In this document: positions 1 to 64,000 of the stretch, in pieces
Position numbering within the stretch: position 1 is the stretch's first letter
How the letters are laid out: every line of letters begins with the position of its first letter
Assembly: GCA_053919585.1 (NCBI GenBank)
Contig: CM132823.1
Source of the DNA: Euprymna scolopes
Taxonomy: Eukaryota
Strand: one strand, 5' to 3'
DNA: 64,000 nt
Made by a program: the position numbers and the translations under genes
The notes under the pieces: generated by a model
What the model saw: the letters and a program-made list of their open reading frames with translations, nothing else
Database searches by the model: none
Told to the model about the DNA's origin: nothing

Positions 1-3000
1 CCTGATGAAGGAAAACAATGCTCAGGAGATATTGTAACTTGATGCAGGAAAACAATTATCAGGAGATATTTTTACTTGATGAAGGAACACAATGTTCAGG
101 AGATATTTTAATTTGATGAAGGAAAACAATGCTCAGGAGATAATTGAACTTAGAAGAAGGAAAACAATGCTCAGGAGATATTTGAACTTGATGAAAGAAA
201 AACAATGCTCAGGAGATATTTAACTTGATGAAGGAAAACAATGCTCAGGAGGTATTTTAGCATGCTGAAGGAAAACAATGCTCTGGAAATATTTAAACTT
301 GATGAAGGAAAACAATGCTCAGAAAATATTTAAACTTGATGAAAGAAAAAAATGCACAGGGGATATTTGAACTTGATGAACGAAAATAATTCTCAGGAGA
401 TATTTGAACTTGATGAACAAAAACAATGCTCAGGAGATATTTGTACTCGATGCAGGAAAACAATAATCAGGATCTATTTTAACATGATGAAAGAAAATAA
501 TTCTCAGGAGATATTTAAACTTGATGAAGGAAGACATTGCTCACGAGATATTGGAACCTGATTGTGGAAGAAATAATCAGGAGATATTTAAACTTTATGA
601 AGGAAAGCAATGCTCATGAGATATTTGAACTTGATGAAAGAAAGCAATGCGTAGGAGATATTTATACTTGATGAAGGAAAACAATGCTCAGGAAATATTT
701 GAACTTGAGGAAGGAAAACAATGCTCAGGAGATATTTAAACTTCCAGAAGGAAAACAATGATCAGGAGATATTTTAACTTGATAAAGGGAAACAATGCCC
801 ATTAGATATTTTAACTTGATGAAGGAAAACAATGCTCAGGAGGTATTTTAACTCGAGTGAGGAAAACAATGATCAGGAGATATTTGAATTTGATTAAAGA
901 GAACATTTCTCAGGAGATATTTTGCCTTGATAAAGGAAAATAATTCTTAGGAGATATTTTTACTTGATGCAGGTAAACAATGATCAGAGGATATTTTAAC
1001 TTGATGAAGGAAAACAATGTTCAGGAGATATGTGAATTTGATGAAGGAAAACAATGCTCAGTAGATATTTTACTTGATGAAAGAAAACAATGCTCTTGAA
1101 ATATTTTCACTTGATGAAGGAAAACAATGCTCAGCAAATATTTAAACTTGATGAAAGAATATAATGCTCAGGAGATATTTAAACTTGATGAAGGAAAACA
1201 ATTGTCAGGAGATATTTTAACTTGATGAAGGAAAACAATGTCCATTAGATATTGTAAATTGATGAAGGAAGACAATGCTCAGGAGATATTTTTACTTGAT
1301 GAAGGAAAACAATGTTCAGGAGATATTTTAACTTGATAAAGGAAAACAATGCTCAGGAAAGATTTTAACTTGATGAAGGAAATCAATGCCCATGAGATAT
1401 TTGAACTTAATGAAGGAAAACAATGCTCAGGAGATATTTTAACTCGAGTAAGGAAAACAATGATCAGGAGATATTTGAACTTGATTAAAGACAACATTTC
1501 GCAGGAGATATTTTAACTTGATGAAGGAAAATAATCGTCATGAAATATTTTCACTTGATGAAGGAAAACAATGCTTAGGAGATATTTTACCTTGATGAAG
1601 GAAAACAATGCTCAGGAGATATTTGAACCTGATGAAGGAAAACAATGCTCAGGAAATATTTTATCTTGATGCAGGAAAACAATGATCAGGAGATATTTTA
1701 ACTTGATGAAAAAAACAATGTTCAGGAGATATTTGAATTTGATGAAGGAAAACAATGCTCAGGAAATATTTCAACTTGTAGAAGGCCAACAATGCTCAGG
1801 AGATATGTGAACTTGTTGAAGGAAAACAATGCTCAGGATATATTGGAACTTGATGAAAGAAAACAATTCTCAGGATATATGTTTACTTGATGAAGGAAAA
1901 CAATGTTAAGGAGATATTTAAACTTCATGAAGGAAAACAATGCTTAGGAAATATTTTAACTTGATGAAGGAAAACAATGCTTAGGAAATAGTTTAACTTC
2001 ATGAAGGGAAACAATGCCTATTAGATATTTGAACTTGATGAAGGAAAACAATATTCAGGAGATATTTGAACTCGAGTGAAGAAAACAATGATCAGGAGAT
2101 ATTTGAACTGTATTAAAGAAAACATTTCTGCGGAGATATTTTAACTTGATGAAGGAAAATAATGCTCAGGAGATATTTTAAATTGATAAAGAAAAACAAT
2201 GCTCAGGAGATATTTTAACTTGATGAAGGAAACCAATGCTCATGAGATATTGGAACCTGATGAAGGAAAACAATGCTCAGGAGATATTGTAACTTGATGC
2301 AGGAAAACAAAAATCAGGAGATATTTTTACTTGATGAAGAAAAACAATGTTCAGGAGATATTTTAATTTGATGAAGGAAAACAATGCTCAGGAAATATTT
2401 GAACTTGATGAAGGAAAACAATGCTCAGGAGATATTTTACTTGATAAAGGAAAACAATGCTCAGGAGATATTTTTGCTTGATGAAGGAAAACAATGCTCT
2501 GGAAATATTTAAACTTGTAAAGGAAAACAATGCTCAGAAAATATTAAAAGTTGATGAAAGAAAACAATGCTCAGGAGATATTTTAACTTGATGAACGAAA
2601 ATAATGCTCAGGGGATATTTAACTTGATGAAGGAAAACAATGCTCAGGAGGTATTTTAGCTTGATGAAGGAAAACAATGCTCTGGAAATATTTAAACTTG
2701 ATGAAGGAAAACAATGCTCAGAAAATATTTAAACTTGATGAAAGAAAACAATGCACAGGGGATATTTGAACTTGATGAACGAAAATAATTCTCAGGAGAT
2801 ATTTGAACTTGATGAACAAAAACAATGCTCAGGAGATATTTGTACTCGATGCAGGAAAACAATAATCAGGATATATTTTAACATGATGAAAGAAAATAAT
2901 TCTCAGGAGATATTTAAACTTGATGAAGGAAGACATTGCTCACGAGATATTGGAACCTGATTGTGGAAGAAATAATACGGAGATATTTAAACTTTATGAA

Positions 3001-6000
3001 GGAAAGCAATGCTCATGAGATATTTGAACTTGATGAAAGAAAGCAATGCGTAGGAGATATTTTAACTTGATGAAGGAAAACAATGCTCAGAAAATATTTG
3101 AACTTGAGGAAGGAAAACAATGCTCAGGAGATATTTAAACTTCCAGAAGGAAAACAATGCTCAGGAGATATTTTAAATTGATAAAGAAAAACAATGCTCA
3201 GGAGATATTTTAACTTGATGAAGGAAACCAATGCTCATGAGATATTGGAACCTGATGAAGGAAAACAATGCTCAGGAGATATTGTAACTTGATGCAGGAA
3301 AACAAAAATCAGGAGATATTTTTACTTGATGAAGAAAAACAATGTTCAGGAGATATTTTAATTTGATGAAGAAAAACAATGCTCAGGAGATAATTGAACT
3401 TGATGAAGGAAAACAATGCTCAGGAAATATTTGAACTTGATGAAGGAAAACAATGCTCAGGAGATATTTTACTTGATAAAGGAAAACAATGCTCAGGAGA
3501 TATTTTTGCTTGATGAAGGAAAACAATGCTCTGGAAATATTTAAACTTGTAAAGGAAAACAATGCTCAGAAAATATTAAAAGTTGATGAAAGAAAACAAT
3601 GCTCAGGAGATATTTTAACGTGATGAACGAAAATAATGCTCAGGGGATATTTGAACTCGATGCAGGAAAACAATCATCAGGATATATTTTAACTTGATGA
3701 AAGAAAATAATTCTCAGGAGATATTTGAACCTGATTGTGGAAGAAATAATCAGGAGATATTCGAACTTTATGAATGAAACTAATGCTCATGAGATATTTA
3801 AACTTGATGAAAGAAAGCAATGCTTAGGAGATATTTATACTTGCTGAAGGAAAACAATGCTCAGGAAATATTTGAACTTGAGGAAGGAAAACAATGTTCA
3901 GGAGATATTTAAACTTCCTGAAGGAAAACAATTATCAGGATATATTTTAACTTGATGAATCGAAACCATGCCCATTAGATATTTTAACTGGATGAAGGAA
4001 AACAATGCTCAGGAGGTATTTGAATTTGATTAAAGAGAACATTTTTCAGGAGATATTTTGACTTGATAAAGGAAAATAATGCTTAGGAGATATTTTAAAT
4101 TGATGAAGGAAAACAATGCTCAGGAGATATTTTAAATTGATGAAAGAAAACAATGCTCAGGAAATATTTTAACTTGATGCAGGAATACAATGATCAAAAG
4201 ATATTTGAACTTGATAAAGGAAAACAATGTTCAGGAGATATGTGAATTTGATGAAGAAAAACAATGCTCAGGAGATATATGAACTTGATGAAGGCATACA
4301 ATGCTCAGGAGATATTTTTACTTGATGAAGGAAAACAATGTTCAGGAGATATTTAAACTTGATAAAGGAAAACAATGCTCAGGAAAGATGTTAACTTGAT
4401 GAAGGAAATCAATGCCCATGAGATATTTGAACTTGATTAAAGAAAACAATGCTCAGGAGATATTTTAACTCGAGTAAGGAAAACAATGATCAGGAGATAT
4501 TTGAACTTGATTAAAGACAACATTTCTCAGGAGATATTTTAACTTGATGAAGGAAAATAATGGTCAGGAGATATTTTAACTTGATGAAGGAAAACAATGC
4601 TCAGGAGATATTTTAACTTGATGAAGGAAAACAATGCTCAGGAGATATTTCAACCTGATGAAGGAAAACAATTCTCAGGATATATTTTAACTTGATGCAG
4701 GAAAACTATGCTCAGGAGATATTTTAACTTGATTAAGGAAAACAATGTTCAGGAGATATTTGAATTTGATGAAGGAAAACAATGCTCAGGAAATATTTCA
4801 ACTTGATGAGGGCCAACAATTCTCAGGAGATATTTGAACTTGATGAAGGAAAACAATGCTCAGGTGATATTTGAACTTGATGAAGGAAAACAATGCTCAG
4901 GAGATATTTGAACTTGATAAAGGAAAACAATGATCAGGAGATATTTGAACATTGTGAAGGAAAGCAATGCTCAGGATATATTGAAACTTGATGAAAGAAA
5001 ACAATGCTCAGGGTATATTTTTACTTGATGAAGGAAAAAAATGTTCAGGAGATATTTAAACTTGATGAAGGAAAACAATTCTCAGGAAATATTTTAACTT
5101 GATGAAGGAAAACAATGCTTAGGAAATATTTTAACTTGATGAAGGGAAACAATGCTCAGGAGATATTTGAACTCGAGTGAGGAAAACAATGATCAGGAGA
5201 TATTTTAACTGTATAAAATAAAACATTTCTGAGGAGATATTTTAACTTGATGAAGGAAAAAAATGCTCAGGAGATATTTTAAATTGATGAAGGAAAACAA
5301 TGCTCAGGAGATATTTGAACTTTATGAAGGAAACCAATGATCAGAAGATATTGGAACCTGATGAAGGAAAACAATGCTCAGGAGATATTGTAACTTGATG
5401 CAGGAAAACAATGATCAGGAGATATTTTTACCTGATGAAGGAAAACAATGTTCAGGAGATATTTGAATTTAATGAAGGAAAAAAATGCTCAGGAGATAAT
5501 TGAACTTGATGAAGGAAAACAATGCTCAGGAGATATTTGAACTTTGTGAAGGAAAACAATGCTCAGGAGATATTTAACTTGATGAAGGAAAACAATGCTC
5601 AGGAGATATTTTAGCTTTATGAAGGAAAACAATGCTCCGGAAATATTTAAACTTTATGAAGGAAAACAATGCTCAGAAAATATTTAAACTTGATGGAAGA
5701 AAACAATGCTCAGGAGATATTTGTAACTTGATGAAAGAAAATAATGCTCAGGAGATATTTTAACTTGATGAACGAAAACAATGTTCAGGAGATATTTGAA
5801 CTCGATGGAGGAAATCAATGATCAGGATATATTTTAACTTGATGAAAGAAAATAATTCTCAGGAGATATTTGAACTTGATGAAGGAAAAGATTGCTCACG
5901 AGATATTTTAACCTGATTGTGGTAGAAATAATCAGGAGATATTTAACTTGATGAAGGAAAACAATTCTCAGGAGATATTTGAACTTGATGAGGGAAAATA

Positions 6001-7980
6001 ATCGTCAGGAAATATTTTAACTTGATTCAGGAAAACAATGTTCAGAAGATATTTGAACTTGATTAAGGAAAACAATGCTCAGGACATATTTGAACTTGAG
6101 GAAGGAAAATAATTCTCAGGAGATATTTAAACTTCCTGAAGGAAAACAATTCTCAGGAGATATTTTAACTTGATGAAGGAAAACAATGCTCAGGAGATAT
6201 TTGAACTTGATGAAGGAAAGCAATGCTCAGGAGATATTTAAACTTGCTAAGGAAAACAATGCTCAGAAAATATTTTAGCTTGATGAAGGGAAACAATGCC
6301 CATTAGATATTTTAACTTGATGAAAGAAAACAACGCTCAGGAGGTATTTGAACTCGAGTGAGGAAATCAATGATCAGGAGATATTTTAATTTGATGAAAG
6401 AGAACATTTCTCAGGAGATATTTTAACTTGATAAAGGAAAATAATGCTCAGGAGATATTTTAAATTGATGAAGGAAAACAATGCTCAGGAGATATTTTCA
6501 ATTGATTAAGCAAAACAATGCTCAGGAGATATTTTAAATTGATGAAAGAAAACAATGCTCAGGAAATATTTTAACTTGATGCAGGAAAACAATGATCAGG
6601 AGATATTTTAACTTGATGAAGGAAAACAATGTTCAGGAGATATGTGAATTTAATGAAGGCATACAATGCTCAGGAGATATTTCAACTTGATGAAGGAAAA
6701 CAATGCTCAGGAGATATTTTAACTTGATGAAGGAAAACAATGCTCAGAAAATATTTAAACTTGATGAATGAAAACAATGCTCAGGAGATATTTTAACTCG
6801 ATGGAGGAAAACAATTATCAAGAGATATTTGAACTTGATGAAAGAAAAAAATTCTCAGGAGATATTTGAACTTGATGAAGGTAAACATTGCTCACGAGAT
6901 ATTTTAATCTGATGGTTGAAGAAATGCTCAGGAGATATATCAACTTTCTGAAGGAAAGCAATGCTCAGGAGATATTTTAACTTGATGAAAGAAAGCAATG
7001 CTTAGGAGATATGTAAACTTGATGGGGGAAAACAATTCTCAGGAGATATTTGAACTTGATGAAGGAAAACAATGCTTAGGAAATATTTGAACTTCATTAA
7101 GGAAAACAATGCTCAGGAGATATTTTAGCTGGATGAAGGAAAACAATGCTCAGGAGATATTTTTACTTGATGAAGGAAAGCAATATTCAGGAGATATTTT
7201 AACTTTATAAAGGAAAACAATACTCAGGAAATGTTTTAATTTGATGAAGGAAACAATGCCAATGAGATATTTGAACTTGATGAAGGAAAACAATGCTCAG
7301 GAGATAGTTTAACTCGAGTAAGGAAAACAATGATCAGGAGATATTGGAACGTGATTAAAGAAAACATTTCTCAGGATATATTTTAACCTGATTAAGGAAA
7401 ATAATGTTCAGGAGATATTTTAACTTGATGAAGGAAAACAATGCTTAGGAGATATTTTAACTTGATGAAGGAAAACAATGCTCAGCAGATATTTGAACCT
7501 GATGAAGGAAAACAATGCTCAGGAAATATTTTAACTTGATGCAGGAAAACAATGATCAGGAGATATTTTAACTTGATAAAGGAAAACAATGTTCAGGAGA
7601 TATTTGAATTGGATGGAGGAAAACAATGCTCAGGAAATATTTCAACTTGATGAAGGCCAACAATGCTAAGGTGATATTTGAACTTTATGAAGGAAAACAA
7701 TGCTCAGGAGATATTTGAACTTGATGAAAGAAAACAATGCTCAGGAGGTATTAAAACTTGATGAATGAAAACAATTTTCATGAGATATTTTAACTTGATG
7801 AAGGAAAACAATGTTAAGGAGGTATTTGAACTTGATGAAGGAAAACAATGCTCAGGAGATATTTGAACTTGATGAAGGAAAACAATGCTCAGGAGATATT
7901 TCAACTTGATGAAGGAAAACAATGCTCAGGAGGTATTTGAACTTGATGAAGGAAAACAATGCTCAGGAGATATTTCCACT
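1..7980. repeat. 37-bp satellite array (about 215 units), consensus CTTGATGAAGGAAAACAATGCTCAGGAGATATTT(G/T)AA
   Basis: Continuous 37-nt periodicity from the window start to an abrupt end near 7980. ORFs 352, 1279, 2751 and 7704 are translations of the repeat. Confidence 0.98.
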
Positions 7981-8292
7981 TATGTTTAAGCTCGTAACAA
8001 TTTATGCCACTATACGTGTCACAACTACAACAGTGGAAAGAACATTCTCTAACTCAAGCTGGTTTAGATAAAGCTGTGCAATCCGTACATTGAGGAGTGG
8101 TTATCTCATATATTATTGCTAACAATTGAAAAGAATATCAAAATCAACAACAGTGAAGTTATGGGCATATTTAAAGAAGTGGCATAGAGAATGCTTCTTT
8201 TATAAATATAAAATAAGATCTGGTTAATAGCATATTGTATTATGCATATGGATTGATTTTCTTGCAGCCATGTATAAATATTAAATAAATAA

Positions 8293-9527
8293 ATATTTAG
8301 TGTGCATTAATTTGAATATCATTGAGGCTTCACTCCAAAATGAGGTAATAAAAAACTTGTAATCGAGATGACAGAAAAGTCGAATTCTGAGAACCAAACT
8401 GAACAGGTCGGAATTTACAATGACGTTTGCATGCTAACTAGAATACATTTTTTTAATTGTAAGCTATTTCGGACGGAAATATGAAGTCGATGCGACCAAG
8501 ACGAAAGGGGAATTTTTGAAAATTGAAAGTATTGAAAAAGGGAGATTAAACGAGTTGCGTTGAACTTTAAAAATTGAAAGCATCAATAGATGGAAATATT
8601 AAAATGATTCGTGTCAAACATAGAAAATTTAAAGGGTCAAGAAATGGAAGATTGAAATGTGATTCGTGTCAGACTTTGAATCGTCATCTTATAATAGTGT
8701 ATTAGGATTCGATTGAATTTTTGTGTTTGAAAAGCTAAAAGTGTCTAGCAATGTTTGAGAAACTGGTATTCTCTAATAGTGTTTGAGAAGCTAGTAGCGT
8801 CCAGCAGTGTTTTAGAAGCTAGTAGTGTCTAGAAAAATTTGAGAAGCTAGTAGTATCTTACTGTAAAAAATTTGAGAAGCTAGTAGTATCTTACTGTATT
8901 TGAAGGGCTAGTAGTGTTTAGCAATGTTTGAGAAACTGGTAGTGCCTAACAGTGTTTGAGAGGCTAGTAGAGAGTAACAGTGTTTGAGTGGCTAATAATG
9001 TGTGGTGGTTTGGATACTAGTAGTGTCTAGTGGTGTTTGGGATACTAATAGTGTCTAGTGGTGTTTGGGATACTTGTAGTGTCTAGTGGTGTTTGGGATA
9101 ATAGTAGTGTCTAGTGGTGTTTGGGATACTAGTAGTGTCTAGTGGTGTTTGAGAAGCTAATAATCTTTAGCAGTGATTGAGAGGCTAGCAGAGCCTCGTG
9201 TTGTTTGAAAAGCTAGCAGAGCCTAGCATTGTTTTAAAAGCTAGCAGATTCTAGCAGTATTTGTGAGGTTAGCAGAGTCTAACGGTGTTGGAAGTTGATG
9301 TGATTGCCAATCATGGCATGGGGTTATGAGGTTATCTTTAAGGACTAGAGGGTAATGTAGTTTGACATGCATTAATTTGCATATCAATGAGGCTTTGCCC
9401 CCAAAATGACGTAATAAATAAACTGAAATCGAGATGACAGGAGAATCGAGTTCTGAGAACCGTACTGAACAGGTTGGAATTTATAATGCCGTTTGAATAC
9501 CGACTACAATACATTTCTTTTCAATTA
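8293..9527 (+). mobile_element. Non-autonomous TRIM-like LTR element
   Basis: Diverged direct repeats of about 170 bp at ~8293-8461 and ~9356-9527 (gcattaatttg..atcgagatgacag..ttctgagaacc..ctgaacagg..aataca). AGCTATTTCGG follows the first repeat (8462-8472). A purine-rich tract precedes the TGTAG start of the second repeat. No ORF. Outer boundaries approximate. Confidence 0.7.
8735..9290. repeat. 28-bp minisatellite (agtagtgtctagtggtgtttgggatact and variants) inside the TRIM-like element
   Basis: Tandem periodicity, best conserved at 9019-9150. Confidence 0.9.
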
Positions 9528-9719
9528 TATTTTTCTTTAAATAAATCGCCACAGTTCTGCTGATAATCAGTACAACACACTTTATGTTCGTTACTATATT
9601 TTGCCCTGTTTTTCGCTTTAACATTTGCCCTGAAAAAGTTTTCTGTGCGTCACTGTTGAGGACACGGGTTGCATGGAGAAAAATGATGTGACAAAGATGA
9701 TGTAAATGATGTGACAAAG

Positions 9720-9996
9720 ATATGATGGATGTGTAAATGATGTCTAAAGACAGACTTAGATCTGATGAATTTAGAGAAAGATTAAATTTGGATAGGAAAA
9801 TGCATGCTAAACAGTAGGCTTCTATGGTATGATCATGTTTATAGAATGGATAAGAGTTCTTTGGTCAGTAGACGTAAAAACATTGAGATAGCAAAGTCAA
9901 CCGAAAGGGTAAGGTCAAGGAAAACATGGGAGGAAATGAAAAGGATGGACTTAGTTTGAAAGGGGTTATTGTTGTTTTTGTTGGTGTTGTCATTTT

Positions 9997-10036
<40 letters not shown>

Positions 10037-10037
10037 G
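9720..10037 (+). mobile_element. RTE-like LINE 3' fragment followed by (TTG)n microsatellite
   Basis: Degenerate translation LxWYxHVxRM...RxRxRKTWxE, typical of the RTE-type C-terminus. (TTG)n at ~9999-10037. Confidence 0.55.
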
Positions 10038-10077
10038 CTATAACAGTATTCTTCCAAAACATAAAAAGAAAACTTAC

Positions 10078-10279
10078 CTGATGTCCAGTTAAAAGAAAAT
10101 CTCTCTTCAGTCACATTTTTGGTTGTATAAAATTTCACAAAGACAAAGTTGTTTATACTATAAAACTGGTTTGATTCCGAGTGAATCGGTCGTCCAATGA
10201 TAGAATGGTCGGATGCACCGCTTCCTCCGCTCCAGATTTCTAAATAGTCATTCGCCATGTTCGCTTTGCTCAGATTAAA
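10078..10279 (-). CDS. Host gene exon: C-terminal half of CUB domain (FNLSKANMANDYLEIWSGG...FYSINNFVFVKFYTT...FSFNWTS)
   Basis: Acceptor ttttag, donor GTAAGT, 202 nt, phase 0 to 1. CUB motifs DYLEI and VKF..F..W. Ends in a donor, so the gene continues leftward. Confidence 0.9.
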
Positions 10280-10881
10280 CTAAAAACAGAAAAATTAATG
10301 ATGAAACGAATTCCTATATTTTTGTATAATGTTATCCCCATTGGTTTTGTATTACACTATTTTCTTTCTTTACTCGTTTTTTTTTTGTAATATTATTTCG
10401 TTTCTTTTTCATGTAATTCGCTCCAGACAAGGCATTAAGCCACTTGATGTAAGGAGCTAACAAAATGCTACTTCAAGTTCAAAAACCTACCAACGATAAG
10501 TGTTTGAATAGATTCTGACACAAAAAATAGTAATTCTTCCCGCTTTGTCAGAAAAATCGCTCATGGAATTTAAGAATCAAGACAAAATAAAGGTTATGCA
10601 GTTGTTCAAAGTAAACCCAGGATCACCTTTTCATGTAAAAGCTATACTCTTTCTTAACTGGTTCTTGTATTACATTATCCTCTTTCTTTACAGGTACCCA
10701 AACTGTGAAAGATACTTTAGCAAAAATAAAGAAAAATAAAAGAAGCAAAGTTGTTTTTTTAGCTTACAATTTATTTCTAGTGCAATGCCAAAAGTCCTTG
10801 ATATACTCTTACAGCTTTAAAAGCTTTCAAATATATTGAAAAAAATTTTTTTTTTCTTTAAAGATGATGCTAATGCCTTAC

Positions 10882-10991
10882 AGATACAATCACCTCCTTA
10901 GCTGAATTCTGCGGGGAGCAAAAGTCAGAACGTCCTTTCACTTTGATCATCAAGTATGACTGATCTTTTTCTCTCTCCTCTCTCAAAAAGT
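10882..10991 (-). CDS. Candidate alternative exon (xFLREEREKDQSYLMIKVKGRSDFCSPQNSAKEVIVS)
   Basis: T-rich tract plus ttgcag acceptor, GTAAGG donor, open frame, phase 1 to 0 (same phases as exon 15756-15883). No recognisable domain. Confidence 0.25.
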
Positions 10992-12489
10992 CTGCAACTT
11001 TAAAAAAAATAGTACTCAATCAGCATACCACAAAATAAAAACAATGATATGCTTATACTTTTAATCTTATCTCAACTATGAAAGTATCATAACAATCACA
11101 GTCATATTCCAAATATGACGTCTATCTTGGACTCCTGATTTTAATCTTATTGTTACAATATTTTGGCATAATGGAACAGCGGTTATTTACTTGCTTCCAA
11201 CCACAACAAAATGTGACACAAGCCCAGAAGGTGTGAAGATTCAATTCAGTGTCCCTAAAGAAGGAGCACTCTGACCTCGTAAAAATTGCCTGGATAACCC
11301 CTCCAACCAAAAGCTAGGTGACAAGGCCTAATATGGTGGACTTCTTCAGGGCGGTATACCTCAGTCCAACATGCAATGGGTCATGTCAATGGCCTAGCAC
11401 ATGTCGGGCTGATTTTTGAGAACGAATCCTTGAAGTAACAAGTAGACCACTTTCACTCAATAAAATAGTGGAAGGTTATGACCCCAAAGATTCGGACAAT
11501 TACATTTATAACCAGGGGCTGTAAGAACAAACCAATCAGATATCAGAATCGCTTTATAATATACTGAATCTCTTGGAATTCTTCAGTTATAGTTTTCCAT
11601 CTTGTAACAAAAAAAGAACAAATGTTTGCTGATCTTGACTGGTTTATATTAACTTTTTACCTGGAATTCTTTACAATTCAAAGCTCGTTTGACTATTGAT
11701 GCTTCTAGTTTTTGTTTAAAACAACTATATTTAAACTACACTTGCATCCTTACAAAACGGTTGATTGATCTAAATGGCATTTTTTATCACTAAACTCGCA
11801 CATTGAATAGACCCATCTTTTTTTAGATGCATTACGAACTTTCATAAGAGGTACTGTCTGCTTCACTATAAAATAATAGGATGATATTCATTCAATTGTC
11901 GACTGATAAAATGTAGAAATTATATTCGAAGCTAAGCGCTGAAAGTTGAACAGGAAGCGACAGCTTTTGAAGAGAAGAAATAACAACAGTGTATATTAAT
12001 TTAACAATTTTACTTAGTCAAGTAATAAAAAATAGTACACAATAGAAAAGAGTGGATGTATATAATTAGGGTTTGCAAATACATGTTACTGCAAGAACAT
12101 ATGATGAAGACTGTTTAGATGTGCACACGTTTTCTCCAACAACTCTTTCTGTCATGGTTTTCATTATAATGCAGCCACCATTGTATTCTTTCTAAAATTT
12201 TATTTGAAAGAAATTGTGCTTTTATTGTTTTCAATTGCATCCATGATGAACAATAATAAGAATCGATAATTGAACACAAGTAATTTGAGATGAAATTGAA
12301 AGGAAATTTAAATTGTGCCATGGAATTTCTATTAAAATGTATCATCATTAAAATTAATTTGAATTTTCTCATTGTTACCGTATCGATTTCTATAATAAAC
12401 CACCGCTCCCTTTTTTATATATAAATAGATAGAATTTATTGAAAAGAACTTTAACGTTACAGACTGATTAATTGATTAGCACCTCGCCC

Positions 12490-13260
12490 CGAAAAACGGC
12501 TTCTTATAAAAAATGCAAGAATAAGTTTTAAAAATACAAGTTTCATTTGTTCATTTCACATCAATGAACATATTTTAAAACATTTTAGAAACACATCTGT
12601 TCTGGAGCATACCTCCAAGAACAAGCAAAAGAACAAATAGGGTGCAGAAAAGTGTGCTTAGGACCTGTTGCTGATTAATAAGACCATACTTGTTGACTGT
12701 AGGAAGAAGTTGATGAACCTAAGTATAGCTTCGATTGATTACCAAAAGATATATGATAACACTACTGGGGAGCCTTGATAATTTATGAGATCCTTCCAGT
12801 AATCAAGGAAACCATGGATGTACATATAAAAATGTGGCAAACAACAGTGGCATTAGACCACACTAACAGAACTATAAAAAATCTCTAACGTCAAGATCAG
12901 AAGGAATCTCCCAAAAGAATAGTCTATCTCCTCTGCTCTTCTGTTTGGCGATAGATGCGTTAAGCAAGTTACCCAATAAAAACTGGAGTACCTACAATCT
13001 GAGTTAGAGCCGCCAACAAGACTCAAATAAAAGAGTCAACCACTTCAAGTATGACTTCAAGCCAATTCAGATGCTGACTTAATTTGACTTTTGCAGGTAG
13101 TGCATAACTTCTCCAGAGATATTGGAATGAAATGTGGTTTGGACAAATGTGCCAATGGATCCATCAGAGCTGGCAAAAAGGCCCAAAAAGCAAACACAAC
13201 TTGATGAAAATACTGACATCAAGGACGTATGAGAGCAAGAAAAATACAAATACCTTGTGG
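12490..13260 (+). mobile_element. Decayed R4/Dong-like non-LTR retrotransposon RT fragment
   Basis: Broken motifs EQxGCRK, DLLLINK, IDYQKxYD, SLSPLLFCLA, DIGMKxGLDKCA. Confidence 0.7.
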
Positions 13261-14359
13261 GTTCATACCGTAACTTAATGTTATTAGTTTATAATTGATT
13301 ATGATTCACTGGCGAGAAAGGAATATCTGATACACTAAGTGTTCCATTTGGTGAAAATATGTGCATTTCTAGCAGATTTTGTCAAAAGAGATAGCCTTTG
13401 ACCTCACCTCGCTTTAATCACGGTAGCTTCACTGGGTCGATTTCAGTTTGCAGCCAGGCTATGATGACACATACTTATGTAACCTTCATCAAAATTCATA
13501 CAAAAATCCTAAATTCGAGAGAATATTTTGTGGACATCTTCTCGATGTTGTTCTTTGGGTTTATTTTGTATTAGTGATAGAACGATTGATAAAATGGAAA
13601 CAAAACAAAAACAAAAAAAATGGCAGTGTTAAACCGTTCTCTTGTTGGTACAACACACGAGAGTCTTTTTTTCCTTTCTTTCCTCTACTTGCAACAAATC
13701 CTCGTGTATTCGATATTATCTTCCACTGTTCGTTCTCGTTCTAAGTTGTTCAACAAAAGACTCCACTCAACTCCCATGCTTAAGAATTCGTCTCATTTGC
13801 AGTTACAAATTGTTTACATATGCAAATTAATGACATACGTTCACCAATGAACGACCTACAAAATTATGCTTGTCTTTTCTTTTCTACATTTTCTACTGGC
13901 ATTGTACAGGCTAAGCAAACACGAAGTCGTTTGCAAGAATGATGATTTCTATTACACGATTCAATATTTTTCCCGATTCCGATACAATTACCGATTCTGA
14001 TTTTTTTTACAAATCTAAATATTTAACCATGAAGTTGTAATTTCCTCCTGATTATCGTAGAAACACACGTTAAATGTGCATATATTTTCATAAACCAAAA
14101 AGCACACTTGTGGGGGAGAGGATCTATAGATTTTAGCTTTAGTTGTAGTTTAAAATCAATGCATATTTATTATTTTATTATTATTACTACGAGCAGTGAA
14201 AGATTTGAATTTTAAGCAAAATCAAATAAATCAAAGAAAAAAGATAATTAAAGGAATCGTTTTTGGCATTGGAATATAGGCACACATTTTTCCGATTTCG
14301 ATACCCTAAATGTTTCGATTTTACTGATTCCCGATTCCGATTTCGATTAATCGTCAGCG

Positions 14360-15273
14360 AAACTTTTGCCCAAAAACTGATTTAAAAACTCGCTGCATGT
14401 CTGAGTACCATTTATGTAAAATTTCAAATGTTTAGACCCAAAATTGGCTGAATAGTTTGCTAGAGACCGCAGATGTAAAATTTTTTAAACTTTGACCCTT
14501 TAGCAGCCAAATTTTTGGCCACAAACAAATTAAAAAGCTTGCACTATGTCTGAATTTATGTAAAATTTCAAATATTTAGACTAAAAATTGACTGAGTAAT
14601 TTGGTAGAGACCGCATAGATCAAGTTTTTAAAACTTTGACACCAATTTTGACCCCTTAGCATTTATGGTTTTGGGCTCAAATCAAATTATAAAGTTTGAT
14701 CCATGTCCAAGTAATCTACATCTAAAATTTCAAATGTTTATACCTAAAATTGGCGGAGTAGTTTGGTAGAGTTCTCAAAGTTCAAATCGTTGAACTTTGA
14801 CCCTTTAACAACCAAATTTATGGCCGAAAGTCGACCAAAAAGATTTTCCCTAATCTTAATACTCCTTATGTCAAATCTCGAGTCTGTAGACTGAAAATTA
14901 ATAGAGTTGTTATATACTTGCTATATAATAAGCTTCGTTAACTACCATAGAAAAAAGTTGGTAGAGATCGCAGGCGTCAATTTTTGAAAACTTTTAACCC
15001 CTTAACATTTATTATTTTTTATTTTTTTCAAGTGTTTAGATCAAAAATTGGCGGAGGAGTTTGGTAGAGTTCTCAAAGGTCAAATCGTTGAACTTTGACC
15101 CCTTAACAGCAAAACTTCTGACCGAAAACCGAGTAAAAAGATTTTCCCAAATCTCACTACTCTTTATGTCAAATCTCCAGTCTCTAGACTGAAAATTGAA
15201 ATAGTTATTTGCTAGGGAAGTGTACACAGACAGACAAACATACAAACATTTTCACTTTTATAGATATATAGAT
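14360..15273. repeat. About 150-bp diverged tandem repeats, probably a Helentron-associated (HINE/DINE-1-like) non-autonomous element
   Basis: About 6 copies of the aaaattggc..agtttggtagag..actttgaccc unit. Ends in (ACAG/ACAA)n plus ctttTATAGATATATAGAT. Confidence 0.6.
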
Positions 15274-15755
15274 TTCGGTAATCCTGTGTATTCATTCTTG
15301 GTTAAGAGTATCAAGCGACCTTTTCTCTAATCCTCTACAGATTATACCTATATATAACTGTCTCCTCTCTTTCAGAACTCACCTCATATGGTTTTAGTCG
15401 TGTGCTAATCTTTTACCAATAAATTGAATTGAATAAAAATATAGGGTTCCCATACCTCCAATTGAGGTTAACTAAATAGAGACAAATTATAGATAAAGAA
15501 AATGATTCATAGTTAAGTTTATCGATTGGGTTCTCTTCTCTTTTTTGGCTTGACATATATGAATGATTTTGACACCTGTCTGAGAAAAGTGTTTTGACTA
15601 GATTCAAAAAAGCAAGCAGAATCTATATCTTCCCCGTCGGGTCAGGAAATCGGTATATCAAAATTCAATTGTTTGTGAGGTTATTTCTTAGGCCAAGCAT
15701 ACACATACATTTTTTATTTTTAGCTTTTCAGAATAAGAAAAAAAATGCCACTTAC

Positions 15756-15883
15756 CTCTAATTTAATTCTGGACCCTATTGAAGCCTCTATGGTTATCAT
15801 GCAGTTAACATTGTCATTAACTTTTTCAGTATCTGCGGTAAATTCACCAACGGCAGTATTGTAATAGTGGTTGCACTTTTGAT
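15756..15883 (-). CDS. Host gene exon: N-terminal half of CUB domain (NQKCNHYYNTAVGEFTADTEKVNDNVNCMITIEASIGSRIKLE)
   Basis: Acceptor ctgcag, donor GTAAGT, 128 nt, phase 1 to 0. Two Cys and the C-x-x-x-I-x-A-x-x-G-x-x-I-x-L-x-F CUB pattern. Joins in frame to 10279. Confidence 0.9.
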
Positions 15884-16829
15884 CTGCAGTAAATAAATTT
15901 GAAAACCATTACAAATAAAACACAAAAAAGTATAAGGAAAGAATGCAAAAATGTGTTTGTGTTCGTTTGCTTAACATAATTATGAGTTAATCACACCTTG
16001 AGAATGAGAAGTTGAATGAAACTATTAATTATGGAAGGACAGTATTAACCACACTAAAGAGTGGGTTATACCGTCTAGAAAGTGCATATTAGTAGTACAT
16101 TTTCTCACATGAGAATTGTACTGCACCATTATAACTATAATCCGACATCATAATGAGTTGTCAAGTTTATCCTTTTAATATATAACACAAAATTATTCCA
16201 TTTCTTTGGACCAAGTTGTATCGCATTTTTTTTATTTATTCTTTTTTTCTTATTTAGATTCACAGAAAAAAGACACTTTGTTTTTAAGATGTGCGAGGTT
16301 ACTGATAACTAGGGACCAGATTTAGGTGGAGGAGGGACTAAGTGGGGAGTTATGTAGCAAGATGTTTTTCACATTACATTAAAATTTTTGCACGTTGGTA
16401 TACTCAGGAACACCGAGCAGAGTGGGAATTCGAAAGACTATCAGTTCAAGGAAATTTGTACTTGAGCAGAAAGCCTTACGACATCAAGCGATTTCCACAG
16501 AGAAGGGATTTAACTGGTTGCTTAGAGATATTTACGTGGAACGACATCAGTGCATCAAATGTGTTGCATAACATTCCATTGAAGTATTTGTAAAACAATC
16601 ACAGCACATTAATATTTGTGAGTTTTTTTTTAATTAAGACTTGGATCGTTTAGACAATTGTTCCCATCTTGAGTGTTATGTTCACAACGTTTCGGCCGAT
16701 ACAAATTCTGACTTTCTTCAAGTGTATTTTGAAAATGGTTCTTATTGGTGAATGGTGGAAAGAATGCTTTTGTTTTTCCAACAGATCATAATTGTTAGAA
16801 TTCAAAATATGTGATATATTTATTAGATG

Positions 16830-17270
16830 GAAAGTCATTTCCAGTTTTAAATAAATTTAGGTTTAATATTATTTTTCTGAATTATTTAAGATTCAAAGAT
16901 TTTAGTGAAGAGAGAGTAGACTGGTGGGGTGATACTTTCCAGGGTTAGTTCTTTCAGCGGAGTTCTTAAGCATTGGTATCACAGGAGTAATTTTTCAGCT
17001 ATCAAGGAAGCAATATTTGGTAAAGCATTTGGTGAAGAGTTTGGAGAGGACAGAGGCCAGCTTCTCAAAGCATTTCTTTATGACAGGGATCACATAAGGC
17101 CCACATGATGCCAAAGGTTTTATTATCTTTTGGACATGGGAAAGAATGATGTCCAAGTCATTAAGTGTAGTTTCAGCCTGCAATGGGAAATTTGGGAGGG
17201 AGTGGCTTGTAGAGTTTAAGGTGGTGAACCATTTGGACAAGTAGTTCAGCCTTATCAATTGCTGTGCCAC
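16830..17270 (-). mobile_element. CR1-like LINE fragment (start of RT)
   Basis: ORF 16995-17300 has CGPxVIPV..KKC..KLASVLSKLFTKC...CF, homologous to ORF 38263-38691. A further fragment of the same type lies at ~18480-18900 (RKPHSSQWFT). Confidence 0.65.
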
Positions 17271-17328
17271 CGACATTGTTATGATTGAACAGCAGGACAA
17301 TTGCTAATTGCCTATTATTCACACACTA

Positions 17329-18402
17329 CGAGGGGCGTGCAATAAGTAATGCCCTGACCCACTTCCAGTTGTCTGATCTAGCTGAAATTTTGCATGTGCA
17401 ATGATCTATATCTCTACGGGTTATGTGGCAAATTACAGCTCTGAACTAATTGTGGTTTCTGTTTTACAGGTGTTTGAACTGAGTCAGGTGTGAAATGGAG
17501 CCTGTTGAATGTCGAGCAGTGATCCGGTTTTTGTATTTGAAAGTCGCACACCACAGGAGACTTTTGATGAAATGAAAGAAACTTATGGTGATAATGCCCC
17601 ATCATATGACCTTGTAAAATGCTGGCATCGTGAATTCAAACATGGCCGGAAGTCTGTGGAAACAGCTTCCAGACCTGGTCGCCCTCCCCCTTCTGCCATT
17701 GATGAGGCATCTGTCCGTCAAGTTGAGGCTGCCATTTTGGAAGATCGGCGCATTACTATTCGCTAAATAGCCCAAGATGTCAAAATTAGTACAGGGTCTG
17801 TGGAAACTATCATTCATGACCATTTGCATATGCATAAGGTGTCTTCCAGGTGGATTCCCAGGTTGCTCACACCATTCCAGAAGTGAGAACATGTCGAGTG
17901 CTCGAGGATGAAATTGGAGATGTGCCAAGAAGATGAGTCCTAGTTTTTCAAAAGACTGATTCCACAGGATGAAACCTGGGTCCATCACTATGATCCAGAG
18001 ATCAAAGCCCAGTCAATGCAGTGGAAGCACTTGGACTCACCACCTCCAAAGAAGGCAAGGGTGTAGCCCTTCGCTGGCAAGGTCATGCTCACAGTCTTCT
18101 GGGACCAGGACGGAGTAGTGACGACAGATTTCCTGGTAAAGGGAACCACAATTACAGTTTTGAATTGAAGTTGTTTTTGAAAGGAAAGCGTTTCCCAGAT
18201 GATGCAGCCTTGATTTCTGAAGTCACATCGTGGTTGGAGGACCAACCTGGGGTGTTCTACAAAAACGGTATCCAGAGCTGCATCAAACGATGGAAGAAAT
18301 GCATAACTCTGGGTGTAGAGAAAGACTAATAACTGTGCCAAGTCTCGTTGCTCTACTGCTATGGGAAGTGGGTCAGGGGCATTACTTATTGCACGCCCCT
18401 CG
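17329..18402 (+). mobile_element. Mariner transposon (irritans-like TIR), defective with an internal deletion
   Basis: TIRs cgaggggcgtgcaataagtaatgccc..gacccacttcc at both ends, with TA duplications at 17327-8 and 18403-4. Transposase motifs RPGRP, WIPRLL, QDETWVHHYDPE, KVMLTVFWD. Stops and frameshifts; the later catalytic segment is missing. Confidence 0.95.
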
Positions 18403-19132
18403 TATTATAGATTTTCTAGAAATTTCTAACTCCTAATTTTTGTGACTCAATGTGTTTTCTGGTTATATCGGTATACCTACACTTCACGGCTGAATTTGTG
18501 AAATGCTTTCTACTTCAAAATAATAGCTAGAGGGGCCGAAGTGAACCATTGAGAAGAGTGAGGCTTTCTAAAGGATTTTCGCATAGGGATATATGCTTCA
18601 AAGCCTTCTTTGACCGATTCAGTTACTTCATTTTCACACTGATCAGCAGGGAGAGAAAAATATTTGAAACACATCTTCCTATATTGTCTACATTTTATCT
18701 TCATCTGAAATCATCCAATCTAAGTTTGTCTAATACTCACATTACAAATCCATCATATTATTTTTATATCAGTTTTCTCTCCAAGCAACGCATGTCATCA
18801 ACCTTCACTTGTTATTTCACTTCCATACACCACTACACTGCTCACACATATCTGATAAACTCCTCTCTTAGTCGACAATGGTAACTCTCTGCTGATTAGT
18901 AATGAACTTACTCCAATCCATTCTTAATTCTTGCCATCACACCAGCATCAATTAATCCTTGTGCTCCATTGTTATCACTAAGGTAATAAACCTTCTGAAC
19001 AATCTTAATAGATTCATCATCCAAACATATTTTCTCCACATCTGAGTTTTCATCCATCATCATTGTCTTACGCTGATTATCATCTCTCAACTTGTAATTG
19101 CACTGCAATAAAAGATAATACAAATGACTCAC

Positions 19133-19228
19133 TGTTATTTCGTTCGTCTGAATTATCTCCGCAGTCATTTTGCCCATCATCCACAAAACTGAGTGGAACA
19201 CATTTGCCATTATTGCAAGGAAAGGATT
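19133..19228 (-). CDS. Host gene exon: LDL-receptor class A repeat (KSFPCNNGKCVPLSFVDDGQNDCGDNSDERNN)
   Basis: Acceptor tttcag, donor GTGAGT, 96 nt, phase 1 to 1. DCxDxSDE motif. Confidence 0.93.
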
Positions 19229-19599
19229 CTGAAAAACGAAAAAGAAAAAATAAGTCAACCGGTTTAATACAATAACGTGACACTTTTCTTTGTACAGTTC
19301 TTTGAACATCGTAACAAAATACAAAGTAAAAAGAAAGTAAATATTTTTTTAACCTTTTTTCTACCCAAATCTGTGGCCATTAAAACTATTGGAGATATCT
19401 ATGAGATATCTATTCATTAAAATCTATATGAGATATATCTATATAATATCTTTATCTTTATAAAGATGAGATAGTTTCATTGGGATAAGATAGTTTTTTC
19501 TGTTTGTTTTTTGTTTTTGTGTTTTTCATTTATTGATGGCCAAAGGCAATTCAAGGATTAGGACTTAATGAGTGTTAGGATGTCGGTGAGACTGGGATA

Positions 19600-19830
19600 T
19601 GCATAACCAAATGTTACGCTGAGGCTCGTATGGATGTGCAGAGTATTCTACTTCATATTGAAGTCATCTTCTGCTATTTAGGCGACATGTTGAATTCTTA
19701 TTGTGGTTACAAAAACACTATTGCTGTTTGCTCATTACTTGCATTGAGAAAGTCCAGGAAGTTTCTGCCATCCCTTATATTTAGGCAAATTTCCCTCCAA
19801 ATCCGGGTCAAAGTCTTTTCAATTTCTTTT
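19600..19830 (+). mobile_element. RTE-like RT fragment
   Basis: FCYLGDML...RKxRKFLPSL in ORF 19630. Confidence 0.5.
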
Positions 19831-20415
19831 TGCTGTACCAGATTAGATCATCTCCTCTGTTTCAACTAGACAAAAAACCAGTTGCTCTTCTCCTCAGGCT
19901 GCTATAAAATCACATACATCGTACTTTGTACATACTATGGGAGAGGAGATTTATCTTCTAGTCTTAAAGCTTAGAAGGCAGAACTTTAAAAATCGATGCT
20001 AAACACTTAGCGTTATTTATATTGAGTATATATTTATATTATAATTGGCATTATCTATAATTTATACCTATATTCTATATCTTATCTGTAAGATTAGAAA
20101 CTTATTAGCCATAGTTTAAACTTTATATGTAGCACAGTGGATAGAGACGTTGAATCTCTACAGGGCCAAGTGAGCATTGTCAGAAGATAGCGGTTTCAAT
20201 CCTACCCAAAGCCAGCCAGAGGATCAGTTGGCCAAAACGTGGTGAGAGGACAACAGCTATGGATTGCAGTAATTACTGAAGATACAGTTAAAGATTCAGC
20301 ATTCCTATCCTGTTGCAGTTTATCTGTTTGTATATCCCAGACCCTTAAGATTTTGTGACTTTCATTTTCAGATATTGTTGCCGATTTGTGTTTGTACCAT
20401 ATATCTGGGTAATCA

Positions 20416-20699
20416 NNNNNNNNNNNNNNNNNNNNNNNNNNNNNNNNNNNNNNNNNNNNNNNNNNNNNNNNNNNNNNNNNNNNNNNNNNNNNNNNNNNNN
20501 NNNNNNNNNNNNNNNNNNNNNNNNNNNNNNNNNNNNNNNNNNNNNNNNNNNNNNNNNNNNNNNNNNNNNNNNNNNNNNNNNNNNNNNNNNNNNNNNNNNN
20601 NNNNNNNNNNNNNNNNNNNNNNNNNNNNNNNNNNNNNNNNNNNNNNNNNNNNNNNNNNNNNNNNNNNNNNNNNNNNNNNNNNNNNNNNNNNNNNNNNNN
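20416..20699. other. Assembly gap (N run), flanked on the left by a LINE restriction-like endonuclease remnant (WYKH...ENE..KIL..DIQTD, minus strand)
   Basis: Run of N; ORF 20202-20753 spans it. Confidence 0.95.
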
Positions 20700-21301
20700 T
20701 AATATGATTTCAGATGGGACAAAAGTGTCATGACCGCCAAGCAATTGGAACATAATCGTTCAAATTATGCTCCTTTGGCTTTGGATGTAAAGCATATGCA
20801 TGGAGTTAAAACATTACTGCAATAGTCGTTTACCACTGATTTCCTACTAGCCCCAATCATTGGCCTTCATTGGGATTTGGGTGGCCATAAGTCTCTACAA
20901 GCCCCCAATTCTCCACACACTCATCCAGTTTAAGTGTGTTTAATTCTTCCTTTCCTTCTTGATCTCTCACGACTATTTGATATGGTACCAGTTGATGCCA
21001 ATGCTACAATTTTTAAGGCAATGGAATCATTTAAAATTATACTGTTTCAATTTTCTTGATTCTTTGTGGTGTTTTTTAATCTTTTTGTTTTACTTCTGCT
21101 GCAGTTTCTCTATGTCCGATAAGCATTGTTAGCTCATTGGTATTAATCTCTACATTCAAGGGTTTCCTTTATATTGTTTAACCGTTTTCATTATTGCTAG
21201 CCGTAGTATCTTTTCAGTCATCCCCTTGATTCTCATCAGTTCCGGTTTTCTTTCTAAGTTTTTTAAATTATTCATAGGGCTTTCTTCATCACCTATATCT
21301 A

Positions 21302-21303
<2 letters not shown>

Positions 21304-21365
<62 letters not shown>
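21304..21365. repeat. (ATT)n microsatellite abutting a splice donor
   Basis: Directly visible. Confidence 0.95.
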
Positions 21366-21366
<1 letters not shown>

Positions 21367-21371
21367 CTTAC

Positions 21372-21536
21372 TAATGCAAGCTTCTTTTTGGCAAATAAAA
21401 GGATATGACCTATCACAATTATCCACTACATATAAACCATCATCTTTCTTCATAGCCACACAATCCCCCTTCGACCAATCGGGTTGAAAATTGTCCCAGT
21501 ATCCATAACAGTCATTATCTTCTTCGTGGGAATGAC
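21372..21536 (-). CDS. Host gene exon: C-type lectin domain C-terminal part (GHSHEEDNDCYGYWDNFQPDWSKGDCVAMKKDDGLYVVDNCDRSYPFICQKEACI)
   Basis: Acceptor ttacag, donor GTAAGT, 165 nt, phase 1 to 1. W..QPD, C-V and C...FIC CTLD signature. Not in the ORF track. Confidence 0.93.
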
Positions 21537-21949
21537 CTGTAAATTAAAAATAAAATTAAAATACTCTCACCGACAAACGAATTTAGAAAAGGTTCTTTTT
21601 TAACTCTTATATTGATTTTCTATGTTTATAGTTGGAAACTAGCTTGCCATGAATAGATGGACAACATCGATTATTCGTAATATTAATTTACTAACAGAAC
21701 ATTGTAGAAATTTTACACCGTTTTTCATATATCGATATGTATAATTTACTATCAATAATAATATTCCTTTTAAAATAATAAATGTCTCTCAGACTCAGTA
21801 GTGTTTAAAAATGGCTCTTTCTTCTGTAAAAATTAATGCAAGTTAATAATTTTAAAATAAAAAATAAAACGACTATGTTCCTTTCATTTATTTAAATGTT
21901 TTGCAATTTACTGAAAAAATCTTTGTCTTTTTATGGTAAAATTTCTACC

Positions 21950-22110
21950 ACGAATATCCGCCATATTTGAACGGATATACCATATACTGGATAAGTTAGA
22001 TGACACTAGAATAATAGCATTTGATATAGCCATGGCCTTTAATAAAATCTGGGAAGAAAGTCTTCCAAGAAAAAATACTTTGTACAATATTACTGGACAA
22101 ATCTAATATA
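21950..22110 (+). mobile_element. CR1-like RT fragment (AFDIxxAFNKIW), 5' half of an interrupted element
   Basis: Degenerate DISKAFDKVW-type motif; the continuation appears at 26750-27600. Confidence 0.55.
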
Positions 22111-22399
22111 TAAATCTCACTATGTGTGTGTGTGTCCGTTTTCTAAATTGTATCTCCTCCTAGACGAATGGTTGCTTGACGGCATGCAGTAGCTCCAAAG
22201 ATTGCATATAGGGTGCAGAATTTTATTAGAGGTATTTAATCGGTTAAAGGCACTGCTAAGGGATTCAAAAAAGGTGTTCAAACTTGAAAGAAGTGACAAC
22301 TTGACGAGCATAGCGCACAGGGCGTCGTTGTATGCATGCACACAATCTGTAACAGAGATTTATTTATTTAGTAAATTTACAAGCATTCGAAAACAGTTA

Positions 22400-25300
22400 T
22401 CTCTTTGGGGCTGCAGATGTGACACCTGATGGTCGGTTAGTGTCCGTGTCAAAGGTGTGATGTGAGTCCAATCAGAGCTCTGAAACCCCGGCTGCAGATG
22501 TGACACCTGATGGCAGGAAATCCGGGTAGTGGCGCCTGTAGGTGAACTTTTTTGCTTCCCAAGCAGCAATGCTTTGATCTCTAATGCGTTTTGAGAGTTA
22601 TTCATCGATTTTTCCAGTATTTGTAATGGTACTGCCCAGGTAGGTGAACTGTTCAACTTTCGTCAATGAGGTACCATTCAGGAGTACTTCTTTGAGGTTA
22701 ATCTTTGTATCACGGGTGTCTTGAATCAAAATTTCAGTCTTTTTGATGTTGATTGTCAGTCCAAATTTCTTGGATGCCTCCGTAAATGCTATCACTAAAT
22801 CTTGCATTGCTTGGGGCTTTGGGTTACAAATGCTGAATAATCAGTAAAGAGTAAAAGAGTAGTTCCTTGATCACTAACTCATGTGTTCTGGTTTTTGCTC
22901 TCAAGCGTTTTAGGTTGAAAAGGTCACCATCACTTCTGGTTCGGATGTAGAGATCACCGAGTTCTTCAGGCATGCTTTTCAGGACAGCAGCAAGGAAGAT
23001 TATAAACAGAGTTGACACCGTGTCCAAGGCTAAAAGAGTTTGAGCATCCATCGCCCCTGCAAACGCGAGCAGTCATGCCATCATGGAAACTGCGCAGTAC
23101 TCTTGTGAAGGTCTGTTTCTGTTGGTGTCTCAGTAACTTCCAAAGCATGTCTCCATCAACTGTGTCGAAAGCCTTGCTAAAATCTACAAAGGTGACAATG
23201 AGAGGTTGACGTTGTTCAATGGACTTTTCCTGTAATTATCGGACGGCAAAGATCATATCTTGTGTGGATCTGTTTACCCTGAATCCACATTGGCTCTCTG
23301 GTAGAATGTCTTCAGCCAAGCTCTGTAATCGATATTGTAGGATTTTGGCCATAATCTTCCCAGCAACAGACAGAAGGGAGATTCCTCAGTGGTTCCAGCA
23401 TTCCACCATGTCCCTTTTTCTCTTATACACTGTTACAATGATGGCATCTTTGAAATCCTGGGGAACTTCTGATGTTGATGTCCAGATGTTGTGGAAAAGT
23501 TGTAGTAATTGACTTCTCAGGGCTGCTCCACCATGCTTCCAAACTTCTGGTGGTATGTTTTCTGGTCCTACAGCCTTTCCGTTCTTTGTCCTCTTTATGG
23601 CCATGTCAAGTTCATCTGCTGTTGGTAAATCATCCATTTGGTATCTAATCGGCAGTTGAGGTATTTTATCAACTCCATCTTCAGCACATGTTTCTGGGTT
23701 CAACAGAAGTTCGAAGTGTTACTTCCATCTCTCCATTATCGTGTGTTTCTCCGTATGGAGCACACTGCCATCAATGCTCTTCACAAGACCCAAGCAGGCA
23801 CTTTGTGGTCCGTACACTTCCTTTAACGATGCAAAGAACGCTTTAGAGTCATTTCTGTCTGCCATGTTCTGAATTTCAACTGCTTTTTTCGTCCACCGTC
23901 GTTTTTCATTTTCCGCAGTTTTCTTCGAAGATTTTACACTTTTGTACTTGTCCCTTGCTTCTCTTGTGCATATTTCTTTCAGGGTCTTTTGAAACAGCAG
24001 GTTTTTCTTTTGAATGAGTGCCATGATCTCTTTGTTGCATTCATCAAACCAGTCTGCATGTTCCCTACTTTGTTTACCAAGGACTTCAGATGCAGAAGTG
24101 AACTGTTCTTCTGTGGTACCAGTTGGTGTTGTGAGACTATCAGATATTTTGTGTGCTAGTTTGTCTTTCACACTTTGGTCCTTTAGTAATTCGGTATTTA
24201 GTTTCTTTGGTGGTTTTGATCCTTTCTTCTTGAACGGAGGAGGCTTTGGTTTTATGTTGCATCTGGCATGGATCATGTAGTGATCAGTACAACATTCAGC
24301 TCCTCTCATAGCTCTGGTATTGCGAAAGTCTTTTAGATTTTCTATTCTTGTGATTACATAACCCAACAGAGTGGGGTGCTTGGATCTTGGATGTTTCTAC
24401 GAGCAGTACCATTTGTCTGGATAGTTGAAGAACGTGTTTGTTATAGCAAGTCTGTGTTTGGAGCACTTTAATAGCAACAGTTCGCCATTCGAGTTCATTT
24501 TTCCTTTTCCAAATTTACCCATTATTTGTGGCCAGGCTGCATGATCTTTTTCCACTCTAGTATTGAAATCATTGAGTACAATGAGTTTGTCAGCTACAGG
24601 GATCTCAGAAAGCAGAATGCCAAGAGACTGATAGAATAGTTCTTTAGTCTCCAGGTCATTTGTCATCGTTGGCGCATATGCAGAGATTATTGTCAGGTAT
24701 CTTTGCTTGCCAATGTGAATTTTCATTGTCATGAGGCGATCACTTTTCCCTGTTGGTAGTAATTCCAGTTCTTTCACAAGGTTGTTTGAGATTGCAAATG
24801 CATCCCTCGCTTCTCTTCACTCGCCAGAAGGTTTGTCAGACCAGTAGAAGGTATGAGTTTTTTTCCTTTAGTTGTCCCTGGTCAGGAAATCGAGTTTCTT
24901 GTAGTACTGCAATGTCAATTTTATAGCGGTCCAACTCTCGAGAGATGAGGGCTGTTCTTCATTCCGGTCTATCATTCTAGTCAATCAGGGTTCTGACATT
25001 CCCTGATGCCAGAATAAGGTTTTTGGTTGATTTTTTTGTCTTTGTACCATTGTCGTGGATTCCTGCCGACTAGCCGGCCAGAAGTGTGTGTGAACGAGCA
25101 ATGTTTAGTCCACCTTTTCTAGAACCCTCCCCAGATTAGGGCAGGCAGTGAATAGAGCTACCCAGTCACAAGAGCTGCTGCCTTGCAATACTGTCACTCT
25201 TCAGCAAGAGCACGACCATCATACTCCAATCGCCTGAGTGCAGAGATCACGCCGCGGCTTCCAGTCCATCAAACCTGCCTGCACGCCCTCACTCCATCGC

Positions 25301-25500
25301 CACAGGACTTTCACCTCTCTCCCAGCCTAGGCAAAGTAGGAATAAACAGCCTGCCCAGTACTGCTAGCACCGTCTTCATTGAAAGCAAAAGTACAGAGAC
25401 AAGGACGGGCCAGAACAGTCTGCACACATGCAATCAGCCGCATCCGATGGCTGAAGCAAACTCGAGTCGAGTTGTATATCACTCTTGTTGACCGCATCGG
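22400..25500 (-). mobile_element. RTE-clade LINE (APE endonuclease + RT), pseudogenised
   Basis: APE: GNVRTL, RTALISRELDRYKIDIAVLQETRF, SAYAPT, TDH. RT: KAVGPENIPPEVWK, GISLLSVAGK, PESQCGFR, FVDFSKAFDTV, FTYLGS. Many frameshifts; GC-richer putative 5' UTR at ~25030-25500. Confidence 0.92.
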
Positions 25501-25719
25501 TACTGCGGTGCTGGTTCATCCGCTGCACAAGCCATTGGGATTCCTTCCTCAGGACTAATAATAATAATTATGCAAGAACACTTTTATATAAAAAATACAG
25601 AAAAACGTTTTTGCTGTACATAATGAAAATATCATATTCCAAATATATAGGATATATTATATATCGGCTTATTTGTTACATTCCAAAAATAACGTAAATA
25701 GATCAAGTAATGGAAATTT

Positions 25720-26150
25720 GTATTGACTTCACTCCTAAACTAATTAACCGATCATTATGAATTTTAAGGATGTGTATATAATTATATATTTCTATTATTG
25801 GATTCACTCCTTAACTAATTAACCGATCATTATCAATTTAAATTATGTGTTTATGTTTATATATTTCTACGTATTAGATTCACTCCTAAACTAATTAACT
25901 GATCATTATTAATTTTAAAGATGTGTGTATGTGTATATATACGTATTGATTGGATTCACTCCTAAACTAATTAACCAATCCTTATGAATTTTAATTATGT
26001 GTATATGTTTATATATTTCTATTATTGGATTCACTCATGAACTAATTTGCCCATTATTATGAATGTTTAGTATATGTTTATATATTTGTATTTATTGGAT
26101 TCACTCACTCCTAAACTAATTAAACGATCATTATGAATATTAATTATGTG
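25720..26150. repeat. About 75-bp minisatellite, 6 copies (ttggattcactcctaaactaattaaccgatcattatgaatttt...)
   Basis: Visible tandem periodicity. Confidence 0.9.
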
Positions 26151-26749
26151 TAAAAACAAACTCTCACCTGTGACACACGGAAAAATTAGCACAACAGAAA
26201 ATTATGTAAAACTATCGAGTAGTTCCATCTTAGAAATGACGTACTTGTACATTATTGTACCCAAGAAGTAAAGTAATTGTTCGGTATAGTACTCATATGA
26301 AAAAACAAAGAAAATGCATAAAAATTATAAAAATGGAAAATCATGTAATATATTCGGGTAGTATGACTTTTAAATGGGAAATAAGGTGCTTCTTTACTAT
26401 AGAACTCTAATCAAACTATCATCTGTGATATACAGAAAAATTAGCACAACAGAAAATTATGTAAAATATTTTAAATATGTGTTGTACATACCCACCCTAG
26501 GTAAGTATTTTTTTTCCATAAACGTGCTGTAAATTTCCTGTCCTAGGGGAGGCACAATTATTTCATAATATAATACTTGTCCTAGGATAGGTAAAATATT
26601 CTTTTGCTCAAGATGACAAATGATACATAGACATCAAAAATTCCTCTATCCTAAGAATAACAGGTATGTCCAAAATTTTTCTCATTGACATTGGGTGGCC
26701 TTGTTAATAATTAATAAAATCAGATTCTTCTTAGCTAAAAAAAAAAAAC

Positions 26750-27600
26750 CCCGGTTGTTCAGTCTAACAACCATTAATGCAGATGTGACCTAAGGGTCGA
26801 TACTTGAACCCTTATTCCTGATCTTCATAAACGATCTTCTTAATGCAATCGTGTCTAAGATGCGTATATTTGCAGATAACCCTATGATGTACTGTTAATA
26901 TGTGGGAAAATTGAACATACATATATCCATGACAATAGCTGAACAAAATTATTTACAGTCTGTAATAGAATGGGGCCTAAATGGAAAGCCACATTGAAGG
27001 ATACCAAGACAAAGTTTATTCTCTTTAAGAATTATTACAAACCTTTCTAAACAATGATTGGTAGAGCTGATAGCATCCTTCCAAAGATCCCAGCATTTAA
27101 ATTCCTCAACCAGACAACATTAATTGGAATAAATGCATGGGAGATACTGCCAACTCTGTAGCAAAGAAGGTGAGCACTCTCTACCATATTACAAAACTTC
27201 TCACACCTGCCATTATCCCATATCTCTATAAATCATCTAATCGCCCATGCACCGATTATTTTTTACTATATCTTAACTGGTGCTCCAATCACTAAGCTAT
27301 CCAATATATCCCACACTGTCTACCAAGCTCCAATCTCTGTCTCATCGCAGCAATGTTGCATACTTCTGATTTTTTTACAAACGGAATATGCTCCAATGTA
27401 CTTAATTGTAAATACACTCGACCAACCCAACAAAGGGCAAAATCTTACCACGTCAGTGTATAGATCCCCTAATACAAGAAAATTTCCTACTCTAATAACT
27501 TCTTTCCTCAAACCGCTTCCTTTTGGAATTCCCTCCCTGTTTCTTCGACTGTACTAACATGTAAAAAATTAACAAATATCTTGTTGGACAACTACCCACT
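26750..27600 (+). mobile_element. CR1-like RT and C-terminal fragment
   Basis: INAxVxxGSILxPLFLIFINDL, FADN(DD), LYKS..RPC, and SFFxQTASFWNSLP near the end. Confidence 0.7.
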
Positions 27601-27807
27601 CAGAATGCTCTTATAAATGTTGTACCTATTAACAGTAACAATTACACTTCAGTTGTAATAGTCTTGTTTGTGTGTGAATTCGGGTGAATAAATATTATAA
27701 AAAAAACCTTAGACTGATGAACAGAAATACCTTTAAGTCATGTGTGGACACAGTTTTTAATAATTTCAAGAACGATCGACAAAATGGTCTAATTATCTGC
27801 CACTTAC

Positions 27808-27908
27808 CAATCCAAATTTTTTTTTCATTCTCGAATGTATCATTTAAAAGCGTCTTCAAGTAATCAAATTCTTTGTAATCTTTCGGATTGGCCAATTTGC
27901 TTCCAAAG
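27808..27908 (-). CDS. Host gene exon: C-type lectin middle (SFGSKLANPKDYKEFDYLKTLLNDTFENEKKIWIG)
   Basis: Acceptor ttttag, donor GTAAGT, 101 nt, phase 2 to 1. G-x-x-L-A, ExxxL and WIG CTLD motifs. Confidence 0.92.
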
Positions 27909-28013
27909 CTAAAAAAACAAAAACAAAAAGCAAATGAATGTAGTCAATACGTTTCTGAATTTTATAGATAGGGACTGATTATCTGTATTATTTGGGAATC
28001 TTTCTGTCGAAGT

Positions 28014-28090
28014 ACCCGAGGTGTAGTGGATAAGGGCTTTACTAAAATTCAGTTGTAAAAGTTACACTAAAGGTTCAATCCTCAGTGTAG
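28014..28090 (+). mobile_element. tRNA-derived SINE-like head
   Basis: A-box-like GGTGTAGTGG and B-box-like GGTTCAATCC. A second degenerate copy at ~33580-33660 shares aaaattcagttgtaaaagttaca. Confidence 0.45.
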
Positions 28091-28139
28091 TCTACTCTCA
28101 AAAGACAATTGACTTGGCGCCGGCCCACAAGTCTAAAGA

Positions 28140-28490
28140 GACTCATGCTTTGCTTCAGAAGGAGTGCTGCGACTTCGTTCCCTTCTTTTACTGGTCTCAC
28201 TCTTCCTCTGACCTGAATTCGCTGGACAACTTCGTTTGGTCATACGTCGAGAACATCACTAACATAACCTCTCACAACACCAAAGCCTGACTGCCGCCAT
28301 CCGCCGAGTATTTGTAGCTCCCGCTGGCGCTTGAGAAAAAGGCATGCTCCCAGTTCCGAACTTTTTTTGAGGTGGTAATTGAGGTTGAAGGCGGCTACAT
28401 TAAGTAGATATCAGCTGTACTACATAATCAAGTTACCTGAATTTATTTTTTTCGATAAAAGTTTTAAAATAAAGCTGTAGTGTTGTTTAA
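28140..28490 (+). mobile_element. Tc1/mariner transposase 3' fragment
   Basis: SSDLNSLDNFVWSYVE (SPDLNPLD-type motif) and KACSQFR..VIEVEGGYI C-terminus. Confidence 0.7.
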
Positions 28491-30263
28491 AAAATTAAGG
28501 ATCGATTCCAAGTATTTAATGTAATTTAAAAAGCAAATAATATGCCTGACAACCTCTAACCTTCAATCTATTTCCATAATGAAACATTTTCTTTGTGCTT
28601 TCTATAACGATTTATACAGGGGTTTCTGTGTATTTATCTTTTATTTTTAACTTTCCCGTTCGAGACGTTTTTTAAGATCCTGTTTTCTTTTGTAGCTTCA
28701 CTGAGTTCACATTATTTTATATGAATACAAAGATTAGTGCAAACACTGATGAAGGATTTTTTTTCATCATTTTTGATGGAGATGTACATTTGTGATAAAT
28801 AATTGTTGGGTCACATTAATTATATAAATATTACCATGATTTAAGTATTGAGTTTCAACCTTGTGTCATACATGAATGAAAATTTCTAATTATATCTTGT
28901 TTGTTGCTTGTTTTTGTATGTGGCTTTTTTCTTGTGATCCTTTCAGAGCGAGGGAATGTTACCTGCAAATAATTTCTCTCATACCTCAAAAAAATGACAG
29001 TCAAGATAAAACTGTTGAAAGACAGAAAAGATGTATTTGGCTTGATCTTTCTCCAAATCATTGACTAGTAGGGTGGCAGGGAGAGAGAGAAAGAGAGACA
29101 GAGATAGATTGATAATTATCATTTAATTATATTTCACCATAGAATTTTAAAACATGCTCACATGTTTAATGCTACCAAGAAACTTCAGACTTCTCTCACT
29201 CACTCACTCACTCACTCACTCACTCTTTGATCCATGTGATGTCATATGCATTTCTATCAATTCCCATAACCCTCAGTAATTCTAACTTCGAGTTCAGTAA
29301 GTTGACCCAAATGAATTTCCATTTCCTTGTATTCTTAACTGTCTTACATACTAATGTGTTTACTCGCTCAATATTTACATAAAACACAATAAGGAAGTAC
29401 AAGTTTTGTGATGCACCTACATTAGAAAAAAAATTAATTGACTGATCAGAATAGGTTTGCGTCACTTTTATGCCACCTTACGAAAATTAAAATTAAAATC
29501 AAAATGTGACAGATTGGGGCCCTACAATAGCGAATGAGTAGGGTTAACTAGGTAAAAGTCTAGAAACTTTATTCAACTTTTGATCAAAATTTGTTCATGA
29601 TTTTGGTTCAAGGAAGTGTCTAAAATCTAATGCTTAGTTTTAAAGGGGCCTTAAGAAGAAAGAAGGGTTGATGAAACCTTTTTAATTGGTGTGTTACATG
29701 CAGAGCAAGTATAGGAAGACAGAGGAAATTTATATAAACTGATTTTGGCTTCAAATTACTGAACGTGTGGTGTTCCTAACGAGCTGACGACTTTTCTTAC
29801 TCATTCATGACACATACATTTCTATCAATTCCCACAGTGCCAATAATTCTAATCTCGAGCTCAGTAAGTTGATCAGAATCCATTGCATGATTTTGATTCT
29901 AGAAAGTTAAAAAGAAAATTCAGCGAACCTTGTCTTTTTGGTGTCTAATGACTATGGATAAAATTCAATGCAAATTTGAAATATTTGAATATCCAAATGG
30001 AATAGGATGTTGTAATGCATATTATGCAACTTAAAAATCCTTTAAAATAGTCAAAAGAAACTAAACTTAATATTTATTATTTCATGTCTAATACATATTG
30101 TTAAAATTCCCCCCAAATCTGGAAAGTAACAGAATTTTCATAAAGGGCTTCCATTCCGTTTTTACTCAAATTTGCATTTAAAAAAATCAAACTAAATATA
30201 TCCCTCATTGTCTCAATTTTACTTTTCCATTGCTTTTGCATTTTTCTTTCTTTTCTAGCTTAC

Positions 30264-30330
30264 CTTTAAAAGATACCGGCAGCATGTTTATGATAGTTGG
30301 GTACTTTTACAAAACGGTATTGATATTGAG
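30264..30330 (-). pseudogene. Truncated pseudo-exon copy of lectin exon 32220-32301
   Basis: Same donor context (ctagcttacc). Reads ..FVKVPNYHKHAAGIF* versus FSVNVSNNHKDAASICK. Has a stop codon and no acceptor. Confidence 0.75.
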
Positions 30331-31518
30331 ACATTTTCTTTCTTTTTCTTTCTGCTTTCTTTGTGGATTTATACGTTTTTCTTCCCATTTTATAAACTTT
30401 TCAGTTTGAGACGTTTTGAATTTCTTTTATCTTTTTTTACTTCACTGATTCAGAAAGTATTTTATATGATTAATGCGAACACTGGCGATGAATAATTTTT
30501 TTCATAATTTCTGATGAAGGTGTATATATGTTATACGTAATTGTCCAGTCAAATTAATTACGTCAATATTACTATCATTTATGTATTGTGTTCCAACCTT
30601 GTGTCATAGATGAATGAAAGTTTATAATCATATTTTGCTTGTTTTTGTATGCGTTTTTTTTTTTGTCGCCAGCAAATAAGTTCTCTCATACCTCACAGAA
30701 AAGAACAAAGTTTAGGCAAAGCTGTTGAAAGACAGAGGAGATGTATTTGATTTGATCTTTATTCCAAATTAATAACCAGTGAGGTGGAAGAGAGAGAAAA
30801 TGATATTAATTATTGCATAATATCTTATCAGAGTATGTTAAAATCGCATGTTCACATGTTTTATGCTTTAAAAAAAACTGCAAACTTCTCTCACTCATTC
30901 ACTCACTCTCTCTTTGGACCATGTTACGTCACATCCGTTTCTATCAATTCCCACAGCTCAAGTAATTTTAATTTCGAGGTCAATAAGTTGATGCTAATTG
31001 AAATTTAATTTCATGATATTTCAGGAAGAAATTTTCTCTTACTCAAATGCATGTTTAACTTTAATTCAATCATGCATTGAAAACTAATCGTTAGAAATTA
31101 AGATTAAAAAATAAGTTTTTAAAAGTTTCTTTCAAATCTGTTCTTCTTTTTCAATTAGTTTCAATATCAATATTAATATTAATATTTAAATTTTTCCTAT
31201 GATATGTATTCTATATATGTTTATTTCTTGTTTGCAAATTTATTTTATTTATATATTTGCATATTTCTGTACCGAATTAATTAATTTGAATTTTCATTTT
31301 GTATTCTTGACTAACCGTCTTACACATTAATACATTTACTCGCCCAATATTTACAATAACAAGCAATTCACAAAGAATAAAAATAATAAATTAACTGATC
31401 TTGAACGTAAAAGAATGACGTAATTGTCTTGTATTGAAAGACATCAATTTTAGAGAACAAAAGTACAAGTTAATATTTAAGTAAGTACCGAATCAGGGTA
31501 GAGGCAGAGTTTTGACTT

Positions 31519-31541
31519 GGAGAGAGAGAGAGGGGGGTAGG

Positions 31542-31593
<52 letters not shown>
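31519..31593. repeat. (GA)n microsatellite
   Basis: Directly visible. Confidence 0.95.
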
Positions 31594-31596
<3 letters not shown>

Positions 31597-32219
31597 TTTT
31601 ATACTTGGCAACTAAATTGTATTTGGCAAGATATTGTCTTTATATTAACTCACATGTCATCCGATATGGGAAGAGCCTTTATTTCAGTGTCTCTAAGACG
31701 AGGAGGAATTAATGGCAAGAAGTGGTGGCAACGGAAACATGCCACTAAACTTATGTCCCTTTATTTGTGTGTTATCCATGTTGAAGTTATCGCTGCCATT
31801 GCTTGCCTATTTGAACTTAAAAAACTGTTAGTTTGTTAATTGTTTATGTTTAAACACACACACACTACGCATTGACGGCCAGTATGTAACACGTCATTAT
31901 TTAGATATACTGTATATATAGAGTATACAACAATGTCATTATTTACTCTCACAATATCTATGTAGTGCATATATCATACAGACATTATAAGACACGCGTT
32001 GATATTGTAGACAATAAAATGATACTAAACCTAATGTCTTGTACCTTTATTCCAAATTTGTAAGTGAAAAAGAAATAAAAATTCTAGAGAATTCTGTTTA
32101 ATTGGTGTCTTGTGACAATAGATAAAATTCAATGCAAATTTGAAATATTTGAATTTCCAATTTACCTCAATTTTACTTTTCCAATTGCATTTGCAGTTTT
32201 TCTTTCTTTCCTAGCTTAC

Positions 32220-32301
32220 CTTTTACAGATACTGGCAGCATCTTTGTGGTTGTTGGATACGTTTACAGAAAAGTAACAGTTTCCATATTTTTCATTCCAA
32301 T
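32220..32301 (-). CDS. Host gene exon: C-type lectin N-terminal part (DWNEKYGNCYFSVNVSNNHKDAASICK)
   Basis: Acceptor ttttag, donor GTAAGC, 82 nt, phase 1 to 2. W.....CY and A...C CTLD motifs. Confidence 0.92.
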
Positions 32302-32499
32302 CTAAAAAATAATAAGAAAAAGAAAATAGAAAGAATTTATCTAGAGAGTAATAAATGTATGAATGAAAAACCAAAACTTGTACATAGAAGGATGTGATAG
32401 TCAAGTATAAAAAAATGAATAGCAATAAATTAATAATTGAGAAAAAACACCAAATACGAAAAAAATATTTTCAACGTTGATTGCAATGCAAAACAGTTT

Positions 32500-32800
32500 C
32501 ATTATTTCTACGAAAGTTAAGGACTACTGAACATAAAATTTTGAACTACATTCTTCCTGAATAAAAACATTGAGCTGGAGTTTTCACTATCAGAACTACT
32601 ATCAGAATTACTATCAGAACTTTTCAGCCCTCATACGTCACTGTTCCACAAAAGGTTGAAATGTTTTAACTTAGCTAAGTGTGATGAGCAAAAGTATTTA
32701 ATGTTCGGGTCAATTTTAAACAAGCATTGTAACAGCTTCAAACTAGAGGACTTGTCTGCAGATGATTTTAAGTGCCTCATTTTTCACTTCAGGAAATGTA
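32500..32800 (+). mobile_element. Gypsy gag fragment of the same family as the elements at 50-59 kb
   Basis: KCFNLAKCD...LSADDFKCLIF matches ORF 57426-57668 and 51830-51980. Confidence 0.75.
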
Positions 32801-34389
32801 CTTTCTTACAATTCGACATAGATTTTTATCCATCAAGTATAAAATCTATATTATTAAAAACTGTAAAAAATCGATATTGATCAATGAATAAAGAATAGTA
32901 TTACTTTGAGTGCGCAGAAGTATGAGATCTTATCAGGCTATATATTTTGTATACCCGTACAAATATATGATAATACTTATATGAGCTTATATAGAGACCA
33001 CAGATTGTAATCTGTTGTTCTCTGCACAAGCTGTGATCGTCTGCTTTTTGTCTTGGTCCAATTTGAGTGCTTTGCTTCAGTACTTAGTGTCAATCATGTA
33101 TGCACTCACCTAAGACTGCAGCTTTGCATAAGTTTACAGGAATATCTACATTAAGGAACTCTTATAAGGTTACAGGAAGGGATTATAACAAATCTAATAG
33201 ATAGGAAAATGAAAAAAGTAGGCCTGGGTTTGAATAATTACGCATTTCATAGCAATCGAATAGAATCCCTCAAAACTCGAAAATAAATAAGAATACTGAA
33301 AGAAATCCATCAAATAAATGTAACCATGACTCCAAAAATGAATATGTATTTCCACCATCGTTCTGAATTAGCAACTCAGCACTAATTGTGTTTCGAAGAA
33401 AATAAACATTTTAAAATAATCTGCATTATTTAGATTCTTCAGACTTCTATTCTCATCTTGAGTGTTTTTTTGCACAAAGTTTTGGTCGATCATCGGGTGC
33501 ATCTTGTTAAACTCAGTAATCTTTATGTTGAAATCGGGAATCTGAACGGAATTTCAAACAGAACCCTTTATTTAATCCATAGTGGACACGTGGCAGTACT
33601 TGGTAAAATTCAGTTGTAAAAGTTACATTTCGTGAGATTGAATTTCAATCTTCAGTGCAAACAAGACTCAAACATAAAATTGCAAATTACTTCTACCCAG
33701 TCATGGCTGATAGAACAAGATATGCTACTCCATGGATTAAATAATTGATTCCGTTTGAAATTGCATGCAGAACTGGAGTTCGACATAAAAATTCCCAAAT
33801 TCAGCAAAAAGATTGCCAAGTTTGACAAGATACAACTGAAGAAAATCGAAGGTTATACCAACAACAATGTTATGCAAATAAAACTGAAGACAAAAGCAGT
33901 TGTCTGATTAATCGAAATAATGCGAATAATTAATCCTCGTCTCAAACATTCAGAACATTTTAAAATAAACTAAAACACACAAAAAACATACCCACGTAGA
34001 GATAAAGGTGACTTTTCTTACCTTAGGTAACATTTCTTTGTAATATATTTGCTTTTTTACTATTGTTTCCGTTTGTTGTCTATAGTAAAATATATTCAAT
34101 ATTTTTAATTCTCTATGATGCACATGGTAGCTTAGGAATAATTTTTCCCAATTTGGTACGATTTCGGACACGTGACATACCAAAACACGCACACACAGAT
34201 TGAAGGCAATATTAATGGCCCCCAGTCATAATATAAGTGGAATAAAATAAATGGTTTTATTTAATGCTACCAAAACAATGCTTATTTCCTTCAAAAACTA
34301 TGAGAAATCGTTTTTTGTGGTCCTGTAAGTGAACAAAACAAGAAAGAAAAAAAGCAGACATAAAATGCTCAATAATAAAATAGTCTTAC

Positions 34390-34456
34390 CAGAGGCGCAT
34401 GTGAAATTAAAATCTCTAATGTTTTCAGCATCAACGTTGGCATCAACACTGATTAT
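34390..34456 (-). CDS. Host gene exon before the lectin domain (IISVDANVDAENIRDFNFTCAS)
   Basis: Acceptor ctgcag, donor GTAAGA, 67 nt, phase 0 to 1. Splicing gives FTCASDW (CxxxW lectin start). SVDA could be a signal-peptide cleavage site. Confidence 0.85.
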
Positions 34457-34511
34457 CTGCAGAGACAAAATTTTGTTGAATAAATTGTCAACATTCAAAC
34501 ACGAATTTTGT

Positions 34512-37500
34512 AATGTATTGGATTGCATTGTCGGTGAAAAAGATTAGGAATAAACATAAATTAAAAAGAGGAAATATACAACAGGTGTGAACGGGTACAT
34601 AGGAGACATTCTATTGAACAGAAGCAAAGGGATTATCGAATATTTACAAAGGGTGATAATAAAAAAGACGAGTCATGCTAGAGCTAGGATTTTTGTCATA
34701 ATGTCAGCGAGCATATTTGCTGTGAAACAAAAAATTATTTCTACGGTATTGTTATTTAGGGCGTCCTTGATAAAGTGGTATTTTATGTCTATATGTTTGT
34801 ATCTTTATCGTTGTAAATATCCATGGTAAGCGCTTTAGCACTTCGATTCAAATATTATAATGGGAGCGTATTTTCGATGTGTGTCCATTTCTGAGATGGT
34901 ACATATCTTCTTGGGTAATTTTTATTAGTGCTACGTATTCAGCTTCACATGTAGATAACTCAGCCGTGGGTTGTCTTTTTGATTTTCAGAAAATAGATGG
35001 GCGATTTTTGAAACAGAAACAGTACCAAAACGTGATTCTTCTGTCACATTGGCCCGATGCCCAATCGGCATTACTGTATGCAATTAACTGTTGGTCATGA
35101 GTTTTTGCATTGCATACGTGATACTGAATAGTACCCTTTATGTACCTCAGTATATGTTTGGCTGCCGTCCGATGCTGTCCATGTGGTTCGGATAAGTGTT
35201 GTGATAGATCTGGCCGAGTACAGATTGTCAAATAAATTAAACTAGCGACGACTTCACGATATTTTCTAGGGTCGATTATGTCATCAGAGTTACTGTCGAT
35301 TGAATCCAACTTTTGTTCACGTAGTGTTGTCCTGAGTTTACCGTCAGACATGTCGAACTTTTCTAGTATCTTATTGCATACTATTCTTGGCTAATTTATA
35401 TATAACCTTCGGCTACGTCGAAATCTATTCCTAGGAAATGGCGGAGTTTTTTCAGGTCTTTTATTTTGAACTCGGCCATTAGCATTTCCTTGGTGATGTT
35501 TAGTGAATCAATGTTATCAGCAGCGAAAATTAAGTCATCAACTTATGAGATTATCATCAACTTATGAGATTATCATCAACTTATGAGATTATCATGATTC
35601 TTTAATGTGCATTTTTTAAAGGTTATTTTTTTCTCCCGGTCATTTCATAAAAAGGGGTCTGCTTTTAACAGTTATTAGACAGTTGTTATAATGTCATAAC
35701 AGTGTAAGTCCATAAAGTTTTTGGTAAGCACTTTCAACGATTATGCTAAACTTGCCATTTCAAATAGTGTTCATCAAATCCTCTAAGCAGTTCCGTTTTG
35801 GTAAGGCGGGTATAATGCTGAGATCCTGTGTTTTTTGTTGTTTTAACGGTGTAATCTTTGGAAGTCGTTTGACTTAACTACAAACCATATTCCGATCTCA
35901 GTATTTTGATTTTACTCTGGGAGAAATATCCCTGTAATAGATTAGGTGCCCGTTTGTCAGAGTGCTTATCTCTATTTTGGAAACATTTTCCTTGTAGGCA
36001 GATGTCACAATTTATATTGTTGTATCTTTATTTTTTATTTTCATTCCACTAACTACATGAAGTAGTTTTGCTAAGTCATCGTATTTACATTGGCCGAGTA
36101 TTTTATGCCACGATGGGAGAAATGCATAACTCTGTGTGGTTACTATGACTGATAACTGTGCCAAATTTCGTTGCTCTACTGTTATGGGAAGTGGGTCAGG
36201 GAGATTACTTATTGCACGCGCCTCGTACATCGGGTAGTTTTGCTAAGTCATCGCATTTATATTTGCCGAATATTTTATGCCAGATGTGAATATCCTGACA
36301 TTGATGAAAACTGTTGTATTCAGTAATTTCATCTTTCGAAATCGTTAGGTAGTATAGTCTTTTGTGTACATATATTTTAAATTTTGTACCATTTTTATGT
36401 TTGAGTTCATTTTTACCTTCGTTAAATATTACCGTTGCTCCATTTTTGGTTGCAGATTTTACAAAAAAATATGGCTTGTGGGGAGGAGAGTATAAGCAGC
36501 GCCATTTTTAGGTTAACTGTTACGCATTTTCCATTCATATCTAATAAGTGTATTTCGGTGTTTTCTCTTTTTTTTATGCAATACCATGAGTTCTCATTCC
36601 ATCCACTAACTCCATATAGTGTTTTTCTGACTGGAATGTTTAATCAAAGTTTTCATATTTCTTTGCATCTCTAACGATGAATGGATGATATCAACTTTCG
36701 TAAGTAGTTATCCTCCATTTTGAATGCAAATGTATTTTCTTCGATATCTGCAACTTTTTGCATAGTATCCCTTCGTATATAGCGGAAGGACTTTCTCTTG
36801 TGAGTGGTGCTTTTGCAATAGTTACACCATGATTTTCATCTTTTGTCGTTGTTGGCCAGTTTTTTTGATAATACCCTTTTTTGTTGCACGTAAATCTTAT
36901 TTGGTCCATGTATTATCTTTATCTTTGTGTTTTAAACTCGCCTGTCGCGATTATCGTTCCTCATAGTAGTCATTGAAAAATAGGCAGTTCAGTTTATGAC
37001 GTCATCACTGCTTGACTGGTCTTTTTGTATTAATGTTTCTTTGTAGTTGTGAAGTTCTGTTTTAAATTCATAGAACCTTAGTTTTTAGTTGATGTAGGTT
37101 ACATAGATAGAAAAAGGGTCGAAGTCGCTACAGTTATATATATATATATTAACTCGGTATCTACTTTCAGTTTCGTGTCTTTGAACGCGCATACCGCAAC
37201 AAACGGTACAAGTTCCACATAACGTTCATCATTTCTTTCATTATCGTTTCCATCTCCAACAAGATTTACATCTAAAATGGCGTCTTTTAGACCGAGTGTA
37301 CGTAGATGGCCTAACAATTTAATTCTCCAAATTTCATATTTTGCTTCATTGCCATCGAATAATGATCTGCTCCAGCGATTTCCTATTATCTCTTCTGGGC
37401 ACATAATCTGTTGCGGGTCGCATTGCCAGTGCAAAAAAATCGCTATAAACAGAAATTCAAAATAGGAAGTTTACGACACATGTGAGTAGACAAAGAGAAG

Positions 37501-37595
37501 AAATTTTATTGAACATAGCAAAGGATTATGAGAAATTTACAAACAAAGAGAGATAATAAGAAAAATTACAGTTATTGGACTTTCAATGTTCAACA
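34512..37595 (-). mobile_element. Ty1/Copia LTR retrotransposon remnant with internal deletions
   Basis: 5' LTR 37409-37595 with TGTTG..CAACA ends; diverged 3' LTR ~34512-34666. PBS GATTATGTGCCCAG. gag FDGNEAKYEIW. RT/RNase H: YREVVASLIYL..TRPDL, YSNADWA, NMLADIMTK. Confidence 0.88.
36111..36227 (+). mobile_element. Isolated right end of the same mariner family as 17329-18402
   Basis: Matches 18288-18404 including the TIR and TA. Confidence 0.9.
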
Positions 37596-37739
37596 ATTAT
37601 TCATGTGAAAGGAGAAGATAAATATTGTTGAGGTTTAAATGTTGAAAAAAGAATGAGAAGGTTTGAAGGCAGTGAAATGAAATATATATTAACAAAGAAT
37701 ACAGAAACGTATATTTGTTGAGTGGGACTTTTTTTTACA

Positions 37740-40260
37740 TGGGGTTACCACTTATCAAAGTCCGAAAGCCACTCAGGGATAAGGGTTATTGTGTGTACAG
37801 TAATCAATGAGATAGTATTGTAGTAATCATTAGTATTAGGGGTTTTTGATAGAGTGTCTTACTTAAGGGGGCGGTTTGTAAGGAGTTTGTTTATGTTGGA
37901 CTTGAAGACGTCCAAGTTGTAGTCAGATGGGAAACAGGCAAGCGGCAGAGAGTTCCACTGGCGTACAGTTCTAAGAAAGAAGCTTTGCTCATGGAATCTA
38001 CGTTTGGATTAAAACACAGATAAAGAGTGGGGAAAATTATTGACAGTAGTTTCAGCCATACGGGTGTTTCTCGTGAAAGATTGGCGAGGGGGGGACGAGG
38101 GATTGGAGCTCAAACGAGCACCTGCCATGGAAATAACAATAAAAGAAAGACAGGCTCGCAACGTCTCTTCTGTGGGAGAGAGGTTGCAGGGAAGAGAAAA
38201 GGGCACCCCCCACTAAACCACAAAGTCTATTTTGTACTCTGTCAAGGCAGAATAGGCTGTCTTTAGCAGCTCCTGCCCAGATGTGGTCTGTACTGAGAGG
38301 AAGATGACTTATCACCTGAATTTTTAAATACAGGGCAAGCTGATGAGGTTTTCCAGGGAGTCGGAAAGCACTTCTCCTTAAGGCAGCGCTTAAGCAGTTT
38401 CGTAAGTATGGGAACAAGTTTTGGTTGAAGCTTTTTTAACACTATAATTGGGATGCTGTTAGGGCCAGTTGCTTTACTGGAATCAAGGTTCTTGATTAGC
38501 TTGGCGACCTCATGCACAGATAGTTGTATGTTACCTAGCGTGTTCTGTGTTATAGGAGGAAATATGGGGAGTTGATGGACTTCGTCGCATAGGATAGAAT
38601 TAGCTGCAAAGTTCTTGGCAAATAGTTTGGACTTGTCTGATGCTGACGAGATGACCTCTGATTCATTGATAATGGTTGGGATAGAATGCACACTTCTGTT
38701 CAGGATCCTATTTGTTATTTGCCAAAACTGGTGGGAACCAAGCCGTTGATCTTGGATTTAACAGACTGGGCATATACCGCTCTTGAATTTTTTATTACTC
38801 TTTTACAGTGGTTGCTGGCAGTCCTGAAAGCAGCTTTAGTCTCAGTACATCGATTACGTTGGTAGTTATGGAAAAATTGATTTCTGTGTGCGATAGCAGC
38901 AGCACATTCTGTGGAGAACCATGGCTGGCTGTTAGGTTTTTGTTGGAATTTTTTGGATGGTATGAATTGGTCTGTGCCTACAATTAACCATTCGGTCAGA
39001 TCTGATACTATAGAGGACACTTCCTTTTTAACATGGAGTTCAGAGGTAAATCAGATATGAATGTACGGAATCTATCCCAGTCAGCCATAGAGTATCGGTA
39101 TACAGTACGGTGGAGGGGTATGTCTGGGAACTTATTACATTTCGCTTTTATCTTAACTGATATGACGGAGTGGTCGGAGGATCCTAGAGGAGAGTGAACG
39201 GAACATGAACATAACTCATGGGAGGTTGAGAGAAAAAGGTCTAGGAGGCTTGCATATTGACCGGGTGTATCGGGCACACGGTTGAGTTCGCGAACAATCT
39301 GAGTGAGGTCATAAGCAACGGCAAAATCATGACAAAACCTCCCCTTATCGTCTGTCTTATTTGAATGGGTTAGCCATTCCACGTTATGGACGTTGAAGTC
39401 ACCACAGATGTGGATGTTAGCCGAGGGATGTGCAGACAGGATGTGGTCTGTTTTCTCAGATATGCTCTCAAAGATAGTAACTCCGCTGTTGTGGGGCCGA
39501 TAGAAGGCAAATATAAATGCAGTGGTGTTAGCAAGTGCAACCTGGAAGCACATATAGGGTAAGTAAGGATCTTCTCTAGAGATATCCCTGTCACACGGGA
39601 AGCCATCTTTAATGTAGGTACATATTCCATGTCCATGGCGATCTTGGGGGTCAGATTTAGCTGTTAAGTTAGAGTATCCGTTAATTATGAACTCATCTAG
39701 GGAAGTGGTCGCCCCTATTCCAGTTTCGCTTAGAAATAATATGTTCGGTTTCGTCTCCTGTAATTGGGTTTCAACCTCTGGAAGGTTGGAACATAGACCC
39801 CTGATGTTGGAGAAGGAGACCTGGTAGTAGGGGTCTACGTTGGAAGATGGGGTTCTAGGTTTATTCGAGTTTTTTTTTCTGGAGATATTTCATGTTGAGG
39901 TTTTGGGATTTGTGGAACAGGTCGGCATATTTGGTTAGAGCAGTACAGAGAGGGAAAGTAAGAGAGAAAAAGACAGGAATTTTTTTTGTAGCACATGAAA
40001 AGGTAAAGCCGTAAAACTAGTATGGCATCGAGAGGCCCCACCAGAGACTATTGCATTGTCCAGATCCATTCACCAAATGGCAATACAGCAGTCCCAGTAC
40101 TTTGCGCCTGCTGATAGGACAGCCTCTCTAGTGGTTAATCCAAGGTTCGGGTCCCTGACTATCAGGCGTATAACGTCAGCCCAGACAAAACGTTTACCTC
40201 CAGCACCCTTACTAGTGACATGGCCACAAGGATAGACATAGAGACAGAAGTTTTCTGACA
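37740..40260 (-). mobile_element. CR1-like LINE (APE + partly deleted RT), pseudogenised
   Basis: FSNIRG, LSETG, YRPH, GDFNVHNVEWL, LDLFL, SSDH. KATGPNSIP, WKTSSACPVFKN, QYRP, then a jump to the C-terminal HIWAGA..LDRVQNR and RQWNSLP. Confidence 0.9.
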
Positions 40261-40862
40261 TCTCAGACTACTGTTCACCAAATACTACCGACCTTTAAGC
40301 AGCTTTTTCTTCACCCTTTGTCAGAAAAATCACTCATTTGAATGAGGACTGAGGGACAGAAAGGAGAAGCGAGAGTTACTGGAGCTGCCGATAACACACC
40401 CACTGTATTATCTACTCTCCATTAAAAAAAAGAGAAACGGGGAGGAGGGGAATGGGTACAAGTGTCTTATTCATATCTAAGTAGTAAGTCCGCTGCTAAA
40501 TTATCAATTCAGGACACTTTTGATGATAATCTCCCCTCCTATATTAATGGGTGGAAGTTTGTCGTTATCTATCTCTAGTTTGAATCATTGGAGCTTCACC
40601 TTATAATTAAAATCCAATAATTAACTTTCATCAATTTGTAAAGTCGGCTTAATATTAATTTACATTCGAGTTTAGATAATTATTCAAGGTTTTAATTTAG
40701 GAGGTTCCTTTTCATAGGTGACTTTTACTTTGCTAATGTCACTGTATTATATTTCGAATATAATTAAAAATAAGACTAACTATATTAGATGGTTTGATTG
40801 GCTAGCCAGAAAGCAAGCATTTACACTATAGGCAAGCTTGAATTAATAGTATATATTAAGTA

Positions 40863-41561
40863 TCATGGTTTGGCGTCTGTTTTGCCAACTGGAATATTGC
40901 CGTGTCTTTCTATGGCGGAAGAAGATTTCTATTTTCGAATAACGTGTGCACGTGTGCCTATCTATTTATAGAATAAAAGTCATTACGTTCAAATGTGTAT
41001 ATATATTAAATTTACATATTTTTTTTAAAAGTCCTAACTTTTTTTTTTAACTCCTAACTTTATCTACTCTAATAGAGAAAATTATTCCTGGCATTTTGTT
41101 TTTTTTTATCGCTAGTTTATTTGTAGCATGGCTGACCAGTGTTTTGCCTGTTTCAATAGTCGCGAAGGGGGGGGTGACGAATAAGACAGGAAAGTAGAGA
41201 CAAATAAATACATATACATAAATAAAACAAGAAAAACAAGTTTAAACAAGGTAACATGAAAAACATTTGTTAGGATGAATTTTAAAATACTTAACGTCTA
41301 TTTGCCGTCATGGTTTGGCGTCTGTTTTGCCAACTGGAATATTGCCGTGTCTTTCTAGAGCAAAAGAAGATTCCTATTTCCGGATAACTTGTGCACGTGT
41401 GCCTATCTATTTATAGAATAAAAGTCGTTACGTTCAAATGTGTAAATATATTAAATTTACATTTTTTTTTAAAGTCCCAACTTTTTTTTTTAAGTCCTAA
41501 CTTTATTTACTCTAATAGAGAAAATTATTCCTGGCATTTTGTTTTTTTTTATCGCTAGTTT
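40863..41561. repeat. Direct repeat of about 255 bp (40863-41118 and 41308-41561)
   Basis: Near-identical blocks starting tcatggtttggcgtctgttttgcc and ending atcgctagttt. Confidence 0.9.
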
Positions 41562-41579
41562 ACTTTCAAAGCAGCACAT

Positions 41580-42750
41580 ATTGGAACCTTCTCCTGAAAC
41601 TGTATCGCCCCCGTCTGCGTTATGCGAGCATCACCTAGGGCTCTGATGGCATCATAGCCTAGGAGCAGGTAAAAGCTGGCGGTTTCTCGAGTACTACCAG
41701 CGCTTCAATATTAGCTGAATTTCCAGTTTTAGTGTGAATGTTCACAGTGCCCACCCCGCAACATGTCCGCGTCGCTCCACTAAGGGTGGTTAATCTAGTA
41801 GTCTTCTTCTTCCGAGTGCGGCAGAGGCCCGCACTCACTACGGTGCGAGAGCACCCAGAGTCGAAGAGTGCCCAATCTTTTTACATCGGTAGCAGCGAAT
41901 AGCTGTCAGTCGCCGCCAGCAGTTCCTCGCAATGTGGCCCTGACACATGACTTTACTGTGCAGGACGGGCCCCTGGGATAGTCTATCCTCATTTAATGCA
42001 CGCTGTGCAGCAGCGACTACCGGTTCTCCCATCTCATAAGTATTGTTCATCACGGTCCTGGCCCGGTCTACCAGATCGTTAAGGGACAATGAAGCTATGC
42101 TTGAGCTAGCCTGCAGGAGTTGCTTTGCTCCGGTTGAGAGCCCTGCCAAAAATTTGCATGCCAAGGCTGGCTCAGGCAGCCCACCAAACAACACCATCAA
42201 TTTCGTCAGCTTGGCCAAATAAACGTCGACAGTTTCACCAGGATGCATGGTTCTTGCCTCAAATTGCTCCCAAGCAGTGGCGGGGTCAATAGCGAACGCT
42301 TTGTATAATGCCGCCTTGATCCTTTTATAATCCTGTTTTTCCTCAGGACTAAGCTGTTGATATACTGCAAAAGCCCTGCCAAACAGATGTAGAGGAACAA
42401 CATGTTCAATGTTCTTCATGCTAGACAACAGGCAATGTAGTTCCACCTTCTCCACCCAATCAAGTACTGGGGTCAAGCCATCGAATTCCGGTATTAATTT
42501 AAGGCCGAATTTGTCCCCTATTATGTCGAAATAGCTTGATGTTAAATGGGCTGGTAAACAGCAAAACGAAATAAACCAAATACAATACGCAAAAGTCCAG
42601 CTAGAATTCGTCACTGAAACTTTCTCTCTCAACTTCCAGCACGTCTCTCCCCACTGCCTCTGCCAACAGACATTTTATCAGAAAACTGACCCCATTCTAT
42701 TTGCATACATGTGCAGTGGAAGATGAGATCTGGTGAGATTCTATGAAACT
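41580..42750 (-). mobile_element. Truncated Gypsy-like LTR element (LTR, PBS, gag with zinc knuckles, protease remnant)
   Basis: gag KFGLKLIPEFDG..DWVEKVEL..GETVDVYL, with CCHC-type GHIARNC and CYRCKKIGH. LTR inner end (CA) at 42537, followed by AGCTATTTCGAC. Outer LTR end uncertain. Confidence 0.85.
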
Positions 42751-43259
42751 ACACCTTATAAATCCATGGCTGCCATCTTTAAATTCTCTTTCTCTCAGAT
42801 CGTATCTGAAGGTAAGTTGTATGACCGCACGACATACACACGGGAGTGGCGCTTTCTTCTTTGATTATTTCATTCAACTCTATATGAAGTCAACAGGGAT
42901 TTCTTTAACCACCACCAGGAAGCAACTGTTGCAAGAACTAATTTATTATTATTGGGGGGGGGGAAATCTTCAACTGAAGGTTATCAGGTTATTGAGGTTC
43001 TATGACAACGTTAGACATTTAATAACAGCTGAACCATCCTACCCTAATTCAGAATCGGTAAAAGCATTTAAAATTTTAGAAAGAAATTGAAAAAAGCCTT
43101 ATCACACTTCATATTTTAAACATTATATCTTAATTTTAATCTTTGATGCCTTTCTAGAAAGAACTCTATAGTGGAGCAATATTTTGACTGCAAAATTTTA
43201 ACTCCCGCTGTCGAGAACCAATGAGAGTACCTATCTGCAAAAAGAGAATGACAACTTAC

Positions 43260-43353
43260 TACAGAATCATTTGTTGCGAATACTCGGCCTAACCCACAAG
43301 CATACAGTCGACATGATACACCCAACTCGAAACCATTATTGGTGGAAATATAC
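43260..43353 (-). CDS. Candidate upstream exon (YISTNNGFELGVSCRLYACGLGRVFATNDSV)
   Basis: ccatcag acceptor, GTAAGT donor, 94 nt, phase 2 to 0, compatible with 34456. No domain recognised. Confidence 0.3.
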
Positions 43354-44469
43354 CTGATGGGGGAGAGGTAACTGATTATCCAATCAGGACGAACCAAGGT
43401 GTGATGGACTGGACGACGATTCGTTAGCTGGGACAGGCAGGCGTGTCCCTACCTACCCCAACCTGGCATACATAAATTCTTGCAGAAAAAATAAATTTTT
43501 GGAGAGATTTTAAATGAGTTTGTGTAGATAGTCTAGAGTGAATCGACACGAAGATACTGTCACCCGGTCTCCTCCCCACTATTCGATAAGCACTCGTTCA
43601 TTAATTGATTGGAAGCAAAAATAGGTTATTAAAAAAAAACTGACTAAGGTCCTGTTGCAGTTAATAGAAAGAAAAAACTTTCAAACGAGCTTTTATTTTT
43701 TATTTTGATTCTTCTGTGAAAAAATGTACATACTTAATATTTTTATTGTTCTCTTTTGTGAATAATTAATTTCATATGATGCGTCGGTTATTATTATTGT
43801 TGATATTTACAAGTGACTTTAAAAAGAAGAAACAACAGAATTTAATGATCTTTCTTTTCAGCAGAGTAAAGAGGTTAGCATTGATCATCCACTAATGTAC
43901 CCCTTGTCATATCAACCCTATCTAGTGAAAGCGACTGGAGCTGCGTTGCAGAATTTTGGTGGGGGTCTTAATCACCTAGAACTACACATCGTGTAGCTTG
44001 TTGTTAACTATGGATTGAAAACATTAGATGTCCGCGAGAGGAACTCGATCTACAGGGATACTTGACTATCATATTTGTAACCAGCGGCGTTAACACCTAG
44101 GATTACACCTAGTGTAATGTAGGGCAGGTCATATGATTATATTCTTTTTTAAAAAAGTAATTGCAACAAACAGAGAAATTTTGTTCCAGCTATTGAACTT
44201 TATTCAAACTATTTTCTTAAAAGAATGTTCAAACTGTTAATTTTTTTCTTTTCTTCCTGTTCTATTCACAAATAACAAAAAAGATATTTGTTTAGGTGGT
44301 AATTTTTTGATAATTTCAAAGAACAGTTAGTCCATAATTTTTGTTTTTGTTGTTTCTATTTAATGAAAGCATTGGTTTGTTGTTTAAATTTGTATTGTGT
44401 CTAAACAGCAGCATTGAATTTCATATCACTGCTTCCATATGCGGACGATACAACATTGCCGTTCGCGCA

Positions 44470-45035
44470 GGTAGATGCATTCTCTGAAAAATACACTGTT
44501 TCTCCATAAAGCAGTAAATCATGTCGTAGAATGGCATGCCTGCACCTCTAGACAAAAAGTAGTGCGGAACTTAATTATAAACTCGTCTCCAGACATTACA
44601 TATGAGAAATTAAAAACAGAGATATTGAAGCGTAATACTGCGTCAGAGGAAAGCAGATTCCATATGCTCATGCAGAACGAGCACTTAAATGACAGACCCC
44701 TACAGAGTTTCTAAGACGGTTAAAGGAACTGTTGAACCTTTTTGCAGAGAAACACAACAATCATACAATTTTTTTTTGCGTTGGCCTCTTGAAGTCAAAG
44801 CTATACTGGCCCCAAACCTGGAGGAGAACACTGTTGAACAAATGGCTACTATGACAGTAAAATATTCGAGAATTCTTACTTAAACACAGCCAGCAACCCT
44901 GAACAATTCAGACTGTAACAGCTGTTCGGGGTTAAGCAGCAATTGAGTTCGGGTAATGATGAAATATTAACAAATATTGACTCGTTAACACACAAGTTTG
45001 ATGTTTCATGTTAGGAATCGAAGTCGTAATAATTC
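44470..45035 (+). mobile_element. Gypsy (CsRn1-like) gag remnant, interrupted by the 45036-49444 element
   Basis: YEKLKTEILKRNTASEESRF..L..EHLNDRP..FLRRL, ending RNRSRNNS. Confidence 0.65.
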
Positions 45036-48000
45036 TGTATCGAATTCAACTTCAATCGTCACCAATGCTCACAATAGTAACACAATAACCTCTCACATGT
45101 CCTGTTGTCTCAAATAACAAATATACCTCCGATTTTCACACAATAAATCAGTTTATCTCTATGTATCTCAATTCCAATCTTGGGATATCCGCTATTGCCT
45201 GGGATCCCTAAAAGTAATCTTAGTATACTTATGCGGTCTCCCACAAGTCCCTGGGAGGTTTGATCTCTCAAATGGGGAGCAAAACGCTCCCTTAGGTCAA
45301 TTAGGTTACACAGGTTCAGGTTCTGATTCAGACTCTGGTTCTGATTCAGATTCTGGTTCTGCTTTCGAGTCTGGTTCTGGTTTCGGGTCTGGTTCTGATT
45401 CTGTTTCTGCTGCGTCAGATGAACTATAATCATTACTCTCTGGTCTGTTGATTTCGTTCATCAGTAGCTCATCACTTTAGCATTCATTGCTCACCTCTAT
45501 AGTTGTATGATGTACCTCAGAAACTGGGCAAAGATCGCGCACATGATGCGGTGTTCCGTCAACTAGCACCGACTGCTGGCTGATCACCCCAGAGATTCGT
45601 CCTCACTTGAATTTGGTGGTGCACTGGTTTCCAGGTGGTGTCACCCAAACTCGATCCCCTACCTCATATTTGACATGTCTTTTCTGGTTGACTGTCTGTG
45701 CAGCATCAATTCCCTTTAGTCTAACACGATATATGTACATGGCATTGGCCGGCGCTGTTGTAGGTAATTTCCCATCCTTTGGTGTGACGTTATACCAATA
45801 CGTGGCCTCCATAATGGTACATTGCTTTCTGGCAGCAATTCTCTTAATGCTGCTGTGGCTCCTCTCAGCAATGCCATTCCTTGATGGCACATGAGTGCAT
45901 TGCAGCCGTAGTCAAACACCCTATTCATCTAACAGCTGCTGGACTTGTTGACTGCAAAAAACAGCATCGTTATCCGTCAAGATCTCTTCTGGCGCACCCC
46001 ACTCAAAAAAGATGGACGACAAGATGCGAACAACACTTGCTGAGTCCTGTCTAATCATGTATCGTCATACAGCAAAACGTGTGGGTCCACAATCGATAAG
46101 AGTTAGAAAGGGTTTACCACTGTAATGGGTAATGTCCATCGCCACCCACTGCCACACCTTCTTGACGTCAAATCATCCTTTTCGCTATTGCTCTGATGCA
46201 GAATCAATAGACTGACACGCCTCACACCTGCCTGACATCTACCTTTGTCACTGCTGAGTCCACACGCCTCGCAAAATACACTGTTCTCTTGACACCTGGA
46301 TGTCCACTCTGTGTATGAATTTTCTGTATTTGACATGGGCTAATCACGCCAATTGCAACTGCACAAGATCGAGCAGTGTGCTCCACACCCATCTTCATGG
46401 CTCCATACCATCTATGAAGTACACGGGTTAGTTGGTTGGCATTATTACAATGTGATGTTACCAGCGTTACCCCACTAATAGTCCATACTCAGAAATCAGA
46501 CTCTTCAGCATGTCTAGCCTTCACCGGATCAACATCTTGCTGGCTGCCTTAGTGCGGATTGTTGTCCACCTTGAAAGCGTGTCAGACACCCAGTGGTAGA
46601 TGCAGAGAATCCGTGTACAGGTGCAGTTTCTTCGATTGCCATTGCAGTGCGAGATTTATTCCCTTTACAACATTGTCCAGCTCTTCTAAGTTGATGTGTT
46701 GAGCATCAATCATGGGTCGCAGCCAACATGTGTCTTCAAACACATTCCCTGCTTGCTTTAATGCGACTCCTAATTCCAATGAACTAGTATCGACCCCCAA
46801 ATTTAAGTGGTCTGCATCAACTGTAGTACTTACCAACACAACAAACGCCCTCGTGTTTGTGCCTTGTATAGGCATGCGCGACAACAAAACTTGGGTTTTT
46901 ATAAGCGGAAGTCTCGAGGTTGTCAGGAATCTACAGGCGCATGAGCAAGAGAAGGGATTGAGATAGTGGTATAAAGGCAGGTCGAGTGAGAAGATTGTTG
47001 TTTTTGTTGTCATTGGACGTTACAGTGACGCATGCGTTAGCAGGTGATTAAGGAGGCGGTTTATTTTTGTGTGTCAAGTCGCGCACCTCGGTGAAGGTCA
47101 TATAAATCGTTCACCTCGGTGAAGGTGAAGGTCATATCAACACACCATTTTTACACGGGCAGTGTTTTCCTTGTTGACTCTCTCCAGGGTCTCAGTTACC
47201 ATCAGAGTTAGAAGAGCATCGTCAAGCACATCATCCCAACCTGTGGTTACCAAATTCGCTCTGCATTTGATGACACCCACAGCTACACGGAGCCAGCCAC
47301 AGGCTGGTCAGTGTCCAATAAGTTTCCTACATCAGGACAAAATTGTCCGCCTTGTAACAACCTCAGAGATGCCTGGAATCCCACTGCCATGCCTCCATTA
47401 TAGGGTGCTGTCTTCCTCACAGACGTCTAATGCCAATGCACACGCCCCATCCCTCAGACGTTCAGGTTCTTGCACTGCAGACCAAACTGAGCCAATTTTT
47501 CCCTGACACACGATGCAGATTTTATGTCCTCATTGATGTACACATCGTCAATATAGGCTGATGTTGCGTCCTCAATGGTCTTTTCTTGAGACAGCACCGC
47601 ATTCACAATGGTCTTCATGATCTGCGGTGCCACATTCAGACCAAAGCCGAGTCATGTTAGGCAGTACCTCTGATCCCGGACCACACTGACTGGAACGGCC
47701 ATAGCATCTCATCTACTGCAAATAGGCCTTCCGCAGGTCTAATATTGACACATTGGAGCCCTTTTGGCGCCATTCCCTCAGTTTGCTGGCGCACACGTAA
47801 GCCTCAATGTACTGGTTGAGCTCACGATAATTCAGCACTGCTCTTACTTTTGACTTGTTATGCTGGATAACCGCCATTAAGGGTATCAGACCCTTGGGCG
47901 GACCAAGCTTCTCAGGGTAGTGGATCAGCCATCCATCTCGGATCCACACCTTAAGCCTCATCAGGCATAAGGTATTCTATGACGCGATTCTTTAATTCAG

Positions 48001-49444
48001 TTGGTGCCTTTCCCTTGGTCCACTTCCATGATGCAGTCCAGGCCTGCTGGTTATAGTCATAGTCCACCTTAGATCAGGGCGAACGATGTGGATTACAGCA
48101 CACACCGGGTTTTTCAAAAAGCTCATGCTCACATCTCTTTCGATTGTCACTCCCCCCTCCAGTGCCTTGATAGCATCGTAGCCCAGCAGTACGTCGAACC
48201 CCGACAAATCTCCTCGCGTCACCAACACATTAATTTCTATGGCCACACCAGAGTCCGTGTGGACCTTCGCGGTTCCGGCTCCACAGCATGCTTGTGTCTC
48301 GCCACCTATTGTGGTGACTTTAATGTTCTTTTTAGTCCAGGTCCAACACAATCTGGCACTCATGATGGTATGTGAGCAGCCGGAGTCGAGAAGAGATGAG
48401 CAGGGCACTCGGTTCACGTACACAGTTATCGTAGGTTGCGCGTCACTTCGATCTTGTCTGGGGAGCAGGGCGGCGCTGACATCCTGCCCCCTGATGCGTT
48501 TTCCACACAGTTTTGGGCTAGGTGCCCTATGCCACCACATTGGAAACAGCGTAGTCGCCCCCACCCTTTATCAGTGCAGCTTCTTGCAAAATGACCTCAC
48601 CAACCACAACGGTAACATCTTCCATTAGTCACGGGGCTCAGACTGGGAATTGCTTTTGTCGCCATCACAACTGGTTCCCCCAGGTCCTCCTCATCCCTTA
48701 TGATAGCCCGGGCGCATTCCATCAAGTGCTCCATAGGCGTTGCGGACACACTAGTAGAGGCTCTCAACAATTGCTTAACACGGGTGGGAAGGCTGGCTAC
48801 AAATGCATATGCCAATGTCCTCTCCGACACTCCATTATCAAACAGCACAGCAAGTTTCTTCAATTCCGCAAATACCACATCCACGGTTTCTCCTGGCATA
48901 AGCTTCCTGGGGGCGAATCTTTCATAAGCCGTGCAAGGATCCATTGCAAATGCCTTGTACAGTGCATTTTTATAGTGGTCACATTAGCCTTCTCGATGGC
49001 ACTAAGTTGCGGATACACACTCAAAGCGCCCCCAGTCAATCTCAGGGGAATCACAGTGTGCACTCTCTTTACCTCACAGAGATTACAGGTCAACTCGACC
49101 CTCTCAACTCAGTCAACGACAGATGTGGACCCATCAAATTCTGGAATCAGTTTCAGATCAAATTTTGAGTCGGTCATTTTTCACAGCAATAGCCGAAATA
49201 GCTTGTATCGAATTCAACTTCAATCATCACCAACGCTCGCAATAGTAACACCATAACCTCTTGACTGTAAACGACACTGTTCCTTCCTCTCACTCAAGCT
49301 TGCTTTTATGCAGTTTTTCACCCTGTCTCATTTGCATGTGTGCCCTCTGTTTTCTCCTGATCTCCTGAACCACATAGTCGAAACGACAACACTCAACTCG
49401 ACGTCTCGCAAAGAGACACAATGAATAATGACAAACTTATTACA
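45036..49444 (-). mobile_element. Compact Gypsy-like LTR retrotransposon (gag-PR-RT-RNase H-IN), defective
   Basis: gag MTDSKFDLKLIPEFDG; PR LLDSGCSHT; RT RAVLNYRELN, LDLRKAYLQ, LGFGLNVAP, YIDD; RNase H VDTSS, QHINLEELD, LYTDS; IN GHPGV, MDITH, TDND, NGIAERSH. Terminal repeats share 57 bp (45036-, 49204-). ATTC flanks both ends (45032-5, 49445-8). Confidence 0.9.
46822..47136. mobile_element. Solo LTR inserted at the RT/RNase H junction
   Basis: 315-bp insert starting TG and ending CATA, flanked by a TCAAC duplication (46817-21, 47137-41). Removing it restores WCVD-ADHLNLGVDTSS. Confidence 0.75.
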
Positions 49445-49579
49445 ATTCTAAGTAGAAAAATATTGGGAAAAGAATGCCAAAAATAATCATCCGATTCATA
49501 TGTAATGATGAATGATGCTCAACATGTATTTCCTAACTTTAATGTCCACCTCAGTAATTGGTGTGGTTTCTCTACTTAC

Positions 49580-49679
49580 ACAGACACAGCTGGTGGCATA
49601 ACACATAGCTTCTCTATATACCATTCCCTTTCACAGACAGTTAAGTTTCCGCCCTGATGGAGTAGTATATTTTCTCTTC
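49580..49679 (-). CDS. Candidate upstream exon (coding or 5' UTR/start)
   Basis: ccacag acceptor, GTAAGT donor, 100 nt. Open as phase 1 to 2 (RENILLHQGG...CVMPPAVSV, fits 43353), or as ATG-initiated MVYREAMCYATSCVC ending in phase 0 (fits 34456). Confidence 0.3.
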
Positions 49680-50103
49680 CTGTGGAACAGTGTGCAAAAG
49701 ACACTACTGAATGGTAGAATGCAGCAATTGAAGCACATGTTCCCACACGGAAATACGTTACCAAACCACACTCTCCACAGTTGTGCAACTGCTATCGCGC
49801 AACAGCAGTATGGATTTCGCAGAGTTATCGGAATAAGTTGAATACAAATAGGCAAAAATTTGTAGAAGTTAGAAATAATTGTAAGACAGAAATAACCGCA
49901 GCCAAGAGAAGGCATTCCGAAGTCATGAAAAAACGCATCGAATTATAGAAATTATGGAAAATTTATAGCAGTATAGTAACAGCTTTAACGAAGAAAAAGC
50001 TTGGGAGGGGATATTGGGGTGGTGCCCCTACAGATTCTGACAATGGACTGTTCATGACGTCACTTCCGGTTCATAGGTTCTGCTTTTCTGCACTGAACCC
50101 GAA

Positions 50104-50189
<86 letters not shown>

Positions 50190-50365
50190 GTAACTTTAGT
50201 TTGTCTTTCAGTTGAGCGGAGTTCCTAATCAACTATTTCTGTATTTTCTGTTTAATATAATATTCATTTCATTGTTTCTGAATCTTTTCGTTATTCTTTC
50301 CAACATTTACTTCATAATAACTGGTGACGAGGTTTCGAAAACTCATGAGAAATAACTGAATATTA

Positions 50366-50631
50366 AAATACCCGAGTGTTCTCATAAGAATTGAGGTAGC
50401 CGGAAATACCCGAGTGTTCTCATAAGAATTGAGGTAGCCGGAAATACCCGAGTGTTCTCATAAGAATTGAGGTAGCCGGAAATACCCGAGTGTTCTCATA
50501 AGAATTGAGGTAGCCGGAAATACCCGAGTGTTCTCATAAGAATTGAGGTAGCCGGAAATACCCGAGTGTTCTCATAAGAATTGAGGTAGCCGGAAATACC
50601 CGAGTGTTCTCATAAGAATTGAGGTAGCCGG
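50366..50631. repeat. Seven perfect tandem copies of a 38-bp unit (aaatacccgagtgttctcataagaattgaggtagccgg)
   Basis: Identical head-to-tail units with no spacers. Confidence 0.97.
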
Positions 50632-51133
50632 AATTCAAATCGAAAATTCGAAACGAAATTACGTGAGGAATTCACAAATAGACAAATCGGCGTTAACTAG
50701 AAAAGCCCCCCCCCCCAAAAAAAAACCATTCTGCCCACATGTTGCGTGACTGTAATTTGTTTTAAAGCAGACTTTTGCTGGTATGTTATGCAAATGAGTT
50801 CTTTTTTTATTGTCAAAAAACCTCTAGGAATTTGAAACAGGACAATTTTTGTTCCAGAGTTTTTTTTCAACTCGGGTTTTTGAAATGTATGCGAATTTTT
50901 TCTTGACTGTTCATTGAAAATGAAAGTTTTTGTTTTTGTTAAACAGTAAAAAGAAATGAAATTCTTTTGCTTATAGATTAGCACATTACTATTCATTTAT
51001 ACAAATATTCTCTTTTTTCTATTTCTTCGTCTAGAATTTTGTCTCACAGTAGAACATTTTGAAGAAGGAAAATCCCCTCCCTATTTTATTTTACTTTCAA
51101 AGTTTTATACCTGGACACCCCAAGTGATAAGAA

Positions 51134-51164
<31 letters not shown>

Positions 51165-53754
51165 GAAATTTTTTCCAGTGTTCAAAAAAACAAGAACTAT
51201 TTTTGTGGTTCGCACGGAGAAAATGGAAGATTTTAAGGTAATAATCACACAGTTGCTAAAGATTCAAGTCAACCAGCAGTAAAAAAAAAAAACAAAAAAA
51301 AACAGAGGAAAATTTAAACAAACAAACTAGGCAACTCCACTTGCAATTCGAACAGCCGTATCATCATCAGCAACAACAGCTTTATTGCAGTTCCACCAGA
51401 GGCAGGAAGAAATGCGATAAAAGCAATTGCCGGAACAAGAAGATAAATAGCAACAGCGGCAAGAAATGTTGGAGGAAAAATTGTTATTTGAACAGAAATG
51501 ACAAGAATAACTTTTTAAAAAATGTTGGACAGGACGCAACACAGTGTTAACAGCACAGCTTTTTCCCAAAACACCATATGGAATTTCAATTGAAACGTTC
51601 ACCTACGTACCAGAGCAGGATAAGATGTTTGTTGCTTTTATAGGAGATACGAAGACTTATTCGCAGTTTATTACCAATAGTAGAGCAATGTACCCCCCCA
51701 AAAAACTAGCGACTACAGAACACAATAAGTTCGTTGACTATATACTACCCAAAAGATGAGTGAACTGGAATTCTCCGAAGCGATCAAGCTCATCTAAACT
51801 TTTCAGCAAAAGTGCGACACTTTTTCACATGAGATGGAAGTGCTTCAACCTGGCGAAATGCGACGACGAAGATTATCCCACCTTCGTGTTTAGTGTTAGC
51901 AAAATCTGTATCGACTTTCGTCTGGATTAACTATCAGTCGATAATTTTAAATATTTGATTTTTGCACTGGGTCTTGTCTTGGCAAAAACGAAGAAATAAG
52001 ACAATGAGTTTTCCCAAGACTCGAAAGCGAACAAGGATGCACACTGAAAAAACTGTCGGAAGATTGCCAAAGCGTATTCAGCGTAAAAAAACGACTCAAA
52101 AAACATAGTTGAGACAGGCGTGTCATACGTGCGAAGGACTATTCATAGACCAAAGGATTACTCTCTCAGGAAAAAAACAAAGTAAACGAATAGACCAACC
52201 AGACACAACCAAAGAGAGGTAATCAAATCTCCAAATAAAAAATCGCCCACAAGTCCGTGTAGTCGTGGCGAATAACATACTTTGAGAGAGAGCTTACACT
52301 TCCGGTGGCATTAAATGGTACCATAAAAAAGTAAGAGTCTTTGTGTACTAGACATTCGAAAATCTCTTTGGAACACATTGCATGGAGCGATTTAAACTGT
52401 AGGACCAACAGATAAACAAATTCTACCATGGAGTAATAAACTCGTGTATTGGGGCACATCAATTTAATAACGAGTTAAAAGGAACATTTCCAGAAGTATT
52501 TTCATGTGAACTAGGAAGATAAACCATGGCTATAGCCAGATTTGAGCTGAAGAGAAAAGCTCTGTTTTCAAGAAGAAGCGAAACGTCCCGTTTGCGACAG
52601 TTGCGAAAACTGATAAGTAACTAGATAGACTAGAAAAGGCCAGAATCCTATCTAAAGTAAGCATCAGTGAATGGGCTACCCCTATACGTTATGAAAAAGA
52701 CAAAAACATCGTGTATGTGCGAATTTTTCCACGGGTCTGAATGCGGATCTAAAAGATTGCTACTATCCCCTGCCCACACCAGAAGAGGCATTCAAACAAA
52801 CTCAGCGGTGGTACGATATTCTCTAAGGCGGATTTAAGTAACGCATATCTACAGATTCCCACCGAGGTTGAATACTCTAAACTCATTTGCATCAATACAC
52901 ATAAAGGAACTTACAAGTTTGAGAGGTTTTGTCGGCAGTGAAATAAGTCAGAGAGATGATTTAATTGTTCTACACTTGATAGACAGCATGCATCACTCTT
53001 CTTTAAACATATTGGAAACGCTTCAATGTATTTGTTTAACACTTGTAACATTTATATAATTCGCGCAGCAATTGGATCAATAAACAAATATATCCAACAA
53101 TATATCCAAATTTTATGCACATTTTGCGACAACCACATGTCAATGGAAAGATGTATTAAAATTAACACAGCAAAATTAATTCGATGCAGCCAGATGAATA
53201 TGAAACCAGATTAATAAAAACATTATAAAGCAAGCATTCTTTTGAAAGAGAACAACCTTCATAGATTTATCCAATCAATACGATTACTCATAAGCATATT
53301 TTACTTATTGCAGTATCAAAACTAAAAAAAAATTATTCTGCAGGTATTTCAGAATCGGGTTACTCAATGAAGGTGCAATTGGGCTCCATGAATAATTATA
53401 ATTAAAAAGCCCGGCGGTATTAGAATATACAGTGATTAAAAAATTGACGTTAACCAACAAATATGTTTTATATTCGTTTTCCTTACTGAGTATCGAAACT
53501 GGCAGCCATGAATTAGCAAATAGGAAACACATTGCAAAAATTGATTAAAAGTGTAAAATCGAATCGAAATAGACGATAAATACAAAGAAATTAAACACTG
53601 AAGAATCTCGTGGGATTATTGAGATGATCTCACATTTTGTTCGGAATTAAAACTGCAAGCCATATTTTTCAAAGAGGCATCTAGAAAATTTTATTAGAAA
53701 AAGTAAACAACATGATATTATGTCAAGATGATATATGCTTGGAAGTTCGTATTA

Positions 53755-54920
53755 GAGATTCTCACTCTCTTGGCAACTCCTCAACAGTGAGAGTGGTGGT
53801 CGTGTTCTGGGTTTTATTGTGCGCGGAAGTGGCTGAAAAGGCTGATCCTGGCCGTGTGTTGCATTTTACAGATAGGGCACGCAGCTTCATTACCATTTGG
53901 AATGTTAGCTTGAGAGCGGTTTTTTCTATACATCCTTCTGTCTTTTCTCCGAGGTTCATACTTCGGTTGGTTTGGATAGTAGGCGTGCCTTTCTAGTTTT
54001 ATAGCTTAATAGCTTTGTAGGCGACAGGCTGCCTACAGATTTACTTGTCCTTGGCGTGCGTCTTCTATGTGTATGTATTGAGGCCACACTTCTACAGGTT
54101 TGCTTTTAGAAGATCCTAATATCGTTTCTTCTGGCCTCCTCGATTGCGCTTTCCTTCTTTTAGAAGTCAATAGAAGTGTTTCGACATCTGGGAATCCGAT
54201 ATCCTGACAAAGTGGCTCGACCACTTCAGCCGTTCTTAATAATGATGTCTTCGATGTTAGTGGTTTTGGCCTTCTGGAGGGCACTGAGGTTAGTGCGATA
54301 GTCCTCTCAGGAGATTTCAGAATGCTACGCAGACAGCGTTGGCGAAACATTTTTAGCGCCTTCGTATATCGACTTATGATGACCAGGTATCTAGGCATAT
54401 AAAAACGCCAGGAGCACGTCAGCTTTGTGTACATTATTTTTGGTGCCTGCTTGGATGTCTCTGTCTTGGAACACATTGGTTCGAATTCGGCCATGGCGGC
54501 TCCGGTGCATTTTGCGTGGTATTGAACTTCGTCTTGGATGTTAGTGTTGGATGACAAGTGGCTTCCAAGGTATAAGAAGTGGTTCAAATTTTCCAGAGGT
54601 TTTCGGCGATGGTGAGGGAAGGAGTTGTAACGTCGGCCCTTTTCTGTGCTTTGATTAGGACACAGTCTGTGTCTTTGTTGGGTCAGTAGCAAGGCCGAGT
54701 TGGGTATAGACACGATTGAAGGCATTCATAATCTGCTACAGATGTTTTTCGAGATTGACGCCATGCAGTTGTCATCGACGTACTGGAATTCCATCAGGAA
54801 TGTAACTAAGGTTTTGTTTGCCCTCAGACAAGAGGGATTGAAAGTTCGCGCATTTGTTCTGTAGATTATGCCGAGTCATGGAGGAAGGTCATTCCTGATC
54901 ACGTGTGTTATGGCAGAGAT
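53755..54920 (-). mobile_element. 5'-truncated RTE-clade LINE nested in the Gypsy RT
   Basis: FQYVDD, FLYLGS, RQRCLRSIL and a C-terminal Cys/His remnant. Gypsy RT stops near 52925 and resumes near 54925. Confidence 0.8.
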
Positions 54921-55711
54921 TAATTAAGGACTAAAACAAATCTTACAAAGATTAAAGCAGGCAGTAATTACAGTAAATCGACAAATGTAAAATAATTGGT
55001 AAAAATATCTTATGTAGGATATCAAATATCTAAAGAAAGAATATGTCCTGACAAAAAGCTAATCAACAAAATTGCGAAAACGGAAAAACTCACGAACAAA
55101 AAATAATTTGGATCATTTCTGAGATTAATTAATTTCTAAAACAGAATGTTCTAATTGAACCATTTGTTGAAATGAGTTAAAGCATAGAATTTACATTGAT
55201 GCAAAAACAAAATTAGGTTTTCGAAGAATTAAAAGCCCTTGACAAGGAAAACCAGTAATAAAAAAATCATTCCTAATAAAGATATTACTTTAACAACAGA
55301 TGCAAGTGAACTTGTGATAGCAGGTGTTGTATCTCAAGAAGGATATCACATCATGTCGAGAAATTTCTCGTCGTCAGAATGCAATTATTCTAACATAGAA
55401 ATGGAATCGTTAGCCATAGTTTGGAGTATGGGAAAAGGACATATTTTGTGAGGCAAAACATTCCTCTTTAAATCAGACCACAAGCCTGTGGAATTCTTAT
55501 ATGTTACTTGATACACCATCCCGCATCATCGCGATTAATAATTAAGGGTAAAAATGGAAATAAACATGAAAATTACAGTTAGTGTATCCCCCCCCACACA
55601 CAAATAGTTAGTCCGTACTAATACCAAAACAAATGGGGGACCAATTAACGATTGTGGCCCTGGAAATGTCACTAAGGAAACGCAAACATGGCAAGGAGTT
55701 ATAAAAGCTAA

Positions 55712-55895
55712 NNNNNNNNNNNNNNNNNNNNNNNNNNNNNNNNNNNNNNNNNNNNNNNNNNNNNNNNNNNNNNNNNNNNNNNNNNNNNNNNNNNNNNNNN
55801 NNNNNNNNNNNNNNNNNNNNNNNNNNNNNNNNNNNNNNNNNNNNNNNNNNNNNNNNNNNNNNNNNNNNNNNNNNNNNNNNNNNNNNNNNNNNNNN
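55712..55895. other. Assembly gap (N run)
   Basis: Run of N. Confidence 0.99.
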
Positions 55896-58800
55896 CATCC
55901 GTCGGAGTAAGTAAAGCTAAGATGGCTGACTATGAAATTACACTGACCACCCGAGAGTCGTAACCCTCAGTAAATTTATACAGTTCGAAAGAGTTCATCT
56001 ATATTGCATGGAGGAGTCCCCACAACACATCCTCCCAAGCCTTTTTGCCACGCAAAAATACTTGTAAAATCAGTTCTGCTTCGGACTAATAGTCTGTAGG
56101 TTGTTAAATTTCCTCTCTTTCTCTTTCGCTGTTCAGGAAGTGTTTAGTCGCGATCGAACCTTTTGAAATTGTTGTCGATCAGTTTTCTCTTAATGTGTAT
56201 CAAGTGTAATCTGAGTGACCATTTTTGTGTGTTCAAGTAACGTTCTGTGACGTCTTGTACCTTGTATGGTATACTCGATATCGCGAATCCTTTAAAATTT
56301 GATTTAAGTTCTGCGTCTCTTTAGTAACATCATTCATTAATTTCTGAATGGCATCTTACTTCCATTGCGCAGGTTCGGTTAAATTAGTATTTTTTTTTTC
56401 ATGTTTATACACAGGGAATGACATGTCAGAAGCTGATAAAGTCGAATAATTTTATATCTGGTAATCCTACTTTTTGCATGAGTGGATATTGTTTTTTATT
56501 TTTCTTTGAACGCTTCAACTATTTTTTTGTTTGTTTGCGTTTAAAGAAAACATCTTTTTTATACAACTCTATTTGTGACGCTTTTATTTTCTATTCACTT
56601 TTTAATGGTTGCTCCCTGATTTTTCGACGTATTTTTTAATTATACGCGTTATTCTCATTACTGTTTTCTTAACTTACTGTATGCAACTCATTTTAAGTCT
56701 TTGCTTGTTTTTTATAAACTGCTTCATTTTGGAGAGATTATGTACGGTACGTTTTCGTTTCTTTGGCGTTCTTCAGCTTATTTATTTTCTGATAAAACTG
56801 TTGGCTGATAAATTCCAAAGTCGAAAATATTAATTCAATTCAGACCAAATAGATTTGAAATTTTTAGGAACTTATTAATATTACCGTTTAAATTTACTGG
56901 CAAAAATACTTTTAATAAAATCAATTTTACTCCCAAATCTGACTTTGAATGTTTTAATGCGGTTTAAGTTTCCGCCATGTATGCAAATTTATAATTGATA
57001 GATCGGATCCAGTGTCTTGCTGTAATGTCACGGTTTTATTAATATCTTGACAATTAGGGATTTGCGTAAATTCTCGCCAGTCTTTTCGCTGGATATTGTC
57101 TGACAATGTTTTTATTTTTTTTAGTTCGACAATGCGACATTTTGTGACCAAGTTTGCCACAATTTGTATACTTTTTCTTTCGAAATGGGTATAATTATTC
57201 CCAAAGCAATTCGCCGCATCGGTAATATGGACTAGGAGGTAAATTTTCTTGTTTTTGAAAAGTCTGTTTTTAACCCGTGAGTAGCCATTTTCATTTTATG
57301 GAAATAACCTGTTGTTTTATACAACAGCTGGACATATTCGTTTTTTACTTTTTTGGAAGTGTCATTTTTAGAATTGTACTTTAGTCTCCTGACATAAACT
57401 ACACCCGACTCCCGAATTTTTTTAGTCATTTCTCATTCTTAAAACTCTTTAGCAATATTCTGAAAAATCTGTAATGTAGATTAGGTTTGTTTCCGAGTTT
57501 TTTCAATACTCTCTGTTTGATTTCAGCAGCTTTTGCGGATGCCAACCCTTGCGCAAAAATTAGGCATTTGAAATCATCTGCCGATAATTCCGTTAGCTTC
57601 AAATTGTCGCAGTGCATGTTAATGACCAACGAGAACGTGAAACAATCTCCGTCGTCTCGCATAGCCAAATGTAAGCAATGCCATCTCTTATGAAAAAGGG
57701 ATGTAATTTGATCGAAAGTTCTGAGAGTAAGTTAACGGTTTCCGCGAACTGCAAATCCGTAGTCTTTTTGGATAGAATGCAGTCTATAAATTTTCTGTGT
57801 TCTGTACTTCGAAGCTTTCTTAAAAGCAGGCGGACCTTTTTCGCATCAGGTCAATCTACGCTATCGACGTTGAAAAATTCTCCGTATCGTCTGAAGACTG
57901 CGTCTTGTAGTTAAAACTCTGAAATGTTTTCTAAATTGTATTTTACGAAAACGCTGTATCGCTATCCGCCTTATGTTTATTGGATAAGCTTTTGAGAAAT
58001 AATTCATGATTCTTTTGTATACGTTCTTCCATTTGGAGCTGTTGATTTTGAATGTTGTATTTCCTGTAGTTGGTGAATTAATTGTTTTTGTAATTCCTGT
58101 TGTTGGAGGGACATCTTTTCTTCAGTTTTTTGTTGGTGAAGTATTTGTTGTTTCTGGAGTTCTTGTTGCTGTTGGAACATCCGAAAAATTATCTCTTTTA
58201 AGTACTTCACCTTGTGGACCCCCTGTTTTCTCCAAAATAAAATTTTACTTACACGAGAAAAAAAAAAAAAAGAAAAACGCTGTAATACTTATTAATTACA
58301 GTTTAACGGTCTACGTTGCAAGAGTACTATACTATAATACTAATTTGAGCAAAACGAGCTGTTTTTTTTATTTTAAGTGAAACGTCTTTGCATACAGATT
58401 TTAGGCATTTTTTTTCTTTTTTTTTGTTGTTGGTGTCCAACAAAACGACTTTTTCGCATTAGTTGAAAATAAAACTCGATCTTTCCGTAATCCGATAGCC
58501 TTGGTGTGCACTTATTTTTTAAGTTTAAACTTTCATTAATGGTTCTTATTTTGAAATTTCACTTGTTGTGAGTTTTTTCTTTTGTGAATTCGAATGTTTG
58601 ACGTCCAAAAATGCCAACACTGAATTTATCTTTCGCGTAGATTCGCGAATCCTCATTCGTTATGTTGTTGTAGATAATCCCTTTTGAAAATTCGAATCTC
58701 TTGTCGCCAACTTCTTGTGGCCTTGGGAGGATCATTAAGGAAACACGGAGATGAGTTAAAAAAAGTAAAATATATTGAACAAAAAAAAAACAGCATATAA

Positions 58801-59248
58801 AAGGAACAACCGTCGTAGGAAGTACCGACAAGATGGCGGACTACAAAAATATACTGACTAATATTTATCCCTCTCCCACCGAGAGAGGATATGACACAAT
58901 GACGGAAAGTGTGAAAATGAGTTAGTGCTTCAAAATAAGGAATACTTCGGCCCTACAAAAATATGCCTGAGTAGCCCCGTCGGCATTCCCTGCTGAGGGC
59001 GTTCTAGGCAACAAGAGATAAACTTGCTTTTTCCGAAAGCCGGGGGGGGGGAGGCGAGGTCTGGAAGGGTGGACCTCATAGAGCTACACTGAACATTTTG
59101 CATCAATCCGACAGCAGAAAGGCCCAGTTTCTGTTAAACTGATTGCCGATGTTGGAACCTCGACGTGCATTCTGAGAGTCGGAATTCTCAGTTAATTTAT
59201 ACAGCTCGGAAGAGTTCATTTTTAGTGCGTGAGTGAGTCTCCACTACA
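55896..59248 (-). mobile_element. Gypsy (Mag-like) deletion derivative: LTR-PBS-gag-PR-PPT-LTR, no RT seen
   Basis: 5' LTR ~58716-59248. The 3' LTR starts at 56027 (55957-56027 matches 59178-59248) and runs into the gap. PBS TGGCGACAAG at 58700-9; PPT GGGAGGATG at 56028-36. Q-rich gag, LSADDFKCLIFAQGL, protease QDTGSDLSII. Confidence 0.85.
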
Positions 59249-60304
59249 ATAACATAAAAGTGCGTATTAATAATTTACATATTTAGGAGTTTTTAAATTA
59301 ACGTTGAGATTATTTTTCAAATTACTTTTTAAATGTTTCTCTACAAAAAGCAAATATATGCAAAACAGTACAAATCTTCACATAATGAGACATTACTAAT
59401 CAACCTATTTTCAATTCATGGAAAATTTTAATTTTTATGATTAAATGGTGAAATTGAGCTAAAAGCCAACATGAATAGATTGAGGACATTGCCAACACAC
59501 ACACACAATAAGAAAAACATAAAGCAGAGAGTGAGAGATTTTTCATATTACTATTAGGACTTAGGGTTAGTCGTAGGGTTAAAAAGAGGCATGTGATTTT
59601 TAATGACTTTACATGAGACAATGTACCAGTGAGAAATATGTAACAATATTGATGCACATCTGTGTGTTGGTTCCCATACACTTACAAGCACGTACCTTTC
59701 CTTAACTTTCTGAAAAGAAGTGGCAATCACCGTAACAGACTTTGATACACTGACATAACAATTTTTCGATTTGCAGTTATTAATAACTAAGGTCATGTCA
59801 GGCAAAAAGTCTGTCATTCCATTTAGGTTTTCATATTGAAAGAGAAAGAAGGAAATGCAAAATATTCGGTTAAAAAACTGAAAGTCATGGTATAAAAATT
59901 CTAATAATATTTTGAAAATGCTCGTTATATGTTTGAGCTGAAAGGATAAAAGGTGATCGATTTTTAGCATTGATTTCGACATTTTTTATTTGCTGTTGTG
60001 TAGGAGGCGGAGCGTAATATGTCCGTTGACATTAAACATTCATTAAGAAAAACAAATTTTTATTATATGGGAGGTTGAGAGAGTCGGGGCTTTTACAGTA
60101 GATTTTAGTTATTTTTTAATTTATTTTTTAATTTTTATTAATTTTAATTATTTGTTTTTGTCTATTTCTTTTTTTCCATTTTCAAGCAAGCAGAGGTTAA
60201 AATTAATATTAAAATTAAATTTAATAATAATAAATATGATGATAGTAATAGTAATATAATAAACAACAGAAATAGTACTAGTAATAACATAATATTAAAT
60301 GGTT

Positions 60305-60313
60305 ATACTACTT

Positions 60314-60352
<39 letters not shown>

Positions 60353-60376
60353 ATAATAATAATAATAATAATAATA
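60305..60376. repeat. Compound (CTA)n(ATA)n microsatellite
   Basis: Directly visible. Confidence 0.9.
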
Positions 60377-60699
60377 CCAATGACAGAAACAGGGATTCTC
60401 TCTACAAGTTTATCGTATATTATGGATTTGTTTATTTTTTATTTATGTATAAACATGTTTAAATGTGTGCATCATCGTCGTCGTCGTCGTCGTCGAGGAT
60501 ACTTGCCGTTTGATATCGGTTTTGGGTCGAAAGAGTACTAATATTGGCCGATGATCTTTCTAGAGCTTGTGTCATGGTTGGTTGCAGCCATAAACTCAAC
60601 GGTAAGGAAGTGCCAGTTTGACGTCTAGCAGGGCTAATTAAGTTCTATATGCAGGTGAAGCGTTCTTTAGCTTTGATTGGCAGTCATGTAGAGATGGTG

Positions 60700-63610
60700 T
60701 CTCGATAAAAATACCGAGGAAGGAATCTCCACGAATACAACTCATTCTTATGATGAATATAAATATAAATAAATTAAATCTGGGGAGGACTACACTTTTT
60801 GTGCAAAACTCTGAGCCCTCCGGGTCAGAAGTTCAAACGGGCATCACTTCTAAAGTATCGAATTTACCCAAATCAAAGAAATTCAATTGCTATACTGGTA
60901 GGAAATCGGTGAAGAGATTTGGTGGCGTGAAAAGAAAGTGGAACAAGGAAGAACACAAGTTTGCAGTGGAATGGTAACTGAGAATAGTATTGGATAGTCA
61001 TACACGAAGAATTGGAAAGATGACATTGAGATGCTGGGGAGAACAAGAAGGCATGTTTGAAATGATGGAAAATAAGCTGATGAATCAGATGAGAACAATA
61101 CTTAGAAAAGGATGACTTACGTCAGTTGAAATAGAATCGATTAGGAGGAGGGTATTGAACAGCCAATCGCATGTTGCATAAGCCGGTGGCATTGACCATG
61201 CTCGATTTTGATTCTGTTAAAACACTTCCAGAAATGTCTCTCAGATACCAAAAGTTAGAAGAAGAAAGCAGAAATTACACTATGGGAATGATAGATAATG
61301 ATATACTCCAAAAGCTTATTTAATAATGGTGAGATTTCCAGTGCAGAAATAACAGATGATGAATTAAATTTGCTGAAGAGAATGAAAGAATTAATGAGAA
61401 TGAGTGAAAAAGGAAGATTTTCATTGCAAAAATATTGACAAAATTAAGGAATGCGACAAATAAAGAGATCAGAATAATGAATTAGATATCACTAGAGAGC
61501 ATAAACGATGTCAGAGACATTTTGAAAGCAGGAGTTGTATTGCTTGATGAAATGGTAGGGATGAAGGAGTAAAATTAAAACAGAAAAAAACATATTGGAG
61601 AAGAAGAATAGAAGGTGACCTGACGAGATTAAGGAAAGATTTAGGTCGAATTCAGACATGGTTTAAAGGACAATGGAAAAATGTAAACACGAAGAAAAAG
61701 AAGAACTGGATAGACGATATAAACTGAAAGCCAAGGGGTTTAATACAAATATGGAAGAGATAAAGCAGCTGATTATGGCAAAAGCTTCCAAGATTAGGAG
61801 GTATAATGTCAGAATTTAACAGTTTAATGACAAGTTATTCAAAACAAACAAGTCAAGGTTTTTTAGAAATCTGGAAGGAGATAAAACCAAAAAACAGTGG
61901 CCCCTAACCCTCAAGCGGCTACAAAGCTTTGAGCAAGTACATGGTCAACAGAGACTTCTCACAAGGTTTATGCTAACTGGGTCGCTAGAATAAATGAATA
62001 ATCAGAAGGGAATAAAGAAGAGCATATCCACATTTTTGTTGAAGATTTGAGCAAGCAAATTAAGTTTGTGCCTCAGTGGAAAAGACCCAGATCTAATGGT
62101 ACTATTTGCAATCTTTCACAGGAGTCCATTAGAGGCTTGCTGTTTCTCTGTATGATTGTGTCAGGTTGTGCGAGATACAAGAATGACTTGTAGTGGGAAA
62201 TGCTATTTTTAAAACGAAATATCCTGCTAAAGGGCCAGATGTTGAAAATTATAGACTAATAGCTTGCTTGAACTTGCTTTGGAATAAACTGACAGGAATA
62301 ATCAGTCCGAAAGTATATCAACATTTTGAAGTAAATGGTTCAGTACCAGTGAAACAAAAAGGCGGGAGGAGAAGGTGTTTAGGAACAAAAGACCAACTAT
62401 CGATTGATAAATGTATGCTAAAGAACTTCAAAATGAGAAAAAACAAACTTGAATGTAGCTTGGATAGATGACAGGAAGGCTTACGATATGATCCTGCATT
62501 CGTGGGTATTCAGGACGTGTAAAATAGTAAGGGTGGCTATAAATATAATTGAGTTCATAGGGAAAAGTATGAGCAGTTGGAAAATCAAGTTTTTGCAGAT
62601 GGGAGTCTATTAGCGACAGTCAACATCAGACGTGGTATCAAAAAAACAACTCCATTGTGAAATATAAATATCTAATGTAATAATGTGATTGAAGAAAGGA
62701 GATCAGATTTGGTCTTGTTGGAAAACAGACACACAATGCTTTAATCATTGATATAACAATGGCGGCTGATGTGAATGTGGAGAAAAAATAAAAAGAAGTT
62801 TTGAAAAGTATCAATACTTGAAAAGGGAGGTACAAACTCATAAACTCATCCAAGTAAGAAGACCAGACATCATAATAATTAACGAGAAGGAAGATATTTC
62901 CAAATTGTAGATTTTGCCGTCCCAACAAATTACAAGGCGAAGATCAAAGAGACAGAAAAACGAAACAAATATGCAGAACTTGCCAAAGAACTGAAAGGAA
63001 TATGGAACATGAAGAAAAACAATATAATACCAATAATTGTAGGAGCACTAGGAACAGTCCTCAAAAACATGAATAAAAGACTATGGTAAATGTATAAAAA
63101 GCAGCTGTAATCTTAAATAAAACACTTAAATGTGGAAACAAACCATATGAGCTACAAACGCTTACTAGCCATATGAAAACTGCAATAAAAATTAGACAAA
63201 AAGATAACGGAACCAAGAAAACTGCAAAATTTTAAATTAATTACTCCCCTCCATCCCCCAAATAAAAGAATTGTTATATTAGCATAGACTGGCACTACAC
63301 CAAATAGTTGTGAAGAATCAAGGAGGATGGAAAGACCAAGAAAAGAAATTACTAATCAAACCTTCACTAGATTAGTGCAATCAGGACTGGAATCTGGAAG
63401 AGACTTATTACCACCCAAATCCAGTGAAGTGAGATATCAATGGCAAGCGGCTGTTACAATAATGCAAATTCATTTGCGAAGGTGTTAAAAGAGACGGAGA
63501 GTATTGAAAACATGGAGAGACTTGTTGTCACCTAGGTTCCAGGGAACATCACCAATTATTATCGGTGACTAATCACTGATGATTATCCGTGTAAGAACTC
63601 GGAGTGAGTA

Positions 63611-63648
<38 letters not shown>
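60700..63648 (+). mobile_element. R4/Dong-like non-LTR retrotransposon (RT + restriction-like endonuclease), decayed, with (TAA)n tail
   Basis: NYRLIACLNLLW, QKGGRR..GTKDQLSIDK, AWIDxRKAYD..HSW. RLE RRPDI..IVDFAVP..KYAEL..IIVGALGTV. (TAA)n at 63612-63648. Confidence 0.85.
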
Positions 63649-64000
63649 GAGCAAATTATAAAAGGAGTATAATATGCATAAACAATGAGAATTATAATGG
63701 TGGCTCGGAGATTGGTGATCATTTTATATTGAATTTATATGTGAAACTGACCTTCCATTGTAAATTTAAATTTTTCTCTATATTTCGTTGAACTTGCAAT
63801 CAAACAGAAATTTAACTGTAATGCAATCTTACTCTTGTCCTGCTCCTCACCAAAGTTTCACTCCTCCATAATAAATAAATAAATTTTAATGCCTTGCTCG
63901 TCACCCAGGTTGATCACACTCTCCACAAAAAATTTAAAAAAATCTGGTTCCAATCACAGTAGCCCCTTACGCTTCATGTTTTGCTTGGAGTGAATGAAAT

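Follow-up and report, generated by a model that had tools for sequence, protein, structure and literature searches.

The element at positions 8291-9529 of the window (the whole stretch of 64,000 nucleotides of Euprymna scolopes DNA analysed here, G000:C41:26164001-26228000) belongs to a dispersed, non-coding TRIM family and has decayed. We put at roughly 0.7 the probability that this family is a deletion derivative of a compact Gypsy element, was moved by the enzymes of that lineage and was primed from the first 12 bases of the host tRNA-Phe. Genome searches covered the 5.9-Gb, 925-contig assembly to which the window belongs.

Anatomy of the window copy

The termini of the LTRs were set by comparing 40 dispersed copies of the repeat, which have sharp ends, TGTAG and TTTAATTATA (TGTAG...AATTATA). 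The window copy lies on the plus strand, with LTRs of ~170-175 bp each. Its 5′ LTR (~8291-8461) has lost its first ~12 bases to erosion, is recognisable from 8303 and terminates in AATTGTA, while the 3′ LTR (9356-9529) runs from TGTAG to AATTATA, so that the terminus is TA, not CA. The alignable direct repeats (8303-8454 and 9368-9520) are 83% identical over 153 alignment columns and enclose an internal domain of 894 bp (256-1331 bp in most copies). This agrees with the sequence-only reading, which had described two repeats of ~170 bp around ~900 bp lacking an ORF: no stop-free frame of at least 120 aa occurs within the element, and the 20 window frames searched with Pfam, none of them inside the TRIM, yielded nothing but retroelement domains and a pair of weak, unrelated matches.

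The primer-binding site (PBS), AGCTATTTCGGA (8462-8473), follows the 5′ LTR with a spacer of 0 and is complementary to nt 1-12 of tRNA-Phe(GAA) at 11 of 12 positions. Its first 11 bases, AGCTATTTCGG (8462-8472), had already been noted as following the first repeat; base 12 is A here versus C in intact copies. Downstream lie a non-coding leader (8474-8723), which is also found in other copies and contains short internal repeats of 51-55 bp, and the 28-bp minisatellite seen in the first reading (8724-9281, 19.9 copies, 74% matches). Because of this array, the element totals 1.24 kb and exceeds the strict TRIM limit of <1 kb. A relic of the pol C-terminus (9304-9333) reads LPIMAWGYEV here, LPLVTRDYEM in copy L027 and PIWTRDYEM in the coding elements L135 and L136. 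The purine tract that had been reported before the second repeat is present as a decayed polypurine tract (PPT; 9340-9355), worn to AAGGACTAGAGGGTAA with purines at 13 of 16 positions; other copies carry AAGGATCAGGGGGGAA-type tracts.

An Rfam search of 8200-9700 at E≤1 gave no match, so the tRNA- or 5S-derived LTR sequence that marks TRIMp3 elements was not recognised, although a strongly decayed promoter could escape such a search. The 3′ LTR (9356-9529) also carries the words ATTTGCAT, TGACGTAA, AGATGG and TTCTGAGAA, which we take to resemble octamer, ATF/CRE, YY1 and STAT sites, respectively.

Dispersal and age of the family

A 20-mer from the LTR, searched through the whole genome with up to two mismatches, gave 233 matches, a lower bound for the family, versus 11 for the reversed control. 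The family includes two-LTR copies and solo LTRs without PBS or PPT (e.g. L009, L011 and L016). A PBS after the 5′ LTR and a PPT before the 3′ LTR recur in the family, both being worn in the window copy. LTRs begin with TG in most copies and end in TA in many and in CA in others, where TG..CA ends had been expected.

For TSDs, 35 two-LTR copies were measured, of which four C41 duplicates were left out. With automatically set boundaries, an exact 5-bp TSD flanks 6 of the remaining 31 copies versus 1 of 930 mismatched flank pairs, and allowing one mismatch raises this to 9 of 31 versus 18 of 930. Three further copies (L020, L190 and L091) show a TSD by eye at shifted boundaries. An exact TSD is absent at automatic boundaries from 25 of the 31 copies, including the window copy, where the predicted TSD was looked for and not found; the prediction therefore holds for the family and fails at this locus.

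The copies closest to the window TRIM, 88-96% alike, lie on the same contig at C41:32.02, 30.40 and 29.35 Mb and have flanks in common with it over many kb, and older C41 copies at 26.60 and 28.69 Mb (~75%) share its 3′ flank. Because of these common flanks, we regard the C41 copies as segmental duplicates of one insertion. Together with the missing TSD, they could suggest a local duplication, or a repeat carried by a Helitron- or MITE-type element instead of an LTR element. The chance of this is close to negligible, as copies occur in dozens of contigs, amid flanks that are unrelated to one another, and combine sharp TG...TA/CA ends with a PBS, a PPT, TSDs of 5 bp and a relic of pol. The outcome named at the outset as fatal to a TRIM-like element, a single-locus duplication with neither dispersed copies nor TSDs, is ruled out.

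The two LTRs of a copy are 71.5-89.8% identical (median 83.4%), and with pairs only 72-90% alike the family is old and probably dead. A copy's own 3′ LTR is the best match of its 5′ LTR in 8 of 18 copies (~1 expected), and first or second in 13 of 18. Tandem LTR-internal-LTR chains occur at C45:67.37 Mb, C18:113.07 Mb and C46:71.23 Mb, the last with LTR motifs 226 bp apart. A copy on C7 with LTRs 9.8 kb apart was considered as an autonomous form and rejected, since it has no gag or pol match inside.

Coding relatives and parentage

Several of the 20 loci fetched at length are coding elements of 4.1-4.6 kb, with LTR pairs 98-100% alike, 5-bp TSDs and gag and pol frames. In L128, Pfam finds the domain order PR-RT-DUF7047-RH-IN after gag, which is the Gypsy order; the marker domain DUF7047 (PF23088) is present in L128, L136 and L143. 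Named homologs come from Trichuris, Trichinella, Macrobrachium, Petrolisthes and Amphibalanus.

Judged by its sequence, the TRIM tail is descended from the pol end of the coding Gypsy family L135/L136, which lies outside the window. The last 70 internal bases of the TRIM match L135/L136 (E 9e-7), and 22 TRIM 3′ ends score on average 45-46 against these two versus 14-30 against 12 other coding copies. The tail reads as a relic of their pol end, PIWTRDYEM, with the RDYEM motif in common, and TRIM and L135/L136 both start with TGTAGT. The TRIM LTR, however, did not align to the LTRs of the coding families tested (scores 15-23), and because the LTR bodies do not align with those of L135/L136, the direct parent would be an older relative that has not turned up. 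The common PBS, PPT and TSD length and the pol relic make it likely that the TRIM was moved in trans by enzymes of this Gypsy lineage.

The window itself holds two members of the lineage, both on the minus strand. The first is a broken coding element (45036-49261) with pieces of gag, protease, RT, RNase H and integrase, LTR pieces at 49204-49261 and 45036-45093 and a PBS at 49192-49203. The second (41558-42536) is truncated to gag and protease, and its PBS (42525-42536) has one mismatch. The 45-49-kb element was rejected as direct parent, because its LTR ends differ and the RT tree places it on the other of the two main branches, where it is sister to L129 with a long end branch owing to its frameshifts. 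The proposed Gypsy partner is therefore right as to lineage and wrong as to family, since the TRIM 3′ end points to L135/L136 on the opposite branch.

Another coding family, family B (TGTAGG...TTTAATTATA), has LTRs that likewise end in TA. Its apparent match as TRIM partner was set aside as a match by construction (the search pattern included the LTR end), and in the one copy scored, L083, the 3′ end reaches 20.9 against the TRIM; family B is a possible helper. L142, L143, L103, L140, L170 and L171 are internally deleted coding derivatives, with LTR pairs 91-100% alike where measured, and are possible TRIMs in formation. L142 and L143 had been considered as gene captures, which was rejected because pol pieces remain after the deletions. 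An inverted repeat, TGATC..GATCA, lies just 5′ of the PPT in the TRIM and in most coding families (3′ ends of L126-L143, L083 and L087), and in some of the latter also encodes the pol end CDHQIRGEC.

A primer-binding site that matches a tRNA 5′ end

The host tRNA-Phe(GAA) starts with GCCGAAATAGCT, and its 5′ 25-mer has 641 exact copies in the genome. Some of these copies lie in tandem arrays that repeat every 219 bp and in looser clusters (C28:101.70-101.72, C18:100.1-100.3 and C18:105.4-105.5 Mb). In intact copies, the PBS is the exact complement of nt 1-12 of this tRNA and lies directly against the LTR, bearing out at the sequence level the claimed tRNA-Phe 5′-end PBS. The canonical TRIM PBS, which matches a tRNA 3′ end, looks different: no 3′-end-type PBS was found at the junction (compared with tRNA-Phe only), and no TGG start was seen.

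In the window alone, the PBS 11-mer has three matches (one mismatch allowed), a number reached by 6 of 100 shuffles and thus not significant. Genome-wide, ACAAGCTATTTCGGC occurs 3214 times versus 0 for the control, and 30 of these loci fall into 12 LTR clusters by their upstream sequence; the PBS is common to many unrelated LTR families. The window occurrences had been counted as independent, and they instead reflect one inherited trait of the lineage. With ten PBS bases fixed, base 11 is kept in 28 of 30 loci and base 12 in 29, versus 21 for base 13. In all 11 elements tested, nt 1-12 of tRNA-Phe form the longest tRNA match across the LTR junction, with no spacer; as these 11 were chosen for an intact site, the unbiased tests weigh more.

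Relatives fetched by Gag alignment alone provide such a test. They comprise 54 metagenome loci, of which seven without a gag start were left out and many of the remaining 47 are redundant. In 42 of the 47 there is a 12-mer that fits AGCTAT-NNN-GGC or nearly so, in 39 of these directly after CA, and 33 of 47 have a PBS within two mismatches of that of the host genome versus 0 of 46 control windows. The types are CTAGGC (24, and six near), CGCGGC (4), TTCGGC (3), CACGGC (2), CACGCG (2) and CATGGC (1). The samples that hold L197 are from annelids, and the annelid variant, GCCTAGATAGCT, the commonest of all, occurs once in the host genome.

The fixed PBS bases correspond to tRNA positions 1-2 and 7-12 and the variable ones to positions 4-6, and tRNA acceptor stems vary at the positions that match these variable bases. 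ARAGORN called no tRNA on the 54 loci, and the Gag alignment had no match in viral contigs. On viral contigs, whose tRNAs are not those of the element hosts, the complement of the commonest variant heads tRNA-Phe in 11 of 11 tRNAs called (25 matches), and those of two further variants stand at the start of tRNA-Thr (10), tRNA-Phe (3) and tRNA-Leu (1; 80 matches). In the RT tree, the families of the host genome, which share a single PBS, are found on both main branches and CGCGGC is also on both, while the CTAGGC group is one clade; as the variants partly follow the tree, host tracking is not cleanly separable from descent.

The 12-mer might instead be another conserved signal, for packaging, dimerisation or as a silencing target, that happens to resemble a tRNA end. 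The match is just 12 bases long, 5′-end priming requires both unwinding and a cut, and no description of it was found in the literature searched. We nevertheless hold this to be very improbable, since the 12-mer occupies the exact place of a PBS where no 3′-end-type site is present (compared with tRNA-Phe; no TGG start), its conservation ends at tRNA base 1, and its fixed and variable bases correspond to tRNA positions 8-12 and 4-6, respectively.

Proposed route of priming

As the PBS matches tRNA nt 1-12, the TRIM and its helpers likely prime from a cut-off front piece of the tRNA. Gag of a coding family would package the TRIM RNA, and nt 1-12 of tRNA-Phe (the 5′ strand of the acceptor stem, U8-A9 and the start of the D-stem) would anneal to the PBS. 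A cut of the tRNA after U12 would then give the primer its 3′-OH. For this cut, the RNase H of the element acting on the 12-bp duplex, as in the cutting of the Tf1 self-primer, seems most likely and is favoured over host nucleases. Plus-strand strong-stop DNA would run off the 5′ end of the tRNA at PBS base 12, which would leave the next bases error-prone, and integrase would make the 5-bp TSDs.

Variation beyond base 12 is consistent with a strong-stop end at that base and is suggestive only. Among 100 listed of the 274 copies of family L134, a hand tally finds position PBS+13 varying in 35 and +14 in 36, versus 0 for +11, 8 for +12 and 1 for +15, and all four main +13/+14 haplotypes are present among the listed copies. 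In the two commonest families this variation is weak, and CpG decay or subfamily structure could contribute to it. Furthermore, 2 of 12 L129-type copies depart from the normal sequence directly after PBS base 12, one of them jumping into pol over a GC microhomology.

A primer made by the host without any cut by the element, be it a tRNA-Phe 5′ fragment shortened to 12 nt or some other RNA that ends in those 12 bases, would fit all of the sequence evidence equally well. The genome offers the 641 exact 25-mers as a source, and 5′ tRFs are a described class in the accessible part of one source (PMC7472051). We consider such a primer unlikely, given that in none of 11 elements does the tRNA match continue beyond nt 12 into the LTR. 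Known short 5′ tRFs, moreover, end in the D-loop at 14-16 nt, not at U12.

The TRIM might also prime itself in the manner of Tf1, from an RNA that starts at a GTCGAGATGGC-type motif near LTR position 77, with the tRNA match as inherited baggage. This motif pairs with 11 PBS bases, including three G-U wobbles. For 21 of 68 distinct TRIM LTRs, the best LTR:PBS duplex is stronger than in shuffles (p≤0.05), the best PBS complement lies at LTR positions 70-89 in 44 of 68, and in L004 the duplex reaches -16.2 kcal/mol versus -18.7 for the tRNA. However, the median over TRIM LTRs is -9.9 kcal/mol, and the 68 LTRs count once, as they have a single common ancestor. Self-complements above shuffles are found in 0 of 8 coding-family LTRs and in 3 of 29 metagenome relatives (two of which are one family), all of which keep the PBS, and the motif overlaps a AAGATGGC word, presumably YY1-like, found in other LTRs of the lineage. 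Self-priming thus appears improbable; the 11-nt wobble complement is kept as its possible basis or as a PBS-masking hairpin.

Beyond priming by the 5′ tRNA piece as such, which we infer from the PBS, a broader reading is distinctly more tentative and, in our estimate, falls somewhat short of even odds. A Gypsy lineage marked by DUF7047, in molluscs, annelids, crustaceans and nematodes, would use its RNase H to cut nt 1-12 from tRNA-Phe in trans, and a TRIM parasite of this lineage would have seeded a satellite of 0 to ~1,500 units. On this broader reading, the PBS would have to track the host tRNA-Phe and would escape silencing by 3′ tRFs.

The 28-bp minisatellite

The element had been suggested as a vehicle for the minisatellite, which is supported more strongly than was proposed. 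Of 345 candidates for the array, 38 were scored, yielding a list of 27 loci outside C41, 24 of which were examined. TRIM LTR sequence adjoins the array in the correct orientation at 22 of these 24; one has an LTR in the opposite orientation and one has none. Because the query was taken from the TRIM, unlinked and more distant arrays may be missed. The anticipated variation in copy number is wide, with 0, 2, 9, 20, 58, 98, 158, 185 and 308 units between the two LTRs of different copies.

The largest arrays also carry parts of the element. On C29, a ~43-kb array (57.38-57.42 Mb) terminates in a TRIM tail and a 41-bp LTR piece, its 5′ LTR being looked for and not found, and a ~18-kb array (62.78 Mb) starts with LTR and leader; chains of LTR and array occur on C45 and C18. 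The 28-bp unit would have expanded after TRIM insertion, by slippage or unequal exchange, into these multi-kb arrays. The family thereby forms a graded series within one genome, from a TRIM-internal minisatellite to a ~43-kb satellite (0 to about 1,500 units).

Neighbourhood of the element

A different satellite, with a 37-bp unit, fills positions 3-7975 (216 copies), runs off the window edge and ends ~315 bp before the TRIM. It was rejected as a relative of the 28-bp repeat because the units differ, and it is duplicated together with the TRIM at C41:32.02, 30.40 and 29.35 Mb. Segmental duplications of at least 10 kb on C41 match window positions 8838-19339 to L189 and 9965-13355 to L188 (95-98% and ~85% alike); no gene that accounts for them was found. 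In one of the duplicates, at C41:30.406 Mb (L184:7161-9899), the 37-bp satellite is abutted by a young coding Gypsy that belongs to the L126 family (its proteins are 97-98% identical) and is absent from the window.

Further along the window, the remains of a non-LTR (LINE) element, including an endonuclease domain, lie at 38263-39889 (minus strand), and frames at 36205-37470 (minus strand) look by eye like a Copia-type gag/pol remnant, with no retroelement match in Pfam. A weak CUB-domain match at 9839-10279 (minus strand; E 0.0026, below the curated cut-off), beside a (GTT)n tract, is probably due to chance. Other tandem or direct repeats (25720-26152, 50366-50633, 40863-41565, 14355-15218 and 28587-31355) comprise a 76-bp unit in 5.8 copies, a perfect 38-bp unit in 7.1 copies, a 260-bp repeat pair that is 93% alike, and some older duplications.

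Comparison with known systems

The accepted primers of LTR elements are a tRNA 3′ end, a tRNA half cut in the anticodon loop, and the element's own 5′ end. The sequence gives good support to the tRNA 5′-end PBS described here, whose use in priming is a proposal and which appears undescribed. No description of tRNA 5′-end priming was found in the literature searched; subscription journals, bioRxiv supplements, Repbase, Dfam and GyDB lay outside its scope. In their accessible parts, PMC12471100, PMC7472051, PMC6947457, PMC4122922 and PMC4402516 do not describe it, and the mollusc and annelid clade surveys PMC6238403 and PMC8556966 never mention PBS, primer or tRNA. The string AGCTAT is absent from the accessible content of PMC13524379 and its seven supplementary files, where a PBS survey uses the last 12 nt of tRNAs, and the exact PBS string turned up, as far as titles tell, in papers on tRNA or RNA methylation. 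As surveys screen tRNA 3′ ends, a 5′-end PBS would explain calls of 'no PBS found'.

Animal TRIMs are known from cestodes, bivalves and insects, with tRNA 3′ ends or anticodon loops as primers (PMC4558846, PMC6934838, PMC10886601). Going by the accessible parts of these papers, ta-TRIM of taeniid cestodes (partner lennie/Saci2; PMC4558846), biv-TRIM (PMC6934838) and Helenus/Ajax (PMC10886601) resemble the present family in their short LTRs and non-coding core, and known animal TRIMs likewise have a PBS and PPT, solo LTRs, tandem chains and a partner inferred from common termini, PBS and TSD length. In contrast, ta-TRIM and animal Helenus are described with a tRNA 3′-end PBS and 4-bp TSDs, where our family has a 5′-end match and 5-bp TSDs, and biv-TRIM without a recognised PBS or partner (PMC6934838). 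By their descriptions, the pol relic and the expanding minisatellite also set the present TRIM apart.

With regard to priming, there are partial parallels. The Tf1 self-primer is 11 nt long, and RNase H acts on the PBS duplex formed by the element's own RNA to make the Tf1/Tj1 cut. In Tf1 and Tj1, as far as the accessible account goes (PMC4600332), the PBS pairs over 11-12 nt with an RNA 5′ end that must be cut to prime, as proposed here. Unlike in Tf1/Tj1, the matching 5′ end is that of a host tRNA in trans, and coding-family LTRs lack a self-complement. Oikopleura Tor elements are Gypsy-type and reportedly take the 5′ part of a spliced-leader RNA as their primer in trans; against this, the primer here would be a tRNA, and the helpers are compact (4.1-4.6 kb) and without env. 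Such priming of Tor is not described in the accessible parts of PMC4402516 and PMC4122922. A cut, 3′-truncated tRNA also primes Copia-type elements and fungal Helenus, according to the part available (PMC10886601), whose sites pair with the anticodon loop, whereas ours pairs with nt 1-12 and its helpers have the Gypsy domain order.

That a TRIM seeded a satellite is real, and of a kind already known: in mouse Ms6-hm (in MaLR) and soybean Gmr9/Ogre, a tandem repeat is likewise carried and dispersed inside an LTR element (PMC6947457, accessible part). Unlike these, as described there, the carrier here is a ~1-kb TRIM, and copies range from 0 to about 1,500 units within one genome. If true, a site for tRNA nt 1-12 across families and hosts would be a fourth priming route, bridging self-priming and tRNA priming, and 5′ tRNA fragments become testable as primers or inhibitors.

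Follow-up and report, generated by a model that had tools for sequence, protein, structure and literature searches.

A 12-mer complementary to the 5′ end of tRNA-Phe directly after the LTR in a lineage of retrotransposons, and a putative new form of tRNA-fragment priming

A 64,000-nucleotide stretch of Euprymna scolopes DNA (contig CM132823.1, assembly GCA_053919585.1), here called the window, carries two decayed LTR retrotransposons in which the LTR adjoins a 12-mer complementary to the 5′ end of tRNA-Phe. A first-pass annotation had described them as two diverged Gypsy-like families with the same unusual primer-binding site (PBS). This raises the question of whether the 12-mer is a primer site, in which elements it occurs, and what primer it would bind. 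The features concerned are as follows, element B being the locus under study at 42.5 kb and element A the one at 49 kb.

42525..42536, minus strand: 12-mer at the PBS position of element B, 11/12 complementary to nt 1–12 of tRNA-Phe, with one substitution in the window copy
42537..42884, minus strand: 5′ LTR of element B, 348 bp, its CA end adjoining the 12-mer; placed by the paired LTRs and 5-bp target duplications of family copies
41838..42521, minus strand: gag of element B (Retrotrans_gag, E 2.6e-6; zinc knuckle), decayed, start lost
41565..41880, minus strand: start of pol of element B, protease with a DSG motif; internal deletion near 41870
49192..49203, minus strand: 12-mer at the PBS position of element A, AGCTATTTCGGC, 12/12 complementary to nt 1–12 of tRNA-Phe
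49204..49374, minus strand: 5′ LTR of element A, TG...CA; placed by the match extent in 16 dispersed copies
45100..49191, minus strand: gag-PR-RT-RH-IN of element A, decayed; same lineage, 40–45% identical to the pol protein P0001
45036..45096, minus strand: 3′ LTR remnant of element A, recognised by sequence, end approximate
46822..47136, plus strand: solo LTR inserted in element A, flanked by a 5-bp duplication and belonging to a third family of this lineage

Element B: The minus strand reads AGCTATTTCGAC at 42536..42525, preceded by ...TTTAACATCA (...AACATCA), and the frame KFGLKLIPEFDG starts 15 nt downstream. The annotated order of LTR, 12-mer with an 11/12 match to the tRNA-Phe 5′ complement, and gag is borne out here. 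The window copy belongs to the lineage but is decayed and truncated; it is cut off at 41565, and neither RT nor a 3′ LTR lies inside the window. Its 12-mer is a one-base-decayed AGCTATTTCGGC, and this variant is common only to the segmental duplicates of the window on the same contig. The region with elements A and B is a segmental duplication that is present four times on G000:C41 (26.2, 29.3, 30.35, and 32.05 Mb), with a mutual identity of 96–99%. Elsewhere, the window contains a long tandem repeat of a 37-bp unit, strongly skewed in GC and AT (1 to about 9000), endonuclease- and RT-like frames on the minus strand (38000–39900) that presumably belong to a LINE-type element, and a 40-bp unit in about seven copies (50370–50640) beside a long AG run.

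The 42.5-kb family: A genome search with positions 42300–42780 gave 2,918 candidates, of which 40 were scored and 30 fetched, namely the window with its segmental duplicates (four copies) and 26 dispersed copies. AGCTATTTCGGC is read in 20 of the dispersed copies, and the other six differ from it by one base. The LTR is about 348 bp long (TGTAG...TCA), with a purine tract ahead of the 3′ copy. A second LTR is present in 16 of the 19 longer stretches and ends at the position of the 5′ LTR in 12 of them. Ten pairs have both outer ends, and their 5-bp target duplications are perfect in six, have one mismatch in two, and are lacking in two. The paired LTRs and duplications place the LTR boundary exactly where it had been annotated. 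A TGG-type site was not found, as no TGG occurs within 53–56 nt past either window LTR. In L073–L088, the dinucleotide preceding the terminal CA is not the same in the 5′ and 3′ LTR of five of 12 pairs, well above the LTR divergence of roughly 5%; these differences may reflect an error hot spot adjoining the primer. A tree of 19 copies of one young family has too little signal to show whether variant sites arose repeatedly.

Comparison of the two families: The gags of elements A and B are homologous and clearly diverged, with 56% identity in an alignment of 66 aa and 45% in one of 158 aa. Their LTRs do not align, the best matches being 7–10 nt (E 1.1 or worse). The 12-mer, directly after the LTR and complementary to tRNA-Phe nt 1–12, is the conserved island between them, as the annotation had proposed. 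The junction pattern of the 49-kb family was recovered in 13 of 16 dispersed copies, with the 12-mer exact in seven and changed at one base in six.

The 12-mer across the genome: A chance match or a mis-set LTR boundary could be argued from the window alone, where the motif count is at chance level (four matches with ≤2 mismatches versus 2.9 expected). The match at 8462, with no gag behind it, was rejected as a primer site and is attributed to chance. The significance of the 12-mer comes from its position and copies and not from the window count. Genome-wide, CAAGCTATTTCGGC (CA plus the 12-mer) has 5,481 exact sites and its reversed control has one, and the boundary is fixed by paired LTRs and target duplications; the chance explanation is thereby refuted. 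When the three middle bases are left free, there are 7,830 sites versus 365 for the control. A sample of 59 sites (the first 30 and 29 more) forms 22 sequence clusters with unrelated LTR ends and leaders, the flanks being unrelated at 30/30 and 29/29 sites. The shared site of the annotation therefore stands, but its count of two families does not, as the genome holds at least 22 clusters and there are relatives elsewhere. The elements are compact, at about 4.2–4.6 kb. Among 20 longer stretches, 14 have a second LTR, with a perfect 5-bp duplication in seven of these, and the LTR pairs of L246, L251, and L260 are 100% identical. Identical LTRs together with 5-bp duplications indicate that recently mobile copies use the 12-mer site.

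The partner RNA: AGCTATTTCGGC is the exact complement of nt 1–12 of tRNA-Phe(GAA) of the E. scolopes genome. The sequence GCCGAAATAGCTCAG has 695 sites in the genome, mostly in arrays, and ARAGORN starts tRNA-Phe(GAA) at the G of GCCGAAATAGCTCAG in five of eight loci. Among 714 tRNA-Phe calls in 20 stretches, 613 begin with the exact complement, and 19 more are calls offset by one base. A tandem tRNA-Phe array with a 219-bp period occupies G000:C28:101706000-101860000, with more than 680 calls in 154 kb, and extends further. The match is limited by tRNA nt 1 on one side and the CA of the LTR on the other. Base composition at the 59 sites is mixed from the first position past the 12-mer, which indicates that the complementarity ends at tRNA nt 1. 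The duplex at the 12-mer is predicted at −20 kcal/mol, compared to about −9 to −11 for one with the tRNA 3′ end. A point against the 5′ end as partner is that, within a tRNA, this strand forms part of the acceptor-stem duplex and would have to be opened. As the 12-mer is at the primer-site position and complementary to nt 1–12 of a host tRNA, it would be a functional PBS, and nt 1–12 of tRNA-Phe, rather than the CCA end, probably prime reverse transcription.

Variant sites: AGCTATCTCGGC is found at 505 sites (L333–L362) in at least eight families, including young copies. A matching tRNA gene is seen in only one of the 714 tRNA-Phe calls, which counts against the reading of tRNA-Phe as primer and rules out a tRNA gene variant as the origin of AGCTATCTCGGC. 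A further variant, AGCTATTCCGGC, belongs to one young family and is likewise not accounted for by tRNA gene variants. Candidate causes of the recurrence of both are editing or modification of the primer, at A6 for the recurrent T-to-C variant, or a tolerated position.

Priming by the element itself: Self-priming is known for Tf1/sushi elements (PMC7175516), and a primer of Tf1 type, one from an LTR splice junction, or another small RNA with such a 3′ end could be proposed here. However, the LTRs hold no complement, the longest complementary stretch being 5–7 nt. The best self-complement of the 12-mer has 3–5 mismatches in all 13 own elements and 3–4 mismatches in 48 of 49 loci from other organisms; the remaining locus has a 1-mismatch self-complement somewhere on the sense strand. 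In addition, the unrelated LTRs of 22 clusters are followed by one common 12-mer that corresponds to the tRNA start base for base. Such a primer is largely refuted and very improbable.

Binding of uncut tRNA: Intact tRNA-Phe may also be bound by its 5′ strand without being cut, for packaging or dimerisation, or with priming from an internal 2′-OH or a protein. Complementarity alone cannot demonstrate cleavage, and the D-loop is predicted to pair weakly, in addition, with the end of the LTR. That pairing, however, falls on the terminal inverted repeat and is not the same from family to family. No spacer separates the site from the LTR, in the fashion of a primer site, and the 9-nt complement of the tRNA-Phe 3′ end is absent from all 13 own elements. 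This makes an uncut tRNA an unlikely partner.

Proposed mechanism: In priming by the 12-nt 5′ piece of tRNA-Phe, nt 1–12 would pair with the element RNA, with nt 12 adjoining the last base of the LTR, and synthesis into the LTR would start from a free 3′ end at nt 12. The position of this end is based on the direction of minus-strand synthesis, which is established. A cut in the D-stem would be required, because extension into the LTR needs that free 3′ end. The cutter may be the RNase H of the element, acting on the RNA duplex as Tf1 does on its own transcript, where the primer is the first 11 bases and the cut falls between bases 11 and 12 (PMC7175516).

The same 12-nt primer could be host-made, with a host nuclease yielding 5′ tRNA-Phe fragments (D-loop cut and trimming) that the element captures. 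Host-made 5′ tRNA fragments are well known. The copy L064 (also L382) is complementary to tRNA-Phe over 15 nt in register, the added three positions taking the place of the LTR's final bases by way of two substitutions. Such a site could be the trace of a longer fragment, and it hints at a host-made cut. L064 is a single case, however, for which a second LTR was not found. A genome search for longer tRNA capture gave two sites, and the match is extended in neither. L062 and L063 were rejected as elements, as they are tRNA gene fragments. The use of truncated tRNA primers by Copia-group elements (PMC6317226, PMC10886601) is also in line with a host-made fragment. On the other hand, all 22 clusters have a site of exactly 12 nt, whereas tRNA fragments are described as 16–35 nt long (PMC7515703). 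A host-made primer is thus a possibility of some weight but not the expected one. As to the cutter itself, the RNase H of the element is slightly favoured over a host nuclease, because the 12-nt length is fixed.

Domain composition: The label Gypsy-like is correct for the domain order only, because neither RT nor RNase H came out as Gypsy-type in the tests made. The pol order is PR-RT-DUF7047-RNase H-integrase; Pfam recognises RT-(RH)-IN in 7/7 homologues and the protease in P0009. In common with Ty3/Gypsy (Metaviridae), the elements have CX2CX4HX4C knuckles (two in each of 3/3 gags), PR-RT-RH-IN order, TG...CA ends, 5-bp duplications, and a polypurine tract. Some integrases have a GPY-like motif, and the strict GPF/Y pattern occurs in 2/5 proteins. 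In contrast to Ty3/Gypsy, RVT_1 scores are weak (28–34 bits in 7/7 pol proteins versus about 140 for the Gypsy RTs of the genome), DUF7047 takes the place of the RT_RNaseH families, and a 3′-tRNA site is lacking. RT_RNaseH and RT_RNaseH_2 match none of the seven pol proteins, which have weak RVT_3 or RNase_H matches instead. The RT motif is YLDD, YIDD, or YVDD in the six proteins shown. The D-E-D-D residues of RNase H are kept in 25, 25, 24, and 25 of 25 pol proteins, and the catalytic positions of all three enzymes (RT, RNase H, and integrase) are unchanged in 23–25 of 25 rows. RNase H follows within about 20 residues of the DUF7047 (thumb-like) block. In Odin, Lokiretroviruses, and Retroviridae, a tether domain lies between RT and RNase H.

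Relation to known groups: RT segments have a median of 34 bits to five Gypsy RTs (197 within Gypsy) and of 22 to four BEL RTs. Quick trees, in which LINE and Copia rows have long branches and from one of which 11 rows were dropped, set the RT apart from the five unnamed Gypsy RTs of the genome by a long branch. Since the RT is distant from all nine RTs sampled (five Gypsy, four BEL), membership in Ty3/Gypsy is not established. BEL/Pao (Belpaoviridae) was rejected on the low RT score to BEL and on the absence of Peptidase_A17 from 7/7 pol proteins. A sequence search against solved structures returned retroviral integrases and a foamy RT, and no Ty3 RT. A folded model of low confidence by pTM superposes on a caulimovirus RT-RH over 483 columns with an rmsd of 5.5, and is about equally close to foamy, caulimovirus, HIV, and MLV RTs, at 12–16% identity.

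Troyka and the Kuafuorterviruses are comparable in being an animal LTR lineage that has been neglected and that has the domain order of Gypsy but lies outside it (PMC12440569, PMC11673190). Troyka, however, is described with CG...CG ends, 3-bp duplications, CX2CX8-10HX4C, and xADD (IADD/VADD/LADD), none of which is seen here, and was rejected as the family on termini, duplication length, and motifs (PMC12440569). The half-tRNA Copia elements (Drosophila copia, Ty5, Osser, Bryco, Bianca, and the fungal Helenus partners) also have a 3′-truncated tRNA as primer (PMC6317226, PMC10886601). Their site pairs with the anticodon arm (tRNA-iMet, Ile, Tyr, or Asp), in contrast to nt 1–12 of tRNA-Phe, and Copia has integrase before RT, whereas it comes after RT here. 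Tf1/sushi (Ty3/Gypsy) is similar in its 11–12 nt primer from the very 5′ end of an RNA, its site directly past the LTR, and its need for a cut in an RNA duplex (PMC7175516). It differs in that the complement here is at the 5′ end of a host tRNA-Phe and not in the element, and in that the RT is not Gypsy-like by the tests run. Judged by sequence, the elements appear to work like LTR retrotransposons of Gypsy order, and they fit none of Troyka, BEL, Copia, and the Tf1 type. They may correspond to a numbered clade of the MolGy or PolGy series; in the source text available, these clades are defined without PBS data.

Relatives in other organisms: Named homologues of the DUF7047-bearing lineage come from Hydra, Trichinella, Trichuris, decapods (Macrobrachium, Portunus, Petrolisthes), a barnacle (Amphibalanus), and a leafhopper (Macrosteles). 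A related group (P0210, P0216, P0221, P0222, P0230), for which the sponge Sycon is named, has single gag-pol frames of 1,340–1,420 aa, with an integrase region that is closer to Gypsy. From 25 aligned pol homologues, 78 metagenome and eight MAG loci were obtained, chosen by RT motifs only. A gag match is present in 74 of these 86 loci, and the gag start lies inside the contig in 58 (49 clusters at 90%). AGCTAT-NNN-GGC precedes gag in 47/58, in 44 of them after CA, compared to 12 of 5,344 control windows. The other 11 comprise eight with a form of 1–2 mismatches after CA, one cut by the contig end, and two without the site. NNN is TTC in 12 loci, CTA in 12, CGC in nine, CAC in eight, CCC and CCG in two each, and TAC and TCC in one each.

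The site variation is concentrated opposite tRNA nt 4–6. Eukaryotic tRNA-Phe genes generally keep positions 1–3 and 7–12 and would differ between taxa at positions 4–6. On the quick RT tree, the deep-branching clades of the E. scolopes genome all carry the form matching its own tRNA (rows L247, L248, and L252 are TTC), and the CTA form is one clade. The distribution of CTA needs no host matching, because inheritance alone explains one clade. No tRNA-Phe turned up when the 86 foreign loci were scanned for tRNA genes, and the only host tRNA-Phe here is that of this genome. The CTA-form locus L122 is held by runs labelled annelid metagenome, with the site unchanged in three DNA runs. Eight bacterial MAG loci (L187–L194) also hold the retroelement, with tandem copies in L190–L192; this is most likely eukaryotic contamination of the bins. 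Many metagenome contigs of 3.6–4.8 kb (L113, L127, L139, L147, L149, and others) have gag downstream of pol, an arrangement expected from collapsed repeats or from circles with a single LTR. A single-protein query of viral_contigs returned no relative, and the tRNA pattern search there found only phage tRNAs.

Significance: In the literature searched, which did not cover subscription journals and Repbase, no description of a 5′-terminal tRNA primer was found, whether by DUF7047 or by the literal motif. In the text accessible, the motif in its several forms returned only a tRNA paper and unrelated primer lists. None of the motifs is in the searchable supplementary files of PMC11673190, PMC6238403, and PMC8556966, and the available text of PMC4402516 has no passage on an unusual primer of Oikopleura Tor elements. 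Three primer types are described for LTR retrotransposons: the whole tRNA, the anticodon-cut half tRNA (Copia only), and the self-primer (PMC6317226). In the part of PMC10886601 available, truncated tRNA primers are reported only for Copia lineages. In pipelines that check tRNA 3′ ends only, for example in the methods given in PMC13524379, the elements would score as lacking a PBS.

The 12-mer is a real, lineage-wide feature, and it points to a new form of tRNA-fragment priming. The elements are possibly an unrecognised major lineage. The fuller proposal, of an animal-wide lineage at superfamily level with a DUF7047-bearing RT, whose RNase H clips 12 nt off tRNA-Phe in trans as a fourth kind of primer, is tentative and, taken whole, rather unlikely. 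CA-AGCTAT-NNN-GGC can serve directly as a marker of these elements, whose RT only just passes the threshold of Pfam. If true, the 12-nt 5′-terminal tRNA piece would be a fourth primer type, in a lineage with thousands of copies and recent activity, and very short 5′ tRNA fragments would gain a defined job. It would also suggest a relation between Tf1-type self-priming and tRNA priming, with the Tf1 trick performed in trans.

What the first reader, a model, noticed from the sequence alone, without database searches (positions are those of the whole stretch)
49192..49203. LTR primer-binding site complementary to the 5' end (nt 1-12) of tRNA-Phe: candidate priming by a short 5' tRNA fragment
Seen: on the element's sense (minus) strand the 5' LTR ends ...GATACA and is followed with no spacer by AGCTATTTCGGC, 15 nt before the gag ATG. 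There is no TGG-starting PBS. Established knowledge (recalled): metazoan tRNA-Phe(GAA) begins GCCGAAATAGCTCAG, so this is a 12/12 complement of its first 12 nt. A canonical Phe PBS would read TGGTGCCGAAAC. Known exceptions to 3'-CCA priming are half-tRNA(iMet) priming (copia, Ty5) and 11-nt self-priming (Tf1). Inference: this lineage primes reverse transcription with a roughly 12-nt 5' tRNA fragment, perhaps released by its own RNase H as in Tf1. The motif sits in the same position in two other elements here with unrelated LTRs, which argues against chance. I cannot confirm that this is undescribed.
Basis: partly seen in the sequence, partly recalled or inferred. Interest (0 to 1): 0.9.

Follow-up and report, generated by a model that had tools for sequence, protein, structure and literature searches.

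The report
Retroelement primer site matching tRNA-Phe start
A decayed retrovirus-like mobile element, and its relatives in crustaceans and parasitic worms, carries a 12-base site where DNA copying must begin that pairs with the first 12 bases of tRNA-Phe rather than a tRNA tail, pointing to a way of starting reverse transcription that I could not find described.

Summary
On the minus strand the LTR ends ...GAATTCGATACA at 49204. It is followed with no spacer by AGCTATTTCGGC (49203-49192), and the gag ATG lies 14 nt further on. A 3' LTR remnant in the window (45092-45036) ends at the same ACA and then diverges, which fixes the boundary.

The host tRNA-Phe(GAA), read from this genome, begins GCCGAAATAGCT, so the complement is 12/12. 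The 12-mer occurs 9,280 times in the genome, against 99 for a reversed control.

The same block sits directly after the LTR's CA in two other families in this window. It also does so in a barnacle, an unnamed marine animal, three decapods, two Trichuris suis families and Trichinella murrelli. It reads AGCTAT-NNN-GGC. Only the three bases facing tRNA positions 4-6 vary, and they vary by host.

No part of any LTR complements the site, so Tf1-type self-priming is not supported.

The best reading (about 0.7) is that minus-strand synthesis is primed by a 12-nt 5' fragment of tRNA-Phe cut after U12. Priming itself, the cleavage, and the tRNA-Phe sequences of the other hosts are not shown.

Four earlier follow-ups of this scan reached the same reading on other pieces of this genome. 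I found no prior description in the papers I could search.

The parts
49192..49203 (-). Primer-binding site AGCTATTTCGGC, a 12/12 complement of nt 1-12 of the host tRNA-Phe(GAA)
   Evidence: Sequence. Host tRNA-Phe. 16 of 30 genomic copies keep it exactly, the rest differ by 1-3 changes.
49204..49374 (-). 5' LTR remnant (positions 154-325 of a roughly 325-nt LTR, TGTAATAC...GATACA). The upstream part is replaced by unrelated sequence.
   Evidence: BLAST of a complete LTR against the window. Alignment of 30 copies. LTR pairs.
45311..49177 (-). Degraded internal region: gag (ATG 49177-49175, stop after 22 codons), protease, RT, RNase H, integrase, all broken by stops and frameshifts
   Evidence: Open pieces. 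RVP hit. Less decayed genomic copies give RVP, RVT_1, DUF7047, RNase_H/RVT_3, Integrase_H2C2 and rve.
45036..45092 (-). 3' LTR remnant (last 57 nt of the LTR). It ends ...GAATTCGATACA and is not followed by the motif.
42525..42536 (-). Same site in a second family: AGCTATTTCGAC (1 mismatch), directly after ...TTAACATCA
   Evidence: The gag KFGLKLIPEFDG follows and hits Retrotrans_gag.
42537..42885 (-). 5' LTR of the second family, with TATAAGG and an ATGCAAAT motif. No 3' LTR in the window, so LTR status rests on genomic copies that begin at one common point.
   Evidence: Genome search: at least 2,219 candidates, most matches starting at query positions 16-19. No BLAST similarity to the family-1 LTR.
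41841..42512 (-). gag of the second family (open piece, two CCHC knuckles)
   Evidence: Groups with family-1 gag in the tree.
8462..8473 (+). Same site in a short non-coding LTR element: AGCTATTTCGGA (1 mismatch), directly after the 5' repeat
8303..8461 (+). 5' terminal repeat of the short element
   Evidence: Direct repeat 8303-8458 / 9368-9526, 84% identity. Sequence.
9368..9527 (+). 3' terminal repeat of the short element, not followed by the motif

Best explanation
The 12-mer is the minus-strand primer-binding site of a retrovirus-like LTR element lineage (gag, protease, RT, DUF7047, RNase H, integrase). It pairs with nucleotides 1-12 of cytoplasmic tRNA-Phe.

Shown:
- its position directly after the LTR's terminal CA;
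- the exact match to this host's tRNA-Phe;
- conservation of position and length across families and phyla;
- variation confined to the three bases opposite tRNA positions 4-6;
- the absence of a self-primer.

Inferred mechanism:
1. The element RNA, whose site contains a copy of the tRNA's own 3' acceptor strand (UUUCGGC), invades the acceptor and D stems. The zinc-knuckle nucleocapsid probably helps.
2. The tRNA is cut between U12 and C13. The cut could be made by the element's RNase H acting on an RNA duplex, as in Tf1, or by a host nuclease, or a pre-made short 5' fragment could be used.
3. The new 3'-OH at U12 lies opposite the first base after U5 and is extended into U5-R.
4. During plus-strand synthesis RT copies the RNA primer until it runs off tRNA nucleotide 1.

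The run-off would explain why the conserved block is exactly 12 nt and why conservation stops at the base pairing with G1.
For: - Position: LTR ...CA followed by the motif in the window and in five two-LTR genomic copies with a polypurine tract and 5-bp target duplications.
- Match: the host tRNA-Phe(GAA) gene starts GCCGAAATAGCT, with about 695 genomic matches to its first 15 nt. The 12-bp RNA duplex is -18.7 kcal/mol.
- Abundance: 9,280 copies against 99 for the control. The decapod-type variant has only 71 copies here against 437 for its control.
- Three families in the window.
- Other hosts, always directly after ...CA and 3-14 nt before gag:
  - barnacle AGCTATTTCGGC;
  - marine metagenome animal AGCTATTTCGGC;
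  - Macrobrachium, Petrolisthes and Scylla AGCTATCTAGGC;
  - T. suis AGCTATCGAGGC and AGTTATCGAGGC, the latter keeping a G-U pair;
  - T. murrelli AGCTATCGCGGC.
- The polypurine tract CAGGGGGGAG and 5-bp duplications are shared.
- tRNA-Phe(GAA) genes with nt 4-6 = GAA, GCG, TAG and TCG all exist in metagenomes. The TAG one lies on a metazoan contig whose nearest named relative is krill.
- The T. suis family P0080 groups with the T. murrelli element in the gag tree (86/82), yet shares CGA with the other T. suis family.
- No self-primer.
Against: - No experiment or read data show priming, a 12-nt fragment, or the cut.
- The tRNA-Phe genes of the decapods, Trichuris and Trichinella could not be fetched, so the covariation is a prediction, not a result.
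- Roughly 25 of the 64 possible triplets occur in metagenomic tRNA-Phe genes, so finding TAG, TCG and GCG there is weak support. The single TCG gene has a 4:69 mismatch.
- The gag tree is almost unresolved, so host tracking cannot be cleanly separated from descent.
- Known 5' tRNA fragments are 14 nt or longer. A fragment longer than 12 nt would have an unpaired 3' end, because the LTR must end in CA.
- All copies sampled in this genome are dead.
Confidence: 0.7

Rival explanations
1. Self-priming as in Tf1/sushi: a stretch of the element's own RNA (the 5' end of R or another part) folds back on the site and is cut to give the primer. On this reading the likeness to tRNA-Phe is coincidental.
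For: The site has no TGG and is 12 nt long, close to the 11-nt Tf1 duplex. That a tRNA-independent mechanism exists is stated in PMC5371799.
Against: In four elements from three hosts, the best complement to the site anywhere in the LTR is no better than for shuffled sites: 9-10 of 12 pairs including G-U, with 52-100% of shuffles as good. A self-primer would have no reason to equal the host tRNA-Phe 5' end, nor to stay constant across families whose LTRs are not alignable.
Confidence: 0.04
2. The site binds a different small RNA whose 3' end reads ...GCCNNNAUAGCU-3'. Candidates are a processed non-tRNA RNA, or another tRNA with a similar 5' end in some hosts (Lys-UUU and Tyr also carry AUAGCU at positions 7-12, from my recollection). 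So the primer is not tRNA-Phe in every host.
For: The other hosts' tRNA-Phe genes were not read. Only the present host is verified.
Against: - The match here is 12/12 and ends exactly at tRNA nucleotide 1.
- GCC at positions 1-3 together with AUAGCU at positions 7-12 fits tRNA-Phe in all variants.
- tRNA-Phe(GAA) genes with each required triplet exist.
- No RNA with such a 3' end is known to me.
Confidence: 0.12
3. The block is a conserved leader signal with another role, such as packaging, dimerisation, a tRNA-binding decoy or a target of host small RNAs. Priming would occur from some other, unrecognised site.
For: No functional data. Pairing with a tRNA 5' end cannot prime without a cut.
Against: It occupies the one position where every LTR retroelement has its primer site, with 0 nt between it and the LTR's CA. 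No other conserved block and no TGG site lies between the LTR and gag, a gap of only 15-30 nt in all elements. The short non-coding element at 8303-9527 keeps it while lacking all genes.
Confidence: 0.1
4. Chance resemblance.
For: None beyond the shortness of the motif.
Against: A given 12-mer matches the complement of one tRNA's first 12 nt with probability 6e-8, or about 3e-6 over some 50 tRNA species. The motif also recurs at the same place in at least 11 elements of 8 hosts.
Confidence: 0.01

Closest known systems
Half-tRNA priming of copia (Drosophila) and Ty5 (yeast)
   Same: The primer is a 5'-derived piece of a host tRNA made by internal cleavage, not the native CCA end (PMC5371799). 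The site has no TGG.
   Different: Those elements use initiator tRNA-Met cut in the anticodon loop. Their site pairs with an internal stretch, and they are Ty1/copia elements with integrase before RT. Here the tRNA is Phe, the pairing covers the extreme 5' end (nt 1-12), the inferred cut is in the D stem, and the gene order is RT-RNase H-integrase.
Tf1/sushi self-priming
   Same: A very short primer duplex (11 nt in Tf1, 12 nt here) whose 3' end has to be created by cutting an RNA-RNA duplex. No TGG.
   Different: Tf1 uses the first 11 nt of its own transcript and no tRNA (PMC5371799; the 11-nt and RNase H details are from my recollection of Levin 1995/1996). Here no LTR sequence complements the site, and the partner is a host tRNA.
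Canonical tRNA 3'-end priming (retroviruses, Ty1, Ty3, Belpaoviridae)
   Same: A site immediately after U5, a host tRNA as partner, and a polypurine tract before the 3' LTR.
   Different: Canonical sites start TGG and pair with up to 18 nt of the tRNA 3' end. Belpaoviridae use tRNA-Arg or tRNA-Gly (PMC8742986). A canonical Phe site would read TGGTGCCGAAAC, and it is absent here.
Element lineage itself: unnamed clade of metazoan LTR elements carrying Pfam DUF7047
   Same: The window element and its relatives share RVT_1, DUF7047, RVT_3/RNase_H, Integrase_H2C2 and rve, plus a gag beginning F-D-L-K-L-I-P-E-F-D-G.
   Different: They lack the Ty3/gypsy RT_RNaseH domains and the BEL/Pao Peptidase_A17, DUF1758 and DUF1759 domains. 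One Trichinella spiralis copy has DUF5641. The integrase and RT are nearest to retroviral ones among solved structures. I could not assign a published clade name.

Membership tests
LTR retroelement (Ortervirales-type) | Two LTRs ending TG...CA, target-site duplication, polypurine tract before the 3' LTR | tested here: met
   LTR TGTAATAC...GATACA, target duplications CCTCT and TTTAA, polypurine tract AGGGGGGAG in genomic copies. In-window 3' remnant.
LTR retroelement (Ortervirales-type) | gag with zinc knuckles, aspartic protease, RT, RNase H, integrase | tested here: met
   Pfam hits on pieces of the window and of genomic copies. Intact relatives.
Canonical 3'-tRNA-primed elements | Site beginning TGG, complementary to the CCA 3' end of a tRNA | tested here: not met
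   No TGG between the LTR and the gag ATG in the window or in relatives.
copia/Ty5 half-tRNA priming | Site complementary to the anticodon stem-loop region of initiator tRNA-Met | tested here: not met
   The site is the complement of tRNA-Phe nt 1-12.
copia/Ty5 half-tRNA priming | Primer is a 5' tRNA fragment produced by internal cleavage | not testable with these tools
   Required by the geometry, since nt 12 must carry the 3'-OH, but no RNA or cDNA data are available.
copia/Ty5 half-tRNA priming | Ty1/copia gene order (integrase before RT) | tested here: not met
   The order is RT, DUF7047, RNase H, integrase.
Tf1/sushi self-priming | First ~11 nt of the transcript (start of R, inside the LTR) complementary to the site | tested here: not met
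   The best LTR complement is no better than for shuffled sites in four elements.
BEL/Pao (Belpaoviridae) | Peptidase_A17, DUF1758 and DUF1759 domains; 18-nt site for the 3' end of tRNA-Arg or tRNA-Gly | tested here: not met
   None of these Pfam families hit. The site differs from the ICTV description. DUF5641 is seen in only one T. spiralis copy.
Ty3/gypsy (Metaviridae) | RT_RNaseH / RT_RNaseH_2 domain after RT; Retrotrans_gag; Integrase_H2C2 | tested here: inconclusive
   Retrotrans_gag (E 4e-6) and Integrase_H2C2 hit. RT_RNaseH does not hit; DUF7047 plus RNase_H/RVT_3 appear instead.
tRNA-Phe 5'-end primed lineage (proposed here) | The site covaries with the host tRNA-Phe 5' end | tested here: inconclusive
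   Verified for this host only. The required variants do exist as tRNA-Phe(GAA) genes in metagenomes.

The most novel reading that the evidence does not exclude
A widespread metazoan retroelement lineage (mollusc, barnacle, decapods, trichinellid nematodes) starts reverse transcription from the first 12 nucleotides of tRNA-Phe. The tRNA is cut in the D stem after annealing. The primer site co-evolves with the host's tRNA-Phe acceptor stem. This would be a third kind of non-canonical priming, beside half-tRNA and self-priming.
Probability: 0.6. Interest if true: 0.85.

Novelty: new variant of a known kind. Interest (0 to 1): 0.8.

Why it matters
Since the 1970s the rule has been that LTR retroelements prime from a tRNA 3' end. 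Only two exceptions are well studied: half-tRNA priming and self-priming.

A lineage that uses the extreme 5' end of a tRNA would add a third exception. It would raise several questions:
- How is a 3'-OH made inside a folded tRNA?
- Does a retroelement RNase H cut RNA duplexes more generally?
- Are very short 5' tRNA fragments used as primers?

It also has practical consequences. Annotation tools that look for TGG sites matching tRNA 3' ends will report these very abundant elements as lacking a primer site. Host defences based on 3' tRNA fragments would not see them.

The host-specific triplet gives a clean, cheap computational test. It may also work as a marker of which host an element is adapted to.

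Tried and rejected
- **Self-priming.** I scanned whole LTRs of four elements for a complement of the site against 500 shuffles each. There was nothing above chance.
- **tRNA genes of the other hosts.** No tRNA gene lay in the seven fetched loci. A run search with the TAG-type tRNA-Phe returned only coded organism names, so it could not link the variant to decapods. A text search for the predicted 5' ends in papers found only human tRNA-Phe or irrelevant hits.
- **Metagenome contig with the TAG-type tRNA-Phe (L066).** It could be placed only roughly, through an SLC12A9 exon. Its nearest named relative is krill at 69%, with insects, an ostracod and nematodes near 60%.
- **Further relatives.** Three look-ups gave no DNA because the sample file was too large. 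A viral-contig scan with a gag alignment found nothing. The Trichinella spiralis locus L059 has a chimeric gene model and no recognisable site.
- **tRNA against leader RNA.** A long-range duplex prediction gave an uninformative all-over pairing, and I discarded it.
- **Literature.** Searches for an earlier description found none. Levin 1995 and the Schorn and Martienssen review were not held.
- **Small-RNA or RNA read tests.** Not attempted.

Full report
**What is in the window**

On the minus strand the sequence reads ...GAAGTTGAATTCGATACA, then AGCTATTTCGGC (49203-49192). Fourteen bases follow, and then the gag ATG at 49177-49175. The gag opens MTDSKFDLKLIPEFDG and hits a stop after 22 codons.

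Downstream lie broken pieces of protease, RT, RNase H and integrase. No TGG occurs between the repeat and the ATG.

A BLAST of a complete LTR from a genomic copy against the window gives two results:
- The 5' LTR here is only its last 171 nt (49374-49204).
- A 57-nt remnant of the 3' LTR lies at 45092-45036.

That remnant ends with the same ...GAATTCGATACA and then continues GAATTATT. The LTR end, and so the zero-spacer position of the motif, is therefore fixed within the window itself.

**The family in the genome**

The window is part of a 5.9-Gb assembly. A DNA search with the LTR-site-gag stretch gave 3,882 candidates.

Five of twelve extended copies have both LTRs. Each LTR is about 325 nt and runs TGTAATAC...GATACA. 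The tract AGGGGGGAG stands directly before the 3' LTR. The 5-bp target duplications include CCTCT and TTTAA. At every 3' LTR, similarity ends exactly at ACA.

Thirty copies aligned over the junction are 92-95% alike. Sixteen keep the exact 12-mer and the others differ by one to three changes, as expected for neutral decay. All sampled copies are broken by stops.

Less decayed pieces give RVP, RVT_1, DUF7047, RNase_H/RVT_3, Integrase_H2C2 and rve. Among solved structures the integrase is nearest to retroviral integrases.

**The tRNA**

The pattern GCCGAAATAGCTCAG occurs 695 times in the genome, largely in tandem arrays. ARAGORN calls these tRNA-Phe(GAA). The gene starts GCCGAAATAGCTCAG and ends GGGTTTCGGCA.

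The site is therefore a 12/12 complement of nucleotides 1-12. A canonical Phe site would be TGGTGCCGAAAC.

Base 13 of the tRNA (C) cannot pair with the last LTR base (A). On the other side the pairing ends at tRNA nucleotide 1.

The 12-mer occurs 9,280 times in the genome, against 99 for the reversed control.

**Other families in the window**

At 42536-42525 (-) a second family has ...TTAACATCA | AGCTATTTCGAC, followed by a gag reading KFGLKLIPEFDG. Its LTR shows no BLAST similarity to the first and has at least 2,219 genomic candidates.

At 8462-8473 (+) a short non-coding element has AGCTATTTCGGA directly after the left repeat. The element is bounded by 84%-identical repeats at 8303-8461 and 9368-9527.

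**Other hosts**

The gag of a genomic copy finds 112 relatives. Named ones come from decapods, a barnacle, Trichuris and Trichinella. The Trichuris suis pol finds hundreds more with the same DUF7047 architecture.

In every locus I could read, the block stands directly after an LTR ending in CA and 3-14 nt before gag:

| Host | Locus | Site |
|---|---|---|
| Amphibalanus (barnacle) | L182 | AGCTATTTCGGC |
| Ocean-metagenome animal | L183, L184 | AGCTATTTCGGC |
| Macrobrachium | L055 | AGCTATCTAGGC |
| Petrolisthes | L060 | AGCTATCTAGGC |
| Scylla | L061 | AGCTATCTAGGC |
| T. suis, family 1 | L056 | AGCTATCGAGGC |
| T. suis, family 2 | L058 | AGTTATCGAGGC |
| T. murrelli | L057 | AGCTATCGCGGC |

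The Macrobrachium and T. suis elements have clear LTR pairs and 5-bp duplications (ATTAC, GTTTC). Before the 3' LTR they carry the same tract, CAGGGGGGAG, as the elements of this genome.

Nothing next to the block is conserved except the CA.

**Pattern of variation**

Across these elements the block is AGCTAT-NNN-GGC. All differences between hosts fall in the three bases that would face tRNA positions 4-6, in the middle of the acceptor stem. That is where tRNA-Phe differs between taxa.

The one change outside the triplet is C to T in a T. suis family. It turns a G-C pair with G10 into a G-U pair.

In this genome the decapod-type 12-mer is at background level: 71 copies against 437 for its control.

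In a gag tree, which is mostly unresolved, the T. suis family P0080 groups with the T. murrelli element (86/82). Yet it shares its triplet with the other T. suis family and not with T. murrelli. This hints that the triplet follows the host rather than the element's descent.

**Attempt at the covariation test**

I could not reach the tRNA genes of the other hosts.

A scan of metagenome contigs for GCCNNNATAGCTCAGTTGGGAGAGC found tRNA-Phe(GAA) genes with many triplets at positions 4-6. They include GAA, GCG, TAG and TCG.

The TAG gene (L066) would pair perfectly with the decapod site. It lies beside SLC12A9 exons on a metazoan contig whose nearest named relative is krill at 69%.

This shows the required tRNAs exist. 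It does not tie them to the hosts, and about 25 of the 64 triplets were seen, so the support is weak.

**Rival: self-priming**

In Tf1-type elements the start of the transcript, inside the LTR, complements the site. I slid each 12-mer along the whole LTR of four elements from three hosts, allowing G-U pairs. The best score was 9-10 of 12, no better than for shuffled 12-mers. Self-priming from the LTR is not supported.

**Mechanism (inferred)**

For a tRNA paired through nucleotides 1-12 to prime synthesis into U5, nucleotide 12 must carry a free 3'-OH. So the tRNA must be cut between U12 and C13, or a pre-made fragment must be used.

The site contains UUUCGGC, a copy of the tRNA's own 3' acceptor strand. 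Annealing therefore amounts to strand invasion of the acceptor stem and continues into the D stem. The 12-bp duplex is worth about -18.7 kcal/mol.

From my recollection of yeast tRNA-Phe, the only modified base in nt 1-12 is m2G10, which still pairs.

Copying the primer during plus-strand synthesis would run off at nucleotide 1. That gives a 12-nt site, in contrast to the 18 nt set by m1A58 in canonical priming.

Who makes the cut is unknown. It could be the element's RNase H, as in Tf1, or a host nuclease.

**Comparison with what is known**

An open review lists the exceptions to 3'-end priming (PMC5371799):
- Tf1, which is tRNA-independent;
- copia, which uses a half-tRNA;
- Ty5, which uses initiator tRNA-Met cleaved in the anticodon loop.

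Belpaoviridae are described with an 18-nt site for the 3' end of tRNA-Arg or tRNA-Gly (PMC8742986).

The present case works like copia and Ty5 in using a 5'-derived tRNA piece. It works like Tf1 in the short duplex that needs a cut. It fails the defining sequence features of all three.

Ten full-text searches found no description of a site complementary to a tRNA 5' end. Subscription literature and Repbase notes were not searchable, so prior description cannot be excluded.

**Earlier notes of this scan**

Four follow-ups on other pieces of this genome reached the same reading and named similar hosts. A first-reader note flagged the short element at 8293-9527. These notes are not independent evidence. 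Everything stated above was re-derived here.

**Verdict**

It is a new variant of non-canonical retroelement priming, with a sharp prediction still to be tested. Confidence that the block is the primer site is about 0.9. Confidence that the partner is the 5' end of tRNA-Phe, used as a roughly 12-nt primer, is about 0.7.

Noticed in passing
window 1-7800: A long satellite with a 37-bp period (about 200 units, 60-89% alike) fills the first 7.8 kb.
   Followed up: no
window 50328-50671: A tandem array of 38-bp units, the central copies 100% identical.
   Followed up: no
window 42500-49700; genome contig C41 at about 26.2, 29.3, 30.35 and 32.06 Mb: Both retroelement copies of the window recur with their flanks, at 95-100% identity, at four places on the same chromosome-scale contig. 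The window therefore lies in a large segmental duplication, and these four copies are not independent insertions.
   Followed up: partly
genome contigs C18 (about 100.09-105.5 Mb) and C28 (about 101.7 Mb); loci L043-L054: tRNA-Phe(GAA) genes are hugely amplified, with about 695 matches to the first 15 nt. They include a regular array with a 219-bp period on C28.
   Followed up: partly
L016-type copies; L055 12605-12633; L056 12744-12772: The polypurine tract CAGGGGGGAG before the 3' LTR is identical in elements of the mollusc-type host, a prawn and a whipworm, although their LTRs are unrelated in sequence.
   Followed up: partly
window 49320-49330 and 42700-42712: The two LTR families share a short CACATG..ATGCAAAT motif some 40-60 nt downstream of their TATA boxes. 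It is an octamer-like element that may belong to the promoter or leader.
   Followed up: no
window 45113-45476: The region between the integrase and the 3' LTR remnant encodes a low-complexity acidic repeat (SEPE/PEPD-like) in one frame. The same feature appears in a genomic copy (L039, weak Trypan_PARP hit).
   Followed up: no
L059 10972-11622: A Trichinella spiralis relative has a DUF5641 domain after the integrase. That domain is otherwise typical of BEL/Pao elements, which hints at where the lineage belongs.
   Followed up: no
window 20416-20699 and 55712-55895: Two runs of N (284 and 184 bases), left as they are.
   Followed up: no
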